Positions 1 through 64,000 of a DNA stretch of 64,000 nucleotides are shown piece by piece. The notes under the pieces were generated by a model. That model ran no database searches, was not told the DNA's origin, and worked only from the letters and a program-made list of their open reading frames with translations. This DNA comes from Amphiscolops sp. MND2022 (Eukaryota). Where the stretch lies: the NCBI GenBank assembly GCA_964187785.1, contig OZ076409.1, forward strand, positions 48,672,001-48,736,000, read 5' to 3'. Positions within the stretch are counted from its first letter, which is position 1; every line of letters starts with the position of its first letter. Made by a program: the position numbers and the translations under genes.

Positions 1-205
1 CGACTTTTCATTAATTTTTTTTATAAAGGGTCCCCAATTCAACAATACTTTGACATTTTGAAGTTCTTTTGCTATTTTTGAGCTTTAAATATGGAGCCAA
101 TTTGGGCCGTTCCCGGCTTGTTTTTTCGAGAAATTGAAAATGTTTTGTTTGAAAAATCACTCAAATCTCAAAGTTTACAATTTCCCATTTTAAATTGTGT
201 TGCAG

Positions 206-3200
206 TGTGGCAGTTCAATGAGACATTGACGAAAGCACTGATCATGCGACAGATCTGCAGTCCCATCAAGACCTCAGTCTTTGACATCGCTCTGTGTACG
301 ACAGCCAAGGAATTTATCTGCCACATCGGCTTCCAGGCTTGTGTCGAGGAGTTCTGGACAAATCACCTCAACTACTCGCTCCTCAGGGTCCTCTTTGACA
401 TCTTTTTGCCCTTCTGGGCTGTGAGAGATATGCGCAAAGCAGAGGAAGCCAAAAGAGATATTTGGGCACCCAAGTCTAGGAAAGGGGCACTGGAAAATTT
501 TAGCTGAAAAGTATTTTCAAGAAAATTTGCAGGAAGTGTTATTTGGAATTAAACAAGTTTTGACAAGAAGTCATTAAACGGAATGTGAAATATCACTGGT
601 TATAAATTGTACGCTGACCAAGATGTAATAGCGACAACTTTTTAAAATTACCGCTCGTTTTTTTAACCTTTTTCTTGCAATCCAGGGCACATCTTGCGAG
701 CTCCTGAAAATGCATGAAAACTATGAGATGAATCTCGGATACTCGAAGCTATGCACGATTGTTATCAAGTTTTTCACTTGTTTTCGCATCGAGTGTTCAT
801 TTCGTAAGACAAAATTAAATGATTTATGATAAGTTTAAATGTTCAAGTGGAAAATGCATGACATACCATATGTATTTAGGAATCGTTATTCTTTTACAAA
901 TTCGAAGACGATTACAATTTTGAGTGCCTTTTGTATAATCAGGTCAACCAATTCGACCAAAACCCTGGCTTTTGCGGCCACAGAGTCAGTAGTGGCTTCA
1001 TTGGGCCTATCAAAGTCTAGTCACGACTCCAATATATATGCAGATGAAGTTATGTTGGATGTCATTGAGCTTGACCACAAAAATGACCCCAGTGGCCACA
1101 CCTCGAACACTTCCAGGCATTGATGTCTCCTATATTATTTTCTGAGATGTCTTTGAAGAAGATTTTAAAGAGAAGGTAAAAGGGAGCGTACTACAGAAGA
1201 GTAAAGCACGTGGAAATAAAAACGGAAACTGCATAAGTCAGCACCCACTCCATGCTCAAAATGTTCAAAGTATCTTAGAGCTTTAAAGAATTGTTTTTGA
1301 ATGATTGCTCGATCCAAAAGTTTTGAATTAATTCTTTATGTGGTCATTGTAAGAGTAACTCCTCGATGCAGTATGGAAGAAGTGATCAGTCATAAATGAT
1401 TATCATCAAGCATTTTTCGAAGTTAAATTGTCAATTTTTTATTGCAAGTTTCAATTTCATTCTAAGAAACAAATGTTGGTCTGGTTTCGCTATACATAAT
1501 GAAGGCAATGTTTTCAACAAATAAAGACTAACTTTCTACTTTCTCTACTCTTTAACAAACACTTGCGCGTCTCAGTAGAACTTTTGCGTTTACCTTTGAA
1601 ATTATCACGAACACCACTGAAAAATTAGTGACGTCATCTTTGAAATCTAGACAGAGCATGTTCAATCAGAGTAGACATCATTGCTACCAGGAAACCTTTC
1701 ATGACCTCAATGGCGACCTTTTACATGACCCCAGTGGTCAAATTTCTAATCCACCTTCTATCTTTTCTAATATTTCTACCTTACAATTCTTGGTGTCTCG
1801 CCTATTACTCGAAGTCTTGTCCCAGCGAGTACCCGGAATACATTATCTTGCTGTACAATATTTCATACCTTGTAGAGGCTTTAGTTCTAGTTCTACAATT
1901 CCGTGGTCCTGTGTTGATAAAGCTGCAGTTCTGGTTCCGGTGTGAATGGAATTACATCCAAGTTGCTTCTTCTCTTCTTGGTATTTTCGGATTCCTCAGC
2001 AAACTTTTCTGCCACAAGGTGAGATCCTAATTTTCTTGTTTATAGAATTGTTTTACCTACTTTTCAAATTTCAATTTTCAAGATCGTATGGAGGTGTTAA
2101 TTTGAAACTTGTTCTTGAGTTCTTATTTCAATAGTTCTTTACTATTTCAAGTTCTTGAATAATATAAGTTCTCAACTTTGTCATTTGGACTCTTTGAAGA
2201 CATTTTTCCGATTCTACAAAATGATGATAATGAATTCTTCTTTTCCTAGAGGTTTCAATATATCATTCCAGGAAGATGAAACAATATGCAACGCGAGTAT
2301 TCTGTACGGGCTTTCTGGCATTTTCGTGTGGATGAGGCTTCTGGCCTTCTACAGGTGCAGCCGGAGACTCGGCATCCTCTGGATCCTCATCCGCAAAATG
2401 ATGCTGGAATCACTCGGGTTCATGCTTATATTTGCCACCATCAGCCTCGCCGCTGGTATCTTCATACAGGTCGGAAACTCTTAATAAACGCCATAGTGCT
2501 TTTAAGAACTAACTGTTGTTTGTAACTTTCAAGTTGAATTCAGTTATTTTTAGCTGAAATGATAGGCGCCATTACGTCGTTTGAAACTTGAGTTGTTTGA
2601 AACCCGAAAACGAATAAAATTATTGAATAAAACATTTTTCGCATCAGTAATCTGTGTCCTAAAATTACAATCCAAATTTCAACCTGATTCTTGAACTTCT
2701 AGTGCTTCTAAACAATTCAATGATTCTAACTTTTTCCACTGCAGTTTCGATTTGTTGAATTTAGATAGTGATGGACATTTACGAGTACGAAGACCAGTTC
2801 TCAGGCAGTGTGAAGTGGCTGTGGCTGAGACCCTTCTTCATGTTCAGTGGGGAGAACTTTCTCAAACTGGTGGCTCACTCCCCCCAGGCAAACGAGCGCT
2901 TCATCACAATCTACGCCACCATATCCGTCATTTATTTCTTACTAGGCACGCCCTATTTATATTATTTTTCCAACATTATCCAGATTCGAAAGTTATTGGA
3001 AAGCAATTTTAATACTCAGTGCGTTTTTGTTTGCCTTTATCCAATTTATGCACAAAATAAAGAAACGAATTCAACGACGAAAAATTTAGATTTGTAGCGT
3101 ATGTATTTATGAAAGAATTTGATGATTTCCAAAAAGTGCTAAAATTTTTTAATGCCCTAGAATGCCCTTAAAAAATGCCGAAAATCTTCAACTCTTGGCT

Positions 3201-6200
3201 AGCAGTTCTAACAATTCTGTATAACTTTTGAGATTTTCGAATGACTTTTGCACAGGGATGGCAAATTTGCGGTATTCAGCTACGGTTGCTGTGATGGACG
3301 GAAATGAATAAAAATAATTATTTTTGAACTTGTTAAAATAAAAATACCTATTCTGGAGATAACTAAAACTAAGAGCGTTTATTTCAACAAATCGTCAGCC
3401 AAATAAATTCGAAAAAAAAAACAAATCGAGCTAATTTCTAGAAATAACTTTGTCAAGTACCTTGGGCTACTGACTCAAAATATCGAAGAGTCCATTAAAA
3501 AAGCCATGTGCCACGTTTTGGCCTGATTATGGATGGCTAATTTATGCTTTTGTTGATATCCGTTCTTCGTTGAGAATAAAAATGGTTATTTCAGCGAAAA
3601 AAATGATAAAACAATTTTTTCCACCCTGAAAATGAAATAATTTATTTTAAAGCAATAAAAATATTCGAATAAAATATTGAACAGCCCTTGTTGTTGATGT
3701 TGTATTTTTTCGGCTACATTTGGACATCTAAAATGTTTTCGCTAAATCAATTCAGGGCGGAAAATACGCCATACCATCCCTGGTTCTCAATATTCAACTT
3801 TACTGATGATTAACGTTTGATTAAAATATAGGTATATCAACTTTTTTTTATTTCGGAGCTGGAAACTATTAAATTTTTCCAGCAGTTAGTTGGACTCAAA
3901 ATTATTTTTACTTTGGTGAAATAAATTCAATGTGTTGTCAGGTAACGCCCTTATGCTGAATCTGCTGGTGGCTATATTCAGCGAGATCTTCAATAAAGTT
4001 TTCGTCAGGTTAACCTTTCTTCCATAATAAAAAGTCATTAAATAACTTATAAACTGACAGTTAAGGGTTATAAAGACACCTATAAAGATTCCACTGTCTA
4101 TAAACTTACCCATCTCTCCTGTTTTTTAGCGTCAACTAAATCACGAGCTGTCCGAGTTCCATTTCATGTTTGATTTCGTAGCTTTTATGCGAAAATATCA
4201 AATTTTCATTCCGAAGATGAAATATCAGCAACCTTGTTTTCCAAAAATGGAAGGAAAAATTTTTCAATTGAGAGTTACGATCGAGACATTAATACCCCAG
4301 TCGAAACTTCAGACATTTTCTACATACTTCCAAAAATTACTTGCAAGATCATACTGTGATAATCCTCTTGTTCGGATTCTTCATTTGAAAGCTCTATTTG
4401 GTCTAAGTCTGTTTCAGTTTCAAAGAAGGGTTTAGCAGGATGTTTCAAGTCCTTCATTTTAGATGCTCTAAGAGGATAGTCGTCGTTCTCGGAATCAGAG
4501 TTTTCGTTATTGGATGCATGAACTCCTATAGATTTACTCAATTTGGATCCCGATGGTTGATTTTCTCGCATTTCATTTATATCCGACATAGGATTAGTTA
4601 CTGTGGATGCACTCTTATTAGACTTTATCTCCTTTAGAATCGCTTCAAGTTTGTTTTCCATTTCTTCTCTCATCTTTTCAATCCTATCGTTGTTCTTTTG
4701 TTCCATGATTTGGGTCCAAACTTGCATTTCATTGTTTATTTGACTAGGTTCGGTTAACTGGTTTTCAGAGCTATTTTCACCTAAATTTCCTTGGGCAACA
4801 TTACTAATATCAATTAAAGCTTCATTACCTGTTTTAGGGGTTTCTATTTGTGTTACCTCCACTTCCCTGTCTGGGGACGGTGTCTCAAGTCTTCTAGACC
4901 TTCGGCTTCTTTAATTCCCATGTTATTCTCAAGTGAAAATGTTTTCTGGCTTTTGGGGAAGAATTTGATTTAGTCTTATATCCCAAAAGAGAAGCAATGT
5001 TGGATTTTTACAGAGGCGAAATCGCAGTTTTACAGTTATTCGAGAAAGTAACTGCACTTGATGAGGATAGGATTCTTAATGAATCTCTCTGATTGAAAAC
5101 TTCGAATAAAATCCAAAAACCATGACACTCTTTTTTATGGGAGTCATCATATGAAAATCGAGACAAAAATAGAATTACGTCCAATGACGTTATATTATAA
5201 AAATAGCACAACTACATGACATCATAAAAGTATGATTGGGAAAAGAAACTAATGAACCCTGGGAGTCTCTAAAGATGGCCTTCTTTCGTAATTGAAATGG
5301 TTTCTAGATAACATTATAACACGTGCTGGATTTATTTAACAAGTCCTGCGAGAACCGTATAGTGACGAGTATGCGTCACAACTGGTTCCGCAGGATGCCG
5401 TAAAAAGTTTTTATGAAAAGCGCATAATGCCGCATACTCGTTACACCTTGAAACGTGTAATGCCGCATAATGATACTAGTAAAAACGCATAATGACGAGT
5501 ATACGTCACACCTTAATCCGCATAGTACCGCATAATTGTACTAGCTATGAAGTAGATTACTATCTGATGACGAATTTTGACGCATCAGGACCTTTAGAAT
5601 ATTTGATTAGACAATGAGATAACTCAATGCATGATCAAAACAAGGGTTCCCAATGAAGTAATGAAGGTATGTTAGCACTATGATGAAGGTCCATTCACAA
5701 TAACCATATTATAAATATCATATTTACATGACTTTCGAGACTAAACAGCATTGAGTTTTAAAGCATCATATAAGACGGGTTCATCAGGGTTTTAGCAAGT
5801 TTGTTGAAATGAGTTTATCATTCGTTCCTCTTCAAAGTTGCGCCACGGAACCATCGCATCTTGATGGATGCGACAGTCCCGCATTTTTAAAGAGGAACAG
5901 GGCTGCTTCAAATCCATGGATAAATGCTCTTGATCTAATCGCTCTTTCTTTCACTGTTTCTCCCTCGTATTCAGTTGCCATGAGGTACTCGCCCAAAGTT
6001 TCCAGCGCAATTTGATCGTAGCATTTACCACATATGTCGCAGTAACCCGCCACATTTGACATGACAGTTGGCAACAGTCTCATGCTTTGTCTCTCTCTTG
6101 CAGGGATCATTATGATATTCGTGCTGTGGGTCACATGAAAGGGAAAGCCCAACTGCACCATAGGTTGAACTGTGATCTGTTGGTTCTCAATGGGAGCTCC

Positions 6201-9200
6201 CCTCATTGGGATGGGGAAGAACGCGGGTGACAAATTAAATCCTTGCACAGTACCCAGAGGACCTTGTGACGGAGCTATATCTCTTTGAAGCTCTTGTTCC
6301 ATGGGTTCACTGAGTTGCGTGTGCTGAAAATCGGATGTCTCTGGCCTGTAGTTAGGTGGGTAAGTGGGGGTTGGCCTTGGCAATATTCCGCCTGCACTGG
6401 GGTTCACTCTTTGGATAGGGGGAACCCTGGCGGTAGGTCGACCATAATTGTTTGTTTCCTCAGGAGGGGTATTACCCAGCGTCCAGGGGAACAAATTCCC
6501 TTCTTCAAACTCGCTATCTATGAATGAACTTGGGGAAATCATCGTATCTTCTTGCGGTTCCCCTAACAACTCCATCAGGTCTTGTTCTATCTGTGTCCCT
6601 GTGGCACTTACAGACTCATTCTGTTCTGCTGTATTGGCCGGATCCACATATAACGAAGCCAATGTTGAGCCCATGAATGCTGACATCAGGTTACTCCCGG
6701 TTGTATTAATTCGAAATCTTTCGTCAAGCTGAGCGATATCTCCGGGAGCCATTGAGAAACTATTTTCTGACTCGCTCGAAATGTGCACCACATCAGGTGA
6801 TATTGGGGAGTACAGAGAATTCATATCAGAATTGAATTGGAGTTTTTCCATTTTAGATTTGTAGAGAAACCACTGAGTATTTCAGATTTTCAAGAATTTT
6901 AGAAGGCAACTGATTTATGAGATTGCAAAGACCATATGGTGATCGGTTTTCTTCTTCCTTTTGATTTTGGATGAAAACCCGCGGAAAAGTTGCTTGTCAT
7001 GTTCTGATCCTGCAGACATCCTTATAAGGATTTCGTAGGTAGTAGATTTTCGGGTTTCATTCACAACGAGTAGTAAACAATTTCCATAAACGGTGTTTCA
7101 GTTAACGCCTTTACTGATCATCACCCATCATCAAAGCTTAAAGCTTTCTTCATACGTTTAAATGATAGATAAACAAATTCTTCCTAACTTCAGAACAACT
7201 AACCAGGAAATATGTTCATGGAAATATTCATTGAAACAACTCAAAAGTGAACTCATTTATTCTTACATGACTAAGTTTACATGAAAATGAAGGATGTCAA
7301 AGTGAATGTTTCATTTCAGTTTCACATCTTTACGGAATCAAAGTTTATTTTTAAGAAAAACATAGTTTAACCCCAGTCCCGCATTTGAAAAGTGCAGCAG
7401 GGTTTGTACTAAAGCAAATAGGTTTTCATGTTTGTTGGTAATTCCAAAAAACTTGTAAAATGTACCAGCAGTCTAGACTTCTAAAAACATATCAAAATCA
7501 TAAGAGCGCCGGTCTTGTATTGGCACATTATTAATATCACACATGTCTTGCCATTAAGAGTATGTAGTTTCTTCATCATATTACATAATACTATTCCATT
7601 CATACGCTTCTAATCATTGACGACATTAATCCACTCCTTTTAAATGCATTCAGCGAAAACCGCATGATGCCGAGTACGCGTCACTACTCAATCCGCATAC
7701 TGCCGCGTACTCGTCACTGCAATTCCGCATACTGCCGCGTACTCGTCACTGCAATTCCGCATACTGCTGCGTATTCGTCTTCAGTCGATCCTCATAATGC
7801 CGTCTACTCTAGCATATAAATCATTCCAATTTGGTTCATATTAACGCATTTGCATGTATTTTCACACCCAGATCCACAATGAGCCAATCAATCACGCTGG
7901 CAGACGTAATTGATATTGAATTAGCCAATCAGATTCCAGTATTTCTTTGCACTTTTGCGCAAACTAGCATCATTTGCTCTTTGCCTTTGCCTTGTTACGC
8001 CACGCCTTTGGTACTTCATCATTTGTCAAACAGTCATATAGTTAAAATAGTACATCAGTCCAGAGTTCACAAAACATTGCAGTTCAATCTACTCCTTTTA
8101 ACCTTCACCGATTTCAGCTTTATTTTCAGCCTTTTATACTTTGTTTGTGGAGTATATATTTTATTTCTTAACCACAATCCACTATCCCCTTCTTTGCATC
8201 ATTTACGGATGGAGGGAAAACAGGAACAGAGTTTATCTGGGGAGAAAGGGACGCAAGGGGAGCAATCACCTCGTCGTTACGGTGGAGGGAGGAATTATAA
8301 TCCATCTTTCTGGTCTGATCCAGGCAAGTCCAACTTTCAATATAATTCTAGTTTGGTTGATTCAGTGAAATTTCGGTTTGTTGAGTTGGCCATACTCATA
8401 CGTGAAATAGATCCTTGTTCATCGGATCAATTTCAGATCCTTTTGAAACGTTTCCGTTTCCAATTTCTAAGTGGCTTCCGGTTTTCATACATTTCCTGTC
8501 CCCGCGTCCGGTTTCAGTCAATTTAAGCGGCTTCCACTTGCATAATTTTGTTTTGTTAACTGGATCATTTGTTTCAGTTGAACTAGAGGCCAGTGAATTA
8601 CATTCAACTCAATCCCCGGTCAAGGTTTATACACCTCTGCAAACATCCTCTCCTAAATTTCCTGTCATCTCAGAAACACTTGAATCCCCAAGTATTCCTC
8701 CGCTTCAAATCCATGAAGAAATTAGTGTGGAAACTACAATCGAGAACACCCCCGTTGATACTCCAGTGACAACCGGGGCTAATCATCAAGAATACACAAT
8801 TGAAAATAACCGCACCACTACTCTAACCAACTCTGAGCAAGAAACGACCCCCACGGGAGACATGGAGAGCTCCTATGCAAACATTAGTCGTGAGATAGTG
8901 GAAAGTTTCATGGATTCAGAAACAGCTCAGGCCTTTTCTTCACATTATAGCCAATACCTACCTCCAGGAACTGGTTCTGGGCTTGAACATGCTATGACCA
9001 ACGTTACGGAGCAAAATGTACCACCCCATAATGAGCTTCCAGAACTGTCTCCAGCTGACGGAGGCAACTTCAGTAATGTTGTGATACAAGATGCTGCTCA
9101 TAGCAGTATTAACATCACTAGGAGGGAGATCCTTGCATTAACTAGAGTCCTGGAACGTATCCCACAAGAGTATGTCCTCAATGAAGAGACTAGAGAAGGT

Positions 9201-12200
9201 CAGGCTTTGACCCTAACCATTGTAAACGATACTGAAACTGCTCCCATCGTCGCCTCATCTAGTCAAGAGGAGGTTGGACAGCCTGTTTCGTCTGACGTTT
9301 ATCCAGATGAATTACAAGGAGGACACTCAATGGGAAGAGGAAAACGTCGCAGACCAAAATATTCTTTGACTGGAGCTATGCTTAAGAAACATCCATTTCT
9401 GGGATTCTCTGCCACTGGCCCCATCGACAAAGACAAAACACCACACAAATGGTGGTGTCGGGTATGCAGGGTAGAACTTTCTCTAATGAGTAGAGGTAGC
9501 CTTGAATTACTATCTCACTACAAAACCGAGTCTCATTTAGTGAAGGAGCACCGGATGCGCATGGAGATACCCGGTATGGCCCTCTTCGACGGAGAAGGAC
9601 GGGAAATCTATGGAATTTCACTGCAAGAAGCCAAGAAAAAAGCCAAAAACAATTACCCAATCGCTCCTCGACTCGACGTATGCCGGCCCCTTGTGGGACA
9701 AGAGTCTGTCCCAGATTTCAATGCTGCTACCAACCCCACCGATAAAGTACTGTCGCAGATCTGCATACTCGAGCACGGACTTCGCCATGGTGGGCACATC
9801 AGAAGCCTTACTGGCAACTATGATGAACTGTCTCGTCTTTCCTCCAGCAGCGGGATGTGTGAACAGAATTGGAGCCCACAGCGACTTTTTGTTAGTAGTT
9901 CTTTCTCAATTGACAGTATTCATTTTCTTTCTGAACCGAATTTCCTTCATAGAAATCCCTTTAATATAAGTTTATTTACTGTGACTAAGGAACATTTTGT
10001 TTGTCTCATATGGAATTTTCGTCTACATGTTCCGAGAATTGGTTGGATATTGTGTCACTGCGATCGCTACATCTGGCCATTACTCTTTCGCTTTGCAACA
10101 TACCCCAACAGCAACGTATCTAATCCTCAACTTCTGGTCGGGGAACGTATTACAGCACGTATGCTTGGGAAGTGGACCACGGGGAATGTTGATGCCAAGG
10201 AAAACCCTGATGACAGTTTCATCATTCATCAGCCTCTTTGAGGAAGCTCCATCTTGTGTTGCCCTCATTGACTTCAGTGAAAAGTTAAGTGAATGTCTAT
10301 CAAACTGTCTCCCAGGAAAACAGCAATCTTCCATTGTCAGTTCATATGGGCCAGAAGAGTTTGAGAAGAGCCTTGCGTTACCAACTTCTCAAATCATTGA
10401 GCGCCACGACTTTCGAACGATATTAGAATTTCTCTTAATGAAGTTGAGAACGGCTTTGGACCGAGATTGGTTAAAGAAGTTACCACTACTACACAAAGTA
10501 ATTAAAATACTATATTCGTTTTACTTAAACGTCTAAGTTTCCGAGGTATGATTTTCCTTTTCTTTTAGTGTGTAGTCCGCTTGGAGTATTCTCTTCAGGA
10601 TGCATCATCGATTATAGAGGCTTTATCCAATAATTGGGATCACGTGCTTGACCACCTTAATCAAGTCGCGAGGCTTCCTGCGTATCGCTTCCATATGCGT
10701 GAGGTTATTTGCTCTCCTTTACCATGTTTCCTTTGAGACCAAAAATACGTATTTTCCTTATCTTCATGTTATCCTTTCGTTTTAGCCAAGCACTTTGGAT
10801 GAATGTTTCCGCCTCGACACGGCTTACCTAGCCCGCCTCTTCGTCATCCGCTGTGTCCTAGACCATTGTTAGTTGTTTTGTATCCATACCACCTATTGTT
10901 GTAACAGTTTCTAAGTATTATCATTCCCAAAACTCAAATTCCTCTTTGTAGCAGACTTTTCATTTCTCCGAAAATCATTGAAGCACAATTAGTATATCTT
11001 TCCTTTCACGGTATATATAATGGTGCATAACCATTCTGCTGGTTGCGAATAGTGACGCATGTTCGCTGTATCTCGTTCCACATTGCTCTGTATTGCCATT
11101 CAGCTCATTCCGCATAATGGTGTATAATCATTCAACTGATTCCGCGTAGTGACGTATAGTCGCTACACCTCGTTCCGCATAGTGACGTATAGACATATAG
11201 CTGATTCCACATAGTGACGTATAGTCGATACACCTCGTTCCGCATAGCGACGTATAGTCATCCAGCTGATCCCGCATAGTGACGTATAGTCGCTACACCT
11301 CGTTCCGCATAGTGACGTATAATCATCCAGCTGAGTCCGCATAGTGATGTATAGTCGCTATACCTCGTTCCGCATAGTGACGTATAATCCTTGATTATTC
11401 AGCTTTAATGTGTCGGTTTCCACCGTAGTAATTCCGCACGTGTTTTATGGCGCTGATGCTTTCTTCAAATCAACTCTTGTTCTTTTCGTTTTGTGAAAAT
11501 GCAGGGCTATTGTATACTTAACTTATTTGTTGTTTTAGACAACTCAGCGTTCTCTGAAGTTCAGAAGAGTGTGGATTGTGGATTTCGCGCCTTCAGTCAG
11601 TTTACCATTTTTATTTACTCCCAGCTTCAGAGTATTTTACCGGATTCCTCGCTTGGGAATATATCGGATTGGGACAATTTTTTGCAGCTTGATTTAGATC
11701 AAGCAGACTTGCCATACAGAACCCCGGACGAGTATGTTCTCAACGAAGATTTTCACAAATTAGTTACTGCGAGTAAATTGCCACGTCCCAGCAAGTTCGT
11801 TGAACAGTGTATTTGCTTTGTTAAATCTTTTTGCGGACAACTATTGGAACATGGGAACATCAAATCTAGACTCATCAGAGGACTGTCAGCATTTGATCCT
11901 GCCGTTATCCTTGTTGGACCGGAAGCCAACTACACGGACGCTATTGAAAAACTGACAAGCCATTTCGTCTCTGTTAACTTGATTACTTCAAGTGTGAAAG
12001 TAAAGGTTGTTAGTCAGTACCGATCATTAGCAGTTAAATTGCGATCCGGGGATTCTCCAGAGTACGATGATTGGATTACGTTTCTGACTTCTCACTATGA
12101 GCTTCAATGTAGACCCGAACTGTTTCAATTGTTCAAGTATTCATGTTTATGTTTGCCTCCACGTGTTGTAATGCCTCCAGAATTTATTGTTCCAATGGCC

Positions 12201-15200
12201 GATTTAGAGTCTGGTGAGGAAAACTTTCAGTCTTGCATAAAAAGTCTTCAGATGTCGTACAGCACTATTCCACATGTTTCCAGCCTGTATCGGGATCCCA
12301 AATCAGTGAGTCGGGTTTTCCGCCTCCTGGGTCGTGGAGCCGATTTATTGGCAGATAGAAAATTTTCCATCTGGAATTTCATGAGGGGGAGTGCTACCCG
12401 TAGAACATCATTGTTAGGAAAACTTGAAACTGGTTATCGCAAGGCTGTTTTGCAACACGATAGGCCAATTGTTTCGTCGACTACAACAACCCCCAGTGTC
12501 AGCAGGACTGGAAGTGTGAACAGTTCTCCTTCACCTGATCCTAGTCTGAGCAGGATTAGTGTATCGCTTAATCGCTGTTCCAGTTCCTCAGTTGAAGATA
12601 CCGGCAAGAAATCCAACTCCAAGTTTGCGAAAGGCAAGAAAAACTAAATGTGAATTGCAGTGTATAATTGATTACTGTTTTCTTTCCATACTTTGTTTTG
12701 TTTGATGTCTGTTTTTGTTACGTATTTATCTTATAACAGGCTAGTCATTACTGATAAAAAACAGGCACTCTCCCTGATATTTATTAGAAGGAAAAGGGAA
12801 AAAAAGAAGATGTTTGTCTGTGATTTGTTCTAATATCTGTATGAGTCAGAGTAGTTTGGGTTGGGATTGGGGCGTAAGTTGTATTTTTCACCACGTGTGT
12901 TTATGGGTTTTAATTGCAATGGAGTATTTTGGGAGTTTTCTGGGGTTTTTTGGGTATCATCAACTGGTGAAATACTTGGTTCTTTTTGAGTTTTTTGGGA
13001 ATTTTCATCATCATCACTGATGTGTTGTGGAATTTCATTTTCGTGATTGTCGTAATTTTGATCTGGTTCAGTGGTCTGTTCCACTGGGCTCCCCCCACCA
13101 TTTTTTGAAGATTCAGGGGAGGGCGGGTGGTTATTTTCGGGGATTTGAATCGGAGCATATTCAGCATCGTCAGTGTCCTGAGAAAACTCGGACGGCCCGT
13201 CTTCAAACGGGTTCGTTCCAAAATTTGTGTTCCATGATTGGGCGTATAGATCATCATTTGCTATAGGCGTTTGATCATCTTTTTGCCAATCAGTTTCACG
13301 AACAAAAATATCTGCCAATGGGGCTTGTGGAATAAATTTCCTGAGCTGGATCCTGTGTAGTAATGCGTTTTGTTAGTGCCAAGTCTCCGGACAATATAAT
13401 TATTGTCAGGGAGTACTTTTTCCACTTTATATGGTCCACACCATCTGAATTCTCGGAATGGTATTTTTGTCGCTTGAGTATCAGCTTTTGGGTTGAGGAT
13501 GTAACAATAGTCCGTCGTTTCGAGCGGAGCTGCTTTTGCTTTCCTATCATAGTAGGCTTTGTATTTGAGATAAGATTGCATGATGTTCTTCTTAGTTTGA
13601 TCTAGAAGGATTTTCATACGTTTTTGGATTTCTTCAGCCACATCAGTCTGTGGTTGGTATCGTGGGTTAGGGTTATATCCAAGTTTGTAGTCTAGGATAT
13701 TATGTGGTATTCTACCATGGAAAACTCGTGAAGGCTCGCAACCGAGTGATGCATGATACGTTGTATTGTGGTTTAGAACTGCCAACGGTAGATACTTATG
13801 CCAGTTATTCCTGAATTCGCCTGTTGCAGCTTTCAGGTGTGTTTTGACTGAAGCATGGGTTCTCTCAAGGAGTCCTATCGTTTGAGCATGTTTCATTGTT
13901 GCGTGTTTAAGTTCAATTCCTAGCACTGCTGCAACTTCATGCGTTATTTGCGCATTGAATTGAGTGCCTAGATCTGTGATTATCGTTGTAGGAAGGTAAG
14001 TGTGTTTGCATAGTATGTCCATGATAACTCTTGACACCGTTGTTGCATTGATGCGAGTTACAGGGTAAGCAAACAAATATTTTGAGAAGACATCTATCGC
14101 CGTGATGATATGGTCATAGCCTCCGCTTGGGGGGAGGTTTGGCAAAATATCCATTTGCAGAATGTCCTCTGGCCCAAGATCCCATTCTGGGCAGTTTAAG
14201 AGTTCAGTTCTGAGAAGATCATTGTTAATGCGTTTTGTTTGGATACACACTTGGCAGTTACTGACCCCTTTTTTGATGTATTTAGCCATACATGGGTAGT
14301 AGTATTTTTGTCGGGCTTCTTGAATCATCTTGGTGATTCCTGGGTGGTTTGAATTGTGACCATGTAGGGCTTGAAGAAATTCTTCTAGCAGTTGGATCGG
14401 TAAGAGAATTTGGTAATGAGATATGGTTCCTGTGTCAGTGTAGTATTTTCGTGTAAGGACTTCCTGTTTTATTTTTATTCGGGTTATATTTTGTAAGTAG
14501 TGTTGGTATCTATAATCGGACGCCAATTCGTTTTCATCAAATGGGTTTCCTTCAAGTTTTGCTCTCAGATTTCTAAGGACGATGTCAATGTTCTGCTCGA
14601 GGCGAATTCTTGCATTATCCTTAAAGTATCCTGATGAGATTGAGATCAACCCCGATGTGGATTTATGAAATTGTTGTAGTTCAGAGACGTCAGTTTCTGG
14701 TTCATTGTGTGTTTCTGTTTGAGCTTGGTCTCGAATATTTTGTTTCTCTTCCCAAAGTTGATTTTCATCAATTTCATCTTCGGGTAGAATGTAAATTTGC
14801 TCTTCGTCTACAATTCCGGTTGATTGGATATTCACCTCAATAGCTTTGGTGTGAATGTCATTGCGGATTGTCATTTCTAGTTTTTCAGTTGGGTCAACTT
14901 CTGTTCTAGATAAGAAGTCAGCTGCTGTGTTCATTGATCCAGCAACATGAGCAATTACGAAATTATATTGTAAGACGTAATCGCACGCATTCCAGAGTGC
15001 TGGTGGAATCATTTTTGCTTGAAAAAAGCGAGTTACTGATCGATTGTCAGTGAAGACTATGACTGGGAAGGTACTTCCCCACATGAGGTGTCCAAACTCT
15101 AAAAATGCGAAATATATGGAAAGGAATTCTTTCGCATATATTGACATTTTAGTTTGTGTTGGATTAAAAGTTTTTGAACCAAATGCAATGGGTGCATACG

Positions 15201-18200
15201 TTTTTCGTTTAGATTGAAGTTTTTGGTTCGGGTCGTCTTCGATCATGATAGCATATCCTGCTGCTGTGAAACTTGCGTCGGACATGACTATAAGTTGTTT
15301 ATTTTTCAGTGGTTGTTTTAATGCTAACTGGCAGGAATTCTCCAGAAGTTTGTTGAGGTTGGTGAAGGCTTCTAGCAAGTTTGTGGGTACGTAGAATTTG
15401 GAGGTTTCTCTGAGGAGTTTGAAGAACGGAGAAAGTCGTTCTGAAAGGCGTGGTATGTAGTTTCGATAATAATTTAAAAATCCAATATACCTTTGTAACG
15501 CCTTCTTTGACTTGGGGAATCGGAGTTTTGATAGAAAATCTGTGACTTTGTCCGCTTGTGGGGCGACTCCGTCTGGTGTTATTGTACGCCCTAGGAAGTC
15601 AACTTGTTTGACTCCAAAGTGACATTTTGACATGGAGAGTTTTAGTCCTGCATTGCGAATGCATTCAAAGAGAGTTTTGATATTTATGCAGAGTTGTTTT
15701 GTGTCGTTTGCCGCTATGCCAATGTCATCGACATATTGGGCACATTGGTCAGCTTTAATTGCTCGATCTAGGTACTCTCTCATAAAGCTTGAAAATGCAG
15801 AAAGTGATCTAGAGAGGCCTTGAGCAAGACGACGATAGGCAAATGTTCTACTGGCAAAATTAAAGGCTAGCATTTGGATGGATTGGTAATCGGCCATCTT
15901 GAGGCAGTGATAAGCCTGTGAGCAATCCACCTTGCAGAACAGTTCCTTTCCTGCCATATGTTGTGCTGCATCTGATAAAGTGCTTACCGGGTGATTGTTA
16001 TTGGTGTAATCTTCAGTGATGAGGTTGTTAATCTTTCTGAGGTCTACTAAAAGTCTAAGACGTCCGTTGGGTTTGCGCTGTGCAAAAATTGGGCTGGCGT
16101 ATTTGGAAAAAAGTAAAGTTGTAATGATACCGTACTTGTGTAGAAGTGCGAGTTCTACTGTGATATCATCCTTGAGATTGATAGGAGTTGGCAGACTTTG
16201 GCTGTAAGCAGGTCTGTCATCATTCGGTGTTAATTTCACTTTGAATTCGCGGTTTATTCCTATATCGAAACGATGTCTGGCAAAGATGTCGTGAAATTCG
16301 ATGAGGATTTCCTCAATTTCTTGTCGTTCGGCTGGGCCGAGTGTTGTATCAGACCAGTCGAAGTTTGAAAGAAATGTTGTTCTTGAGGAATCGTTATCAT
16401 TTGGGTTTAGTTTCTCGAGTTCTTGTAGTTCAAGAAGCTCTTGATAGATGCGTTGCTGAATTGGGGTATATGTTGCAGGGTCGCCTGGTTCATCAGGAGT
16501 AGGGAACCAGTAGGTCTCCTGTTCGGGATTTTGTTGTGGTACTTTAAGAAGTTCATTTATGTGGACTTCTGTTGTTTCTTCGTGTTGAATCATAAACGAT
16601 AACAATGCAGGGTCCACTGGTTGTATATGTTTGATTTGTTCTGGTGTTAAAATCTTGAAATCTGCTAAATGGGTGTCCATTGTAATGGTGTATGGTAATT
16701 CAGAGAAGTTGATGATTTGATAGCCGATAGCATTGTTGTTGACAGTACTGAGCGATGCAGTGATGAAAATGCTATCGTGATTTTCATATTGTTGCGATGG
16801 GGTGACTATGCCGGTGGCATTATGATCCATCAAATGGGGCAATCTGCTTGCGATGGCGAGTGTTTCGCCTGGTTGTAAGGTGTAGGTATTTTCAGCAAAT
16901 AATGGTGTTGCTTGCCTTATTGATGTTTGTGTTTCTGGTTTAAGTTGCATTGATAGATAGGGGAAGGTTAGGATACCCTGTGTAACATCGAAAATTGCGT
17001 TATTTCTCCGGAGGAAACACAATCCGATTAGTGGGTTCGGTAGATTTTTCATGATGATGAGGTTTTCTTTTAACATGAAGTCAGCCACTTCAAATTCTAG
17101 TAGTACCGTACCGATGGGGACTTCTAGTTGTCCATTTGCCACCATAATTTGGAAGTTCGGTGGGGGACCGGTTTCTTTTATTGCCTCATTGGCGAGCAAT
17201 TTGATTTTGTTGAGGTCTTGTTCTGAGATTGCACTTGTGAGAGCTCCAGTATCAATGAGACCATCAAGCGTGAGTTTTTCGAAGTCCATCGGAATGTAGT
17301 ACATGTGGCGTTTTCGCTTCAGTGTTAAAGAGGTTGAAATTGGGAGATATGATAAGTTTCGTTCCTTATCAAATTGTATATGTTCTGTGAGGTCTTCATT
17401 TAGAAGAGGTTGTTTCTCATTATTGCAATAAGTTTTTATTGTTACGTGGTGTTTTGTTTTGTGTTGGGTTTCTGAGTTTGGGTCGGTTTCGGGGTTGTTA
17501 GATTGTTGAGGAAAGTAGTTGTCTGGTGCATCGTGTAAGAGTTCGTATAAGTCTTCAGGTTGAGTTTCCAGAGTTAGTTGTTGTATTTTTTCTGTTATTG
17601 AGTCGGTTTCACAGGCTGATGTTTTTGTAGGTTTTGGGCTCAACTGATGCTGCCAGTCATCAATTGAGTTTGGTTTATGTGGTGGTTTTGTGTAAAGGCG
17701 TGGCGTTTCTAGTTTAAATCCTTTGACGAGGATTGTTGATGTTCCAGTTTTGGTTTAATAGGTTTTTTGGCTTGTTTGTAGTCTTCAATGACTTTTTTCT
17801 GGGCTTCTGTAAGGTTCCATTTGGTTGGACGATTTTCCATATTGGCTCCGAAGTAGCAGTTTTCTTCGTCATGTCCTGGGGTATTGCAATTTTGACATTT
17901 TTCGGATTCCGGATCGTCCTCGAGTTTGCGCCGTTTAGCTAATTTGGGACAGTCAGTCATCATGTGGCCTGTCTCCTTGCAGTAACGGCATTGGTCGTTT
18001 TTGAGGGTTTTATCTGGTACTGTGTTTGGGGTTTGTTTTTTGGTTTTGTCAGTTTGTTTTTTGTTGATTTTTTCAGTATTTTGTTCCTTTTTAGTAACGG
18101 TCATTTGAGTTTTGACGAGAGTGTCGTCTGCTTCTAGGCCGTTAAGTTCCATTTCTCTTTCAAGGTGTTTGACAATTTGATCGTAAGTGCCATTCTCAAG

Positions 18201-21200
18201 ATAAGCTTGGTTAATGGACTTTTTGAGGTGGGGAGGCATTTTGGCATAGAGTAGGTTCTCTATCATTTGGTGGGCATTGTCCCCGAACGCTTTTTCAGCA
18301 CTTTCTTGGAGTTCTTCTAAGAAGTCCGGAAGTTTTTGGTTTTCTGGGTCGAAAAAGAGTCTGTTGAATCTATGTTTAGCAGATGCACTGGACTCTGGTT
18401 TCACATATTTTCGGCGAAAGACTTTTAAAATGTCTTCCAGCGTCGTGGTGGGAGTTCTTTGTATGTTTTTGAAGGTTTTAAGTGCCAAACCTCTGAGATG
18501 GGCGTGGAAATGGTTAATTTTCATTTCCTCTGTTAAGTTTGGTTGCATTCGTAATGTTGTATGGAACAAGTCCTCAAAATATTCGAATTTCTCGTTTTTC
18601 TCATTTTTCCCATTGAAGGTGAGTGTATTTTTGGGGTGAAAAAGTGATTGGGGAGAGTTTTTGTTGGCCAATTTCTCGATTGCAAGAGCAATTTGATTAA
18701 CTGGATCAAGTGGTTGTGTTATTGAGTTCGTTGTATTTTGGACTGCATGGGATCCAATTGTATCATTTAGCTTTTGTGAGCTCTGTCTATGGAGTTGTCG
18801 GTTGGCTCCTGTCACCATGTGATAATCCTCTTGTTCGGATTCTTCATTTGAAAGCTCTATTTGGTCTAAGTCTGTTTCAGTTTCAAAGAAGGGTTTAGCA
18901 GGATGTTTCAAGTCCTTCATTTTAGATGCTCTAAGAGGATAGTCGTCGTTCTCGGAATCAGAGTTTTCGTTATTGGATGCATGAACTCCTATAGATTTAC
19001 TCAATTTGGATCCCGATGGTTGATTTTCTCGCATTTCATTTATATCCGACCTAGGATTAGTTACTGTGGATGCACTCTTATTAGACTTTATCTCCTTTAG
19101 AATCGCTCCAAGTTTGTTTTCCATTTCTTCTCTCATCTTTTCAATCCTATCGTTGTTCTTTTGTTCCATGATTTGGGTCCAAACTTGCATTTCATTGTTT
19201 ATTTGACTAGGTTCGGTTAACTGGTTTTCAGAGCTATTTTCACCTAAATTTCCTTGGGCAACATTACTAATATCAATTAAAGCTTCATTACCTGTTTTAG
19301 GGGTTTCTATTTGTGTTACCTCCACTTCCCTGTCTGGGGACGGTGTCTCAAGTCTTCTAGACCTTCGGCTTCTTTTATTTCCCATGTTATTCTCAAGTGA
19401 AAATGTTTTCTGGCTTTTGGGGAAGAATTTGAATTAGTCTTATATCCCAAAAGAGAAGCAATGTTGGATTTTTACAGAGGCGAAATCGCAGTTTTACAGT
19501 TATTCGAGAAAGTAACTGCACTTGATGAGGATAGGATTCTTAATGAACCTCTCTGATTGAAAACTTCGAATAAAATCCAAAAACCATGACACTCCTTTTT
19601 ATGGGAGTCATCATATGAAAATCGAGACAAAAATAGAATTACGTCCAATGACGTTATATTATAAAAATAGCACAACTACATGACATCATAAAAGTATGAT
19701 TGGGAAAAGAAACTAATGAACCCTGGGAGTCTCTAAAGATGGCCTTCTTTCGTAATTGAAATGGTTTCTAGATAACATTATAACACGTGCTGGATTTATT
19801 TAACAAGTCCTGCGAGAACCGTATAGTGACGAGTATGCGTCACAACTGGTTCCGCAGGATGCCGTATAAAGTTTTTATGAAAAGCGCATAATGCCGCATA
19901 CTCGTTACACCTTGAAACGTGTAATGCCGCATAATGATACTAGTAAAAACGCATAATGACGAGTATACGTCACACCTTATTCCGCATAGTACCGCATAAT
20001 TGTACTAGCTATGAAGTAGATTACTATCTGATGACGAATTTTGACGCATCAGGACCTTTAGAATATTTGATTAGACAATGAGATAACTCAATGCATGATC
20101 AAAACAAGGGTTCCCAATGAAGTAATGAAGGTATGTTAGCACTATGATGAAGGTCCATTCACAATAACCATATTATAAACATCATATTTACATGACTTTC
20201 GAGACTAAACAGCATTGAGTTTTAAAGCATCATATAAGACGGGTTCATCAGGGTTTTAGCAAGTTTGTTGAAATGAGTTTATCTTTCGTTCCTCTTCAAA
20301 GTTGCGCCACGGAACCATCGCATCTTGATGGATGCGACACATACATATCTTGTAAGATATTTTGGACAAATTTTAGCAGACCACACGAAAACTACAAAGA
20401 TCTCACACGATCAGACAGAAAGTACCAAGATCTGGCAAGTCACTTGGCAGAATAATGCATTAAAATTCAAGATCTTGTTCAAAGAGTCTGTGAGTTTATG
20501 TAACGTCCACCTAGCAGAGTACATCATAGAAGTGGGTGCCTAGGGTGCTTAAACAGGAGACCGTTGTCTTACTACAGCCCTAGACATTAGTTCTTAATCC
20601 CGAAATGGTCTCCTAAAAGGAACTTTTTCAAACGTCAAAGGAGGCTCCTCAGTTAGAGCTCCGTGGCGACGTGCCGGCGCACTCAAAGTCCGGACACGTC
20701 CCACAAGCCTGTAAAAACGTATCCTAACGTTTCTGCGACTCTACATACCTCCGAGGTCCGAAAACAGGGGTTTAGCTAAAGTACATTTTAATTAGGAGAA
20801 TAACGTCTAAAATAACAAAAAAAGGGGTTAAAAACACCAAACATCTGCAAAGACCATAAATACGGTACAACAGACAGAGGAAACATCAGGCGTCAGTGTC
20901 AGCTAGTCTTTGACCTGCTAGGTGGCACATGCAAAATAGGCAAACTTCTGAGTTTCTTCATCTTTTGGGTCATTCTTCGGGTTCTGCTGGTAGTTGGGAC
21001 GTCTTCCGAGGGAGATGGCACCACACGGCGTTTTCGGGGATACTTCTATGGCGGGGTGTTCTCTCTCAGGCTGGGTGGGGGTGTTTTTTTGTGCGTTTTT
21101 TTGCTTCTTTTATGATTTTCGGTACCTGCCGGATCGGCCATTTTGAATCACACATTTCGAATTTTTCAACGAAATTTTGTAATTTTCGTTCGGCGACTGC

Positions 21201-21859
21201 TGGACGTTACATTATTAATATTTGCGTTAGAGGTTTGAACTGGGATATGCATTTCAGAGGGCAATATGCAAAAAAGTGGAGACTGTTTTTCAATAAGCTT
21301 AAGTGAAACCAATTGGTACTTTTCAGGCTAGTTTTGGCCGTATTGGTCGCATTTCAAATATCTAATCAAGTATTTGACTTCGACCCTATCTCCAAAACTT
21401 CATAGCGTAAAATCTTGTTTAAACATTAATGATTATTTCAGATCCGACTCTGAGTTCAAAAACGAAATGTTGATGCTCACGAAAGAATACGAGAATAAAA
21501 CTATTCTACCGGCACCCTTTGTAATGTTCGAAATACTCTACAAGTTAATCCGTTTCCTCTGGAACCGATCACAGTGTAATCAACATCAGGGTGGAAAATC
21601 AGATGATGGGAAAAACGACTCCAGTTGTACTACAAGTGAGAGAAATGTAATCTGCCATTTCGAGAATAAATGCTCTAAAGAAATGTTATCCGAATTGGAT
21701 GGGTTGCTTTCGCCTGAAGAAGAAGTCCAACATGCTCTCGAATCAATCGACGCTCAGCAAAGCAAGTTGGCCGATATGAATTTGCTGGTTCAAGAAATTG
21801 ATCGACTTCTAATGGAACGATTCCACAATGAACGCATTCGGAAATACGCATGTATATAA
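206..21859 (+). CDS. Host TRPM-like cation channel, 3' part. Inferred exons: 206-420, 1651-2018, 2272-2469, 2765-2945, 3942-4008, 21442-21859; a further exon near 943-1115 is uncertain.
   Basis: Motifs occur in TRPM order: AKEFICHIGFQACVEEFW (pre-S1), FYMTPVVKFLIHLLSFLIFL (S1), WMRLLAFYRCSRRLGILWILIRKMM (S4-S5), LRPFFMFSGE (pore), NALMLNLLVAIFSEIF (S6), then EYENKTILPAPF and a C-terminal coiled coil. Intron phases match at 2018/2272, 2469/2765, 2945/3942 (needs a weak GC donor) and 4008/21442. Confidence 0.85.
3253..3782. mobile_element. Possible hAT-type MITE in a TRPM intron
   Basis: Short inverted ends CAGGGATGG ... CCATCCCTG; no clear TSD found. Confidence 0.35.
4355..5875 (-). repeat. 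3' LTR of element 1 (1521 bp)
   Basis: Matches 18818-20339 with roughly ten substitutions and one 1-bp indel counted by eye. It contains a frameshifted copy of the gag 5' end (ORF 4320-4862). Confidence 0.97.
5832..6851 (-). CDS. Accessory ORF-X of element 1 (339 aa): disordered N-terminus, conserved C-terminal CxxC domain; function unknown
   Basis: Open ATG-initiated ORF. Its C-terminal ~70 aa (GYCDICGKCYDQ...RAFIHG...CDG) align with ORF 60592-61353 of element 2. The last 44 nt lie inside the 3' LTR. Confidence 0.8.
   Translation of the reverse strand: MEKLQFNSDMNSLYSPISPDVVHISSESENSFSMAPGDIAQLDERFRINTTGSNLMSAFMGSTLASLYVDPANTAEQNESVSATGTQIEQDLMELLGEPQEDTMISPSSFIDSEFEEGNLFPWTLGNTPPEETNNYGRPTARVPPIQRVNPSAGGILPRPTPTYPPNYRPETSDFQHTQLSEPMEQELQRDIAPSQGPLGTVQGFNLSPAFFPIPMRGAPIENQQITVQPMVQLGFPFHVTHSTNIIMIPARERQSMRLLPTVMSNVAGYCDICGKCYDQIALETLGEYLMATEYEGETVKERAIRSRAFIHGFEAALFLFKNAGLSHPSRCDGSVAQL
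7659..7806. repeat. CpG-rich tandem array (~33-bp unit TTCCGCATACTGCCGCGTACTCGTCACTGCAA)
   Basis: About 4-5 imperfect copies visible directly, between the divergent accessory genes. Confidence 0.85.
8209..12647 (+). CDS. Antisense spliced accessory gene of element 1, roughly 1,100 aa: low-complexity N-terminus, BED-like C2H2 finger, degenerate hAT-transposase-like body
   Basis: Phase-consistent GT-AG introns 10498-10568, 10704-10785 and 10868-11538; probable GC-AG intron 8324-8577; an intron from donor 9891 to about 9990 whose acceptor phase does not resolve. Motifs: WWCRVCRVELSLMSRGSLELLSHYKTESH, LSAFDP, RPELFQLFKYSCLCLPP. Confidence 0.75.
11043..11388. repeat. CpG-rich tandem array of alternating 33/32-bp units (core TTCCGCATAGTGACGTATAG)
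   Basis: About 11 units visible. Spacers alternate between TCGCTACACCTCG and TCATCCAGCTGA types. It lies in intron 10868-11538 of the antisense gene. Confidence 0.9.
12830..17718 (-). CDS. pol: Pol polyprotein (protease, RT, RNase H, integrase), with one frameshift near 13363 in the integrase C-terminus
   Basis: LIDTGA (PR); YVDD (RT); SDAS/KEFL/TDNR (RH); H-x5-H...CQVC, QMDI/TDLG/LLER and WCGPY (IN). Adding one base near 13363 restores KTxLLHRIQLRKF and joins ORF 13318-12830. Confidence 0.95.
17709..19385 (-). CDS. gag: Gag (558 aa) with two CCHC zinc knuckles; start codon lies inside the 5' LTR
   Basis: CRYCKETGHMMTDC and CQNCNTPGHDEENC knuckles; capsid-like FHAHLRGLALKTF region; immediately upstream of pol. 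Confidence 0.93.
   Translation of the reverse strand: MGNKRSRRSRRLETPSPDREVEVTQIETPKTGNEALIDISNVAQGNLGENSSENQLTEPSQINNEMQVWTQIMEQKNNDRIEKMREEMENKLGAILKEIKSNKSASTVTNPRSDINEMRENQPSGSKLSKSIGVHASNNENSDSENDDYPLRASKMKDLKHPAKPFFETETDLDQIELSNEESEQEDYHMVTGANRQLHRQSSQKLNDTIGSHAVQNTTNSITQPLDPVNQIALAIEKLANKNSPQSLFHPKNTLTFNGKNEKNEKFEYFEDLFHTTLRMQPNLTEEMKINHFHAHLRGLALKTFKNIQRTPTTTLEDILKVFRRKYVKPESSASAKHRFNRLFFDPENQKLPDFLEELQESAEKAFGDNAHQMIENLLYAKMPPHLKKSINQAYLENGTYDQIVKHLEREMELNGLEADDTLVKTQMTVTKKEQNTEKINKKQTDKTKKQTPNTVPDKTLKNDQCRYCKETGHMMTDCPKLAKRRKLEDDPESEKCQNCNTPGHDEENCYFGANMENRPTKWNLTEAQKKVIEDYKQAKKPIKPKLEHQQSSSKDLN
17712..17718 (-). promoter_or_regulatory. -1 programmed ribosomal frameshift slippery site U UUA AAC
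   Basis: The minus strand reads GAT TTA AAC TAG at the gag stop. The -1 frame is open from here into pol (LETPRLYTKPPHKPNSIDDWQHQLSP). Confidence 0.85.
18800..18817 (-). promoter_or_regulatory. Primer binding site (TGGTGACAGGAGCCAACC)
   Basis: TGG directly follows the 5' LTR terminal CA. The first 7 nt fit a tRNA ending ...GUCACCA (e.g. tRNA-Trp), but primer identity is unresolved. Confidence 0.7.
18818..20339 (-). repeat. 5' LTR of element 1 (1522 bp)
   Basis: Direct repeat of 4355-5875, adjacent to the PBS and to TSD CATAC. Confidence 0.97.
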
Positions 21860-23047
21860 GATATCTTAAAAAATAATTTTGAACGTTTTAAGGGAAGTTT
21901 TCATAATAGTAATATAGTAAAACTCAATTAACCTAATGTCATAATTTATGTGATATCTTTTCAACTTTTTTATTTGGACTTTTGAATTTCTACACTTGCA
22001 TGCTTAGAATTTATTTTTTACCCAATACATTTTTCATTTTTGTTGAACTATTATACGGTGAAATTCTGATAATTTTATAATTTTACTGGATCATCAGAAG
22101 CTTGTAAAATATCTACTGCTGGAATTAGTGAAAGTTATAATTAAAATAGCTCCAAATTGTGTTCCGAGAAAGTGTGGAAACAGGAGAAGAAAAAGCGTGT
22201 TCAACTTCGGTTTCGAAAACCTTGTTTTCAGTCGGCACGGTATGAAATATTACGCGGCTACTATAGTGGCTTTTCGCTAGTTTTCATTTTTTTCTAAACC
22301 GGTCTTGGCGATTTACCGAAATTACTAAAATCTACTACTAGTTGGAGCAGTTTTAAGAGCGCCGGGTTTCTATACTAACATAAACTAGAGTTCAAGGTAA
22401 CATAGCCTAGTGGTCAGAGCTTGCGACTTCTAGGCAGCATGTAGCTGGTTCATTTACAGACAAAAAACAGTTTCTCCACTTTTTAAAGCAGGTTTTGCTG
22501 TTTTGCAATTAAAATACAGGACTTTCAAAACCTTTTTTAAAACTTTCTGCTAATTCTGCAAAACACCAAAAAAAATTCATCAGGGAATTCAATTTGTAGC
22601 TATTGCAGTGACTTCAGATTTTTGTCGGAATTTTTCATAGTTTGCCTGCCTTAAAAATAACGAGACACTAATCCGTAAGATACTTTACAACCAGTCTATA
22701 ACAATTTCTTCCCTTTTCCTTGACCCTCGTAGGTTTTAACCTCCTAAAAATCACTTCACCACGGATCTAACGCAATATGCAGTTCCACGCAATTCCATAC
22801 ATGAAACTATCTGGTTCCGTACGATAAGTTAATATCCTTCTCGTACATGAAATCGTTTGGAATCATATGATTCCATAAATGCAATTGCATAAACCGATGG
22901 CATAATTTATACCATGGTTAAATGCAAATTATTCAGACATTTGGCTCTGGTGATCACAAAATTGACATAGATAGCACTAGACAATGCCGTGATGTTTAAA
23001 TAAAGTATACGTTGATTATTCAGAAAGTTTTCCGAAACATAACTCTC

Positions 23048-25048
23048 TGTAAGAAAATTTAGCTACAAGGGTTGGAGAGAAAACCCAAGGGCTCAACTCT
23101 TAACAGAAAGTTTTTTTTTGTTTGGTAGGTAAGGCTTCTGCGCCGATTGCTAGCGCGACTACTTTTCTCTCCCAATTGCTCTTCGGCTCTAATTATTCCA
23201 AAAAGTTCGACTGATGAGAGGATGCAATTACTTCTATACAGCAAACTTAACACTATCACAGCAAAGGTAACACTAAATAATTCGCCACTGCCAAACTAAA
23301 TAATCTCTATCTTTATGAATAAGACAACAACCCGCGATTCAGCCAGTTACGTTAGGCGAGTCCAATCTTGTTAAAGCACCGACTTCAACAAAATCACAAG
23401 TCCCGGACTTGTCAGTAAATCTACTTTAGGCTATCGACAACAAATTCTTCTAGAGAAGTATCTTGTCTCCGCGAGACTCAACTTTCTTTTAGCTCTTTAA
23501 ATTGGTTGTCTCTTTGATTCTGTTTTAATTCCACCTCTTTTATATTTATTCATCGTGCGTGTTTATGGTGATCATATCTTACCATTCTATCATGCGTGAC
23601 ATTTTCGTTACATACAGGGCGTCGGCATATTGAGTTTGCACGTGTTTCCCTTCATGTTTATCCGTTCCTTTTATGGTAAGGCGAACGCCACCGGTTATAC
23701 TCCGACTAAACATTCCTTGCCGCCAATGACAAAAAATTCGCAGCTTGTCCGAAGTCCACATTTCAATAATAATTCAAGTCACCCAAGATATTTTTAATAT
23801 CGAAAACATTGCTCAATGACCTTCAATTACAATGGTTTTTATGTTCTCTACACGTAAAGGGTACTTTTCCGTCCTTTCTAAGTGAGTTGCATTGCAAATC
23901 CTTTCGTCTGACTGAATTGCACAAATTATCACTTAACGACGCTGATTTACATGTGTTATCGCAAGTTCTTCCATACGTTCCGGGGTTACATCTAAAATGA
24001 CCTTGAGGTCCTTCCATGACCTTGAAGTTATTTGTCATCATCCAAAGTTGCCATATGCCAAGTTCTATCATTCTAGGGTCAATGGTTCCCGGGTTACATC
24101 ATATGCGTGTCGTTTGTTTACCTACAGCGGTTACCCCCGTATGTGTTACAAATACGATTTCATTCTTGTTAGTAATCGACTGCTATCATTATTCCGGTTC
24201 CTTTGAGGTATTACAAGCCAAGGTCAAATGTCATTTATCGGTCGGGCCTGTGCGTCCGGTCCCGCGTGCCTTATACAAACATTACTCCGCGCGTAATGGA
24301 CCGATTAATGTATCTTTCATGTATATTACGTAGGGTTACTAGGTGAACATCTTGGATAAGTTTTATTATCTTCGTGTCATCTGTTGGCTATTTACATAAC
24401 ATTCCGGGTTTATTTACTTAGGGTCCGTACTCCTCCTACACGCGTCGTAGGGTTCAGAAAATATACGCGAATGGCTTAATATCCTATGGGCTATCAATTC
24501 CATATTTAACACAACTTATTTCGTGTTTCGCCGATGAGTTCGAAGGGGGTCGACCTAGGTCACTTCCGGTGCTAATAGCTCGGGACTGGGGGGAGGTACG
24601 AGGTCAGGTAATTCGAGTCGAAAGTTGAGTTAACACCTCTAGTTTTTGCATGCCAAATTTCAGCTCGATCGGTCTAGCCCTTCCCAAAAACGGGGGGGGG
24701 GGGGTGGGGCGTGGTGTTTTTGCCTGCATGACTCCTTTTCGTACGAAAGAAGAACTTAGTAAAATTCGTAAAATTCGCTCGAAGCGGTCGATTCTAACTT
24801 AGCTAATTCGAACAATTTCGTGGTTGACGTCATTCCATAACTTATAAATTCTACCTAAGAACTTTCGTTTACTAAGTAAATACCTAGTTTGCCAAATAGG
24901 CCATATCGAAGCATGCTATCGTCAGCCTGTTCAGCTTATTTCACTTTTCCGGCGGTCTAAAAACGTGATTAACATAGTCCTGTCGGTCGTATGTACTTCG
25001 CGCAAAAGCAATGGATTTTTGCAGACACCAAAAACTAAAATTTCCACA
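23048..25048. mobile_element. Solo LTR (2001 bp) of another family
   Basis: Ends TGTAAGAAAATTTAG ... CTAAAATTTCCACA form imperfect inverted termini. 5-bp TSD CTCTC at 23043-23047 and 25049-25053. Confidence 0.75.
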
Positions 25049-27149
25049 CTCTCGTCTAACCAATGTTGGAGACGGTCAGATTCGGATGCGGGACAAAACA
25101 GCCGATTTTAAAACGAGACAAAACAGCCGATTTTCAAACCGAGACAAAACAGCCGATTTTCAAAACGGGACAAAACAGCCAAAAAAGTAAAAAATGTATT
25201 TTGAAAAAAAAAAACTTAAGGCTCGAATGGCTCAATTTTAAAGTGTTCATCAAAAATATTATGTGAGTTGGTTTTTCGGTTTTCAATAAACATTGGAGGC
25301 GTCTTTCAACTGACACGCTTACATTCTTTTGTATTCTAGAGTTTATCAACGCACTTCTTTACTTGAAACCATTATATCGATGTAATGGTTTCAAGTAAAG
25401 AAGTGCGTGGAATTGTGGTGATCAAATAGTTTCAGAATTGGAATAGCATGGAAGCATCTTGAATTTGGATACCTGCTAGTCTGCAGATCTTTCAGCTATA
25501 GTTTTCTGAAGCTATTTCTCTGTTTATTTTCGTCTCTGTGCGACTTTTTTCCGTAACAAAAACTTGAAACACTGCAAAAGAGTCCCCCGTTTAATTTTTC
25601 GATCTTTTCAGTAATAAAACTCTATTCGAGCCAGAAGAGCCCATCTCTGGATTTCTTGGCACCATGCAATTTTTTTCTGAGAAGTTTCAACTTTTACAGA
25701 AGGTCCCACTTTTGGTCCTTTTTGTTTTCAATTAGAAAAAGTCTTCAAGCTCAAAGGTCCCTCTTCGGGTTTTTAGGACGCTGCAATTTTTTTAAAAAAA
25801 CGTAATCCAGCATTTATCAAATATAAAATGAATGAAAGAAGAAACCCACTTATAGTTATTTACTACTGTGTGATTGAGTTCCTGGCTCGTTTCCTTGACG
25901 ACTATTTCCGAAACGTGCTGAATCTTTTCGATAGTTGACTAAAGCAACTTCAAGTAATCGCTGAACTTAAAATTGAAACAACTGAATTAGACAGAAGCTG
26001 CACAATGGCCATGAGTTTTGAGTTGGGCTGGTCTCCAGACAATTCACGGGAAGAGTTTACATTGACGGACGCAGAATTTTGCAGCAGGACCGCTTGCTAT
26101 CGTCTTTGAATTCGCGACGGTAGACGTTTCTGGTAGTTCTACACATGCCTGGTGCTTAAGCTGCAGGGGAACTCCAAACCTTGATCAAGTGGAGCCATAT
26201 TTTATCCAGGAATGATGCACAGAAACACACCGTCCAGCTGTGGAAGGTGAGAGCTTCCCTCCAGCACAGGGTATGCTCTACAATAGTAATTGTTCCTGAG
26301 TTGGTCGTGAGAGTGGACACAGTACAACCCCTTCATTTTCCAGCTGAACAGCTGCCGTGTGAAAGTGTTGGCTTCATCATACCACTGCAACTGGCAGACA
26401 AAACGCTGGCACTTGCACTAGCAAACATACTTGGACCGACGGTATTATCCGGTACCCGATCAAGCCTTTATTTATAACTGTCAAGGTGGCAACAACGCCC
26501 ATATACACCTATTGGCAAGGACTGTCACCCCTACTTTATGCGCGCATGTTAACTGGCGTGCTGTCAACTGCCGTTTGCGGTTCCGAACGCCTATACAACA
26601 ACAAAAACAGAACAAAACAGGAGGAAAAACTTCTGGGCGTGCTTCGTACCAGGACGAAAAAAGGGTGCTTTCTTTTTGGGAGCACGGGAACGTGAAATTT
26701 AACGACTAATTTCAGCTTGCTCCTTGCCCATTCCCATGGTCGAGGGAAAGCCTGCGCAAGGTAATCAATGTTCTACTCTCACTAACTACAGATTTTAGCT
26801 TAAGGAGATTGTGTTAAGAGAATATCTATAGTTCACCAACTGTAATGTAGACTCTATATGTAAATAATGAAGCATCTAATTAGGAATGTATTTTAGTTTT
26901 GTTTATCAACAGTAATCAGGTGGACTAGACAGATTCTAACAGCTCTTGCGTATTTACCATCAAGACAGTGTCTGTTCTTCGGATTGATTTCACCGCTTGT
27001 GTTGATTGTCGGTTCTTTTCTTGCTTATTGCCGGTCTGAAAGAATGGTCCCGAAGTGAATTTTCGGTTTATCATTTTCCTCGGTATCCGTTTTTGCGGCA
27101 CTCTCGGTTCCGGGTACCGCTTACAGCGGTTTGTATTTTGGTTTGATAT

Positions 27150-28535
27150 TTCCCTTCTAATGACTTTTTGTTATAGTTCTTTTCAACGCAATAGAAAGAA
27201 TAGCTAACCTAAATTTTCTTCTTCTGTGACTTTGCACCTTCATTGAGGTGTTTCTCTTCTATTTTGCTCCTCGCCATTACTATGTGGTTGGTGATCTCTC
27301 CTTAAGCATCACGGCCCACATAATTTGAAGTTTTCGGTCTGTTCGGTGCTGAAATAGTCCTACCAATTAGACAAATATGTTTTCCGTTTTTAACGATATT
27401 CGTTAATTTGGTTGTCGGTTTTTTTCCGTGGTGTAACTCGAACTGTGCTACTTTTAATACAGTATGTATTGTAGCACGCGTTACGCGGAGAGCTCGATTT
27501 ACACTTTCGGTTAAACTTATTCCGTCCTCTAAATTTGCTCAATGTTTCGGCTTTTGCAAAGTTGTCTATATTCTTTGGAAGTGAATGCCTCCACTTTGTC
27601 GGATTCTATCTTTTCTGGTATTCCGGACAAATCCAAATTTTCTCGATAGGAAATTCATCACCTCTTTTGTTTCTGAGGTTTTGCAGTTTTTTACGGTAGG
27701 ATGTTTGCTAAATCTGTCTACCGCGATCAGTATTGGTACACCACTGTGTAATTGTTTGTTATGAAGTTTTCCGGTAAAATCAATTTGTTTTCCTGGCCGG
27801 GTACAGTTAGTTTTTCAAATTTTTTGTAGTGCTTTTTCGCTAATTGGCATTTAAGGCAATTACTTGATGCTAGGCATGCTGTGTAGTTCTTCACTTTACT
27901 CTCGATGTCTTGCTTCATGTCCGGCCACCAAAATATTTTCGCTTCAGACGTCAGTTTCGTGATGCCGAAGTCACCGGAATGCAAGCTGTCAAGCTGCCGA
28001 TTAGACCGCGTCTAAGGTCTATTGGAATGACGATTTGGTCGTCAACGAATTTAAGGTCACATCTGATAGAGAATTTGTCGAAAACTGCTCGGTTGCCCTC
28101 CAGATTCGTTTCTCTGTCTTTTCGGCGCATGCTGTTTGTAACCCGTGTCAGCTCCGTCTTAGAGATTAGAGTCTTTAAGGCCAACAAGAACTCGAACTCG
28201 GCTTTCTTGTTTGTAGTAAGTTTTCCGACGATATGGTTGATTTGCATACACTTGGCTTCTTTCCCGTCGGTTGTATTTCGTTAGATTGACAATTGGTAGA
28301 TTGTCGCCCGGCAAGATTATGCTATTTTCTTCAATTTCGGCAGCCTCTTCTTCTTCGATTTCTCCTCTTCCCGTTTGTATTCCGGTTCATCTTCTTCCTC
28401 TACTACTATCAGTTGATAGCTGCCTCCAATTCTGTTCGCGCTCTGGATCAGTTCCGCAACAATTTCGGCGATTTCCTCTCTGCTCGGTTTGTTCTGCCGG
28501 GATGGTGCAAATACCGTTCTTTGTGATTGGTGATC
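27150..28535 (-). pseudogene. Decayed Gypsy-type pol (integrase) fragment
   Basis: Frameshifted pieces: IVIPIDLRR, then HSGDFGITKLTSEAKIFWWPDMKQDIESKVKNYTACLA (remnant of the HHCC zinc domain). Truncated by the satellite. Confidence 0.8.
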
Positions 28536-31500
28536 GACCCTTTAAAACATTTCAATTCAAGAAGATTGTCGAAATTTAAACAAAAATGCGTAAAAAATTT
28601 GAAAATTGAAAAATTTTGAGGTTTTTGTCATTTTCGGTGTCAATTTGAGACATTGTCACTCAAAATACTGTAATTAACTCCTCCAAAAAGCCTACTGGAC
28701 AACACATTTTTTCATTGTTGACCCTTTCAAGGTTCCGATCTATAAAACCCATTGAAATTTTGGAAAAAATCTGCAAAAAAGCTTTGGAAATTCGAAACTT
28801 TTGAGTTTTTTTGTCATTTTTGGTGTCAATTTGAGACATTTTCCTTCAGAACAATGCAACTATCTCTTCATTAAGGACTACTGGGCAACGAAATATTTCT
28901 TTGTTGACCCTTTAAAACATTTCAATCGAAGATGATTGTCGAAACTTCAACAAAAAATGGGTAAAAACTTTGAAAATTGAAAAATTTTGGGGTTTTTGTC
29001 ATTTTCGGTGTCATTTTGAGACATTGTCACTTGAAATACTGTAATTAACTCCTCCAAAAAGCCTACTGGACAACACATTTTTTCATTTCATTGTTGAGCC
29101 TTTCAATGTTCCAATCTAAAAAATTCCATTGAAACTGCGGGAAAAAACTGCATAAAACCTTTGGAAATTCTAAAAGATTGAGATTTTTGTCATGATTGGT
29201 GTCAATTTGAGATATTTTCATTCAAAACATTGCAACTATCTCTTCAATAAAGACTACTGGACAACGAAATGTTTCTTTGTTGACCCTTTAAAACATTTCA
29301 ATCGAAGAAGATTGTTGAAACTTCAATAAAAAATGCGTGAAAACTTAGAAAATTGGAAATTTTGGGGTTTTTGTCATTTTCGTTGAAAATTTAAGACATG
29401 TTCAAAATGGAAACTGCAATAAACTCTTCAAAATAACCTACTGGACAACACATTTTTTCCTTGTTGACCCTATTTAACGTTCCAATCCATAAAGTCTGTC
29501 GAAAATTTGGAAAAAAATGCATAAAATCTTTGAAAATTAGAAAATGATTGGGTTTTTGTAATTTTCGGTGTCAATATGAGATTTATTCATAGGAAAACAG
29601 CAATTAGCTATTCAAAAAAGCCTACTAGACAGCGAAATGTTTCTTTCTGACCCTTTAAAACATTTCAAACCAAGAAGATTGTCGAAACTTTAACAAAAAA
29701 TTGGTAAAAACTTTGAAAATTGGAAAGTTTTGGGGTTTTTGTCATTTTCGGTGTCAATTTGAGCATTGTCACTTAGAAAACTGTAATTAATTCCTCCAAA
29801 AAGCCTACTGGACAACACATTTTTTCATTGTTGACCTTTTTCAACGTTGCAATCTATAATATCCAATGAAACTTTGGAAAAAAACTGCATAAAACCTTAG
29901 GAAATTCTAAAATTTTGAGATTTTTGTCATTTTTGGTGTCAATTTGAGACATTTTCATTCAGAACATTGCAACTATCTCTTCATTAAAGACTACTGGACA
30001 ACGATTTGTTTCTTTGTTGACCCTTTTAAACATTTCAATTGAAGAAGATTGTCGAAACTTCAACAAAAAATGCGTGAAAACTTTGAAAATTGGAAATTTT
30101 GGGGTTTTCGTCATTTTCGTTGACAATTTAAGACATTTTCAAAACGGAAACTGCAATAAACTCTTCAAAAAAACCTACTACTGGACAACACATTGATTCC
30201 TTGTTGACCCTATTTAACGTTCTAATCCATAAAGTCTGTCGAAAATTTGGAAAAAAAATCCATAAAATCTTTAAAATTTAGAAATTGATTGGGTTTTTGT
30301 AATTTTCGGTGTCATTATGAGATTTATTCATAAAAAAACAGCAATTAGCTCTTCACAAAAGCCTACTAGACAGCGAAATGTTCCTTTCTGACCCTTTAAA
30401 ACATTTCAAACCAAGAAGATTGTCGAAACTTAAACAAAAAATGGGTAAAAACTTTGGAAATTGAAAAATTTTGGAGTTTTTGTCATTTTCGGTGTCAATT
30501 TGAAACATTGTCACTTGAAAAACTGTAATTAACTCCTCCAAAAAGCCTACTGGACAACACATTTTTTCATTGTTGACCTCTTTCAACGTTGCAATTTATA
30601 AAATCCACTGAAAAGTTTAAAAAAATCTGCAAAAAACCTTTGGAAATTCTAAAATTTTGAGATTTTTGTCTTTTTTGGTGTCAATTTGAGACATTTTCAT
30701 TCAGAACATTGCAACTATCTCTTCATTAAAGACTACTGGACAACGAATTGTTTCTTTGTTGACCCTTTAAAACATTTCAATTGAAGAAGATTGTCGAAAC
30801 TTCAACAAAAAATGCGTGAAAACTTTGAAAATTGGAAATTTTGGGGTTTTTGTCATTTTCGTTGACAATTTAAGACATTTTCAAAACGGAAACTGCAATA
30901 AACTCTCCAAAAAAGCCTACTGGACAACACATTCTTTCCTTGTTGACCCTATTCAACGTTCCAATCCATAAAGTCTGTCGAGAATTTGGAAAAAAATGCA
31001 TAAAATCTTTGAAATTTAGAAAATGGTTGAGTTTCAGTGATTTTCGGTGTCAATTTGAGATTTTTTCATCAAAAAACAGCAATTAGCTCTTCAAAAAAGT
31101 CTACTAGACAACGAAATGTTTCTTTTTGACTCTTCAAAACATTTCAATCCAAGAAGATTGTCGAAACGTTAACAAAAAGTGCGTAAAAACATTGAAAATT
31201 GAAAAGTTTTGGGTTTTTCGTTGTTTTCGGAGTCAATTTGAGACCTTGTCACCAGAAAAACAGTAATTAACTCCTCCAAACAGCCTATTGGACAACAAAT
31301 TTTTTCATTGTTGACCCTTTTCAACGTTCCAATCTATAAAATTTATTGAAATTTTGGAAAAAAACTGCATAAAATATTTGGAAATGCTTCAATTTTGAGA
31401 TTTTTGTCATTTTTGGTGTCAATTTGAGACACTTTCATTCAGAACATCGCAACTATCTCTTCATTAAAGACTACTGGACAACGAATTGGTTCTTTGTTGG

Positions 31501-33422
31501 CCTTTTAAAACATTTCAATCCAAGAAGATTGTCGAAACTTTGACAAAAATTGCGTAAAAACTTTGAAAATTGAAAAATTTTAGGGTTTTTGTCAATTTCG
31601 GTGTCAATTTGAGACGTTGTCACTTGAACAACTGTAATTAACTCCTCCAAACAGCCTATTGGACAACAAATTTTTTCATTGTTGAGCCTTTTCAACGTTC
31701 CAATCTATAAAATCCATTGAAATTTTGGAAAAAAAACTGCATAAAATCTCTGGAAATTCGAAAATTTCGAGATTTTTGTCATTTCGGTGTCAATTTGAGA
31801 CATTTTCATTCAAAACATTGCAACTATTTCTTTATTAAAGACTACTGGACAACGAATTGTTTCTTTGTTGACCCTTTAAAACATTTCAATCGAAGAAGAT
31901 TGTCGATACTCCAATAAAAAATGCGTGAAAACTTTGAAAACTGGAAATTTTGGGGTTTTTGTCATTTTCGTTGACAATTTAAGACATTTTCAAAACGAAA
32001 ACTGCAATAAACTCTTCAAAAAAGCCTACTGGACAACAGATTCTTTCCTTGTTGACTTTATTCAACGTTCCAATCCATAAAGTCTGTCAAGAATTTGGAA
32101 AAAAATGCATAAAATCTTTGAAATTTAGAAAATGGTTGGGTTTCTGTGATTTTCGGTGTCAATTTGAGAATTTTTCATAGAAAAACAGCAATTAGCTCTT
32201 CAGAGAAGCCTACTAGACAACGAAATGTTTCTCTTTGACCCTTTAAAACATTTCAATCCAAGAAGACTGTTGAAACCTTAACAAAAAATGCATAAAAACT
32301 TTGAAAATTGGAAAACTTTGGGTTTTTTGTCATTTTCGGTGTCAATTTGAGACATTGTCACTTGAAAAACTGTAAATAACACCTCAGAAAAACCAACTGG
32401 ACAACACATTTTTTCATTGTTGAGCCTTTTCAACGTTCCAATCTATAAAATTCATTGAAATTTTGGAAAAAACTGCATAAAATATTTGGAAATTCTTAAA
32501 TTTTGAGATTTTTGTCGTTTTTGGTGTCAATTTGAGACACTTTCATTCAGAACATTGCAACTATCTCTTCATTAAAGACTACTGGACAACGAATTGTTTC
32601 TTTGTTGACCCTTCAAAACATTTCAATCTAAGAAGAATGTCGAAACTTTAACAAAAATTGCGTAAAAATTTTGAAAATTGAAAAATTTTGGGGTTTTTGT
32701 CAATCTCGGTGTCAATTTGAGACGTTGTCACTTGAACAACTGTAATTAACTCGTCTAAAAAGTCTACTGGACAACACATTTTTTCATTGTTGAGCCTTTT
32801 CAACGTTCCAATCTATAAAATTCATTGAAATTTTGGAAAAAACTGCATAAAATATTTGGAAATTCTTAAATTTTGAGATTTTTGTCATTTTTGGTGTCAA
32901 TTTGAGACACTTTCATTCAGAACATTGCAACTATCTCTTCATTAAAGACTACTGGACAACGAATTGTTTCTTTGTTGACCCTTTAAAACATTTCAATCCA
33001 AGAAGATTGTCGAGACTTTAACAAAAATTGCGTAAAAACTTTAAAAATTGAAAAATTTTGGGGCTTTTGTCAATTTCGGTGTCAATTTGAGACGTTGTCA
33101 CTTGAACAACTGTAATTAACTCCTCTAAAAAGTCTACTGGACAACACATTTGTTCATTGTTGAGCCTTTTCAACGTTCCAATCTATAAAATCCATTGAAC
33201 TTTTGAAAAAAAAACTGCATAAAATCTCTGGAAATTCGAAAATTTCGAGATATTTGTCATTTCGGTGTCAATTTGAGTCATTTTCATTCAAAACATTGCA
33301 ATTATCTCTTTATCAAAGACTACTGGACAACGAATTGTTTCTTTGTTGACCCTTTAAAACATTTCAATCGAAGAAGATTGTCGATACTCCAATAAAAAAT
33401 GCGTGAAAACTTTGAAAACTGG
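28536..33422. repeat. Satellite array, ~185-bp monomers (about 26), with four monomer variants
   Basis: The anchor CTACT(G/A)GACAAC...GTTGACCCTTT recurs every ~183-187 bp. Confidence 0.95.
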
Positions 33423-35379
33423 ACATTACGATACACGTACCGGTAAGCTGCATTTCAGTCAAGCAGCGTAATCTGTGTAATCCGTAAAATGGTCATTCAG
33501 CGTAAGTTAGTCAAGACGGTCTATGCTTCAACGGTGTAGCTGTGTCAACGCGCGTAATGGAAAATAGTGTAAGCTAGTCAAAACACGTAGTTAGTGAAAA
33601 GTGGAAGTTAGTCCAAAAATACTCTTTTTCGTAATTCAGTCAAAACTTTGACTAACTTCCGCTTTTTGCAAATTGCATATCGCTATACTTGCAATAAGTG
33701 GAAGTTAGTCAAAGTTTTGACTAACTTACACCATGTTTATATGCATTCAAAACTCAGTGTTCATTTTAATTCCAATTCATACCACAGCATCGTAAACCAG
33801 TCAAAGTAAACAATGATTCAATAAATAATTAGTTATCATTACTGAGCTCTACCGTGCATAGTACGTATAAACTGCATTCAATGCAAGTTGCACACGTGAA
33901 CACGTGTGTTTCATCCACGCATTTACGTGCAAATAAAATACCTTGTAGCTTCTAATTAGTACAATTGATTGATCTGTCAACGATCTGTTTCCTATTTTAA
34001 AACATAATTTCAAAGCAGCCCTCATTAATAGTTGCCTAACTAATTTTAATTTTGGTCCCTGTCGTGAGCACAGTCACCGGAATGATTGGATAACTTGTTA
34101 TTTTGGTCTGGGTATTTTGAGCCAGGGTATTGGCAAGGATCTATTTTGATCTCTGTCGTGAGCAACATCAAGAAAATATTGTAACAAATAGTCTATACGA
34201 AGTTGAAACTTTATCAAACCGAAAACAGTAGTTTATGGAATACCTATCTTGAATTATTGAACTAAAAACGAAGTTTGGACCATGTGCCTTATTCTCCCTC
34301 AGATAAATACTGTTTCTTATCCAACAACATCCCCCCATCCAAGTCTTCCCAAACAAGTGAAAGTAGGTCACTATTCCAATATGAGATCCAAATGTGCCTC
34401 ACCCCCTTATATAAAAACCGTTTCTTAATTGCTTGTTGTTAATTAATTGCTTAGTCAAATAATTGAATGGTTTTCTAAAGAAGTAAAGAAGTAAATTCAA
34501 TTGGTCAAATGGAAAAGAGAATGAGAGAATTGTTTTCAAAAATTGAATTACTTTGTATCATGGTTAAGCATTAAAAGCATTGAATAACGCCACGTGACAT
34601 ATACGTCACGTTACATATACGGTACATGTATGTTTTAAAAGTTTATGAATGTGTGCAAAGCAGCGGCAAAGTGGGGATGTTGGCGCGGTCGATAAGTCCG
34701 TGGGATGTGACTGTTAGTACCACAGGATCGATCCCAGCCATTATCACACTGGCTAGGTGAATCGATGCACACAACTCTGACAAAGATTTTCTCCATATTT
34801 GGCGTCTCATTTCGCAGAATATTCCACATTGAAGGTATCAACACCGCTGAAACATCCTTTTTGATGAGAGGAACTCCAAGGTGTGTCCTTGTTCTGTGCC
34901 GCAACTTGCGCAAGTTGAACTTTGTGTCCCCCGACTTTTTGTGACCAGACCTTGGTAAGTAATGATTGCAATGATATTCATACTGAAAATACGTTATCTT
35001 TACGGCGTTTGGTTCTAAGTGAACAATTGAAAATTTTGCAATGATTTTTCAATAATGAAATTTTGTTTCGAAGACTGAATTCAACTGCAATTTGAAATAA
35101 TCACGAAGCATAATCATTCAATAAGTATTGCAGTTATTTTTCACTGATTTATTTATTACCAAGGTTTGGTGGTGACTCAAAGCAAACCACTGAGACAAAT
35201 TCCCTCCATATTGATTCAGCAAAAGACACATGTCTTGTTCCGCTTTCCAATCCCACATTGAAGGTATCATCACCGCTGGAACTTCCTTGTTGATGAAAGG
35301 AATTGTTCAATCCTTGTTCATATCAAATGAAAGTATTCTTCTTTCTTCTTTCGGAACTCTTGAATGTAAATTCCCTCCA

Positions 35380-36050
35380 TGATCTTTTCTGTTAATTCCC
35401 CCCCCCACGGTAAAGGCGGAAATTTTAATTCCCCACCACTATCCAGGGGTGTGAAATATTGTACTGGTTATTGTATTGTAGCTCACAATAACTTATTTTT
35501 ATTGCGTGCGCACAAAAACAAATAATTGTTTCAATAACTTGAATTATTTAAAGCAAACATAAATTATTGATCAACATCATCAACAATTATTGCTTATCAA
35601 CGACAGAAGAAACTAGTTTTGAGTCCCAGAAATCTTTGTTGAATTTCAGAAAAATTTGCGCTTCCACGTTAACTGGGGTCGTTTTCTTGGATAATCAGTA
35701 AAAACGGCACGAACGACACTAAATCGCATTGTATCGATCTGCGCTGTATGCGCGGCGATTCAGACTTTAAATTATTGAGCCATTGAAAACAATTATTGTT
35801 GCAATCAAACAAATTATTGCTATTGAATTTTTGCCTAAAAAAATAATTTTATTGTATTTATTGAAAATTATTTATCAATAAATTACTTATTTTACACCCC
35901 TGCCACTATCAGCGATGAGTTTTAGTTGCAGTTAGAGCTATTAAATACTGCAATTTGATTGGTTGTTACTATTAATTCAGTGATAATTTCACTTGACCGC
36001 TTAACTGGGGGGGAATTAAATTGGTGGGGGGGAATTAACAGAAAAGATCC
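35380..36050. mobile_element. MITE with GATCTTTTCTGTTAATTCCCCCCC terminal inverted repeats (Merlin-like termini)
   Basis: About 25-bp TIRs; TCCCTCCA(T) duplicated on both flanks (8-9 bp). Confidence 0.75.
35444..35902. mobile_element. hAT-type MITE nested in the previous MITE
   Basis: TIR CAGGGGTGT/ACACCCCTG; perfect 8-bp TSD CCACTATC (35436-35443 and 35903-35910). Confidence 0.85.
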
Positions 36051-36323
36051 TCCCTCCATATTAATTCAGCAAAGAGCACGTCTTGTTCCGCTTTCCAATG
36101 GTACAAAAATCCCACATTGAAGGTATCAACACCGCTGTAACATCCTTGTTGATGAGAGGAACTCTTGAATGAAAACTTCCATTAAAAGTTTATACTGGTC
36201 CGATTAACTGTTTAAACTGATTGATTACGCAAAAATAGTGTGAAGAATGTTTGTATCTCAAATTGAGATTCTCAATTCCAAACTCTCACTTTGAAAAAAA
36301 TTAAATTGATGGTTTCTAGTTTG

Positions 36324-36819
36324 GGACCATGTGATCTATGCCCCCCCCCAACTGCGGCGGGGGGGAAATAATACAGTAGGTTCAAATACTAGTTTTAAGC
36401 GAATTAATTATGTCGACATAACATTTTTAAATAGTCAAATACCATTATGTCGACATCGTTGCGTTGAAATTTTAGTCCAATAAAATAATTGATGTCGACA
36501 TAATCATATCTTTTACATTGATTGACAGTTAAAATCAATCATTATTCTTTGAAATGTGCTTCCAAACGGACATGCTTCTTTATTTACAAAACTACGAACT
36601 TTGCATTCAGCATTTAAAAAATTTGGGTCTTTTGCCACGAAGTTTAAATTCACGCGTTTGTTAATATTTGTGAGCATATCAACTTGTTTTATTCATTCAA
36701 TAATTAATATACTTGTGAAAAAGCCGTTTTCGTTTGGGGGGGGGAATTCCTTTCAAGGTGTACCTGGGGGGGGGAATTCCTAACAAGGTGTACCTGGGGG
36801 GGAATAGATCACATGGTCC
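36324..36819. mobile_element. MITE with GGACCATGTGATCTA TIRs
   Basis: Perfect 15-bp TIRs followed by C/G runs. TSD is CTAGTTTG (8 bp), or TAGTTT (6 bp) if the termini are GGG/CCC. Confidence 0.85.
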
Positions 36820-38982
36820 CTAGTTTGTATTCAACTTGAATACAAACTAGAAACCATCAATTTAATTTTTTTCAAAGTGAGAGTTTGGAATTGAGATACA
36901 AACATTCTTTTTTTGAAATCATCTGATCTTTTTTTGATACCTGTCGTGAGCTTCAACAAAAACTGTTCCGAAAAATTATTTTTTCGATTAACTGTACTCT
37001 TTTGTACGAAAGAAAGGAAATTAAAGACAAGATTAAAAAGCCATCAGTTTAACTTAAACTGATGGCTTTTTAATCTTGTCTTTAATTTCCTTTCTTTCGT
37101 AAAAGTAACCCGTTTTTTGAAAAGTTTTTTTGAAAAGTAACCCGCTTTTGAGTTTTGTAAACGAACGATTTTCAAAAATCAGGGAAGTTTACAAAAGTGT
37201 ACTTCCAAACTGAACGAACTGTTTCATTCTTTTGTTTACCATTCATCAATCAAATTTTAGGTTGTTACAGCTACTCATGGTTTCAAAAAGGATGCGAATA
37301 AGTCCTACCTTATAAGGTAACAAACGTTTCACCCATCATGAGTGATGATCAGCTCTCATTTCCTTATAAGGTACGCGCTGTTCCATTTCTATGAAAAAGC
37401 TACCTTATTACCTTATTTGGTCAATACGGTGATTCATCGTTGACGAACAAGCGTGCGCGCACTACCTTATTTGGTCAGTGAGCGCCTGCTTTAAAGTACT
37501 TCAAGTTTGATCGCGGTAAAATTCCAATTAAATTGGCGGTAATCAAATCTTCTCGAAGAGACCAATTTCCCGTATGAGTAGGCATTGGATTTATTTGGAA
37601 ATTACAGTAGTAGCAGAAGCATACAATAAAATATGGATACCGTTTGGTTGATGGCTAGGCAATACGGAAACAAATACGGAAGAAGCGTTGAATATGTGAA
37701 AGTAAAAACAGTATTTACTTCTGACTCAGAAATAAATACTGTTTTTATTTCCACATATTCAACGCTTCTTCCGTATTCTGAGAAGTACTGAGATTAGTGA
37801 TTGTTAATTGTGTCGCTTCTCAGAAACATGTCAATTCAGCTAAGTATTGAATAATTTCTATCAAAATAGATATATACTTATGTAAGGCGAAATATGGAGA
37901 AACATGACATTTATATACAAATGAATCCTAAGCCTACTCATGATTGTTCGCTATGGATGAATCAAATGAAGATTTTTGGAAATTGGCAGTCAGAATTTGT
38001 AACAGACAGCAATATCATTGACTTGTTGGTAAATATGAACGCCAATGCGAATTCTTAAATTGATGATTGACACTTTTCACCACTGTTACAATACACTTCT
38101 GACAGCAGAAAGTGGTTCGCAATACTAGCCCCGAGAAGAAAAGTTTAGCTCCGAAATTTATCATTACTAGAAAAGCAAAACGGTTGACCGTTGAATCCTC
38201 TCCCTTTACAGAAGTTTCAACAGTGTTAGTAGGTAAGATATTGATAGTTTTGTTTCCTTTCCGTAGTATTCAGCTATCTAAAAATTTATTCACTTCACTA
38301 AAAGCTTTAAATATAGTATATCTTCAAACAAACTCCGGTTTCACCCCCTTTGGAAAAACGAATAATTCTTCTATATTGAATCTGAATCAGTTACTAAGGA
38401 ACTGGATATAAGTTGAGTCGGACACTTTTCAAGCGCCCGGCGCCGAATTTTGGTCGCGTTAACCTAAATAAAAAACCGTATGTCCCTCATATTATCGTCA
38501 CGGTTGTGATTACGCTCACGGCAGGGACCAAAGTTCAGAAATTTGATTGAGAGTAAAAACATTTATGGTAAACAAAGTACTCAGTAAACAAACAAAATCC
38601 TGAACTTTGGTCCCTGTCGTGAGCGCAATCTTATTAGACAATTCATTAACTTGTCCATAACAACAAACACTGTCTGGCCGACAATAGTTGATAAATTGTT
38701 CAATGCGTAAATTTAATGATGAATTGTTTAATGATAATTTGTTTAAACTGAGTTGCAACTAATTTTGGTCCCTGGTGTAAGCGCCTGATGTAATAAAACG
38801 TTCCTATGACTAAAATGACTCCGATGACTTCTGATCAAAGAAAACGCTAATTTGAAAATTCCATTTTGGAATTTTTGTATTTATGATACTTTTATAAAAA
38901 ATGCAATAATCATGATCGTAATCATTTGAGGATCACACCATTTGAATTTCATATGAAAAGTTACATGACAAATGAATTGAAA

Positions 38983-39700
38983 TTAGGAGCAATGTTCCTT
39001 TACGTGCATCCTATAATTTTGCATTGTCTTGAAATTCACATTGGATACGAGTGTCGCGTGAACATAAATGTTGCTGTTGAAGTTTAGAAATGATGTTTTG
39101 TCAACTTTGAATTTCAGGGACGTAATGACAGCTGTTCCATCCGCAACTTTGTCCCATTCGTTGCCCAATATGTGGTCCCATGCTGATGTTGAAAAAGGGC
39201 CGTCGTCTTCTTTTATGGAGAATGTCACTGGGCCATTTGTGACACCGAACGCGTGAATCGTCGCATCAGTGCAAGGGGCAAAATCTTGCTTGATGTCTTT
39301 GACTCTGCTGCGTCCACTGAGGGAATTCATCAGCAAGTTCTTCAGGTTAGAATATGCCAATACACTAACGCATGGTCGTCGTATAACGGCGCGCCAGGTG
39401 CGTTTTCAACTGCTCCCAGGCTTTTTTTCCGGAGATAACTCACAGGGACTGTTGCGTTAAAGGAAGGATCGTCCTGTTTTTCGACTTCTACGAGAAGTTT
39501 CGTCTTTAAATAGTAAATAGAATTAATCTTCCAATCGCAGCCCAAAATTTCAACAATGTCTCCCTTGATGACGACTCCGGTGCTGATGGGGACACAAACT
39601 AGTTCTTTCCGTTCAAGTGGGGTACTTTTGAAACTCTGGGAAGGTCCACCAATGGTTATGGCCTGGGATGGTATTGCATCAGGATTACCGAATAATTTAT
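38983..39700 (-). CDS. Unknown protein-like coding segment, probably frameshifted or spliced
   Basis: Overlapping ORFs 39545-39342 and 39360-38983 have globular-protein composition and higher GC than their flanks. No family recognised. Confidence 0.4.
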
Positions 39701-39999
39701 CGTAGTCACTATTCCAAAGTTGAAAAAATATTAGAAAAATGTTTGAAAAGTACTACAACTAACCCATTGAACCTATTTTGGTTGGTGATATGCGAATGAT
39801 AATAGATATTTTTGCCAAAATTGAGAACTCAATTCGCTTCGGAAAACTGAGGATAAAGCACTTCGGAAACTTTTCCTCGTAGTATTGTCAAAAACATTTA
39901 TGTATTCTACAAAAAATTCAAATCAACTGTACGTGCTTTTTCTCGGGAGGCTGCCAACAACTTGCAACGTTAAACTTGCAATCATTCAACCCTCATAGT

Positions 40000-40743
40000 C
40001 TAGCTAAAAAATAGTTGCACCTCTGTTAAAAAAATATTGAAGTAGTATTTTTGGTAAGCCTGCTTTACATCAATTTTAGTCTTCTTTTTAGGCATCGTGG
40101 CGGGGATCGTGGCCTCTATTCGGCTGGTCACCAACACGGTCTTCTTGTCGAATCTTGAAGTAACGTGTTCTTCGTCAGATTCATCCGAGGACTCGGAGTC
40201 CTCGGATTCTTCGAATTTCACTTTTTTGAAAACGGATGCTGCCTTTTGTGACGATTCGCATCGAAGCTGGTAGTATTTGATGGGGACCAAATTCACATTT
40301 TCCAGCTGTTCGTCGAAAAAAACGTTTTCTTCTATTGGTATCACAACTGGCGATATCAACATTTCTTTACGGAAGGGATCGTTTTTCATTACGAAACCTT
40401 CTTCGATGTCCCCTATGTGTCGGACGCCGTCTTTAGCATGGGCCAGTGTGTAATGAACTTTATCGTTTCTAACACGTTTTTCTTTCATGTAGCCCAGAAC
40501 ATCAAGGCTCAGTGTCAGTTCAACGCTACGGCTGTAGCTTGGAATTGGCGTTTCGTTCTTTCGGATGGGCCATTCCTCTGGAAAGTCATGGAATTTTGGG
40601 GGTGTTCTAACGACTCCTGCTGCATGTTTTGAGTTGTAATCCAACCATTTGACTTTCGCCTGGAAACAAAAACTTTTTAAAATGTTACTCATTGAACAAA
40701 ACTCATTAGCAGTAGTGATATTTCTGAAAGCAACAAATGGCAA
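40000..40743 (-). CDS. Unknown protein (exon) with acidic stretch and KKKTK NLS-like motif
   Basis: 247-aa ORF with coding-like composition; likely 5' part of the same gene as 38983-39700. Confidence 0.45.
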   Translation of the reverse strand: MPFVAFRNITTANEFCSMSNILKSFCFQAKVKWLDYNSKHAAGVVRTPPKFHDFPEEWPIRKNETPIPSYSRSVELTLSLDVLGYMKEKRVRNDKVHYTLAHAKDGVRHIGDIEEGFVMKNDPFRKEMLISPVVIPIEENVFFDEQLENVNLVPIKYYQLRCESSQKAASVFKKVKFEESEDSESSDESDEEHVTSRFDKKTVLVTSRIEATIPATMPKKKTKIDVKQAYQKYYFNIFLTEVQLFFS

Positions 40744-42825
40744 GTGTGAAAATCGAATATCTCAAAAACAGCAGCGATTTCTGAAAAATTATGAGGATGA
40801 AAGTTTCTTAGATATTTATATGTTTATTTGAAGAATATAGGATGAAAATTTAATACCTCATGAGTTCGGTGAAATTCGGTGACGTAGGCTGATCGCCAAA
40901 GTCCACATTCTTCCTCGAAACATTGCAAGAGTTCTCCGATTTTGAAATTTTTCGAGAAAGTCTGCATTGTCTGTTTCGCACTCGGTTCAAGACTCGGTAC
41001 TAGTAGTGGGTTTAAGAGGACTAAATTCAGTGTCTTTGTAGTGAAATGAGACTAATATTATGTTGCTTTAAGCAAGCTAAGTTAGCAAAAAGACTTCAAC
41101 TTGAACTGACTTCAACAAAAATTAGAATAACTTCAACTTAAACTTGTCACAGCCACAAAACCAAATTGGGTTAAATTGTTCCAGAATAATATGCCGGCCC
41201 GCGGGCGTTAATTTGAACCAATGTGGTCAAAACTTAGATTTCGGATAATCAGTTGAATTGCACAATGGAAAAATTAGTCTATTTAATGATGCTATTCATT
41301 ACTATCCAATTCATAGTAATGAATGATGCCTCCTATGATGGGGATGACCATCATTACAAGGCCCACTTCATCCAATATTCAATCTTGGTTGAAACCTAAA
41401 CCACAAAACCAGATTGGGTTAAATTGTTCCAGAGTATTTTGCCGGCCTGGAGGCGTTAATTTGAACTTGACTTTCGAATAATGATAATTATTAAGTGATT
41501 AGATAATGATGCCCCGTCCTGGCTGACTTCAAGTCACGCTGATAAGTCACGCTTTAAGTTACGCTGATTGACCATCTTACGCTGCTTGACTGAAATCCAT
41601 TCTACCGGGAAGTGTCTCGTAATTACATCGTAAAATCGAAAAGGGAATAAGTTTTTGAATTCATCATTTGAAATCAATTCCTCGTCAAGTTCAGACCTCA
41701 ATTTTATTCAAACTTCTCAACTATATTGTTGCAACAACCAGTTTACTAATCTCTTGAATTCGAGAATCAAACTGAAATTTTCCAAAATGCTCGATGCTTC
41801 TTTTTCTCAAACAACATCTTCCCAAACTTCGGTCAACATTACTATCGAGCAAATTATTGCCCGTCAATTGAATGATGATGGAATTGTACAAGAAGTTATC
41901 CATGAACTCGCGCCTCCTCCTGTTCTGACAAGTCAGATATCTCATCCTCACGCTCAGGCTGATATATATGACTTCGTTCCATCGAACTCTTCAATGCCAG
42001 CAATAATCGCCGACAATCATACAGGTTCAACATTTTTTGGTACTTTAAAACGTTTATTGGGCGTATTATACTTTTTTCCTCGGCTATGTGTCGTCTGTTG
42101 ATAGTTCCAGTTACGTAGTTACACTCAGGGTCAGTAATTTAAATAATTCTAAATAATTGTCGCACTATGTCAGATAAGTTTTACGGAACAAAGTGCTCTA
42201 CATAACTGGGTAGCGTTCTAAAGTATTGCAAATCCATAATAATACTTGAATATATACCACAATAATAAGTTGAATAATATCCATAATAAGTTGAATAATA
42301 CTTTCTGAACAAGTTTTGGTCAAACATTTGCCGTCGAAAATAATCCTTCCGAATTAGTAATTCGATTGAAATACTTTTCTGATTTTACAAATTCTTAAAG
42401 ACGTTGATACATCATGTTTTGTTGCATAATGTGCTGCAGCGTTTATAGACACAAAATAAACTACAAAAATAAACTGATGATTTCAGTTCAATTCGCAGTG
42501 TGTATATAACTGAAATCCTGAGTAATTTTACTGGAATAATTTTATGCCTTGTAATGGAGCTCACACCAGGGACCAAAATTTTGAAATCAATCGTAGAACA
42601 TCGAAAATGTTTTTGTGAAAAACGGATGTTTCCAACTGAGTAAATTATTGAGCCAAACAATTAGTGTAGGATAAAAATCGTTTTAATTAGATAACTGAAT
42701 GCAATCAATTTTTTCTGAATTTCCTTGGATTTATATGCTTTCTCTTATTCAAAAAAAACAGATCGATTCCAAAAAATCATTTAGGTTTCGGTAATCAAAT
42801 GTTTACATGTTTATTGTATTTAAGG

Positions 42826-45236
<2,411 letters not shown>

Positions 45237-45477
45237 TCTGAGGGACAATTTAAAGCGGATTTTGGTATTATGATACCAATTTAAAGTGTCCTCATTGCGT
45301 GGAGTGCCAATTTAAAATGGCCTAATACTGAGTATTATATTTAAATTGGCCTCCGTTAGCTTACTACCGTCAGTATTCGAAGTACCATTTTAAAATAATT
45401 TGCGCAGAGTATAAAATATTTGGGACATTTATTGAGGAAATTACTTTTTTGTGATGTTAGTCACGCAAATCTTGCTG

Positions 45478-45725
45478 TTTTAGACCTTAGTTACATGAAT
45501 ACCAATTTTAGACGTTAGTCGCGAGAATTCCAATTTTAGACGTTAGTCACGAGATATCCTATTTTAGACGTTAAGAAGGCGATTGCCTATTTTGGACGTA
45601 GTCACGCGAAACCCTATTTTAGACATTAGCCACGCGAAACCCTATTTTAGACGTTAGTAACGTGAATATCTATTTTAGACGTAAGTCACTTGAAACCCCT
45701 CTTTTGGACGGTTGTCTCGCGAATA
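45478..45725. repeat. Minisatellite, ~30-bp unit (TTTTAGACGTTAGTCACGCGAAACCCTA)
   Basis: About 8 imperfect copies. Confidence 0.8.
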
Positions 45726-45884
45726 CCTATGTTACAATGTAAGTTTTTCGAAATTTCTTTTACCTTCGAATAATTTTCTACGGACAGGTTTCTTACCCAA
45801 ACCAATCTCAATGACGATAATTCAATTGAATTCCTCCAAATGAGATGTAAACTATTTCATGAATAATTGTCGCAACATGACAAT

Positions 45885-47420
45885 TCGAACAAAATCAAGG
45901 TATTCATTTATATAGGTATTGAATGATACTTACCCCCATCTGTATCTTTCTTGTATGTAGAGAATTCAACAAAACAATTTTTGAAAAATCAAAAAATAGA
46001 AAAACTTGTTATTTTGAAAAAACGTCAAAAAAATGTATTAAAACAAAATTCCCAGGTTGGGGGGTTCTATTTTCCAGGTACTGCGTTCAATGACGAATCG
46101 AATGGTACCAACCCCCCATCGGTATCTTTCTTGTGTGTGGAGAAATAAACAAAATAATTTCGAAAAAGTTTCAATAAATAGGAAAATTTCATGTTATTTT
46201 TGAAAAAACGTCAAAAAAAGGTGTCAAAACAAAATTCCCAGGTTGGGGGGTTCTAATTTTCAGGTACTTCATTCAATGACCAATCGAATGGTACCAACCC
46301 CCCATCGGTATCTTTCTTGTGTCTGGAGAAATAAACAAAATAAATTTCGAAAAATTTTCAGAAAATAGGAAAATTTTGTTATTTTTGAAAAAACGGCAAA
46401 AAAAGGTATTAAAACAAAATTCCCAGGTTGGGGGTTGTATTTTCCAGATACTTCATTGAATGACGAATCGAATGGTACCAACCCCCCATCGGTATCTTTC
46501 TTGTGTGTGGAGAAATAAACAAAATAATTTTTAAAAGTTTTCAGAAAATAGGAAAATTTCATGTTATTTTTGAAAAAACGTCAAAAAAATGTATTAAAAC
46601 AAAATTCCCAGGTTGGGGGGTTCTTTTTTCCAGGTACTGCGTTCAATGACGAATCGAATGACACCAACCCCCCATCGGTATCTTTCTTGTGTGTCGAGAA
46701 ATAAACAAAATAATTTCGAAAAATTTTCAGAAAATAGGAAAATTTCATGTTATTTTTGAAAAAACGTCAAAAAAAGGTGTCAAAACAAAATTCCCAGGTT
46801 AGGGGGTTCTGTTTTTTAGGTACTGCATTCAATGACGAATCGAATGGTACCAACCCCCCATCGGTATCTTTCTTGTGTGTGGAGAAATAAACAAAATAAT
46901 TTCGAAAAATTTTCAATAAATAGGAAAATTTCAAGTTATTTTCGAAAAAACGTCAAAAAAAGGTGTCAAAACAAAATTCCCAGGTTAGGGGGTTCTATTT
47001 TTCAAGTACAGCATTCAATGACGAATCGAATGGTACCAACCCCCCATCGGTATCTTTCTTGTGTCTGGAGAAATAAACAAAATAATTGGAAAATTTTATG
47101 TTATTTTTGAAAAACGGCAAAAAAGGTATTAAAACAAAATTCCCAGGTTGGGGGTTATATTTTCCAGATACTGCATTGAATGACAAATCGAATGGTACCA
47201 ACCCCCCATCGGTATCTTTCTTGTGTGTGGAGAAATAAACAAAATAATTTCGAAAAATTTTCAGAAAATAGGAAAATTTTGTTATTTTTGAAAAAACAGC
47301 AAAAAAATGTATTAAAGCAAAATTCCCAGGTTGGGGGGTTATATTTTCCAGATACTGCATTCAATGACGAATCGAATGGTACCAACCCCCCATCGGTATC
47401 TTTCTTGTGTGTGGAGAAAT
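45885..47420. repeat. Second satellite, ~185-bp monomer (about 8 copies)
   Basis: GAATGGTACCAACCCCCCATCGGTATCTTTCTTG recurs near 46100, 46287, 46470, 46657, 46842, 47028, 47190 and 47374. Confidence 0.95.
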
Positions 47421-47430
47421 TAGCAAATTA

Positions 47431-47586
47431 AATGAATTTGTGGTGAAATGAACATGGGGTGAAATGAATGTGGGTTGAAATGAATGTGGGGTGACATGAA
47501 CGTGGGGTGAAATCAACGCGGGGTGAAATAATATGGGATGAAATGACATGGGATGAAATTGTTTTGGGGTGAAATGAACGCACACC
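47431..47586. repeat. ~17-bp minisatellite (GGGGTGAAATGAAYGT), probably a transposon subterminal array
   Basis: About 9 imperfect copies. Confidence 0.75.
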
Positions 47587-49712
47587 TTTTATTATATTTG
47601 TGGTATAATATATAATATATATAATAGAATACAGATTATACTTCAAATATATATATATGTATTAAATATAAAAATATTGAATAAATCTAAATCGTTAACG
47701 AAGAGAGTTAGAAGATTTTTAATGACATATTTGGACTCGTATAGAAGTGGATTCAGGGTGAGTGCGGCTGCACAATCTCCCCTTGCTTCATCATTTGTTG
47801 ACCTGCGAAGCACAATTGCTCAAATACAGTAGTGATTTGAGCAATTGTGCCTCGCGGGTCAACAAATGATGAACCAAGGGGAGATGGTGCAGCCGCACTC
47901 ACCTTGAATCCACTTCCTCACCGTTGAACCAAGTGGAGTGACCTCTGGTCCCACTTCACTCAGACAGTCTATTACTCAACGTGTAATAACTACAGTCGCG
48001 TGAATGCTCGAATTACGTCATACCATTGCTCAACGCAGTGTATGCAGTACAGTATGAACGATTACATGTACCAACTGATTCTAATCTCACCACTGCATTG
48101 ACTGCTGCACTTTACACGTGTTGTATTAGAACGGAAGGTGCGAGCGTGTGTTACATGTTACATTCATGTATACAAATTATTAGAGTTGACATTATTGGAT
48201 TTGATTATTATCGGAAAAATAAACGTTATGAGAATTTACTAATTCTACAACATTCTATAATACTTTACTGTATTTTTCTTTTTAGATTATTACTTTATGG
48301 GAATTCGGATACTATTAGAATTCATTTACTTGAAGCGGCTTTTTCATTCTTTACTGTATTTTGAAAGGAAGTTTCCTTCATGAGGTAAGATTTTTGGTAC
48401 TCTCGACCAACGAAATATTTTTACTTAGAAACAATCACCGTTATTAGAATTCATTGACCTTGTGTCTTATTTCCCTCCAGGTACATCTTGTTTCGAAATC
48501 ATCAGGTAAAATATAATTAGATAGTATTGTTATATCATATCTATTTATTATATATACATAATTTTTATATTTTTTGTACAATATTTATTATATAAAGTAC
48601 TTCCTACTTTGTTTCTTGAATTTCAACTTTTTATTTGAAATACTGCTCGTTTGTAAAATTGCATGTTTTTATCATTACTTTGTTTTAGTAACTTTGTTTG
48701 TTTATCATTACTTAGTGAAGATGATCTTAGTACAGTAGCGTGAATAAAAAAATTCCCGGCCTGCCTCTACACTGAGCGTTATCATAATTGATCGATTAAG
48801 CTATGATCAACTTTTAAAAATGCATGTTTGCTCAATTTCAACTGATTATATATTTTCAACACTTTCAAGTGATATCATATTTCAACATATTTTCAACTAT
48901 TAACAACTAATTTTCAAATAGTTTTTTCTCCACCGAAGACAGTATTTTTCTTCCTTACATGATGATGATACGTATGATACTAGTGGAGTCTCTTATAAAT
49001 TTAGAAATGTTTTCAGGACAACCAAAGAAGTTTTTTTTGAATTTTTGAAATACGTTTCGAGTTACTTGGTTTTTTCTCTGGGGTTAACGCTTTATCGCAT
49101 AACGAGACAACCCGGTAAAATAGGTTTCAGGCACGCAGCTGTATGATCTCGGACATTTCAAAAAGTCTGTCGGAAGTTTGCAATTTGTTTTTTCTTCTTC
49201 TACCGTGACGGTCACTTCTGGTGGCTATCATAACTTTTGAAATTGTTTTCATAATCATTAAGCCAGTATCATCGTTTTTGTGATTTGTTTCTGGTTTCTT
49301 ACTTAAACAGTTGTTGTATTTCAGATCGAAATGATACAAAAACCAATCATCACTTATGCTGGCATCAATTACGTGAAACTCATATTCCTGAACGTCTTGT
49401 TCCCGAATGTGTTCCTGCTGGAAAGCAATGACTGTCTTCTTCCCAATGATCGCAGGAAGGCTACAGATTTCCTCAAGAAGCATTTAAAAGGTTTATTTTC
49501 TTTCCTTTTTTAATCAAAAACATACTATGTTTTTTATCAAAAACATATGTTTTTATCAAAAACATACATACTACGTTTTGGACAATTACGTTTACGATCT
49601 CTAGTTAGTAACTAGAGATCGTAAACGTAATTGTCCAAAACGTGGTTGTGAGATGTAAGGAATGCACTTAAGCATAGCATTGTAGTTGATCGTTCGTGGC
49701 ACGTTTTGATTC

Positions 49713-52642
49713 ATGATTGTTGCAGGACTGAACGTAAACTTCTCTGATGTATACAAGCCCCATGGATTCAAAGAAAGGTGTCCTTTGTTGCGCGAAGACG
49801 TATTCGATTTATTGATAATATCTGCACCTCCATCATTAATTCCCTGGACGACTAAAAGAGTTGGCTATATACGACAATTTTTCCCTTCGTTGCCCATTCC
49901 AGGCTCAACCTCTTTTTTAACAATTGACACTATTTTTTCACAACAGTCATTGGAAACAGGCGTTTCGCTGCAGAATTTTTGGAGCTCTTCTTTGAAGACT
50001 ATATCAGAATCAGAAATTGCATTGGGTCATTTTATTGAAACTCTCAAGCAGTTTTTCACAAGTCAAACTTTGAAAATCAAGAAAAAAACACCTTAGTTCA
50101 TAAACTTCTTCATCTATTTCTGCCAAACTTGTTTTGCCTTCAAAGGGAAGACATTCAAACGGAGATTCAATGCCTACTTACTCTCAGTAATCCTCAGGAT
50201 CTTTTAGTCAAAATACGTCGACTTATACAATGCCCTTTCATCAAATCCACCATTCTCCCTTCAAGACGTGAACTTCAAGCGATCACAAATAAATTGAACG
50301 AAGATTTCAGATCAATACTTACTCCCAGAAGAACCCCCACTGGGTTCCGTGTTAATCTTGTTACATTTGTCAGATTCGTTGCCTGCAATTTGTATAACAA
50401 GACCAGCTTAGTCGGCTTGAGAGTCGACATTTATAGTGATGCAATGTCTCGGGGGAAAAAAGACGTCGTACGAATGGCCTTCCGAATTTTGCAAAGCGGC
50501 ATCGAAACTGAGCAATCCTCACCCCATGTCTTCAGGATTGCTGTGTTTGAGGTGAGTCGTTCAAGTTTTAATCTGAAAATTCGGAACTTGATTTCTTTTG
50601 TGAGCTACATCAAAATGTTTATTGAGAACCTAATTTTTGTCCCTGTTGTGAGCTACACTTAAAAGTTTAGTGGTAACTCAAATCTAAATTTGGTCCCTGT
50701 CGTGAGTTACACTTAAATGATTACTAAGTAGTTGGAAAACCAATTTGGTCCGTCTTGAGCAGCACTCAAATGTTTTGTTGATATAATTCTAAATTTTTCT
50801 CTGTCGTGAGAAACTGGAAGTTGAAATATGAATTTTTGGAATGTTTCCCAGGGTAAAGATGTGCGAATCAACCTGGAATACAATCTCGCCATGTCAGAAG
50901 TGCTTGGACGCCCTGGATGGCTATACAACGAAACAAAGGCCTTGCATGATGAAGGTGCTATACTGAGTTGTTCGGGTGATTCACCATTCCAACTGCGTCT
51001 TTTAAAAGGTGTTAGCAGTGATGTCTCTTGTCTGTCAAAGATGTGTCTTTATGTCAGTGATGCTGCAGATATTTCGAATCCACCACTGAAACAGACAAAA
51101 AAAGACACCGCTGAATATAAGAGAGAAATGGAAGGAAAGGGGGGTGATTCTTCCGTCAACTGTCGATTATGCTACTGGCCGAAGAACAGAACTGATCATT
51201 GACATCAACGAATGCATCCCAAAAGACTCTCTCATTTTTCTCAAATCCACTTTCAATACATGCCCTGATTTGCTGCATATGGTTGTCCATTCAGTCGAAA
51301 GTGACTTGAAGTTGCATGTGGACTCGATGTTGCTGTTGAAAGACCATGCAGCAATATGTAGACTCGAATGTAACATAACGGAACGAAATGTGAAACCGCC
51401 GAGATTCAAGTTTGAGATCGTTGAAAAACTCTGCAAGGCTGTATCTCTCAGTTTCAGAGACGCCGAAGTTATAATATCCGACTGCAACAGAATCAGCGAC
51501 TATGGCCGATCAGACTGCCCAATTTTTGAAGGTGTGTATTCATTCGAAACACTTCATGTCTACAAAGCTGATCAAACAACCTCTACAACGTCTTATAACG
51601 TATTGATATCATTGGTTGATGGGTTGGAGACATCTTTCACAAAAGGAGTGGGTATTTCTGTTCGGAAACTGGCCGACCTCCAATTCCAATCTCTTTACCA
51701 GTTACTTGATTTGCTTCGACAGAGAGAATTCAAAGATATTCCAAAGTGTAAAGATCTCTATGAGATTTATTACCAGTCAACTTTATGTCTTTTCGGTGAT
51801 CGTGCGTTGACGCCATACAAATTGAAACTGGATATTTTACTCAGACTTTTTGAGAAGGGCGAGCTTCTGTCTCCATTTTATTACATGACAGAAGGAACTG
51901 AAAAAAGCCACCACACGGCAGCCAAAGACTACAATACGAAGACAATGCGTGATGGTGGCAATGATGCTTGGGACATGTCATCCAGTTATCTCGATATTCA
52001 GTTTTCCTTTTACCGTGCAATTGATTTATGTTCTTCAAAGTCTTCGACACTTGAATCTTACCGGAAGTTGTATGGAAAAACCGACGTGACAAAGACGTAT
52101 CTTGAAATTTGCTGTGAACCCATTGCAGAACCTGAACTTGACTATCTTAGAACTGAAGACATGTTTAGAGGTATGCACTTTGTCATTCTTGGAACATATG
52201 GTCACCTGAAAGAAACTCAAGCGAGTCTTGAGAAGAAGATCACTGAAAATGGAGGAAATGTTGTTTCCAATGTAGACATCATCAACAGAAGCAAGCTGAA
52301 TTTTTTGAGCCATCACTATTGCATTTTACCAAATCGAAATTGTATCGACGCATTCATTAAAGGTCAACAAGGTAAAGAAAAATCTGCAACAAAGGCGCTT
52401 TCCAATACGATACTCGGTAACTGGATTTACTTGAACGCTGAATTTGTAATCGCCTGTGTACAGAAGAAGTCCTTGATTGATCCCAAAGGTTATGTTTTTG
52501 AAGTAGATGAGTCTGTGAGTGCCAAATTCAAAACGATGAAGTACATATCTATGGTCCCACAATTACAACGTCAATCAAACCCCCTACGACATGGTTCATT
52601 AACTTACCACACAGCAATGCGGAAGTACAAGAACGCACTAAA
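49713..52642 (+). mobile_element. RAG1/Transib-like DDE transposase with C-terminal BRCT domain. One intron (50552-50851), two homopolymer frameshifts (about 50085 and 51140); truncated by the gap.
   Basis: Motifs in order: YSDAM, SGDSPF, CPDLLHM, LTPYKLK, MTEGTEKSHH. BRCT-like FRGMHFVILG...KITENGGNV...EFVIACVQKKSLIDPKGY. The intron is phase 0 (AVFE|GKD). Confidence 0.7.
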
Positions 52643-52842
52643 NNNNNNNNNNNNNNNNNNNNNNNNNNNNNNNNNNNNNNNNNNNNNNNNNNNNNNNNNN
52701 NNNNNNNNNNNNNNNNNNNNNNNNNNNNNNNNNNNNNNNNNNNNNNNNNNNNNNNNNNNNNNNNNNNNNNNNNNNNNNNNNNNNNNNNNNNNNNNNNNNN
52801 NNNNNNNNNNNNNNNNNNNNNNNNNNNNNNNNNNNNNNNNNN
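52643..52842. other. Assembly gap (200 N)
   Basis: Run of N. Confidence 1.
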
Positions 52843-54905
52843 ACAGGCCAGGTGCACAGGTAAGTTGATTATATGCAGCACGTTTAAAAAAACCACAAGA
52901 CTACAGTTGTGATAATATTAAAAGTAATGAGCTGTTAAAGACTTGTGTTATGTTTGACTTTAATTCTTTTATTGACCACATAAAAAGTTTTTACTAAGTT
53001 TAAGTCAAGAAATTTTTGATTGACAGTGTTTTTCAAGTTATTCTTTGACAACCTTGTGGTAAGCTCCATTGGCTTTGTTTAAAAAAATATATGAGTTCAC
53101 CAAATGAGTAGTCGCATGAAAACTTTTTGAGTTGAAGAACATTTCTAAAAGTTGTCACTGAGTTGTGAACAAACATTGGCCGGTGAACAAAATGTGAAGA
53201 AGTCAAAAAAATGCAAAGGTTCATTTCATTCTCAAGAAAGTGAAGAATAATCTTTTCGGAAAGTACTTCAAACTTCAAATTTCAGTTGAATATAAAAGGT
53301 AAAAAATGTGTTTTAGAAGAAGATGTCTTGTACTGGAAAAAAGGAGAAAAAAAACAAGAATATATTGAGTACAATATAGAGTTATATAAGTGAAATTTCG
53401 GTACTAAGTACAAAATGGTGAAGTAAAAAGATTATAATGTGATTAAATGAGAGTATATAATAGCATCAGATTAGAATATTGATTATACGATTACAATGAA
53501 TTATAGTGAAATGAAGACTATACGGGGGGGTATGTATATTATGAACTAACTAGTGATTATACGGATTGTTTAAGGTTAAATAATGAGTTGAAGAAAGTCT
53601 GCGGAGTTTTGACTAATGAAAGTTTGAAGTTTGAAGTGAAGTGACCGATGAGAAACCCATGTGGATGCTGAGAAGGGAGGAGCCAGTAGTTGTGAAGATG
53701 AGAAGGAAGCGGCAGTCAGCAGTCACGATGAGATGAGAAGAAGTCAGCAAAATGAAGTAGTCATCAAAGTGGGTGTCGTCGAAGAGATGAAAAGAGAGAA
53801 GAAGGTGGTCGTTGACGAAAGAGCAAATGTTGACCACGAAATGACGATGTCATAGGAGACAGCGAAGAAGAGTAGCAGCGACGCAAGAGAAGGAGTGGCG
53901 AGGTGAAGAAGAGGTCGAGAAACATGTAGTGAAAGATGCATGTTGAAATTGATGAAAGCCATGAATCCATTAGAAAAAATCAACAGCATCAAAGTAATAA
54001 GAAGTCAAAGTAAAAGAAATGAGGTTGGTTGAAGTGATTTTTAAATTTCTTTGGCCAAAATGGATGTTTTGGAGGAGGGTGGCTTTGGAGTGTTTCAGGA
54101 TTATAACGTTGTAATTGTTGCGTATACCCAAAATCGAGAAGTGTAGCTTTGAATGCATCTATGGCATCATCTAACGCGACTTGGAAGTAGTTGTCCTTGG
54201 TTGTAAACGCCGAATTTAGGACAAAAACTGTATCAGAAGTGGTCTCGCATATAGCGACTATTGGGCCGTCAACATGGATTCGGAAATATTGTTCGAAACT
54301 GATGTGTTTTTTTTATTTGGCAGACATTATAAAGAACTTTGAGGAATGAACATCGGGTAGGAAGAGTTATATTGCCTTTGTTAATTTCCAATGACATTTT
54401 GTAAGCCATAGTGTGAAAAATTGCGGCTAGCAGACTATGCACTTTGGTTTCTGTGGAAGTAACAAGTTGTGTGATTTCAGATTTTTGCGGAGCCATTAGC
54501 AGAAGAACGAGAGCTGATATCTTGATAGAACTTCTTGGTGGTGGTAGAAGCTGAAAGAAGTCCAGAAGGAGGAAGAAGAATAGAAGTTTCTAAAACAAAT
54601 GGAGTCTTAGATTTGATGACAAAATGCCAGGAGTTTTTGGTAAATAATTTGGTGCTATACTATGTTTGTTATTGTTGTACTATAGATGAAAAGAAATTTT
54701 GAAATGAGATGAAAAAGAAAGTGCTGCAGGAGAGAGCAGAACGTAAAAGAGATTAAAGGTCTTTGTACAATAAAGAGTGTCAAAAATTTATGAATATCAA
54801 ATAGGAATGTTACCTGTATGTTGGATTGAACAGAGAAAAGTGTCCGAAAATGTGTCATATGGATCGTGTGAAAGTTAAAGAAATTTGTATTACCTGAGAG
54901 ACCAG

Positions 54906-56335
54906 TTAATGGATATTAAGAGTATTAAAAAGAGTATTCATGGATTCAAGCGCTGATTGGATTGCTTGAGAGGATTGTGTTATGTGTTGAGAATCAAGAT
55001 CTAAAGTTTGAAGGAGTTGAGAAGTCCTGTTATGGCAATGTATGAGATGGTTAAGAGTGGTGATTGGAGAATTTGACGAGTTGCGTTTATATGGGTCTAG
55101 CATTTGAGTGAGATCCTTAAGAGTACGGTTGTTCAATATGTTGAATAATTTTTCACTAGTTGTTTGTTTGATTGGAGATTTTGGAGGAGATTTCTGATTG
55201 TTATAACAGTGTTTTTGTTCAGTTTGAACTGTTTGATTTTGTTCAGTTTGAACCATGTAAGAGATGGTTTTTGCGGCTATGAACAAAAGTTCATTACATG
55301 AATGAGATTGTTTTGAGAGAGCTGTAAAAGATGAGATGTCTTTGTCATCTAAGGGCGATGAGGCAAGGTGTTTGATGACTGTTAAAGGTTTGACAATCTG
55401 AGTAGGAATGTTGCAAGGCAACAGAAAGTCATCAAAATGGATGAGATACTCTTGAGGTATAATGAGAGGACGAGATGTATCATTGTGAGGAAGCAAACAA
55501 AAATATTGTTTGACAGGGTCATAATTGCGTAGGTAGCCAGTTATTTTGGAGTAATCGGTAGTATACAAGTTCGTCATATTGAGAGGAGAAGTGTATTTAT
55601 AGTTTGCAAAGATGTAATTTTGAGGTTTCGAATGTTGACAAAAGCGGGTGTATGTTAAATGATGGGTGGCTTTTTGTGCTGTAGAGAGGAAAAAAGGATA
55701 GTTTTTATCAGTTTTAAGATCATATATGGATGGGCGAAGGAAATTAAATTGAAGAGAAAATATTTTGATTTCATTTTCAAGGCTATATTGATAGGGTGCC
55801 ATAATTTTAGAAGCAATGGAAGTGAAAAAATCTTGATTTTTATCATAGAGTTTGAAGGTGTAATCAGTTCGATGCATATATAAAGAAGTGAATTGTGATT
55901 TGAAAGAGATGCGTTTTGTAGAGAGTATAGGTACAAGATAGTCATCACGGGTTGTGGAGAGTTGTGGTTTTGTAGGTACAATTGGTGGATAGATTGGTGA
56001 TGAAAGAAATGCAGGGTCTTTCATAATTTCATATTTCTTTTTTATTGGTGGTGGAGTTTCAGGAGATTGATCATGATCCGAAGGTGTTTTATTTTTGAAG
56101 GAAAATTTTGATGTTCCATTTGTTCAAGAAGAGGATTGTCAGACGTTTCTTTAGTATCAAGAAAGAGAACAGGTGAGTCATTTGAGAGAAGTTTAGTAAC
56201 AAGATCAGCAGTGTGTATTTCAAATTGATTTTGGAGATCAATTTGGTCTTGAGTTACTTGGGAAGTCATGGTATGAAAATCTAATTGTGCTCGTGTCATA
56301 TTTAATGGCGAAAGATTTTGAGGGTACAAAAACAA
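54906..56335 (-). pseudogene. Accessory ORF downstream of the env-like gene (element 3), frameshifted; unknown function
   Basis: Adjacent ORFs of 97 and 372 aa, with the same strand and strong base skew as the env-like gene. Confidence 0.5.
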
Positions 56336-56491
56336 AACACTAACGCGTAGCTTTATCAGTTGTTTTTGGAGTGGAATTGTTGATTCTAAGGGTTACCGGG
56401 TGGTTAAGATTGATTTCAAGTGTTGATTCAATTGTTGAAGTATTTTATGAGAGAAGAAATTCGAGAGCAATGAGGTTATAAGAGTGGCCAG

Positions 56492-59044
56492 CTATGTTGG
56501 AGGAGTGAAATAGTCAGAGTGATCAGTGTTAAAAGATGGCGGAGGAAAAGAGTAATTAGTTTTCGAATGTATGCGGACAGGAGTGTCCATCTCACAATCG
56601 ACAAGTGATGTATTTAAAGGATAATCATTAGGATCTGTAGTGACAGAAGAGTAATGTGGTAAGGATGAATGAGTATTAGATTTTGATTGAGTATTATGAG
56701 GTGTGTAATTGGAATGTTGTTTTCGTTTTGGAAGGATTTTAAAACGTGTCATTTTGGAAATCCGATTTGATCGTTTTGTATTGAAAGGTGGTAGCGAAGT
56801 AATACCAGTTGGATTTGAGGAAATACCTGTTGTAACATTAGGATTGAAGGAAGATTCGTCTAATGGGTTTTCAGTAATGGTTGACAGTTGATTTGAACTT
56901 TTCGAAAATGTTTTAGAACGAACACTTTTTATGTTATTTATCATGTCAGCTGTAAGAATATTTAAAAAACCATGTGCAATAGAGTTAAGAATTGTAATAT
57001 TTTGTTTAAGATTGTACTTGATTGTAATAGTTTTGTAAAGTTTAACGATGAGTGCTAACATTGTCTGCAGAAAACAATATGTAGAAAAGTAAATTCCTCA
57101 TTGTGTCAAAATGTAACATGGGTATCCAAATGAAGCAGTAAAAGCATCAGAGAACCAAGTAGGAGTGAAGAGTGGGGTAAGATTGATTAACCGATCATGA
57201 AGTCCAATTCAATGTGTATTGTATGGAATTTCATGTGGGGAATTTTTATCATAATCAGGTGTATTAGATGAAATAAAGGAATAACTAAGAGCTTTTCCCA
57301 GAAGTTGAAGAGTAGTATCCGAATGTTCAGAAAACAAGATTCTGTTCCAAAATTGATTTATTTCAGCATTCGAATAAATACCAGCATCTTGAGCTGTAAA
57401 TGTATTAGGTCGTATTGTGGTTTTAATTTGAGAAGGAGTAAACATAAGTGGTGGTTTTCGTTTAATAAGTTCAGGGCTAAGTATGTAAAAATCTTGATCA
57501 TCAGAATCTGGGTCAAGTTCAATAATGTTTTTTTGATTATTGTCGCATGTGATAGGAGTAGCATAATCATATGTTTGTCTTGTAATAGGGTCAACATACA
57601 TAAGAGTGTCTTTAAAGTGAATAGGAATTCGATCGAAACAGCGATCAGCAATGTACAATGGAGATAGAAAGTGTGGGCAATCATATAACCAAGCAGTAGA
57701 TCCTTCAACACAGAGGAAATTACTACGATTTCCTGTTAAGAGAAAACCAGCAAGTTGAGGGTTTTGTGCTGACATTACAAGTTTTGTAAGAAGTTGATTT
57801 CGTTCTGATTCACATACTGTATGAAGAGTATTTAGTTCTTGAACAGTCATAGAACGAAAGACATGATTATTAGTGTAGTCAATTTTGGTATTTATATGAG
57901 CAACATAGTCTATAGTAGCAAAATTATTAGAAACGTTTAATGCGGGGAATACATATTTGGTATTAGAGTGGTTTAATACAAGTTTGCCAGAAATATATTC
58001 CTTGAATATAGAAGTAGGATTTGGTTGTCCTGTACGCATGTTAATTCATTCGGTATAAAAGGATTGAAGTGACAAAAAGGTCAGAGTATTGTGTAGAATA
58101 TAAATGTTCAGGTTTTCCACAAAAAGTATGTGCGTTGGGAAACACTTCAAAACGTGAAAGACTGGGATTATGTGGAGTTTCAGTATGTGGAGCACGGATG
58201 TAAGGATAGGAAGTACCTTTAATACCATTTTGAGGAGTAGCTTTTTTGGGAATTGAAGAATGTACAAAAGAGTCTATTTCAATGCAATAGCGATCTTCGA
58301 TTTTAGTCATACGTTCAATAAAATCTTGCAATGTAAAAATAAGACAGAAATCATCACTAAAGCATACAAGGGTGAAAGGAGTTTTTGTAGTGGGTTTACA
58401 GAAACCATCTGCAAAGTAACATGGTAGAGAGTGACCATCAATTATCATGACGTTTTGTGTATCATCATAAGTTAGTTCTATTTCAGATATAGCAAGACGC
58501 CAACTAACTAAGTTGACTTCAAATTGGTGATGAGCAGGACAATTATGGTAGGGGTTGCGAAGTGGGTCATATATCCAGGTTTTGTCAGCAGGCATATAAG
58601 TAAACGTACCTGTATACATTTTGTTAAGTTGGTAGACAGTAAAAGGAGTTTGAAATCGTTCTAGTTGTTCTTGAAAATAGTGGTCTTCTAAAAGTGTAAA
58701 AGTTTTGTTATAATAAAAGTTGTTTAATATTTTATTATCAGTTCCATTAAGGTGTCTATAGAGATTTTTACATTCAAGAGGATCAAGGGTAATAGGAAAT
58801 GGCATCGTATTATGATTCCAAACAGTTCTATCAACACGTCGATATTTAACATTGCCTTGGAAGCAAATTTTTCGTTTTTTCTTTGCAGAAGCTTCTTTTT
58901 CTTTGACTTTTGCTCTTACATAGACTCGGGTTTGACTATTTGCATGTTGTATGTTAGAAAGAGCTTCAGTACATTGTTTAACATTAGGAAGGTTAAATTG
59001 GCGAAGTTTATGTTGTTTTTCACAGTCATAAGGAGAGACAATAA
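56492..59044 (-). pseudogene. env: Env-like glycoprotein resembling chuvirus-type (class III, gB-related) fusion proteins; frameshifted; 5' end displaced by element 2
   Basis: PYDC...FNLPNVKQC; CESERNQLLTKLVMSAQNPQLAGF...EGSTAWLYDC; CFDRIPI...YVDPITR...PITC; AGIYSNAEINQFWNRILF; then a hydrophobic TM-like segment at about 57150-57040 and a long tail. Confidence 0.7.
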
Positions 59045-60626
59045 TGTCGCGATCTTGCTCATCCGTATAAGAATCTACCGAGCTCTCTCTAGATCTCAGT
59101 CTACTATTTTCCTGCGTAAAACAGGTTTTGGGAAGATTTTCCCATGTTTTCTGTGAATTTCCTACTTCGGGGTTCCGCTGTCGCCCACTGGACTTTTGGT
59201 CCTCCACGGTGGAATTACCTGTCCTTGGACGAGGATGAGGCCCGTTGGACACTCGGTCCACCACGGTAAAATTTGGTCTCCCCTGCATTTCTAATACAAT
59301 CTGTATAGAAGGAAGCACTGTATCAGTTATTGCAGCAGTAATAGCATTTTGAATTTGGGAATTTAAGCTGGTTTTGATTTCATTTAGTCTCCTAGACATT
59401 AGGTTTGAAATTTTCTCATTTATCATTCTATTCGTCTCAATCGTGATCTCGCTGTTTTCTCTACTGTTTGTAAGTAATGACCTAAAGTCTTCCCCAGTTA
59501 CATTAGAGGCACGTTGAGGCCTACTTGACTCAGAGTCCAAATTTATCTCAGTTTCGCTATGGCCATTATCTTGATCAATTGTTGAATAATCTCCTAACAT
59601 ACATCAACATTTTTTTCATCAGACATGATGTCTAGTTGTCTAGAGCGTCTCTCCTTCGGCTTTTGCTTCCTTGTAGATGGCATTGAAGAAACACTACTAC
59701 AAGTAATATTGAATTGGAGAACGAGTAGTACAAGTGTATGAAACGGTTAAAACAATCACAATATCAGAATTAACTGGTCAAATTTAGCAACTTGTTTGTA
59801 TTTCATGTTATCGAAAAATTGTCCTTTGGGTCTGGCCTTCTCCCTATTTATAGTTAGGAGGAGGAGACAACACAGAAAATGCGTGTCACGTTACTAAATA
59901 TAGATATGACAAACTAAAAATAGCATCATGTTAGGATACTTCACCATGACGTCATTGCATCAAAGAAAAGAATGAGGGGGGCTTTGACGGTTAAGCCGAC
60001 AAAGTAGGAAAACATTTACAGTGACCTGTAAGTACCTTCAATACTAATCTACAATACTACATGTATTCAGAATGCGTAATTTCATGTTATCACAGTATTT
60101 CACCGTAGCGGACTTTAAGTCCGCGTGGCCACACTCAAATACAGCACTAACAGCACTCTCGCGCTAATTCCACCGTGGCAGACATTCTGTCCACGGAGCG
60201 TCACTAATATACTGCGTTCTGATTGGACTGAAATACTTGTACAGCAAGTACAATAAACTAGAAGAAGCGCTCGTTTGAACGCGTTTCCTCTTCCGCATAC
60301 AATGCATTGCATTATTTGATTGATTTTTCATTCATTTGCCAAATTGCATTAACATTCCAATAACAAAACAGGCACAGGATGATTTACTAAACGATTAAAT
60401 TCATCCTGGTAAACTAAAATTATTAATTGCACTGAGGCCGTATCGACCTTGAGTCTTTTACGGTGAAAATAAAAGTAATAAAAATAAGAACAAAATACTT
60501 GCAGTTTATACTACTTTTAGGTCCTTGGCAGTCTTTATATGGGGAGTACTCCTGGAGTAGGATTAGAGTTGTCTCCTTCCAATGTGATTTGTTAAACATT
60601 GCCGTCACAGGCGGCAGCCTGCGACA
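59045..60626 (-). repeat. 3' LTR of element 2 (1582 bp), containing a gag 5' end (ATG 59683) and a TATAAATA box near 59845
   Basis: On the minus strand it begins TGTCGCA (as element 1's LTR does) right after the purine run AGGGGAG and ends ...GCGACA, where composition and protein content switch abruptly. Confidence 0.8.
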
Positions 60627-61353
60627 CTCCCCTAAGGATAAAGAGCACTGCACCCTGGTACATTCCGGCTAAGAAGGCATCACGTCTTCTCTGTTGATCG
60701 TTGTAACTTTCTCCTCGATAAGTAGTGGACTCTAGGTATCCAAGGACAGCGGTTTCTTTCATTTGTTCATAAATCCTCCCGCAAACTATACAATCACCAT
60801 ATTGAGCTTGGTTTGGCTGTCCACATTGTGACGCTATGCGGACACGCAGTCCTTGTATATGCGAATTTGGTTGGAGCGGCATTTGAGGCTGCGTTATCGT
60901 TGTGTAGTCACAATTATTGTAAATTGGACCACGTTCGTGTGGTGGAGGAGACAGGGGTGTGTCAACTAAAGGCCTTAGTTTACCACAATACTTTTTGGGC
61001 TGGTTACTGCTTTGGGTAGTTGTACTTGGCCCCACTCCCCTATCCAGCGGATCAGCCTGGCTGTCCACCAACTGCATCATGCTATCAAAATCCTCCCAGG
61101 GAAAATCGGGGTAGGTTTCTCCAGCATTTTCTGGTAACTCCACAGTCCTTTTTCGACCTGCAACTAGTCCTTCTGTCTGGATTGGTAGTTGCCGGAAACA
61201 CGAGATCACTTCGATATCACTATCTTCAGATTCGTCTCGGTTAGCACTGACTGACTGAATGTCCACATCGATTTCTTCATCAGAAGAGTAGTATCCAGGA
61301 CTGACTGGAAGAGCTGAGAGGTCGTCTAGACGGAACGGTAGATTCATTTCCAT
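60592..61353 (-). CDS. ORF-X homolog of element 2 (253 aa)
   Basis: GDCIVCGRIYEQ...YLESTTYRGE...RDAFLAG...GVSQAAACDG aligns with GYCDICGKCYDQ...YLMATEYEGE...SRAFIHG...GLSHPSRCDG. Confidence 0.85.
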   Translation of the reverse strand: MEMNLPFRLDDLSALPVSPGYYSSDEEIDVDIQSVSANRDESEDSDIEVISCFRQLPIQTEGLVAGRKRTVELPENAGETYPDFPWEDFDSMMQLVDSQADPLDRGVGPSTTTQSSNQPKKYCGKLRPLVDTPLSPPPHERGPIYNNCDYTTITQPQMPLQPNSHIQGLRVRIASQCGQPNQAQYGDCIVCGRIYEQMKETAVLGYLESTTYRGESYNDQQRRRDAFLAGMYQGAVLFILRGVSQAAACDGNV

Positions 61354-62396
61354 TTTGTTTCGAAATCTACTAAGAAAGACTTTCTTCGCAAATTTGAGGT
61401 TTCTTTACTCGACTGTTTACGAACTTCCCGGCGGGGTAGCAGTTTCTGATCTTTCCTAAATCTTTACCAAACATTCCATATATGTAGGTTTTACCCAATT
61501 TCCCGAAATGGCAACTAACGTAAACTTCATGTCAATAGGTTCTTGAAGGACCTTCTAGTTGTTTACCTAACCACTTGATAGCAGTGAATAGGTGTAATAA
61601 GTGTTAACTCAGGTTAACGGCCGATAAACAACTTCACCATCAAAGACCTTCAGTCCGCATGGCCACATCAACTTAAGTGACCAATGAGGTGTTAGAGATA
61701 AAAGAATGATAAAATTGATGGAAATCAAGTAAAATGGTGGTTTCAACGGATTTAACACTAATTTACGAAATGAACTAATCCCTAAAATGAAATGAGGACA
61801 TGGATTTCACTGGCAGGTTCAATCCACGATGAGAGAGATCTTGACTTGATTATTAAATAATAATAGAGATTGTACATGAGACGAATTGTACATAGTTGTA
61901 GATGTAAGAACTAATTATTAGGCCACGACGTCCATGCATAAAGTAAGTAATTAACCGTCTTGTGTTTTGTACTCCGTGTACGTTGTTTCTAAGTCTAGAG
62001 TGGTCGGTAAGTATACGTAATGTTATTATATTATAATGTATGTCCTGTGTCTGTGATCCAGTAATCTTTTCGCTCTCTTTTCGTCTCTTACACTCAAATT
62101 GATTATTACCACGATTTGTAATTCTACCCATCAAGGGATTATATATTCCTGAATACTATACGGCCGAGTAGACACACTGGTCTGGCATTGATTATCACGG
62201 GCCTACAAAAGGATTGAGTCAGCTTCTTGAGCATATTCTTCAGCCCAACATTTCCAAACGACGTGCGGGACAACAATTCTGTTTTCCATCATGGAAATAA
62301 CATCAGGTTGGTTCTTTCATTTTGTCTCACTAAACTTGATCAGGGTTAGGTTCGACTAATAATACTTCCTACATCGTGAAATGATTTCAAACTAAG

Positions 62397-64000
62397 TTGA
62401 ACGAGTTGAACTTTACTTCCGGAAGACTTTTCAATTGCGGCAAGATGGATTCATTTGCAGGAAGTGAACCGCGCGACTTCATTCCTTTCAATTTAGGAAC
62501 TGAATCAAACGGCCAACCGACCCAGACCTCCACAAACAATGAGAGCATCAGAGAAAACAATCTGACTCAACGCCCTGATGAGGCTGCGCAGACCAGTAGT
62601 CCAGCAACTGTGAGGGAAGCAACTTCTACTTCCAAGCAGTCAACCTCACCTCCTCTTTCTCCCAGCATTTCACCCACTGCCATTGAGATTATCGAGGGAA
62701 GCGGATCACAGGCTTCATCTGAACAAGATTCCTCTGCAAGAAATGCCGATTCTTCTACTCCTGCCGTTAGTCAACAGACCCTGCGACCACTGCCCCCAGA
62801 TTACACTCCTTCCGTAATCAATCCGTTCGCGTCTGGGAATAGTAGTTCTGGAGAGAGCATCCAGGCGTATTTGACCCGCAAAATTGGCAGTCTTGAAGAA
62901 GATTTACGGAAACAAGAGGCTTTAGTGGAGCAATCGACACTGTAAAAGTGAGTGAGAGTGAACCTCTCGTGATGATTCCTTCCTCCAGCTCTCAATTGAG
63001 CCCAACTGTACGAGGTCCCGCTGGACCTAAACTCTCGTTCCTAGTGCCAGTGCTTGGGGCCAGTTCTCAAGCGGAAACAGAACGTACTCAGGGTGCGAGC
63101 AAACGCCCGAGAATAGGGAGTACATCTTTTCATGAAAGCCATCCTCCAGCCAAACAAAGAGCTCCAACTCCGTTTCGTACCATGAGTGATGAAAAGACCG
63201 ACTCGGATTCGAATGTCGAAACGGGTCACAAAGACGACCGGACAGTCACGGTGAACAGTAGTGATCCTGCAGTTGAAACTGATGCTGAGTCTTCCTTTAA
63301 CCCAGCTGGCTCTACGATTGCACAGGCTTTGGACTTGAAGTCCCGACAGCTTAATGTCGAGTCTAGTGATGCTGAAAGTGCGTTTAACACTGTTGGCCTA
63401 CCTGTAGTTTCTAGAAGTCAAAGTCTTAAACCGACTAGCAGGGCGCTCATTAAAGAACACTTCCAAACTAATGAACACTTCAACTTTCCCCAAGGACATC
63501 CAGTTATTGCATTTACTGAGGAACAATTTAGCAGCGTCCTTAAGATTGTCGCGGATGAAACTGTGAGGGCCTCCCAGCACATGTTAGAAGGGATTATCCA
63601 ACAAACAAGGAGATTCACATTAGAAGCCACAACCAGCAACAAGGCTACCCCTACGTTCTTGGGTGACGGACAACACCAAAGGTCAAGAATCGCGACGCCT
63701 GGTCAACTAAGCGACACAAGTGGAGCCCTCCAAAGTGATGATGAGTTCTCCAGCATTGGTTACTCTTACGAAAGGCCAGAGACTAGACTGAGACGATAAT
63801 TGCCCCGCCAAAAGCTTCTGAGGGAGCGTCCTGTAGCTATGCGGACCGACGGGTCGACACCCCATTTACAGCTGCTGATAGTCCTGACGCCCAAACCCTT
63901 GCTTCCTTAAGGGCCGAAGCGATGAAAGACCAGGGTAAGCTTCCTCGTAACCAGCGTGGGATGTTCAGTTCCAGCTCCCGGGGCAAAGGGACCCGCAGGC
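62397..64000 (+). CDS. N-terminal low-complexity part of the antisense accessory gene of element 2; frame breaks near 62945 and 63795; runs off the window
   Basis: S/T/E/P-rich ORFs in the same position and orientation as 8209-9350 in element 1. The window ends at SRGKGTRR, compared with GRGKRRRP just before the zinc finger in element 1. Confidence 0.55.

What the first reader, a model, noticed from the sequence alone, without database searches (positions are those of the whole stretch)
4355..20339. 16-kb Gypsy element with a conserved divergent accessory-gene cassette; a second family member lies in the same window
Seen: between pol and the 3' LTR lie 7 kb with two divergently oriented genes (sense ORF-X and an antisense spliced gene) around a shared spacer. 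Element 2 (59045-64000) shows no obvious DNA similarity, yet repeats the order and has a protein-level ORF-X homolog. Known: standard Ty3/Gypsy elements are gag-pol with or without env. Inference: the cassette is a selected, heritable module that defines a retrotransposon lineage, not one-off captured DNA.
Basis: partly seen in the sequence, partly recalled or inferred. Interest (0 to 1): 0.9.

Follow-up and report, generated by a model that had tools for sequence, protein, structure and literature searches.

The report
Retrotransposon carrying a dead DNA transposase
Thousands of related jumping genes in this genome carry two extra genes, one apparently a disabled enzyme taken from a different kind of jumping gene, which they keep under selection and swap between copies, suggesting a regulatory or counter-defence role.

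Summary
Confirmed and extended. Window 4355-20339 (minus strand) is a young Ty3/Gypsy element: LTRs 99.3% identical, 5-bp TSD, tRNA-Leu PBS. Between pol and the 3' LTR lie sense ORF-X (339 aa, no known fold) and a six-exon antisense gene (about 1,080 aa). Element 2 has the same layout. The cassette marks an integrase clade (100/100) with at least 3,185 motif matches: 19 of 19 informative integrase-first loci carry the antisense gene, 0 of 12 distant loci do. dN/dS is 0.04-0.19 and internal exon sizes match across families about 20% identical in protein. New here: the antisense protein has a BED-like finger and an RNase H core whose top structural matches are the hAT transposase Hermes (weak, E about 2e-3; sequence profiles find nothing). 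The catalytic acidic residues are not conserved. Copies with near-identical flanks often carry saturated-divergent alleles of it (19 of 23 pairs in family 1). Best reading: a retrotransposon-domesticated dead transposase acting as a DNA-binding regulator or anti-silencing factor. Function and expression are untested. The closest analogue is plant Retand antisense ORFs.

The parts
4350..4354 (.). Target-site duplication CATAC (partner at 20340-20344)
4355..5875 (-). 3' LTR, 1.52 kb, TG...CA
   Evidence: 99.3% identical to the 5' LTR
5419..5548 (+). Cluster of CCGCAT-type motifs in the LTR (also 19883-20012)
5832..6851 (-). ORF-X, 339 aa: acidic low-complexity N-terminus; C-terminal CxxC, two helices and CDG; reads across the PPT position and ends about 40 nt inside the 3' LTR
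   Evidence: dN/dS
6852..8208 (.). Spacer between the divergent genes; 32-33 bp tandem repeats with CCGCAT at 7659-7787; putative bidirectional promoter (inferred)
8209..8323 (+). Antisense gene exon 1 (ATG; GC donor in this subfamily, GT in 16 of 20 aligned copies)
8578..9890 (+). Exon 2: low-complexity region, then BED-like C2H2 finger (about 9450-9540) and helical region
10012..10497 (+). Exon 3 (486 nt): RNase H-like core; canonical acceptor missing in this copy only (1 of 20)
10569..10703 (+). Exon 4 (135 nt)
10786..10867 (+). Exon 5 (82 nt)
11001..11422 (+). 32/33/65-bp tandem array with CCGCAT in intron 5
11539..12647 (+). Exon 6: helical region, W-x11-P-x-L motif resembling the hAT C-terminal domain (resemblance recalled), basic tail
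12830..17754 (-). pol (PR-RT-RH-IN), -1 frame relative to gag with TTTAAAC at the overlap; tail in another frame in this copy
17709..19385 (-). gag (Ty3 capsid, CCHC knuckle); the first 189 codons lie inside the 5' LTR under purifying selection and read through the PBS
18806..18817 (-). 12-nt PBS complementary to the 3' end of a host tRNA-Leu(CAG)
18818..20339 (-). 5' LTR
59045..64000 (-). Element 2 (family 2): 3' LTR 59045-60627, ORF-X 60592-61353, antisense gene from about 62445 (+, broken); continues to 76245 outside the window

Best explanation
An ancestral Gypsy element acquired an intron-bearing DNA-transposase gene of hAT type in antisense orientation. That orientation lets the introns survive reverse transcription, because they are not spliced from the genomic RNA (inferred). 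The gene lost catalysis but kept its BED-like DNA-binding finger and scaffold, and is now a fixed accessory gene of the clade. It is probably expressed with ORF-X from a bidirectional spacer. Most likely function (inferred): a nuclear, multimeric, sequence-specific DNA-binding regulator of the element's own LTR and spacer that promotes transcription or counters silencing. ORF-X's acidic disordered region may act as a co-activator. Divergent alleles are exchanged between backbones by template switching and are maintained by frequency-dependent selection from host silencing. Shown: architecture, clade-wide presence, purifying selection, mosaicism, RNase H fold with Hermes ranked first, loss of the acidic residues at the mapped positions. 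Inferred: hAT ancestry (about 0.75), expression, DNA target, regulatory role (about 0.5), cause of allele diversity.
Confidence: 0.5

Rival explanations
1. The dead transposase is an integration cofactor: it binds the cDNA ends or chromatin and steers the integrase or nuclear entry, and does not regulate transcription.
For: Transposase scaffold with a DNA-binding finger and basic tail. The motif occurs in the LTR in family 1. Plant reviews raise nuclear-import roles for antisense ORFs (PMC7264820).
Against: The largest arrays lie inside the element (spacer, intron 5), not at the ends. Alleles 62% identical work with the same integrase backbone, which is unexpected for a tight integrase partner.
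Confidence: 0.15
2. The protein is a self/non-self or copy-number control factor: it represses or excludes elements of its own allele class, and rare alleles escape.
For: 29 allele clusters among 40 exon-3 peptides at 85% identity. Saturated alleles between near-identical flanks.
Against: The finger and the CCGCAT motif are constant across family-1 alleles, so allele specificity would have to lie in protein-protein surfaces. There is no direct evidence.
Confidence: 0.15
3. The cassette is selected, but the antisense protein derives from another RNase H-fold source (another DDE transposase superfamily, an integrase or a host protein), not hAT.
Against: Only Hermes aligns the long helix before strand 1 together with the core (109-136 residues against about 80 for integrases). 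Domain order is finger, helices, RNase H, insertion, C-terminal motif. Exon 6 independently points to Dimer_Tnp_hAT.
Confidence: 0.17
4. The antisense gene is a nested, still autonomous or decaying DNA transposon hitchhiking in Gypsy copies.
For: Nested insertions are common in this genome. The middle module has a history separate from its flanks.
Against: Same position and orientation in every family. No catalytic acidic residues. The best candidate for a free-standing copy proved to lie in a Gypsy element. No inverted repeat of 30 nt or more flanks it.
Confidence: 0.03

Closest known systems
Plant Retand/Grande/RIRE2 (Tat lineage) Gypsy elements with antisense ORFs (PMC11963269, passages; PMC7264820, main text)
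   Same: Long pol-3'LTR region, lineage-wide antisense ORF with predicted DNA binding, tandem arrays, own promoter in Grande, proposed regulatory role
   Different: No TRP28 (PF04195) hit here. The gene has five introns (the word intron does not occur in PMC11963269), has a traceable transposase-like fold, is paired with a divergent sense ORF, and shows allele swapping. PMC7264820 says TE origin of plant antisense ORFs is not supported by similarity.
hAT transposases (Hermes; PDB 4D1Q, 8EDG) and host-domesticated hAT genes (ZBED, DAYSLEEPER; the latter seen as a search listing only)
   Same: Finger, helical region and RNase H core in the same order; best structural match
   Different: Catalytic acidic residues not conserved; about 400-700 aa low-complexity N-terminus; carried by a retrotransposon, not by the host or its own TIR element
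VANC anti-silencing proteins of Vandal MULEs (PMC13317346, passages)
   Same: TE-encoded accessory protein, short motifs in the element's non-coding regions, family-specific
   Different: VANC sits in DNA transposons. No homology was tested. No methylation data here. Arrays are found only in family 1 and its sister L077.
Burro giant Gypsy elements of planarians (PMC6431247, passages)
   Same: Large, abundant Gypsy elements with accessory domains
   Different: Burro accessory domains are mostly inside one sense polyprotein, with env, BIR and BCL2; no antisense spliced gene in the passages read
env-bearing Gypsy elements (errantivirus-like)
   Same: Extra sense ORF before the 3' LTR
   Different: ORF-X has no env or fusion family hit, while the same scan detected PF24664 in the neighbouring lineage

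Membership tests
Ty3/Gypsy LTR retrotransposon | Direct LTRs with TG...CA and a 4-6 bp TSD | tested here: met
Ty3/Gypsy LTR retrotransposon | gag, then PR-RT-RH-IN order | tested here: met
Ty3/Gypsy LTR retrotransposon | PBS matching a host tRNA | tested here: met
   12-nt match to tRNA-Leu(CAG); (1 of 4 loci called as a tRNA)
Ty3/Gypsy LTR retrotransposon | Polypurine tract before the 3' LTR | tested here: inconclusive
   Purine-rich in families 2 and 4, weak in families 1 and 3; overlapped by ORF-X codons
hAT transposase | N-terminal BED-type zinc finger | tested here: inconclusive
   C-x2-C...H-x5-H invariant, modelled at pLDDT above 90; no Pfam hit
hAT transposase | RNase H-like core preceded by the long helix, as in Hermes | tested here: met
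hAT transposase | DDE catalytic triad | tested here: not met
   Asp in 0 of 40 and 8 of 40 at the two mapped positions; no S-x-x-x-E-R motif in exon 6; mapping inferred
hAT transposase | C-terminal PF05699 domain | tested here: inconclusive
   Atlas lead 0.88; non-significant but correctly placed hhalign match; no Pfam hit
hAT transposon | Own TIRs and 8-bp TSD around the gene | tested here: inconclusive
   No inverted repeat of 30 nt or more; shorter TIRs not searched
Retand (plant Tat lineage) | Antisense ORF between pol and the 3' LTR | tested here: met
Retand (plant Tat lineage) | TRP28 (PF04195) domain | tested here: not met
   No hit
Retand (plant Tat lineage) | RT placement in the Tat/Retand lineage | not tested
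   No named reference RTs available; all 120 listed pol relatives were unnamed
env-bearing Gypsy | Third sense ORF encoding a fusion glycoprotein | tested here: not met
   ORF-X: no Pfam family, small helical model
VANC-like anti-silencing factor | Sequence-specific loss of silencing marks on cognate elements | not testable with these tools
   Needs expression and chromatin data

The most novel reading that the evidence does not exclude
A retrotransposon clade has domesticated a DNA transposase for its own use. The result is a catalytically dead, spliced hAT-derived protein kept as dozens of ancient alleles that are swapped between backbones under frequency-dependent selection. It would act as the element's anti-silencing or self-recognition system and help the clade reach thousands of copies.
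Probability: 0.3. Interest if true: 0.88.

Novelty: new variant of a known kind. Interest (0 to 1): 0.72.

Why it matters
The origin and function of antisense accessory ORFs in LTR retrotransposons are described as open (PMC7264820, PMC11963269). This clade offers a case with a candidate origin (a class II transposase captured by a class I element), strong purifying selection, a candidate binding motif and a natural allele series, so the question becomes testable. It is also a large part of this genome: at least 3,185 integrase-motif matches, about 5% of 1.07 Gb if all were 16 kb, which is an upper-type estimate. Gene annotation pipelines are likely to call its spliced gene a host gene.

Tried and rejected
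No RNA holder was listed, so splicing is inferred, not observed. Homologue search for exon 6 among longer proteins found none. Pfam found nothing for either accessory protein. PDB profile searches were not significant. hhalign against this genome's hAT transposases was not significant. ORF-X: no usable Atlas hit and no Foldseek match in PDB or BFVD (best E 2.0 and 0.7; model pLDDT 65). JGI metagenomes gave no relative. Earlier scan findings: none. Search for a free-standing donor transposon: the top candidate lay inside a Gypsy element. The idea that the repeat motif co-varies with the antisense allele was rejected. No LTR-spacer shared repeat was found in the eight non-family-1 elements tested. 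ORF-X as env was rejected. L139's antisense frame did not match exon 6. Discarded results: the integrase identity columns (query out of frame, redone), the LTR-ORF test (start not found, redone), and locus L088 (fetched on the wrong side). Literature searches listed no paper describing a hAT-derived antisense gene in an LTR element. The library lacks most subscription journals, Repbase, Dfam and GyDB were unavailable, and no supplements were read.

Full report
THE ELEMENT. The window is G000:C1:48672001-48736000 of an unnamed 1.07-Gb genome; the host was not identified. Bases 4355-20339 are a minus-strand Ty3/Gypsy element. The LTRs are 1.52 kb and 99.3% identical, with TG...CA ends and a CATAC TSD. 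Pfam gives Ty3 capsid and CCHC in gag and PR-RT-RH-IN in pol. A 12-nt PBS matches a host tRNA-Leu(CAG). gag begins 189 codons inside the 5' LTR and reads through the PBS. That part is selected: pN/pS 0.25, open in 13 of 15 homologous copies out of 24 examined, with control frames at 0.64-1.0. ORF-X ends inside the 3' LTR in all families seen. Element 2 (59045-76245 in window coordinates) is older (LTRs 91.6% identical), broken, and has the same layout. It sits in the env-like gene of a third, unrelated Gypsy lineage.

GENE STRUCTURE. An alignment of 20 family-1 copies (L038 left out for an internal duplication) shows three-base periodicity on the minus strand over ORF-X and on the plus strand over the antisense exons. 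Splice sites are conserved around otherwise unalignable introns. The model has six exons and about 1,080 aa. Sixteen family-2 copies (L053, L055, L066, L068 and element 2 left out) show the same last four introns in the same phases. Internal exons are 486, 135 and 82 nt in 30, 34 and 36 of 36 models, although the two families are about 18-22% identical in these peptides. Further families share the 486-nt exon. Unnamed database relatives that lack intron 2 join the finger region to exon 3 exactly at the predicted junction. No RNA run was listed, so splicing is inferred. The window copy lacks the canonical intron-2 acceptor and is probably defective for this gene.

DISTRIBUTION. ORF-X queries give 4,865 and 4,931 first-look candidates, 150 scored each. 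Of 40 hand-picked ORF-X loci, biased to intact frames, 20 of 20 family-1 and 18 of 20 family-2 loci carry the whole cassette next to integrase. For an unbiased view I used an integrase motif with 3,185 matches and 0 in the control, and fetched every fifth of the first 100 listed. One was fetched on the wrong side. Of the other 19, all 19 have the antisense gene and 18 have ORF-X within 10 kb; they reveal at least two more families. An RT motif has 6,209 matches. Seven loci lacking the integrase motif were hand-picked and read for 4.4 kb only. Four (integrase 56-59% identical) have the last exon; three (about 45%) gave no hit and remain unresolved. Twelve hand-picked generic rve loci have no cassette. 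In an integrase tree of 28 selected rows the 20 cassette rows form one side of a 100/100 branch; a 66-row quick tree agrees. Outside the genome, 425 cluster representatives match exon 3, all unnamed. P0249 is only 28-37% identical to its best G000 matches among the 115 candidates scored, which suggests other genomes carry the gene; their context could not be read.

SELECTION AND MOSAICISM. NG86 medians over pairs with dS between 0.1 and 2, family 1 / family 2: IN 0.03/0.02; ORF-X C-terminus 0.05/0.08; ORF-X N-part 0.19/0.19; antisense exon sets 0.04-0.05 / 0.04-0.10, from only 1-10 pairs each because most pairs are saturated. Among family-1 pairs whose ORF-X and IN are both close (at least 88% and 90% DNA identity), 19 of 23 have antisense exons under 75% identical; in family 2, 3 of 10. 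Six family-2 pairs show the reverse, a close antisense gene with a distant ORF-X. These pairs share copies and are not independent events. Switch points lie in the spacer and at the end of pol. Forty exon-3 peptides fall into 29 clusters at 85% identity. Strong splits also conflict between ORF-X and IN trees (11 of 14 and 6 of 7), so recombination is general. What is special to the antisense gene is the depth of the diversity retained.

CIS MOTIF. Family 1 and its sister L077 have same-strand CCGCAT arrays at about 10- and 32-bp spacing in LTR, spacer and intron 5: 120 against 3.4 expected in 12 spacers, and none in 6 kb of gag-pol. The core is constant across alleles, as is the finger. Families 2-4 lack such arrays, which weakens a general finger-binds-array model.

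MECHANISM. Antisense orientation explains why introns persist in a retroelement (inference). A conserved finger, a transposase scaffold without catalytic residues, a basic tail and motif arrays in promoter regions fit a nuclear DNA-binding regulator of the element. By analogy, Hermes BED domains bind subterminal repeats (PMC10368747, passages) and VANC proteins counter silencing through short motifs (PMC13317346, passages). I give this 0.5. Integration cofactor and self-restriction get 0.15 each, non-hAT origin 0.17, and hitchhiking transposon 0.03.

COMPARISON AND VERDICT. It is a Gypsy element. It works like plant Retand/Grande in layout (PMC11963269, passages; PMC7264820, main text) but lacks TRP28 and is not filed there. 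The antisense protein resembles a hAT transposase but fails the catalytic-triad test and is not filed as an active one. Burro differs in organisation (PMC6431247, passages). PMC9911081 (passages) was read on an unverified host guess and says nothing on such elements in those passages. Nine literature searches listed no description of this cassette; Repbase, Dfam, GyDB and supplements were not seen. Verdict: real, a new variant of a known kind, interest 0.72.

Noticed in passing
window 57212-59044 (-) and L107-L111, L114, L115: A separate Gypsy lineage with an env-like gene of the Monjiviricetes class III fusion family (PF24664, E 3e-20). Element 2 is inserted into this gene, and its LTR-encoded gag start happens to be in frame with it.
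   Followed up: partly
window 18818-19385 (-): 189 gag codons lie inside the LTR: pN/pS 0.25 against 0.64-1.0 for the upstream LTR control, open in 13 of 15 copies. Every 3' LTR or solo LTR therefore carries an open-ended coding start.
   Followed up: yes
L105 + L125 (G000:C1:46529728-46547727): Downstream of a different Gypsy integrase lies an antisense region with a SET-like frame and a 1,101-aa frame with tyrosine-recombinase-like motifs (both labels recalled). It is either a nested element or a second antisense accessory gene.
   Followed up: partly
L139:3810-4400 (-): A sister lineage at 45% integrase identity has an antisense frame ending in a basic tail at the cassette position, with no profile match.
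   Followed up: partly
element 2, 65551-68583 in extended window coordinates; L132-L133; L038; L055: Tandem duplications of 1.5-2.7 kb inside the antisense gene in several copies.
   Followed up: no
G000:C8 from 35587798: Large tandem cluster of tRNA-Leu-type 3' ends; 840 pattern matches genome-wide, most of the first 100 listed are here.
   Followed up: no
window 28448-33559 and 45933-47443: Satellite arrays with about 185-bp units.
   Followed up: no
window 53000-59000: Strong GC skew (0.26-0.54) marking the env-bearing element.
   Followed up: no
G000:C12:43411540 and 43425749: Two near-identical ORF-X copies 14.2 kb apart, possibly tandem elements sharing an LTR.
   Followed up: no

Follow-up and report, generated by a model that had tools for sequence, protein, structure and literature searches.

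Two LTR elements on the minus strand of an Amphiscolops sp. contig each carry an open reading frame, ORF-X, that lies beside the 3′ LTR and runs into it. We ask here whether this frame is a gene and what its product might do, using the window (the whole stretch of DNA that was analysed, 64 kb) and the relatives of ORF-X found beyond it. An earlier note had likened the position of ORF-X to that of a retroviral accessory gene, and its place beside the 3′ LTR does resemble that of nef or tas/bet.

Results

Element 1 is a young, env-less, 16-kb Ty3/gypsy LTR retrotransposon with the following parts.

4355..5875, minus strand: 3′ LTR, 1521 nt
5832..6851, minus strand: ORF-X of element 1 (P0001, 339 amino acids), on the same strand as gag-pol
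13261..17643, minus strand: pol, in the order PR-RT-RNase H-IN (Ty3/gypsy type), from Pfam matches
17709..19385, minus strand: gag, with a zinc knuckle and weak capsid matches
18804..18817, minus strand: primer-binding-site-like sequence starting TGG, adjoining the 5′ LTR, within the gag frame
18818..20339, minus strand: 5′ LTR, 1522 nt, with the gag start inside it at LTR nt 955

The two LTRs have TG...CA ends and differ by 10 substitutions and 1 gap column, and the element is flanked on both sides by the 5-bp target-site duplication CATAC. No tRNA genes were found in the 64-kb window. The partner LTR of element 2 falls beyond the window.

59045..60626, minus strand: 3′ LTR of element 2, inferred from its ends (TGTCGC/GCGACA) and from where it joins an env-like gene
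60592..61353, minus strand: ORF-X of element 2 (P0002, 253 amino acids), homologue of P0001

No homology was seen between the LTR DNA of the two elements. P0001 and P0002 share 24 of 68 residues across the C-terminal region (pair E value, 2e-12). A profile search returned relatives in 470 clusters (50%-identity clustering, E≤0.001). No relatives were found in viral contigs (scanned twice), prokaryote genomes or a first metagenome scan; a second metagenome scan gave two loci, L001 and L002, out of 197 pattern matches. Subfamilies with an intact ORF-X are abundant, and in one of them identical proteins recur on as many as 8 contigs.

Codon-position tests rested on four DNA copies (the two window elements, L001 and L002). 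In their six pairs, identity in the conserved domain is 0.55 to 0.67 at codon positions 1 and 2 and 0.24 to 0.39 at position 3. The other five frames over ORF-X hold 11 to 20 stops each. ORF-X is a genuine protein-coding accessory gene under selection. That it is instead no functional gene, its frame held open by overlapping nucleic-acid signals or an antisense gene, would suit the last ~12 conserved codons, which the polypurine tract (PPT), att site and hairpin described below explain. This alternative is extremely improbable in view of the 54 upstream codons with a protein-type pattern, the five closed frames and the near-full length of 84 of 120 listed cluster members, a count biased because the collection is made up of called ORFs.

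The earlier description of an unrecognised conserved CxxC domain was borne out, and searches of Pfam, PDB and Atlas gave it no significant match.

5889..6050, minus strand: conserved domain, residues 268-321 (CxxC at 6030-6041, followed by two helices), from the family alignment and a structure model

The CxxC cysteines are kept in 69/77 and 75/80 representatives at a median identity of ~30%. Pfam searches with both ORFs gave nothing significant, and over 114 members no Pfam family appeared in more than two (best E value, 0.0038). Nothing significant came from the PDB sequence search (best E value, 0.15), the Atlas feature search or VIA-align fold comparison (best Z scores, 5.6 and 5.1), and Foldseek gave no match at E≤0.001 against PDB and BFVD. 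These blank family and fold searches are evidence neither of a new fold nor of absent relatives. A Rad50 zinc-hook match was seen in one of 114 members (E value, 0.023). No fused forms of 596 to 2000 amino acids were found, which is weak evidence, and ORF-X did not resemble the Gag of its element. An env or env-like ORF3 identity was rejected on the lack of a Pfam env match and on low hydropathy (19-residue maxima of 0.98 in P0001 and 1.36 in P0002, exceeding 1.6 in 2/25 members). Membership in Nef was likewise rejected, as Gly2, the myristoylation site, occurs in only 1/25 members.

The helices are modeled at pLDDT values of about 85 to 97. The homodimer model scored 0.53 (best control, 0.02), with at least 63% of contacts in agreement between runs and partner pLDDT of at least 58. 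This mark was reached by 21/30 solved pairs and 0/23 single chains in a microbial benchmark and by 17/29 pairs and 0/30 single chains in a eukaryotic one, where it was reached by 1/7 without an older solved relative. The model supports self-pairing of the CxxC and two-helix domain as a homodimer. The predicted dimer crosses at A309-x-x-x-G313, which makes the closest contacts (A309 is kept in 71/80 and G313 in 73/80), and the CxxC residues are absent from the named dimer contacts. Taken as a whole, the predicted interface has a conservation of 0.51, no higher than the 0.52 of the remaining domain residues. Domain charge is near neutral (11 D/E, 10 K/R), with a small basic patch ahead of the dimer crossing (K/R at 303, 306 and 307 in 55, 74 and 63 of 79). 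The folded domain is the slowest-evolving part of ORF-X in family 1, with identity of 0.83 to 0.84 versus 0.32 to 0.57 in the N-terminal and middle blocks.

Past the domain, the frame crosses the LTR junction, and the 3′ LTR of element 1 contains the last 14 ORF-X codons and the stop.

5876..5888, minus strand: PPT, atypical, read as K-N-A-G codons, its role inferred from its position by the 3′ LTR
5845..5882, minus strand: hairpin across the PPT/LTR junction, conserved core at LTR nt 1-24 (5852-5875)
60603-60626, minus strand: hairpin core of element 2, inside the inferred 3′ LTR
7373..7405, minus strand: second copy of the PPT region (25/33 nt, 13 exact), lacking both att site and hairpin

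As had been proposed, TGTCGCA falls at the same codon in both ORFs, its first letter being the second base of the L/V codon in G-(L/V)-S (5875 and 60626), and L001 and L002 show the same placement. The shared G(L/V)S...CDG ending had also been read as protein conservation; that reading is not supported, because the PPT, att site and hairpin largely explain the ending. The hairpin is present in all four DNA copies, its 3′ arm spells the C-D-G codons, and in element 1 its 16-bp stem reaches over 7 nt of the PPT. Third codon positions are conserved over the hairpin and near saturation in the upstream domain. G-U pairs in the hairpin indicate a plus-strand structure. The ORF-X tail overlies a conserved PPT/att hairpin, a putative cis signal on the plus strand that is separate from the ORF-X protein and would most likely define or aid plus-strand priming at a weak PPT. 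Rfam covariance models gave no match at E≤1 over 4300-7900. The C-D-G cysteine was rejected as a separate argument for a fourth zinc ligand, this third Cys being confounded with the hairpin. In 1000 shuffles, none reached the 25 matches of the second PPT-region copy.

The motif could be scored in 56 of 80 representatives; among these, the ORF ends 11 to 15 residues after the LTR-start codon in 9 and 20 to 77 residues after it, mostly 28 to 31, in 47. ORF-X of element 2 stops 19 residues before the end of its close relatives (272 amino acids), so the near-identical end point of the two window ORFs is partly accidental.

The hairpin raises the alternative that ORF-X is an RNA-handling or replication cofactor (a Rev-, Tat- or Vpr-like role), binding the PPT/U3 hairpin or genomic RNA for export, packaging, plus-strand priming or nuclear entry. 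The tie between ORF and hairpin in 4/4 copies, the plus-strand structure indicated by G-U pairs and the basic residues ahead of the dimer crossing agree with such a role, but template overlap is no proof of binding, the basic residues are few, and an acidic arm and promoter-like blocks suit transcription better. We judge a cofactor role distinctly unlikely.

The N-terminus of ORF-X is acidic, as had been noted, and largely disordered; residues 1-110 of P0001 hold 17 D/E versus 3 K/R, and the net charge of the first 100 residues is −5 to −19 in 25/25 nonredundant long members. The Pro-rich character also described was found in the middle region (22/130 residues). A basic nuclear-localization motif (NLS) was found in 0/25 members. 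Acidic arms usually activate, and the hydrophobic core of a SUMO-interacting motif (SIM) is also used in reverse orientation.

6765..6791, minus strand: SIM-like motif (core VVHI, then Ser/acidic, residues 21-29), by the consensus in the available part of PMC4476178

The SIM-like motif of P0002 spans residues 40-50. Loose patterns for a core with an acidic flank, picked after the sequences had been inspected, match 20/25 members (shuffle mean, 6.0; maximum, 12); a strict pattern matches 8/25 (shuffle mean, 3.7), with 11/500 shuffles as high. SIM cores are common, as the same part of PMC4476178 states. The arm is predicted to be SUMO-interacting-like.

Candidate target sites lie in the LTRs and upstream of ORF-X, beside an antisense ORF cluster.

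5481..5534, minus strand: LTR block (LTR nt 342-395) with CCGCATA and TGACG words, common to the region upstream of ORF-X
7656..7779, no strand assigned: LTR block repeated internally (7656-7709), plus a 32-nt tandem array; both lie in the divergent intergenic region, which is a candidate internal promoter
7882..7931, no strand assigned: two AGCCAATCA sites, CCAAT-box-like, 2 of 5 RRCCAATCR matches in the window
8415..12647, plus strand: antisense ORF cluster (8415-10241, 9997-10536, 11493-12647)
11104..11389, no strand assigned: third motif array, 33/65-nt units, with 8 CCGC[AG]T copies
60111-60138, minus strand: shared block of the element 2 LTR, within the inferred 3′ LTR
61645..61671, minus strand: upstream block of element 2, about 290-320 nt upstream of ORF-X, common to its own LTR

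Comparisons of an LTR with its own upstream region gave scores of 53 and 33, above the respective null maxima of 31 and 29; LTR/upstream pairs across elements scored at null. The blocks are element specific. CCGCATA occurs 18 times in element 1, always on the same strand, and once in the 43 kb outside both elements. Element 1 has element-specific, same-orientation motif arrays in noncoding DNA; element 2 has single shared blocks, not arrays. No clear conserved block was found across the upstream regions of the four DNA copies, the best pair being matched by 5/200 shuffles and the others by 20 to 192/200. TGACG and CCAAT are common host sites, and the AGCCAATCA sites are candidate NF-Y sites. 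The motif blocks could serve host factors or an antisense zinc-finger protein, or stem from local duplication.

The antisense ORFs are probably one spliced gene. They gave no Pfam match above the cutoff; Atlas returned a BED/C2H2-like zinc-finger lead at 0.88 to 0.90, below its reliable range. As a lead, the predicted zinc-finger-like protein is a candidate DNA binder, rival or partner to ORF-X. No homology was seen between the antisense ORFs of the two elements within the part of element 2 inside the window.

These features also bear on two other roles. ORF-X could be a host-defense antagonist working away from element DNA, for instance as a dimer that binds SUMO and, as decoy or adaptor, titrates silencing proteins or diverts them; the arrays would then serve the antisense protein or host factors. 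Consistent with this are the acidic SIM-like arm, the lack of an NLS, the near-neutral domain, the other binder that the zinc-finger lead offers for the arrays and, in the accessible portion of 10.1101/533091, a requirement for SUMO in piRNA-guided silencing in Drosophila. We hold it rather unlikely, since the folded domain evolves slowest, which gives no hint of a rapidly changing host interface, and the zinc-finger lead is under the reliable range. ORF-X could also be a repressor or copy-number limiter that brings SUMO-linked corepressors to the promoters of its own element. For this the cis blocks could be the same, and acidic-flanked SIMs occur in PML and PIAS proteins (PMC4476178, available part), but the usual activating effect of acidic arms and the abundance of intact subfamilies make this very improbable.

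Discussion

The explanation that we favor, at somewhat less than even confidence, is that the element encodes in ORF-X its own transcriptional trans-regulator or anti-silencing factor, expressed from an internal promoter. The block common to LTR and upstream region, the CCAAT boxes and the acidic SIM-like N-terminus give this idea, and the putative promoter, indirect support. Transcription of ORF-X would start at an internal promoter, probably a divergent one, in the interval that separates it from the antisense gene. The ORF-X dimer would be recruited to the element-specific blocks in the LTR and internal promoter, by binding them itself or with the help of another protein, for example the antisense zinc-finger protein. 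The acidic SIM-like arm would then switch on transcription or lift SUMO-dependent silencing, and the outcome would be a positive loop of the Tas or VANC kind. Against the trans-regulator reading stand the missing NLS motif, the near-neutral domain with its small basic patch, the unremarkable interface conservation, the small excess of strict SIMs, the choice of the loose SIM patterns after inspection, the commonness of SIM cores, the other users or origins that the motif blocks could have and the missing four-copy upstream block.

Foamy-virus Tas (Bel1) resembles ORF-X in its 3′-located gene and acidic character. Tas has binding elements in its internal promoter as well as in that of the LTR (PMC517496, available part), and each element here has a block common to its LTR and ORF-X upstream region. 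Unlike Tas, ORF-X is a predicted regulator only, belongs to an env-less Ty3/gypsy element and is acidic at the N-terminus, whereas the Tas activation domain is C-terminal; Pfam, PDB sequence and fold searches gave ORF-X no significant match. The lentiviral nef frame crosses the PPT into U3, as the ORF-X frame does, and Nef carries an N-terminal myristoylation glycine; the rarity of Gly2 in ORF-X and the lack of a significant Pfam or PDB match set the two apart. VANDALs are plant DNA transposons. Their VANC proteins target same-orientation motif arrays in noncoding regions, and the short, element-specific, one-orientation motifs here, in terminal, intergenic and intron-like DNA and arising via tandem repetition, are similar (PMC5735166, sections available). 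Unlike VANC, to which no homology was detected, the motif binder here is only putative.

For plant Grande, RIRE2 and Retand, rotifer ORF3 types and planarian Burro, extra ORFs in sense or antisense orientation are described in the interval from pol to the 3′ LTR, and some have a promoter of their own and products in the nucleus (PMC7264820, PMC5408684 and PMC6431247, in part). Those ORFs are env-like, esterase, exonuclease, coiled-coil or antisense, and none is described in these portions with the ORF-X domain or as running into the LTR. Stem-loops at the PPT/U3 border are described in Sireviruses and HIV, with a call for a systematic search (PMC3601003, available part); there the PPT is in the loop, whereas here the stem is the att site and next LTR bases, sometimes over the PPT, and is also translated. 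The available text of PMC9911081 does not contain the word "gypsy." In the literature searched, we found no self-encoded regulator or counterdefense of the ORF-X form described for a gypsy element, and a Repbase or Dfam annotation is possible.

In a fuller version, which we consider doubtful, an env-less Ty3/gypsy lineage independently evolved a circuit of the complex-retrovirus type. ORF-X, with or without the antisense zinc-finger protein, would recognize the LTR and internal-promoter arrays, a phospho-SIM arm would turn SUMO-dependent silencing away from its own family, in the manner of VANC in a nonplant retrotransposon, and the tail would be coencoded with a hairpin that sets plus-strand priming.

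The att-site hairpin is a concrete case of the PPT-border structure that LTR surveys asked to seek, and of nucleic-acid constraint that can mimic a conserved protein motif. Much is known from complex retroviruses and plant DNA transposons about protein counterdefenses and about transcription regulators that an element encodes for itself. The ORF-X family is large (470 clusters) and recently active, and its candidate target motifs vary from one element to the other, so the question of sequence-specific activators or anti-silencing proteins in retrotransposons becomes testable.

ORF-X, a 339-amino-acid accessory gene (5832-6851, minus strand), lies in a complete Ty3/gypsy element, element 1. This is a young insertion, since its LTRs are nearly identical (10 substitutions and one gap apart) and CATAC stands at both outer ends. 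Its other features are as follows:

4355-20339, minus strand: element 1, complete Ty3/gypsy, with paired LTRs and CATAC duplication
17709-19385, minus strand: gag (Pfam match)
13261-17643, minus strand: pol (protease, RT, RNase H, integrase; Pfam match)
8415-12647, plus strand: cluster of antisense ORFs; a zinc-finger-like segment (CxxC...H) resembles BED/zf-C2H2_12 clusters

Pfam gave no env match in element 1. From pol to the 3′ LTR, the order is antisense ORF cluster, a divergent intergenic stretch of ~1.4 kb, and ORF-X. Element 2, at the window's right edge, is organized in the same way, with plus-strand ORFs beginning at 62397, an intergenic stretch of ~1 kb, the ORF-X homologue (60592-61353, minus strand), and an LTR that we infer at 59045-60626. 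In element 1, gag begins 955 nt inside the LTR, so that the 3′ LTR repeats ~188 of its codons (ORF 4320-4862), and the gag frame passes through the primer-binding site (this part of gag spans 18804-19385, minus strand); a similar ORF starts at LTR nt 1027 in element 2. A 162-aa ORF (12830-13318, minus strand) overlaps the pol end in a different frame, and this copy seems to have an interrupted pol tail.

Elsewhere in the window, an env-like gene in pieces (57209-59044, minus strand; PF24664 Monjiviricetes fusion glycoprotein, E 3e-20), part of a third element, is broken by the element 2 LTR. A SET-domain ORF (44091-45236, plus strand; PF00856, E 2.9e-10) continues into an extended trinucleotide repeat that is translated as poly-Thr, and an ORF with a weak BRCT match (51144-52868, plus strand) is cut by a 200-N gap (52643-52842). 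Two satellite-like arrays with ~185-nt units (28450-33560 and 46000-47400) and an inverted repeat (47744-47916; 82 nt, 94% complementary, 9-nt spacer) are also present.

ORF-X is a real gene. The earlier note had described two ORFs with TGTCGCA, at the LTR start, at an equal codon position; this holds in both and also in metagenome loci L001 and L002. Across 54 ungapped codons of these four DNA copies, identity is 0.55 to 0.67 at positions 1 and 2 and 0.24 to 0.39 at position 3, and the five remaining frames across ORF-X are closed. Beside this pattern, an ORF-X without function is very improbable. Word-seeded searches returned 49 and 23 clusters (507 and 283 sequences). A profile built from 20 sequences retrieved 470 representatives at E≤0.001, the best 150 of which were considered. 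Of 332 proteins, 245 cover the domain (residues 268 to 321, CxxC plus two helices); filtering these to below 70% identity left 80 representatives, with a median identity of 0.30 between pairs; C271 is kept in 69/77 and C274 in 75/80. Some distant members come from 1- to 4-kb contigs in ENA and JGI collections, so the family is not confined to long contigs of close relatives. Among members whose records were read, none bears a name. Additional 3′ ORFs of LTR retrotransposons are a known class (PMC7264820, PMC5408684, PMC6431247), and no description of this family was found in the open-access literature searched.

Most family frames reach ~30 codons into the LTR, and those of the element 1 subfamily ~14; the element 2 ORF-X stops 19 residues earlier than close relatives. 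P0060, P0188, P0201, P0210, and relatives carry P-I-x-x-C...[TS]-P-x-S-P in the middle of the protein (13/25 long members) and a conserved Pro-Gly-x-Leu-Pro-like tail ~25 to 30 codons into the LTR; the element 1 subfamily has neither.

The common C-terminal ending is dual-coded, carrying protein and nucleic acid signals. The shared G(L/V)S...CDG noted earlier is indeed present at the LTR start, but its C-D-G is set by att-site pairing, and third positions are kept. Over the 12 codons spanning the polypurine tract (PPT) and LTR start, third-position identity is 0.67, 0.92, and 0.67 when element 2, L001, and L002 are compared with one another, although these three encode distant proteins, and 0.33 to 0.50 for pairs with element 1. 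LTR nt 1 to 24 form a hairpin in 4/4 DNA copies, with z of −5.09 in element 1 and −2.59, −5.09, and −1.68 in the others (14/200 shuffles are as stable as the last). Of 40 cells, 97.5% pair, against 20 to 65% in slid registers; at two pairs both partners differ, in each case in element 1 alone, and two more alternate between G-C and G-U. Because 26/500 shuffles reach the pairing score, the four sequences are weak evidence by themselves. Opposite TGTCGCA, the 3′ arm must read TGY GAY R, in-frame Cys-Asp; C-D-G therefore follows from the att site.

The protein data agree with the hairpin in part. At the two positions facing the stem, the residue combinations are A/A, V/T, G/P, and P/G, each permitting both pairs. 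In 76/80 representatives (4 gapped ones left out), 131 stem pairs are possible, whereas shuffles average 113 and reach at most 121, with relatedness uncontrolled. Counting against the hairpin, 111 of the 237 rows scored in total are doubly changed, and just 14 of these permit both pairs while 104 permit one, mainly because the element 1 subfamily stem is shorter. The presence of G-U, not A-C, points to structure on the plus strand. In element 1, the stem reaches over 7 nt of the PPT, which is pyrimidine-interrupted. We infer a role in plus-strand priming. Stem-loops at the PPT border are known in Sireviruses and HIV, with a geometry unlike this one (PMC3601003); the hairpin of PMC5445492 is a different, 5′ one. 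The reading of ORF-X as an RNA or replication cofactor is rather improbable.

A second copy of the PPT region (7373-7405, minus strand), which precedes the 3′ PPT by ~1.5 kb, matches at 25/33 nt, 13 exact, and includes the word CCGCAT; 0/1000 shuffles reach 25 matches, and it is possibly a second plus-strand primer. For element 2, none was found within the window; a 22/33 match to its PPT region at 2875-2907 (minus strand), a G-run and then TG, may be a remnant of another element or chance.

The suggested structure prediction (AlphaFold2, residues 232 to 339) yielded a high-confidence core, made up of a CxxC turn and two helices, between low-confidence ends (overall mean pLDDT, 70.6; pTM, 0.55). 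Outside these helices, the model of a full-length relative is mostly low confidence; its LTR-encoded tail forms a short pair of strands. The CxxC may supply zinc ligands. Modeling supports, but does not show, a homodimer (0.53 versus 0.02; contacts agreeing at ≥63%; pLDDT ≥58; centre A309-x-x-x-G313), on a small, mostly microbial calibration with no zinc included; the predicted interface as a whole is not conserved above the rest of the domain.

The acidic N terminus reported before recurs, the first 100 residues being net acidic in 25/25 long nonredundant members; K[KR]x[KR] occurs in 0/25. Identification as Env or Nef was rejected by the features tested (for Nef, Gly2 in only 1/25). A SUMO-interacting motif (SIM)-like core with acidic flank occurs in 20/25 versus 6.0 in shuffles, and a stricter pattern in 8/25 versus 3.7 (11/500 shuffles as high). 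The SIM consensus and phospho-SIM idea are from PMC4476178, which cautions that such cores are common. In Drosophila, piRNA silencing depends on SUMO (10.1101/533091), which by analogy may be relevant to the ORF-X host. That ORF-X is a defence antagonist working off DNA is unlikely.

With gag 12 kb upstream, ORF-X would require a subgenomic RNA. Among 21 region pairs tested, the LTR and the DNA upstream of the same element's ORF-X share a block of 54 nt in element 1, scoring 53 where the null reaches at most 31, and one of 27 to 28 nt in element 2, scoring 33 where the null reaches at most 29; across the two elements, no such score exceeded the null. CCGC[AG]T is present in the shared blocks of both. 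CCGCATA has 18 copies in element 1 (14 with one LTR counted), all plus strand, located in the LTRs, in the divergent region, and in an array at 11.1 to 11.4 kb; the 43 kb lying outside the two elements contain a single copy. Two copies of AGCCAATCA lie in the divergent region of element 1 and one, in the same orientation, upstream of the ORF in each of L001 and L002; element 2 has only a looser version, and whole upstream regions gave no convincing alignment.

The motifs may be bound by ORF-X or by the antisense zinc-finger-like product. The lead for the latter is BED/C2H2-type (Atlas, 0.88 to 0.93; named families only at ≤0.90); the cluster is probably spliced and may be a captured DNA-transposon fragment. 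Transposase-derived proteins can serve as sequence-specific regulators (10.64898/2026.08.24.746577).

By analogy, the ORF-X layout matches two precedents, with no homology to either detected. Foamy virus Tas, an acidic activator, binds elements of the internal and LTR promoters (PMC517496), and the shared blocks here lie in the LTR and upstream of ORF-X; VANC, the anti-silencing protein of VANDAL transposons, targets family-specific motif arrays in one orientation (PMC5735166), and arrays of this kind are present in element 1. That ORF-X acts at such sites as a repressor is improbable. Our tentative preference is for a trans-regulator acting at motif sites of the LTR and divergent region.

Follow-up and report, generated by a model that had tools for sequence, protein, structure and literature searches.

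We consider it somewhat probable, from sequence and structural comparison, that a captured and disarmed DNA transposase serves a Ty3/Gypsy LTR retrotransposon as its sequence-specific regulator, through predicted binding of the element's own tandem repeat arrays. The window, that is, the whole stretch of 64,000 nucleotides analysed here, contains this 16-kb retrotransposon (element 1, 4355–20339) and part of a second one (element 2). The predicted regulator of the retrotransposon promoters is most likely an activator. More tentatively, an invertebrate LTR retrotransposon lineage may have domesticated a DNA transposase, with finger and cis motif co-evolving in each family to give private circuits of activation or anti-silencing.

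Overall architecture of element 1

The LTR pair of element 1 (1521/1522 bp) is 99.3% identical, with 10 substitutions and one indel, and the element is flanked by a 5-bp target duplication, CATAC, at 4350–4354 and 20340–20344. A PBS-like site starting with TGG lies directly after the 5′ LTR, within the gag frame, and a purine-rich tract (PPT) precedes the 3′ LTR. Pfam locates the protease at 162–250 of pol, RT at 560–725, RNase H at 795–927 and integrase at 1119–1285. The retroelement parts are as follows.

4355–5875, minus strand: 3′ LTR, 1521 bp with TG...CA ends, including a copy of gag codons 1 to ~190
5832–6851, minus strand: ORFx, an accessory ORF on the sense strand (339 aa), terminating within the LTR
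12830–13372, minus strand: tail of pol in a different frame
13261–17754, minus strand: pol (protease-RT-RNase H-integrase), by Pfam
17709–19385, minus strand: gag, Ty3 capsid-like with a CCHC knuckle (Pfam Ty3_capsid and zf-CCHC)
18818–20339, minus strand: 5′ LTR

ORFx has an acidic N-terminal half, a P/Q-rich middle and a single CxxC close to its end. It shares 35% identity across 71 aa with an ORF of element 2 (60592–61404); no Pfam match and no evident DNA-binding domain are found in it. Rfam and tRNA scans gave no match.

The antisense finger gene and its likely hAT origin

Antisense to the retroelement runs a gene for which we predict five exons.

8562–9890, plus strand: finger exon, 5′ boundary uncertain
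10012–10497, plus strand: exon 2, predicted RNase H-type β1–β3, the first strand without Asp
10569–10703, plus strand: predicted exon 3, AG/GT ends, open and in phase, resembling P0314
10786–10867, plus strand: predicted exon 4, AG/GT ends, phase 1 matching exon 5, resembling P0314
10868–11538, plus strand: predicted intron 4, containing array 3
11539–12647, plus strand: exon 5, a helical region aligning with Hermes residues 365–609, and a basic C-terminal tail

The acceptor preceding exon 2 is non-canonical in the element 1 copy. The finger exon encodes, in order, an acidic S/T/P-rich arm, a basic KRRR stretch, the finger (C-x2-C-x16-H-x5-H, at about 9456–9536) and helices. The arm is disordered, with 15% D+E and 4% K+R. 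The family of this exon comprises 75 clusters with 771 member sequences, and the finger is its best-conserved part: residues 38–78 are 81% identical, compared with 58% downstream (74 relatives), and the four finger ligands are kept in 72–73 of 73–74 relatives. Loci of relatives were confirmed in none of the viral contigs (62 pattern hits), metagenome contigs (133; 594 with P0384) or prokaryote genome contigs (14) that were searched.

The encoded protein likely derives from a hAT transposase and has lost the catalytic acids, as sequence and structural models suggest. In the Atlas, the look-alikes of the finger are zf-C2H2_12/zf-BED proteins (0.92–0.94) and those of the N-terminal half are RNase-like proteins of the DUF4371/FAM200-ZBED5 type (0.90–0.92). 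Hermes transposase ranks first for the N-terminal half in Foldseek (E 0.047, weak and above 0.001) and second for the C-terminal half in VIA (Z 5.0, rmsd 6.1, 181 residues, also weak), where its alignment is the longest among the 50 matches listed; taken singly, each of these structural scores is weak (no Pfam hit, Foldseek E >0.001, Z 5). Foldseek returned nothing at E<=0.001 for the C-terminal half. No informative Pfam family was obtained for the accessory gene among the window ORFs and relatives, none of 65 members matched BED in Pfam, and PDB sequence searches with the accessory protein gave only chance matches. The best VIA matches of the finger are TUT4/TUT1-type fingers (Z 4–5) from RNA-binding proteins. 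A homodimer prediction for residues 112–180 was uninformative, at 0.02.

When catalytic positions are assigned by analogy, which did not locate the second Asp, Asp is missing from the first strand in three subfamilies, and Glu occupies the expected C-terminal position in at most 15 of 68 members; in exon 5 of element 1 the conserved catalytic Glu is absent. The accessory protein thus lacks the catalytic DDE triad of an active hAT transposon. Among the 25 longest of 88 inverted pairs, none with >85% complementarity brackets the finger gene. A nested intact hAT transposon was also considered and rejected: catalytic acids are absent and the layout is common to element 2.

Three related repeat arrays in element 1

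The first-pass annotation had described tandem arrays sharing a core and facing one way, and both observations are borne out. Allowing at most one mismatch, CCGCATANTGMCG has 21 matches in the window, all within element 1 and all on the plus strand, against a chance mean of 0.13 and maximum of 2 (100 shuffles); element 2 and the remaining 43 kb have none. They lie where that annotation had located them, with four in each LTR (5355–5530 and 19819–19994), five in the spacer between the divergent genes (7660–7802) and eight in the intron (11142–11382), the last placement depending on the predicted exon model. Six of the 21 are exact, none of them in the LTRs. The units measure 32 or 33 bp, a narrower range than the ~32–35 bp first given.

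5355–5550, plus strand: array 1 in the 3′ LTR, 6 units of 33/32 bp
7660–7822, plus strand: array 2, 5 units in the spacer of the divergent gene pair, with two CCAAT boxes (7884, 7925) just downstream
11045–11402, plus strand: array 3 in predicted intron 4 of the finger gene, 11 units, the first two degenerate; the most regular 65-bp dimer
19819–20014, plus strand: array 1 copy in the 5′ LTR, ~325–520 nt into the LTR and ahead of the gag ATG

The copy in the 5′ LTR likely lies in U3. A gag-like reading frame extends into the LTR, and the LTR array is outside that frame. TRF detects the spacer and intron arrays and misses the more degenerate LTR array. Autocorrelation peaks at lag 65 in all three arrays (0.66, 0.48, tied with lag 32, and 0.75), and lags of 10 and 32/33 are among the top eight in every element 1 array. 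Pairwise alignments of the arrays span whole units, with local scores of 79, 101 and 76 that none of 200 shuffles reached. Because the 65-bp dimer is common to all, the three arrays probably have one ancestor. Identity between arrays is 0.78 in box 1, 0.59 in box 2 and 0.34 in the linker, core conservation being somewhat inflated by anchoring the units on the core, and the 32/33 spacing is retained. An inverted repeat, TGMCG-N6-CGTCA, occurs at seven sites (11 matches over both strands). In the intron array units its second half-site is never perfect, and the conserved array columns reach past TGACG. The CCGCAT of the core recurs in the PPT and in a PPT-like copy inside the element.

The array sequences had no match in Rfam, their translations were not found among the proteins searched, and the exact 18-base array pattern was found in none of the viral or genome contigs searched. 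Outside its array, the LTR shows no alignment with the spacer.

The first-pass annotation had further suggested that the element's own finger protein recognizes the arrays, for anti-silencing or autoregulation. Self-recognition gains indirect support from the hAT-like dead protein and from the element-specific second motif, in a family with a different finger, described below. Anti-silencing by way of methylation gains none: the CpG o/e of the window is 0.87, none of the 10 LTR substitutions of element 1 is a CpG transition, and codon-junction CpG in the element 1 genes is 0.66–0.76 compared with 0.49–0.89 for GpC. From these figures CpG methylation appears to have left little trace in the window, which weakens a methylation-erasing version of the proposal.

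Element 2: a motif of its own, and a different finger in its relatives

No tandem array is present in element 2 (best autocorrelation 0.39), as had been noticed before; a dispersed motif of its own had been overlooked. CACCRT-N4-GAC-N5-GTC, a pattern derived from four of its own sites, is found seven times in element 2 and in neither element 1 nor the rest of the window (chance 0.23).

59045–60626, minus strand: putative 3′ LTR of element 2, boundaries by analogy with element 1; five motif copies (59191, 59248, 60099, 60169, 60445)
61633–61655, plus strand: motif copy in the spacer between the divergent genes
62385–64000, plus strand: 5′ part of the antisense gene; this copy is spread over several frames and is truncated by the window end upstream of the finger

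The seventh copy, at 63233 in the antisense gene, is weak. A matrix built from the four sites ranks three more element 2 sites next (30.1, 21.3 and 12.4 bits), followed by a best score of 8.7 bits. Two of the seven sites fall within gag-like coding sequence and there specify a repeated peptide. Four sites are on the minus and three on the plus strand, and occurrence in both orientations is as expected of a DNA site. Non-coding DNA of element 2 does not align clearly with that of element 1 (best 10/200 shuffles).

Since its own finger is beyond the window, the finger of element 2 is deduced from relatives. Among the closest is P0397, 80% identical across the searched arm region. The P0397 relatives have a homologous finger exon with the same intron position at its end (hhalign 97.9%, E 4e-13, 21% identity), and their finger sequence differs from that of element 1. 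The motif change accompanies a finger change, in a DNA-level comparison that covers two families. The absence of arrays from element 2, which had been named as a possible refutation, now points the other way: its family has a homologous gene with a different finger, and element 2 has a separate motif.

Discussion

In the mechanism we propose, an ancestral Gypsy element would have acquired a hAT gene in antisense, a placement in which reverse transcription of the minus-strand genome would leave the introns intact. Catalysis would then have been lost and the finger retained. The finger may read paired half-sites, that is, two 10-bp boxes about three helical turns apart, which in element 1 would be the TGMCG-N6-CGTCA inverted repeat and in element 2 GAC-N5-GTC. 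Its places of action would be the LTR and, in its own gene, the promoter and an intron, the acidic disordered arm opening chromatin or recruiting the transcription machinery, and the outcome would be a feedback loop specific to one family.

The arrays could instead be enhancers or insulators for host transcription factors, such as bZIP proteins on TGACG half-sites, with some different role for the hAT-derived protein. The sequence TGACG is known as a half-site of bZIP factors, and LTR elements commonly amplify host-factor sites, for example the su(Hw) sites in Drosophila gypsy. The CCAAT boxes adjoining the arrays and the seven inverted repeats fit such factors, and the two families could have changed host factor independently of the finger. 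We nevertheless regard this as unlikely, given that the core is absent from the other 43 kb of the window, that motif and finger change together, that conserved columns continue beyond TGACG and that the intron units have no perfect second half-site. Less likely again are arrays that arose by template switching and local amplification with no sequence-specific reader, or that act as RNA in packaging, dimerisation or splicing. Copying alone would explain the likeness of arrays that are homologous over whole units with a common 65-bp dimer. The single orientation of every element 1 copy, the CCGCAT in the PPT and its internal counterpart, the resemblance of the finger to RNA-binding types and the somewhat better folding of the spacer array than of shuffles (z −2.26) point the same way. 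Against this, the conservation of the core columns does not extend to the linkers, the other two arrays show no folding advantage over shuffles (z −0.92 and −1.21), no array matches Rfam, and the element 2 sites are dispersed in both orientations.

Binding by the element's own protein might also repress or limit the element, through copy-number control or LTR competition, or tether the integration complex. All the evidence for self-binding applies equally here, and sites in its own intron and promoter fit negative feedback; we still judge it improbable, since the acidic, low-basic disordered arm resembles an activation region and the transposase-derived regulators described in the available text of bioRxiv 10.64898/2026.08.24.746577 activate cognate copies. 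A reader other than the finger protein, namely ORFx, is very improbable. It is kept in both families and has a CxxC and an acidic/PQ-rich body, but this CxxC is its only one, and the protein is acidic, without a Pfam match or an evident DNA-binding domain.

A finger protein acting as activator through its own sites would matter in several respects. In the literature consulted, plant DNA transposons are established as encoding sequence-specific regulators of their own, and for plant Gypsy elements the origin and function of antisense genes and tandem arrays are described as unknown. Element 1 offers candidate sites, a traceable origin (likely a dead hAT transposase) and, together with element 2, two natural finger–motif pairs; swapping these pairs would test directly for a transcription factor encoded by the retrotransposon that it serves. 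The large finger gene family would make co-evolution mappable in the host genome. If true, the circuit could have contributed to the growth of the lineage to hundreds of copies.

Comparison with known systems

The predicted domain order of the protein, with an N-terminal finger, helices, RNase H-type strands and a helical C-terminal half, resembles that of hAT transposases (Hermes; the Buster/Charlie-type ZBED5, FAM200 and GTF2IRD2), as far as these are covered in the sources available. The gene here differs in that catalytic acids are absent, no terminal inverted repeats bracket it among the longest inverted pairs listed, and it travels inside LTRs. In Hermes, BED domains cooperatively bind a quasi-palindromic pair of subterminal repeats, according to the accessible part of PMC10368747. 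Burro, the planarian giant Gypsy (PMC6431247), is likewise a large invertebrate element with captured extra domains and tandem repeats. Its cargo is mostly in the sense polyprotein, of apoptosis and ubiquitin type, and the portion of that paper available to us does not mention a transposase-derived regulator.

A similar layout is found in the plant Gypsy elements Retand/Tat and Grande. The accessible text of PMC11963269 and PMC7264820 describes a long region from pol to the 3′ LTR, an antisense gene predicted to encode a DNA-binding protein, an internal promoter, and tandem arrays that are specific to each family and have no known function; it reports that the antisense ORFs resemble no other TEs. 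Element 1, like Retand/Tat with aORF-3R, has an antisense ORF and tandem arrays in the interval from pol to the 3′ LTR. Unlike aORF-3R, no window ORF or relative matches TRP28/Transposase_28 in Pfam; the gene here points to hAT and has introns, and the array motif is also in the LTR. In the literature searched, with subscription journals and repeat databases mostly outside it, no LTR retrotransposon with a hAT-derived regulator is reported.

TnpA of Spm evolved from a transposase, and the available text of bioRxiv 10.64898/2026.08.24.746577 presents it as a regulator formed by loss of catalysis and acting on cognate motifs, as we propose here. In that account regulators of this type remain in the DNA transposon or move to the host, whereas ours is inside a class I element; 'LTR' has 0 occurrences in the main text of that preprint. 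For the VANDAL/VANC anti-silencing system of Arabidopsis, the accessible part of PMC5735166 places VANC motifs within tandem repeats, the VANC21 intron among the locations. Motif binding by the accessory protein, loss of DNA methylation and reactivation in trans are hallmarks of that system. There the carrier is a Mutator-like DNA transposon (MULE); here it is a Gypsy LTR retrotransposon, likely of an invertebrate, the protein resembles a dead hAT transposase, its binding is a prediction, and any loss of methylation would be hypothetical. Element 1 likewise has arrays, and element 2 has a different motif that is dispersed rather than tandem, in a comparison of two families. If the proposed circuit is real, it would represent the transfer of a regulatory system from class II to class I elements and an animal counterpart of VANC and TnpA.

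Repeat arrays and their carrier

Screening of the whole window with the core CCGCATANTGMCG at one mismatch or fewer gives 21 matches against a chance expectation of 0.13, six of them exact. All lie on the plus strand, in four clusters, which are listed below with the accessory genes.

Arrays and accessory genes of element 1 (array coordinates are those of the core matches)
5355-5530 and 19819-19994, plus strand, array 1, in the LTRs, likely in the U3 region
7660-7802, plus strand, array 2, directly upstream of two CCAAT boxes
11142-11382, plus strand, array 3, in intron 4 of the finger gene
5832-6851, minus strand, ORFx, an accessory ORF
to 9890; 10012-10497; 10569-10703; 10786-10867; 11539-12647, plus strand, five inferred exons of the finger gene, with compatible phases

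The related, same-orientation arrays with one shared core described in the first-pass annotation are thus confirmed, and their description can be refined. Consecutive in-register units of 32 or 33 bp number 6, 5 and 11 in arrays 1, 2 and 3, each unit being a pair of related 10-bp boxes plus a linker of 12-13 bp. Between arrays, identity is 0.78 for box 1, 0.59 for box 2 and 0.34 for the linker, with the two most degenerate intron units excluded and the values somewhat inflated by core anchoring. Many units include the inverted repeat TGMCG-N6-CGTCA, which occurs exactly at 7 sites, all outside the intron array. All three arrays show an autocorrelation peak at lag 65 and align with one another far above 200 shuffles, and therefore descend from a single 65-bp dimer. 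Right after array 3, positions 11419-11445 resemble the left half of the element 2 motif (see below), without its GAC-N5-GTC.

The carrier, element 1 (4355-20339, minus strand), is an ordinary Ty3/Gypsy element in a host that is probably an invertebrate. Its LTRs of 1521 and 1522 bp are 99.3% identical and end in TG...CA, with the target duplication CATAC. The pol domains follow the order PR-RT-RH-IN, and the pol tail runs on in a different frame. Unusually, gag starts within the LTR, so that a PBS-like site falls inside the gag frame. The LTR reaches into gag coding sequence at 4355-4920 and 18818-19385, and likewise at 59045-59600 in element 2, a related element entering the window at its right edge.

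The two divergent accessory genes are located between pol and the 3' LTR. Exon ends of the finger gene are GT/AG except for the intron 1 acceptor, which is non-canonical in this copy; the introns would survive retrotransposition since the gene runs antisense to the genomic RNA. ORFx, which has a homolog at 60592-61404 (minus strand) in element 2, is acidic, rich in P and Q, and carries a CxxC domain towards its C terminus; it has no family match and could be a co-activator. About 500 bp upstream of ORFx, positions 7365-7400 are a near-copy of the PPT region (5865-5900) and share CCGCAT with the array core; this copy is possibly a central PPT.

Relatives and origin of the finger protein

Among proteins of at least 316 aa, the finger exon retrieves 75 clusters that together hold 771 sequences; the last exon retrieves 111 clusters. 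Clustering at 50% leaves 208 representatives, a large share of which are fragments. None of the relatives examined carries a functional name. They were compared as protein sequences, and some distant ones sit on short contigs from other sources. One of them, the predicted protein P0053, matches gag over its first 199 residues (67%) and also the finger exon, which suggests a rearranged copy elsewhere.

The finger itself, C-x2-C-x16-H-x5-H, is the best-conserved part (81% vs 58% downstream in 74 relatives) and is preceded by an acidic S/T/P-rich arm and a basic KRRR stretch. Pfam names no family for the protein. In Atlas, the finger falls with zf-C2H2_12/zf-BED clusters and the N-terminal half with DUF4371/FAM200-ZBED5 clusters. 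For the N-half (model pLDDT 61), Foldseek ranks Hermes transposase first, at E 0.047, and the C-half model (pLDDT 78) aligns with Hermes residues 365-609 at rank 2 (Z 5.0, rmsd 6.1, 181 residues). These four lines, weak individually, all point to a likely origin from a hAT transposase. Foldseek returned no match for the C-half model at E<=0.001, and the best VIA matches of the finger are TUT4/TUT1-type fingers (Z 4-5), which counts against a hAT origin. In three subfamilies, strand 1 of the predicted RNase H fold lacks an Asp, and no conserved Glu was found near the expected third catalytic position; the protein is therefore read as catalytically dead.

A second element with a different motif, and a different finger in its relatives

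Element 2 has the same layout: an inferred LTR at 59045-60626, the ORFx homolog and, on the plus strand, a gene truncated at the edge of the window. Five closest relatives of this gene were found; one of them, P0397, shares 80% identity across the stretch searched. These relatives continue into a homologous finger exon with the same intron position at its end (hhalign 97.9%, 21% identity), and their finger clearly differs from that of element 1.

The first-pass annotation had seen no clear arrays in element 2. Autocorrelation indeed detects no tandem array, and the element 1 core is absent from the part inside the window, but element 2 has a motif of its own. Across 26 comparisons, local alignment of its non-coding parts reveals a recurring motif, at modest pairwise scores (1, 2 and 8 of 200 shuffles). 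The pattern CACCRT-N4-GAC-N5-GTC, built from four of these sites, has seven matches in the window, all in element 2 (chance 0.23). A matrix from the same four sites ranks the three others next, at 30.1, 21.3 and 12.4 bits, the following site scoring 8.7. The LTR holds five of the sites and the spacer one; the remaining site, a weak one, is in the gene. Four sites are on the minus strand and three on the plus strand. Two overlap gag-like coding sequence, where they may represent a repeat at the peptide level. Both motifs are built on an inverted GAC...GTC, with a spacing of 8 bases in element 1 and 5 in element 2. With each motif confined, in the window, to its own element, there is one own motif per family. 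The motif difference thus appears to accompany the finger difference, which is the strongest support for self-recognition, at n=2.

Possible role of the arrays

We lean towards a mechanism in which paired half-sites would be recognised by the disarmed transposase in three places: the LTR, the promoter of its own gene and the intron of that gene. This binding would activate the promoters of the element or keep them open. Cooperative binding of Hermes BED domains to a quasi-palindromic repeat pair is described in PMC10368747. In bioRxiv 10.64898/2026.08.24.746577, transposases are described as able to switch on cognate copies and as a source of regulators that have lost catalysis. The self-recognition system proposed earlier is upheld in part and extended, through a finger-motif pairing that differs between two families (n=2). 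Its anti-silencing function is not: CpG o/e is 1.55-1.73 in the arrays vs 0.87 in the window, codon-junction CpG is just mildly low, and CpG transitions account for 0 of 10 LTR substitutions, a value that LTR protection could also yield. A methylation-erasing version of the mechanism thus finds no support in the sequence.

That the arrays serve as sites for host factors seems unlikely to us. Neutral copying or an RNA role is less probable still, even with one of the three arrays folding better than shuffles. We give little credence to the finger protein acting instead as a repressor or a tether, and ORFx as the reader of the arrays is hardly credible.

Other features of the window

Env-like frames at 57209-59044 (minus strand), broken into pieces, match a Monjiviricetes-type fusion glycoprotein (PF24664, E 3e-20). 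The element 2 LTR appears inserted into this gene, which therefore likely belongs to a third element. ORFs at 50039-52642 (plus strand), with a weak BRCT match, end at an N gap (52643-52842) and are possibly a further transposon-type gene. The ORF at 21332-21859 (plus strand) has no Pfam match; it resembles the C terminus of a TRP-type channel and may be a host exon, lying some 1 kb from the element 1 insertion. Two satellites with periods of 185/370 bp occupy 28536-33418 (26 monomers) and 45933-47433 (about 8 monomers), and short-period arrays lie at 45478-45734 (28 bp) and 47430-47579 (16 bp), with a (CTA)75 run at 45010-45233. Long near-perfect inverted repeats or palindromes, MITE- or foldback-like, are found at 36270-36896, 37002-37104, 37673-37777, 43836-44004 and 47744-47916.

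Comparison with known systems

Our literature search, of incomplete coverage and restricted to sources other than repeat databases, found no report of an LTR retrotransposon with a hAT-derived regulator. Plant Retand elements have a parallel layout with antisense ORFs and arrays, whose origin and function are given as unknown (PMC11963269; PMC7264820); unlike them, element 1 lacks TRP28. In its presumed working, element 1 would resemble VANDAL/VANC and Spm/TnpA, although it is a member of neither.

Follow-up and report, generated by a model that had tools for sequence, protein, structure and literature searches.

Antisense additional open reading frames (ORFs) located between pol and the 3' LTR have been described in Grande of maize, RIRE2 of rice, Retand of Silene (TRP28/PF04195) and, as brtn, in Boty of Botrytis (PMC7264820, PMC11963269, PMC8365987). 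Although LTR retrotransposons were found to carry such accessory genes decades ago, neither an origin nor a function had been assigned to them, and a review calls the origin of the plant and fungal ORFs unknown and reports no similarity to other transposable elements (PMC7264820). In animals, extra ORFs of LTR elements include the GDSL esterase and DEDDy exonuclease ORF3s of bdelloids (PMC5408684), and the planarian gypsy-like element Burro has extra coding capacity (PMC6431247).

Regulatory proteins are better described in DNA transposons. The VANC proteins, anti-silencing factors of the VANDAL (Mutator-like) transposons, have been shown to bind DNA (PMC5735166) and have been traced to a MAIN-like cellular protein (PMC13547354). 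Spm TnpA belongs with the transposase-derived regulators, for which a single step, loss of the DDE triad, has been presented as leading to a transcription factor; in the available text of that work, neither "retrotransposon" nor "LTR" occurs as a whole word (bioRxiv 10.64898/2026.08.24.746577).

The locus examined here lies in a window of 64,000 nucleotides from Amphiscolops sp. MND2022 (contig OZ076409.1), and all coordinates are positions within this window. The original prediction was that a retrotransposon in it carries an intron-containing antisense gene resembling a domesticated, catalytically dead hAT transposase.

The Ty3/gypsy Element

The element at 4355-20339 is young; its two LTRs are 99.3% identical and have TG...CA ends. 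It encodes gag and then pol, with the domain order PR-RT-RH-IN, on the minus strand, as in Ty3/gypsy elements.

4355..20339, minus strand: full-length Ty3/gypsy LTR retrotransposon, 15,985 bp, with the 5-bp TSD CATAC
18818..20339, minus strand: 5' LTR, 1,522 bp, in which gag begins and which covers about 190 of its codons
18806..18817, minus strand: primer-binding site (PBS) TGGTGACAGGAG, within the gag reading frame
17709..19387, minus strand: gag (Ty3_capsid-like, zf-CCHC), starting in the 5' LTR
12830..17754, minus strand: pol (protease, RT, RNase H, integrase), with a frameshift near its 3' end in the window copy
5832..6851, minus strand: orf3, a conserved second accessory gene in gag-pol sense, terminating in the 3' LTR
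4355..5875, minus strand: 3' LTR

A near-identical counterpart of the 12-mer PBS is present in distant subfamilies, and a Pfam scan of orf3 returned no match. The LTRs, TSD, PBS and minus-strand gag and pol agree with the element as originally described.

Structure of the Antisense Gene

The gene model comprises six exons and 1,079 codons on the plus strand, opposite to gag-pol.

8209..8323, plus strand: exon 1, its ATG common to sister copies
8324-8577, plus strand: intron 1, with a GC donor in the window copy and its closest sisters and GT in more distant sisters
8441..8520, no strand assigned: conserved non-coding block inside intron 1, 86% identical to 11 sisters, against 54-62% in its surroundings
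8578..9890, plus strand: exon 2, low-complexity region, NLS-like stretch, finger and helical region
9891..10011, plus strand: intron 2, its acceptor non-canonical only in the window copy
10012..10497, plus strand: exon 3, RNase H topology and then helices
10569..10703, plus strand: exon 4, 45 codons
10786..10867, plus strand: exon 5, 82 nt
11539..12647, plus strand: exon 6, an all-helical part of about 305 aa and a Ser/Lys-rich tail

The junctions predicted at 10497/10569, 10703/10786 and 10867/11539 proved exact and phase-consistent, and the two introns that had been called probable are introns 1 and 2, with their GC donor and non-canonical acceptor in the window copy. The product, expected at ~1,100 aa, is slightly shorter, at 1,079 aa.

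Splice sites were tallied in the 20 of 21 copies that could be parsed. Acceptors 2-5 and donor 5 were placed at a fixed offset from coding motifs, without searching for AG or GT, and were canonical in 19/20, 20/20, 20/20, 20/20 and 20/20 modelled copies, which is more than chance would give. The acceptor of intron 2 is canonical in all 19 other modelled copies and in 10/10 close sisters, two of which are among the 19. Tallies for donors 1-4 and acceptor 1 are circular, because the search patterns contained GT or AG, and support for these sites consists of alignments of 12 and 15 rows. Exon frames are preserved across copies while introns vary in length and sequence, and P0146, a database protein, can be aligned across the exon 4/5 and 5/6 junctions as one continuous ORF (E 1e-19). 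Introns facing away from the genomic RNA survive reverse transcription, an established mechanism; here they are antisense to that RNA, and they are retained in all copies.

Conservation of the Gene in the Family

The gene layout is common to 18/20 close and 8/10 distant relatives, the last exon of the latter being 20-27% identical, and position and orientation are kept across subfamilies whose pol is about 50% identical. In the folded part of the protein dN/dS is 0.01-0.09, resembling that of pol. The gene evolves faster than pol (exon 6 is 62-99% identical where RT is 87-96%), and in one pair whose pol genes are close (dS 0.27) the antisense genes have diverged to saturation. With the layout shared among sister copies and this dN/dS, the gene is almost certainly real and under selection, and the proposal that it is an integral part of the retrotransposon stands. 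The family is also abundant, with at least 695 copies bearing internal regions (counted as junctions) in one clade of a 1.07-Gb genome.

The hallmarks of a nested hAT element, terminal inverted repeats (TIRs) and an 8-bp TSD, were not found around the gene, as had been reported: perfect inverted matches there are only 8-11 bp long and none has a TSD, and each of the 15 copies checked has inverted matches of 9-13 bp whose sequences are unrelated. An independent nested insertion is ruled against by this result and by the presence of the gene in sister elements.

Predicted Fold and Sequence Motifs of the Protein

The structure predictions show a C2H2 finger, a core with RNase H fold and a sizeable helical portion. 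Exon 2 begins with about 250 aa of low complexity (acidic/Ser/Thr/Pro), followed by a basic NLS-like stretch, the finger and a helical region. The finger, already noticed as CxxC...HxxxxxH, is near-invariant in 26 alignment rows, with the spacing C-x2-C-x16-H-x5-H; C332, C335, H352 and H358 are kept in 26/26, 25/26, 25/26 and 26/26 rows. A zf-BED Pfam search of the protein gave no match, and hhalign paired its finger with a hAT finger at E 0.26 only.

Exon 3 folds as helix, three strands, helix, strand, helix, strand (RNase H topology) and then helices, and structural matches agree with an RNase H-like core, whose first strand is the YSFALQH stretch singled out earlier. The order of domains in hAT transposases is a C2H2 finger, helices, a five-strand core and a long helical part. 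In Foldseek the hAT transposase Hermes, named before the structure search, was the top match for the core and ranked 2 of 48,161 for the last exon, both with weak scores; the two matches are colinear, the helical part of exon 6 pairing weakly with Hermes 367-609. ISCth4 (IS256/Mutator type) and the P-element transposase fit the core about as well, all scores being weak, and only with these three transposases does the match reach 116-161 residues and take in the long helix that precedes strand 1. Pfam scans for the hAT profiles PF05699 and PF14291 matched 0/98 and 0/52 members, profile-profile comparison (hhalign) with hATs of the same genome gave no link (E at least 0.26), and ESM provided hAT similarity as a lead only. 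Of the predicted hAT scaffold, the RNase H-like core is borne out; its specific assignment to hAT finds no support in sequence. The protein probably derives from a DDE transposase with a helical insertion; that this was a hAT is an even call.

Active hAT transposases carry C/DxxH after strand 5 and ERxFS. Both motifs are absent from alignments of the antisense protein, in line with the missing ERxFS of the original prediction; ERxFS is seen in hATs of the same genome. As was also proposed, no D/D/E triad is conserved in the alignment, for which hAT served as control, and in exon 3 neither of the two positions where aspartate is expected, assigned from strand position and a consensus, has a conserved acidic residue. 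Given a DDE-transposase origin, the protein is, judging from these alignments, very probably catalytically dead.

Arrays of the CCGYATA Motif

Intron 5, the intergenic region and the LTR each contain same-strand arrays of CCGYATA in 18/18 clade copies; hardly any occurrences are seen in coding DNA or in distant subfamilies.

About 5355-5528, plus strand: CCGYATA cluster in the 3' LTR
7660..7779, plus strand: tandem array of 32-bp units containing 3 CCGYATA, in the interval from which orf3 and the antisense gene start divergently
11027..11389, plus strand: tandem array in intron 5 with 7 CCGYATA, period 32-33/65
About 19819-19992, plus strand: CCGYATA cluster in the 5' LTR

The repeat unit of the arrays also includes TGACG, which we take to be a CRE-like half site. 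These arrays are new here and have the anatomy of VANC/VANDAL anti-silencing, being family-specific, same-oriented and non-coding. The excess of CpG transitions is weak, giving little sign of DNA methylation of the element; the two best methylase matches look Dnmt2-like, judging by a motif.

Proposed Role and Alternatives

The best reading, which we hold tentatively, is a disarmed transposase that would bind its own element and activate or shield it. An ancestral gypsy element would have taken in, at the DNA level and reversed, a cut-and-paste transposase gene with its introns, or else a host gene that had arisen from such a gene. The transposase would belong to the class in which a helical insertion splits the RNase H core; a hAT is likeliest, and a Mutator or P type is possible. 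The cutting residues would then have decayed and the finger and scaffold been retained by selection, both of which are seen here. After entering the nucleus, the spliced gene's product would bind the same-strand CCGYATA arrays of intron 5, the LTR and the shared promoter region, probably as an oligomer, which is how hAT transposases engage subterminal repeats. On the model of VANC and TnpA, it might then use its N-terminal region, which is acidic and of low complexity, to activate copies of its own subfamily in trans or shield them from silencing. We infer DNA binding by the protein, now with help from the motif arrays; that it binds these candidate arrays to regulate its own element is plausible, at somewhat below even chances.

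A protein of the same origin might instead act at integration, binding the LTR motif on cDNA or chromatin and tethering, importing or targeting the integrase complex. The motif would lie on both cDNA ends, and the NLS-like stretches are basic and the RNase H scaffold maintained by selection; however, the densest arrays are internal (intron 5 and intergenic region), useless for a tether, the LTR cluster lies 350-520 bp inward from the outer end rather than at the tips, TSDs have no common target sequence, and the gene is not tied to one integrase, because the close-pol pair has saturated antisense genes. We consider this role distinctly unlikely. A further alternative, which we consider fairly unlikely, makes the protein a self-limiting repressor, or a counter-defence factor of a general kind (a decoy for host silencing proteins), and the arrays host transcription factor sites. 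TGACG and the enrichment of the related word GACGTCA in two distant subfamilies fit host sites, convergent transcription against pol could by itself dampen the element, and arms-race proteins likewise evolve fast; but a palindromic host site would not be restricted to one clade and kept strictly in one orientation, as the CCGYATA half is, and both the near-invariance of the finger and the great success of the family speak against the idea.

The RNase H-like core could also derive from something other than a cut-and-paste transposase, either a host protein with a nuclease fold or a duplicated integrase, with the Hermes matches reflecting chance likeness of common folds. This is unlikely, given the length of the matches to Hermes, ISCth4 and P, the hAT-like order of finger, helices, core and helical part, and the placing of Hermes, predicted ahead, first or second in two separate searches. 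That the gene is a passenger, a nested DNA transposon or a decaying captured gene of no use to the retrotransposon, is extremely improbable and already largely refuted: many copies are broken, including the window copy at one splice site, L097 and L109 have the gene but no gag-pol within the 20 kb fetched, and L047 and L049 have it with no pol of their own alongside, but TIRs, a TSD and a catalytic triad for its own movement are absent, dN/dS is like that of pol, and place and orientation are constant across subfamilies.

Comparison with Known Systems

Host-domesticated hAT proteins include ZBED, ZNF862 and CGGBP1. Like Hermes (PDB 4d1q, 8edg, 8sjd), the window protein has an N-terminal C2H2 finger and an RNase H core, probably interrupted by a long helical part, and its structural matches are colinear and weak; it differs in lacking D/D/E, a CxxH after strand 5, ERxFS, a TIR and an 8-bp TSD, in its identity of about 10%, and in an extra disordered N-terminus of 290 aa and about 90 further C-terminal residues. 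The bdelloid elements and Burro are likewise animal, gypsy-like and carriers of captured non-env genes, yet what they carry, as described, consists of enzyme-like ORF3s or domains of a polyprotein; neither "intron" nor "transposase" occurs in the available text on the former (PMC5408684).

The ORFs of Grande, RIRE2, Retand and Boty resemble the window gene, in the descriptions consulted, in position, orientation, presence in most copies, core-gene-like conservation, nearby tandem arrays and a proposed nuclear DNA-binding regulatory role. These elements are from plants and fungi, whereas the window product has about 1,080 aa and a transposase-like fold, and in its element another accessory ORF is present and three compartments contain motif arrays; Pfam scans for the PF04195 (TRP28) domain in the antisense ORF gave no match. 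The window family offers a traceable origin, probably a cut-and-paste transposase, and a concrete candidate target motif; with a candidate protein and a candidate motif, function is therefore directly testable with one protein and one oligonucleotide.

VANC, as reported, is also an element-encoded accessory protein with conserved and variable parts, and VANDALs also carry a short motif, particular to the family, that is repeated in tandem and in one orientation in introns, between genes and in non-coding terminal sequence. However, VANDALs are plant DNA transposons, VANC acts on DNA methylation, of which the window family gives little sign, and motif binding is shown for VANC and proposed for the window protein. 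TnpA, similarly, is a transposase-derived, non-catalytic, sequence-specific regulator retained by a mobile element, as the window protein may be, but according to the accounts used it serves its source DNA transposon and keeps only the DNA-binding part, whereas the window protein keeps the whole scaffold. Domesticated transposase regulators are described as benefiting the host; here the beneficiary would be the retrotransposon, which would extend transposase domestication beyond host genomes and DNA transposons and could help to explain the continued spread of so numerous a lineage. A more speculative possibility, which we rate well short of even, is that the retrotransposon lineage domesticated a DNA transposase and remade its pairing with subterminal repeats into a private switch, a disarmed enzyme that reads a subfamily-specific motif arrayed in LTR, promoter and intron and licenses the element's own copies or protects them from host silencing, protein and motif diverging together and the cassette being swapped among gag-pol backbones. 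If so, VANC and TnpA would have a class I counterpart in an animal, made from a class II enzyme.

Structure of the retrotransposon

The element is flanked by a pair of 1,522-bp LTRs (99.3% identity) and has TG...CA ends, a 5-bp TSD and a PBS. A domain search matched its gag to the Ty3 capsid and CCHC domains, and the pol domains follow the order PR-RT-RH-IN. Its features are:

4355-20339 (-): complete Ty3/gypsy retrotransposon, with LTRs, TSD, PBS, gag and pol
18818-19387 (-) and 4355-4920 (-): gag start inside the 5' LTR, and the ~190 gag codons repeated in the 3' LTR
~13260-13370 (-): pol frameshift in this copy, close to the 3' end of pol
5832-6851 (-): orf3, a conserved accessory frame in gag-pol sense, ending inside the 3' LTR
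8209-8323, 8578-9890, 10012-10497, 10569-10703, 10786-10867, 11539-12647 (+): antisense gene, exons 1-6, 1,079 codons
LTR (~350-520 bp from the outer end), intergenic region from which orf3 and the antisense gene start divergently, and intron 5: CCGYATA arrays

As gag begins within the 5' LTR, the PBS lies inside gag, an arrangement also found in sister copies and in distant subfamilies with LTRs of up to 2.5 kb. The orf3 product contains a CxxC in its C-terminal part and has no Pfam match; its dN/dS is 0.22 (single unsaturated pair). In the 1.07-Gb host genome, the 21-mer spanning LTR end and PBS occurs 695 times, and its reversed control 0 times.

The antisense gene as part of the element

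The antisense gene is an integral component of the retrotransposon. For exon 6, at least 111 matches were scored (62-100% identity), the majority with open frames, and the layout LTR-gag-pol-antisense gene-orf3-LTR recurs in 18 of 20 sisters picked across that full identity range; 5-bp TSDs are readable in 14 of these 18, every one different. All six intermediate loci conform. Among ten distant loci (exon 6 20-27%, pol 48-63% identical), pol lies at the same place in eight, with LTRs mostly of 1.6-2.5 kb, and two (L097, L109) have no gag-pol in the 20 kb examined. The original prediction had reported no TIR/TSD pair around the gene, and our search likewise found no TIR with a TSD. Searched with a profile, 1.84 billion database proteins yielded 274 clusters, of which the ten looked up had no informative name; one distant match, P0148, is a large family within this same genome.

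In the two unsaturated pairs among the seven listed, dN/dS of the antisense gene is 0.01-0.09 in folded regions and 0.20-0.44 in the disordered N-terminus; pol gives 0.05-0.07 and gag 0.09-0.10. Quick trees of RT and exon 6 agree in their deep groups and are discordant or unresolved within the window's clade; this discord, together with a copy pair in which pol dS is 0.27 and the antisense genes are saturated, points to exchange of the antisense cassette between elements. Two loci, L047 and L049, carry the antisense gene without an adjoining pol of their own (20 kb examined). L047 is likely a recombinant: its gag part and orf3 are 93-95% alike to the window's, and its exon 6 only 63%.

Splicing and integrity

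The three intron junctions predicted originally (10497/10569, 10703/10786 and 10867/11539) proved exact. In alignments of 12-15 copies, splice positions and exon frames are constant, and introns vary in length and sequence. Acceptors 2-5 and donor 5 were located by offset from coding motifs, which parsed 20 of 21 copies; acceptors are canonical in 19/20, 20/20, 20/20 and 20/20, and donor 5 in 20/20. The one site that deviates is the intron-2 acceptor of the window copy; 10/10 close sisters have a canonical one, and the window copy therefore probably makes no full-length protein. Twenty gene models comprise six frames >1,000 aa (the window being included by reading across this acceptor), eight broken frames and six without a located first exon. 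Decay of pol is comparable, with a frame >1,200 aa in 9/21 copies. The database protein P0146 is uninterrupted over the last two junctions.

Within intron 1, an 80-bp non-coding block (8441-8520) is 86% identical to 11 sisters, vs 54-62% for the flanking exons; GGAA/CCGG words abound on its minus strand. The block may serve as a promoter or as a signal for splicing or packaging.

No conserved catalytic triad

With triad sites assigned by strand position and a consensus, the first Asp site, at the end of strand 1, is occupied by Q in 17 and by E in 7 of 28 family rows, and by D in none; at the second, after strand 4, 14 rows have G, 7 have D and 6 have N. The region of the expected glutamate has no reliably acidic position in the family alignment. 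All three residues are invariant in hAT ORFs of the same genome. Judged from this alignment, the protein is disarmed, in agreement with the catalytically dead hAT transposase first proposed. The hAT identity itself stands in part: a hAT-derived protein is probable but unproven, and an active hAT element is rejected on the unconserved triad and the lack of a TIR with a TSD.

CCGYATA arrays

The motif CCGYATA, often extended by TGACG, recurs in 32-33-bp repeats in three non-coding regions of the element. Across 18 clade copies, its density is 2.3 (LTR), 5.1 (intergenic) and 8.5 (intron 5) per kb; coding parts have 0.02 and 0.09 per kb, and 273 of 280 matches lie on one strand. Eight distant copies yielded one match in the corresponding regions, whose bounds are approximate. 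On contig C1, 50 of 74 exact 17-mers fall within PBS-anchored element spans (1.2% expected), all 50 in one orientation. The arrays are a candidate target of the antisense protein; since motif and gene are linked, their co-occurrence does not amount to binding. In two distant subfamilies (L103, L107), a different word, GACGTCA, is enriched in non-coding regions.

CpG transitions are barely elevated, and therefore DNA methylation is unlikely to be the silencing that the protein would counteract. In the genome, the two best matches to cytosine methylases (L123, L124) look Dnmt2-like by one motif; no Dnmt1/3-like match was identified among five methylase matches.

Proposed mechanism and alternatives

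The element carries an intron-bearing antisense gene that is under selection comparable to that on pol; its product has a finger and a transposase-like scaffold but no triad, and oriented arrays adjoin the gene. Subterminal repeats are the binding sites of oligomeric hAT transposases. A transposase gene, or a host gene derived from one, may have been captured at the DNA level; its product would enter the nucleus, bind the CCGYATA arrays as oligomers in the manner of hAT transposases, and activate or shield cognate copies in trans. The whole chain is the likeliest reading but tentative, falling a little short of an even chance.

The alternatives, in decreasing order of probability, change the role or the source of the protein. 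It might act as a repressor or decoy, which we consider unlikely; it might have a non-transposase origin, which seems rather unlikely; or it might tether integration, which is doubtful. That the gene is a mere passenger is scarcely credible.

Other features of the window

Broken ORFs at 57209-59603 (-), within a strongly G-skewed stretch (53000-59000), match a Monjiviricetes-type viral fusion glycoprotein (E 3e-20) and are probably an env-like gene of another retroelement. The window also holds a SET domain ORF terminating in a 9-bp repeat run (44070-45236, +), an ORF of 592 aa that weakly matches BRCT_2 (51090-52868, +), satellite arrays with a unit of ~185 bp (28448-33559 and 46012-47401) and several hairpin-like inverted repeats (33600-47900).

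Comparison with known systems

Plant and fungal elements are known to carry antisense ORFs downstream of pol, before the 3' LTR, their origin and function being open (PMC7264820, PMC11963269, PMC8365987); some animal gypsy elements carry captured enzymes (PMC5408684, PMC6431247); and transposase-derived regulators serve their own DNA transposon, like the Spm regulator TnpA, or the host (bioRxiv 10.64898/2026.08.24.746577). Searches of the open literature found no transposase-derived antisense gene in an LTR retrotransposon. The VANDAL anti-silencing protein VANC21 targets motif arrays of the same orientation that lie within introns, between genes and in terminal non-coding DNA, and the CCGYATA arrays resemble these in orientation and compartments (PMC5735166). 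We infer that the antisense gene and its arrays may work like an accessory regulator of the VANC/TnpA type.
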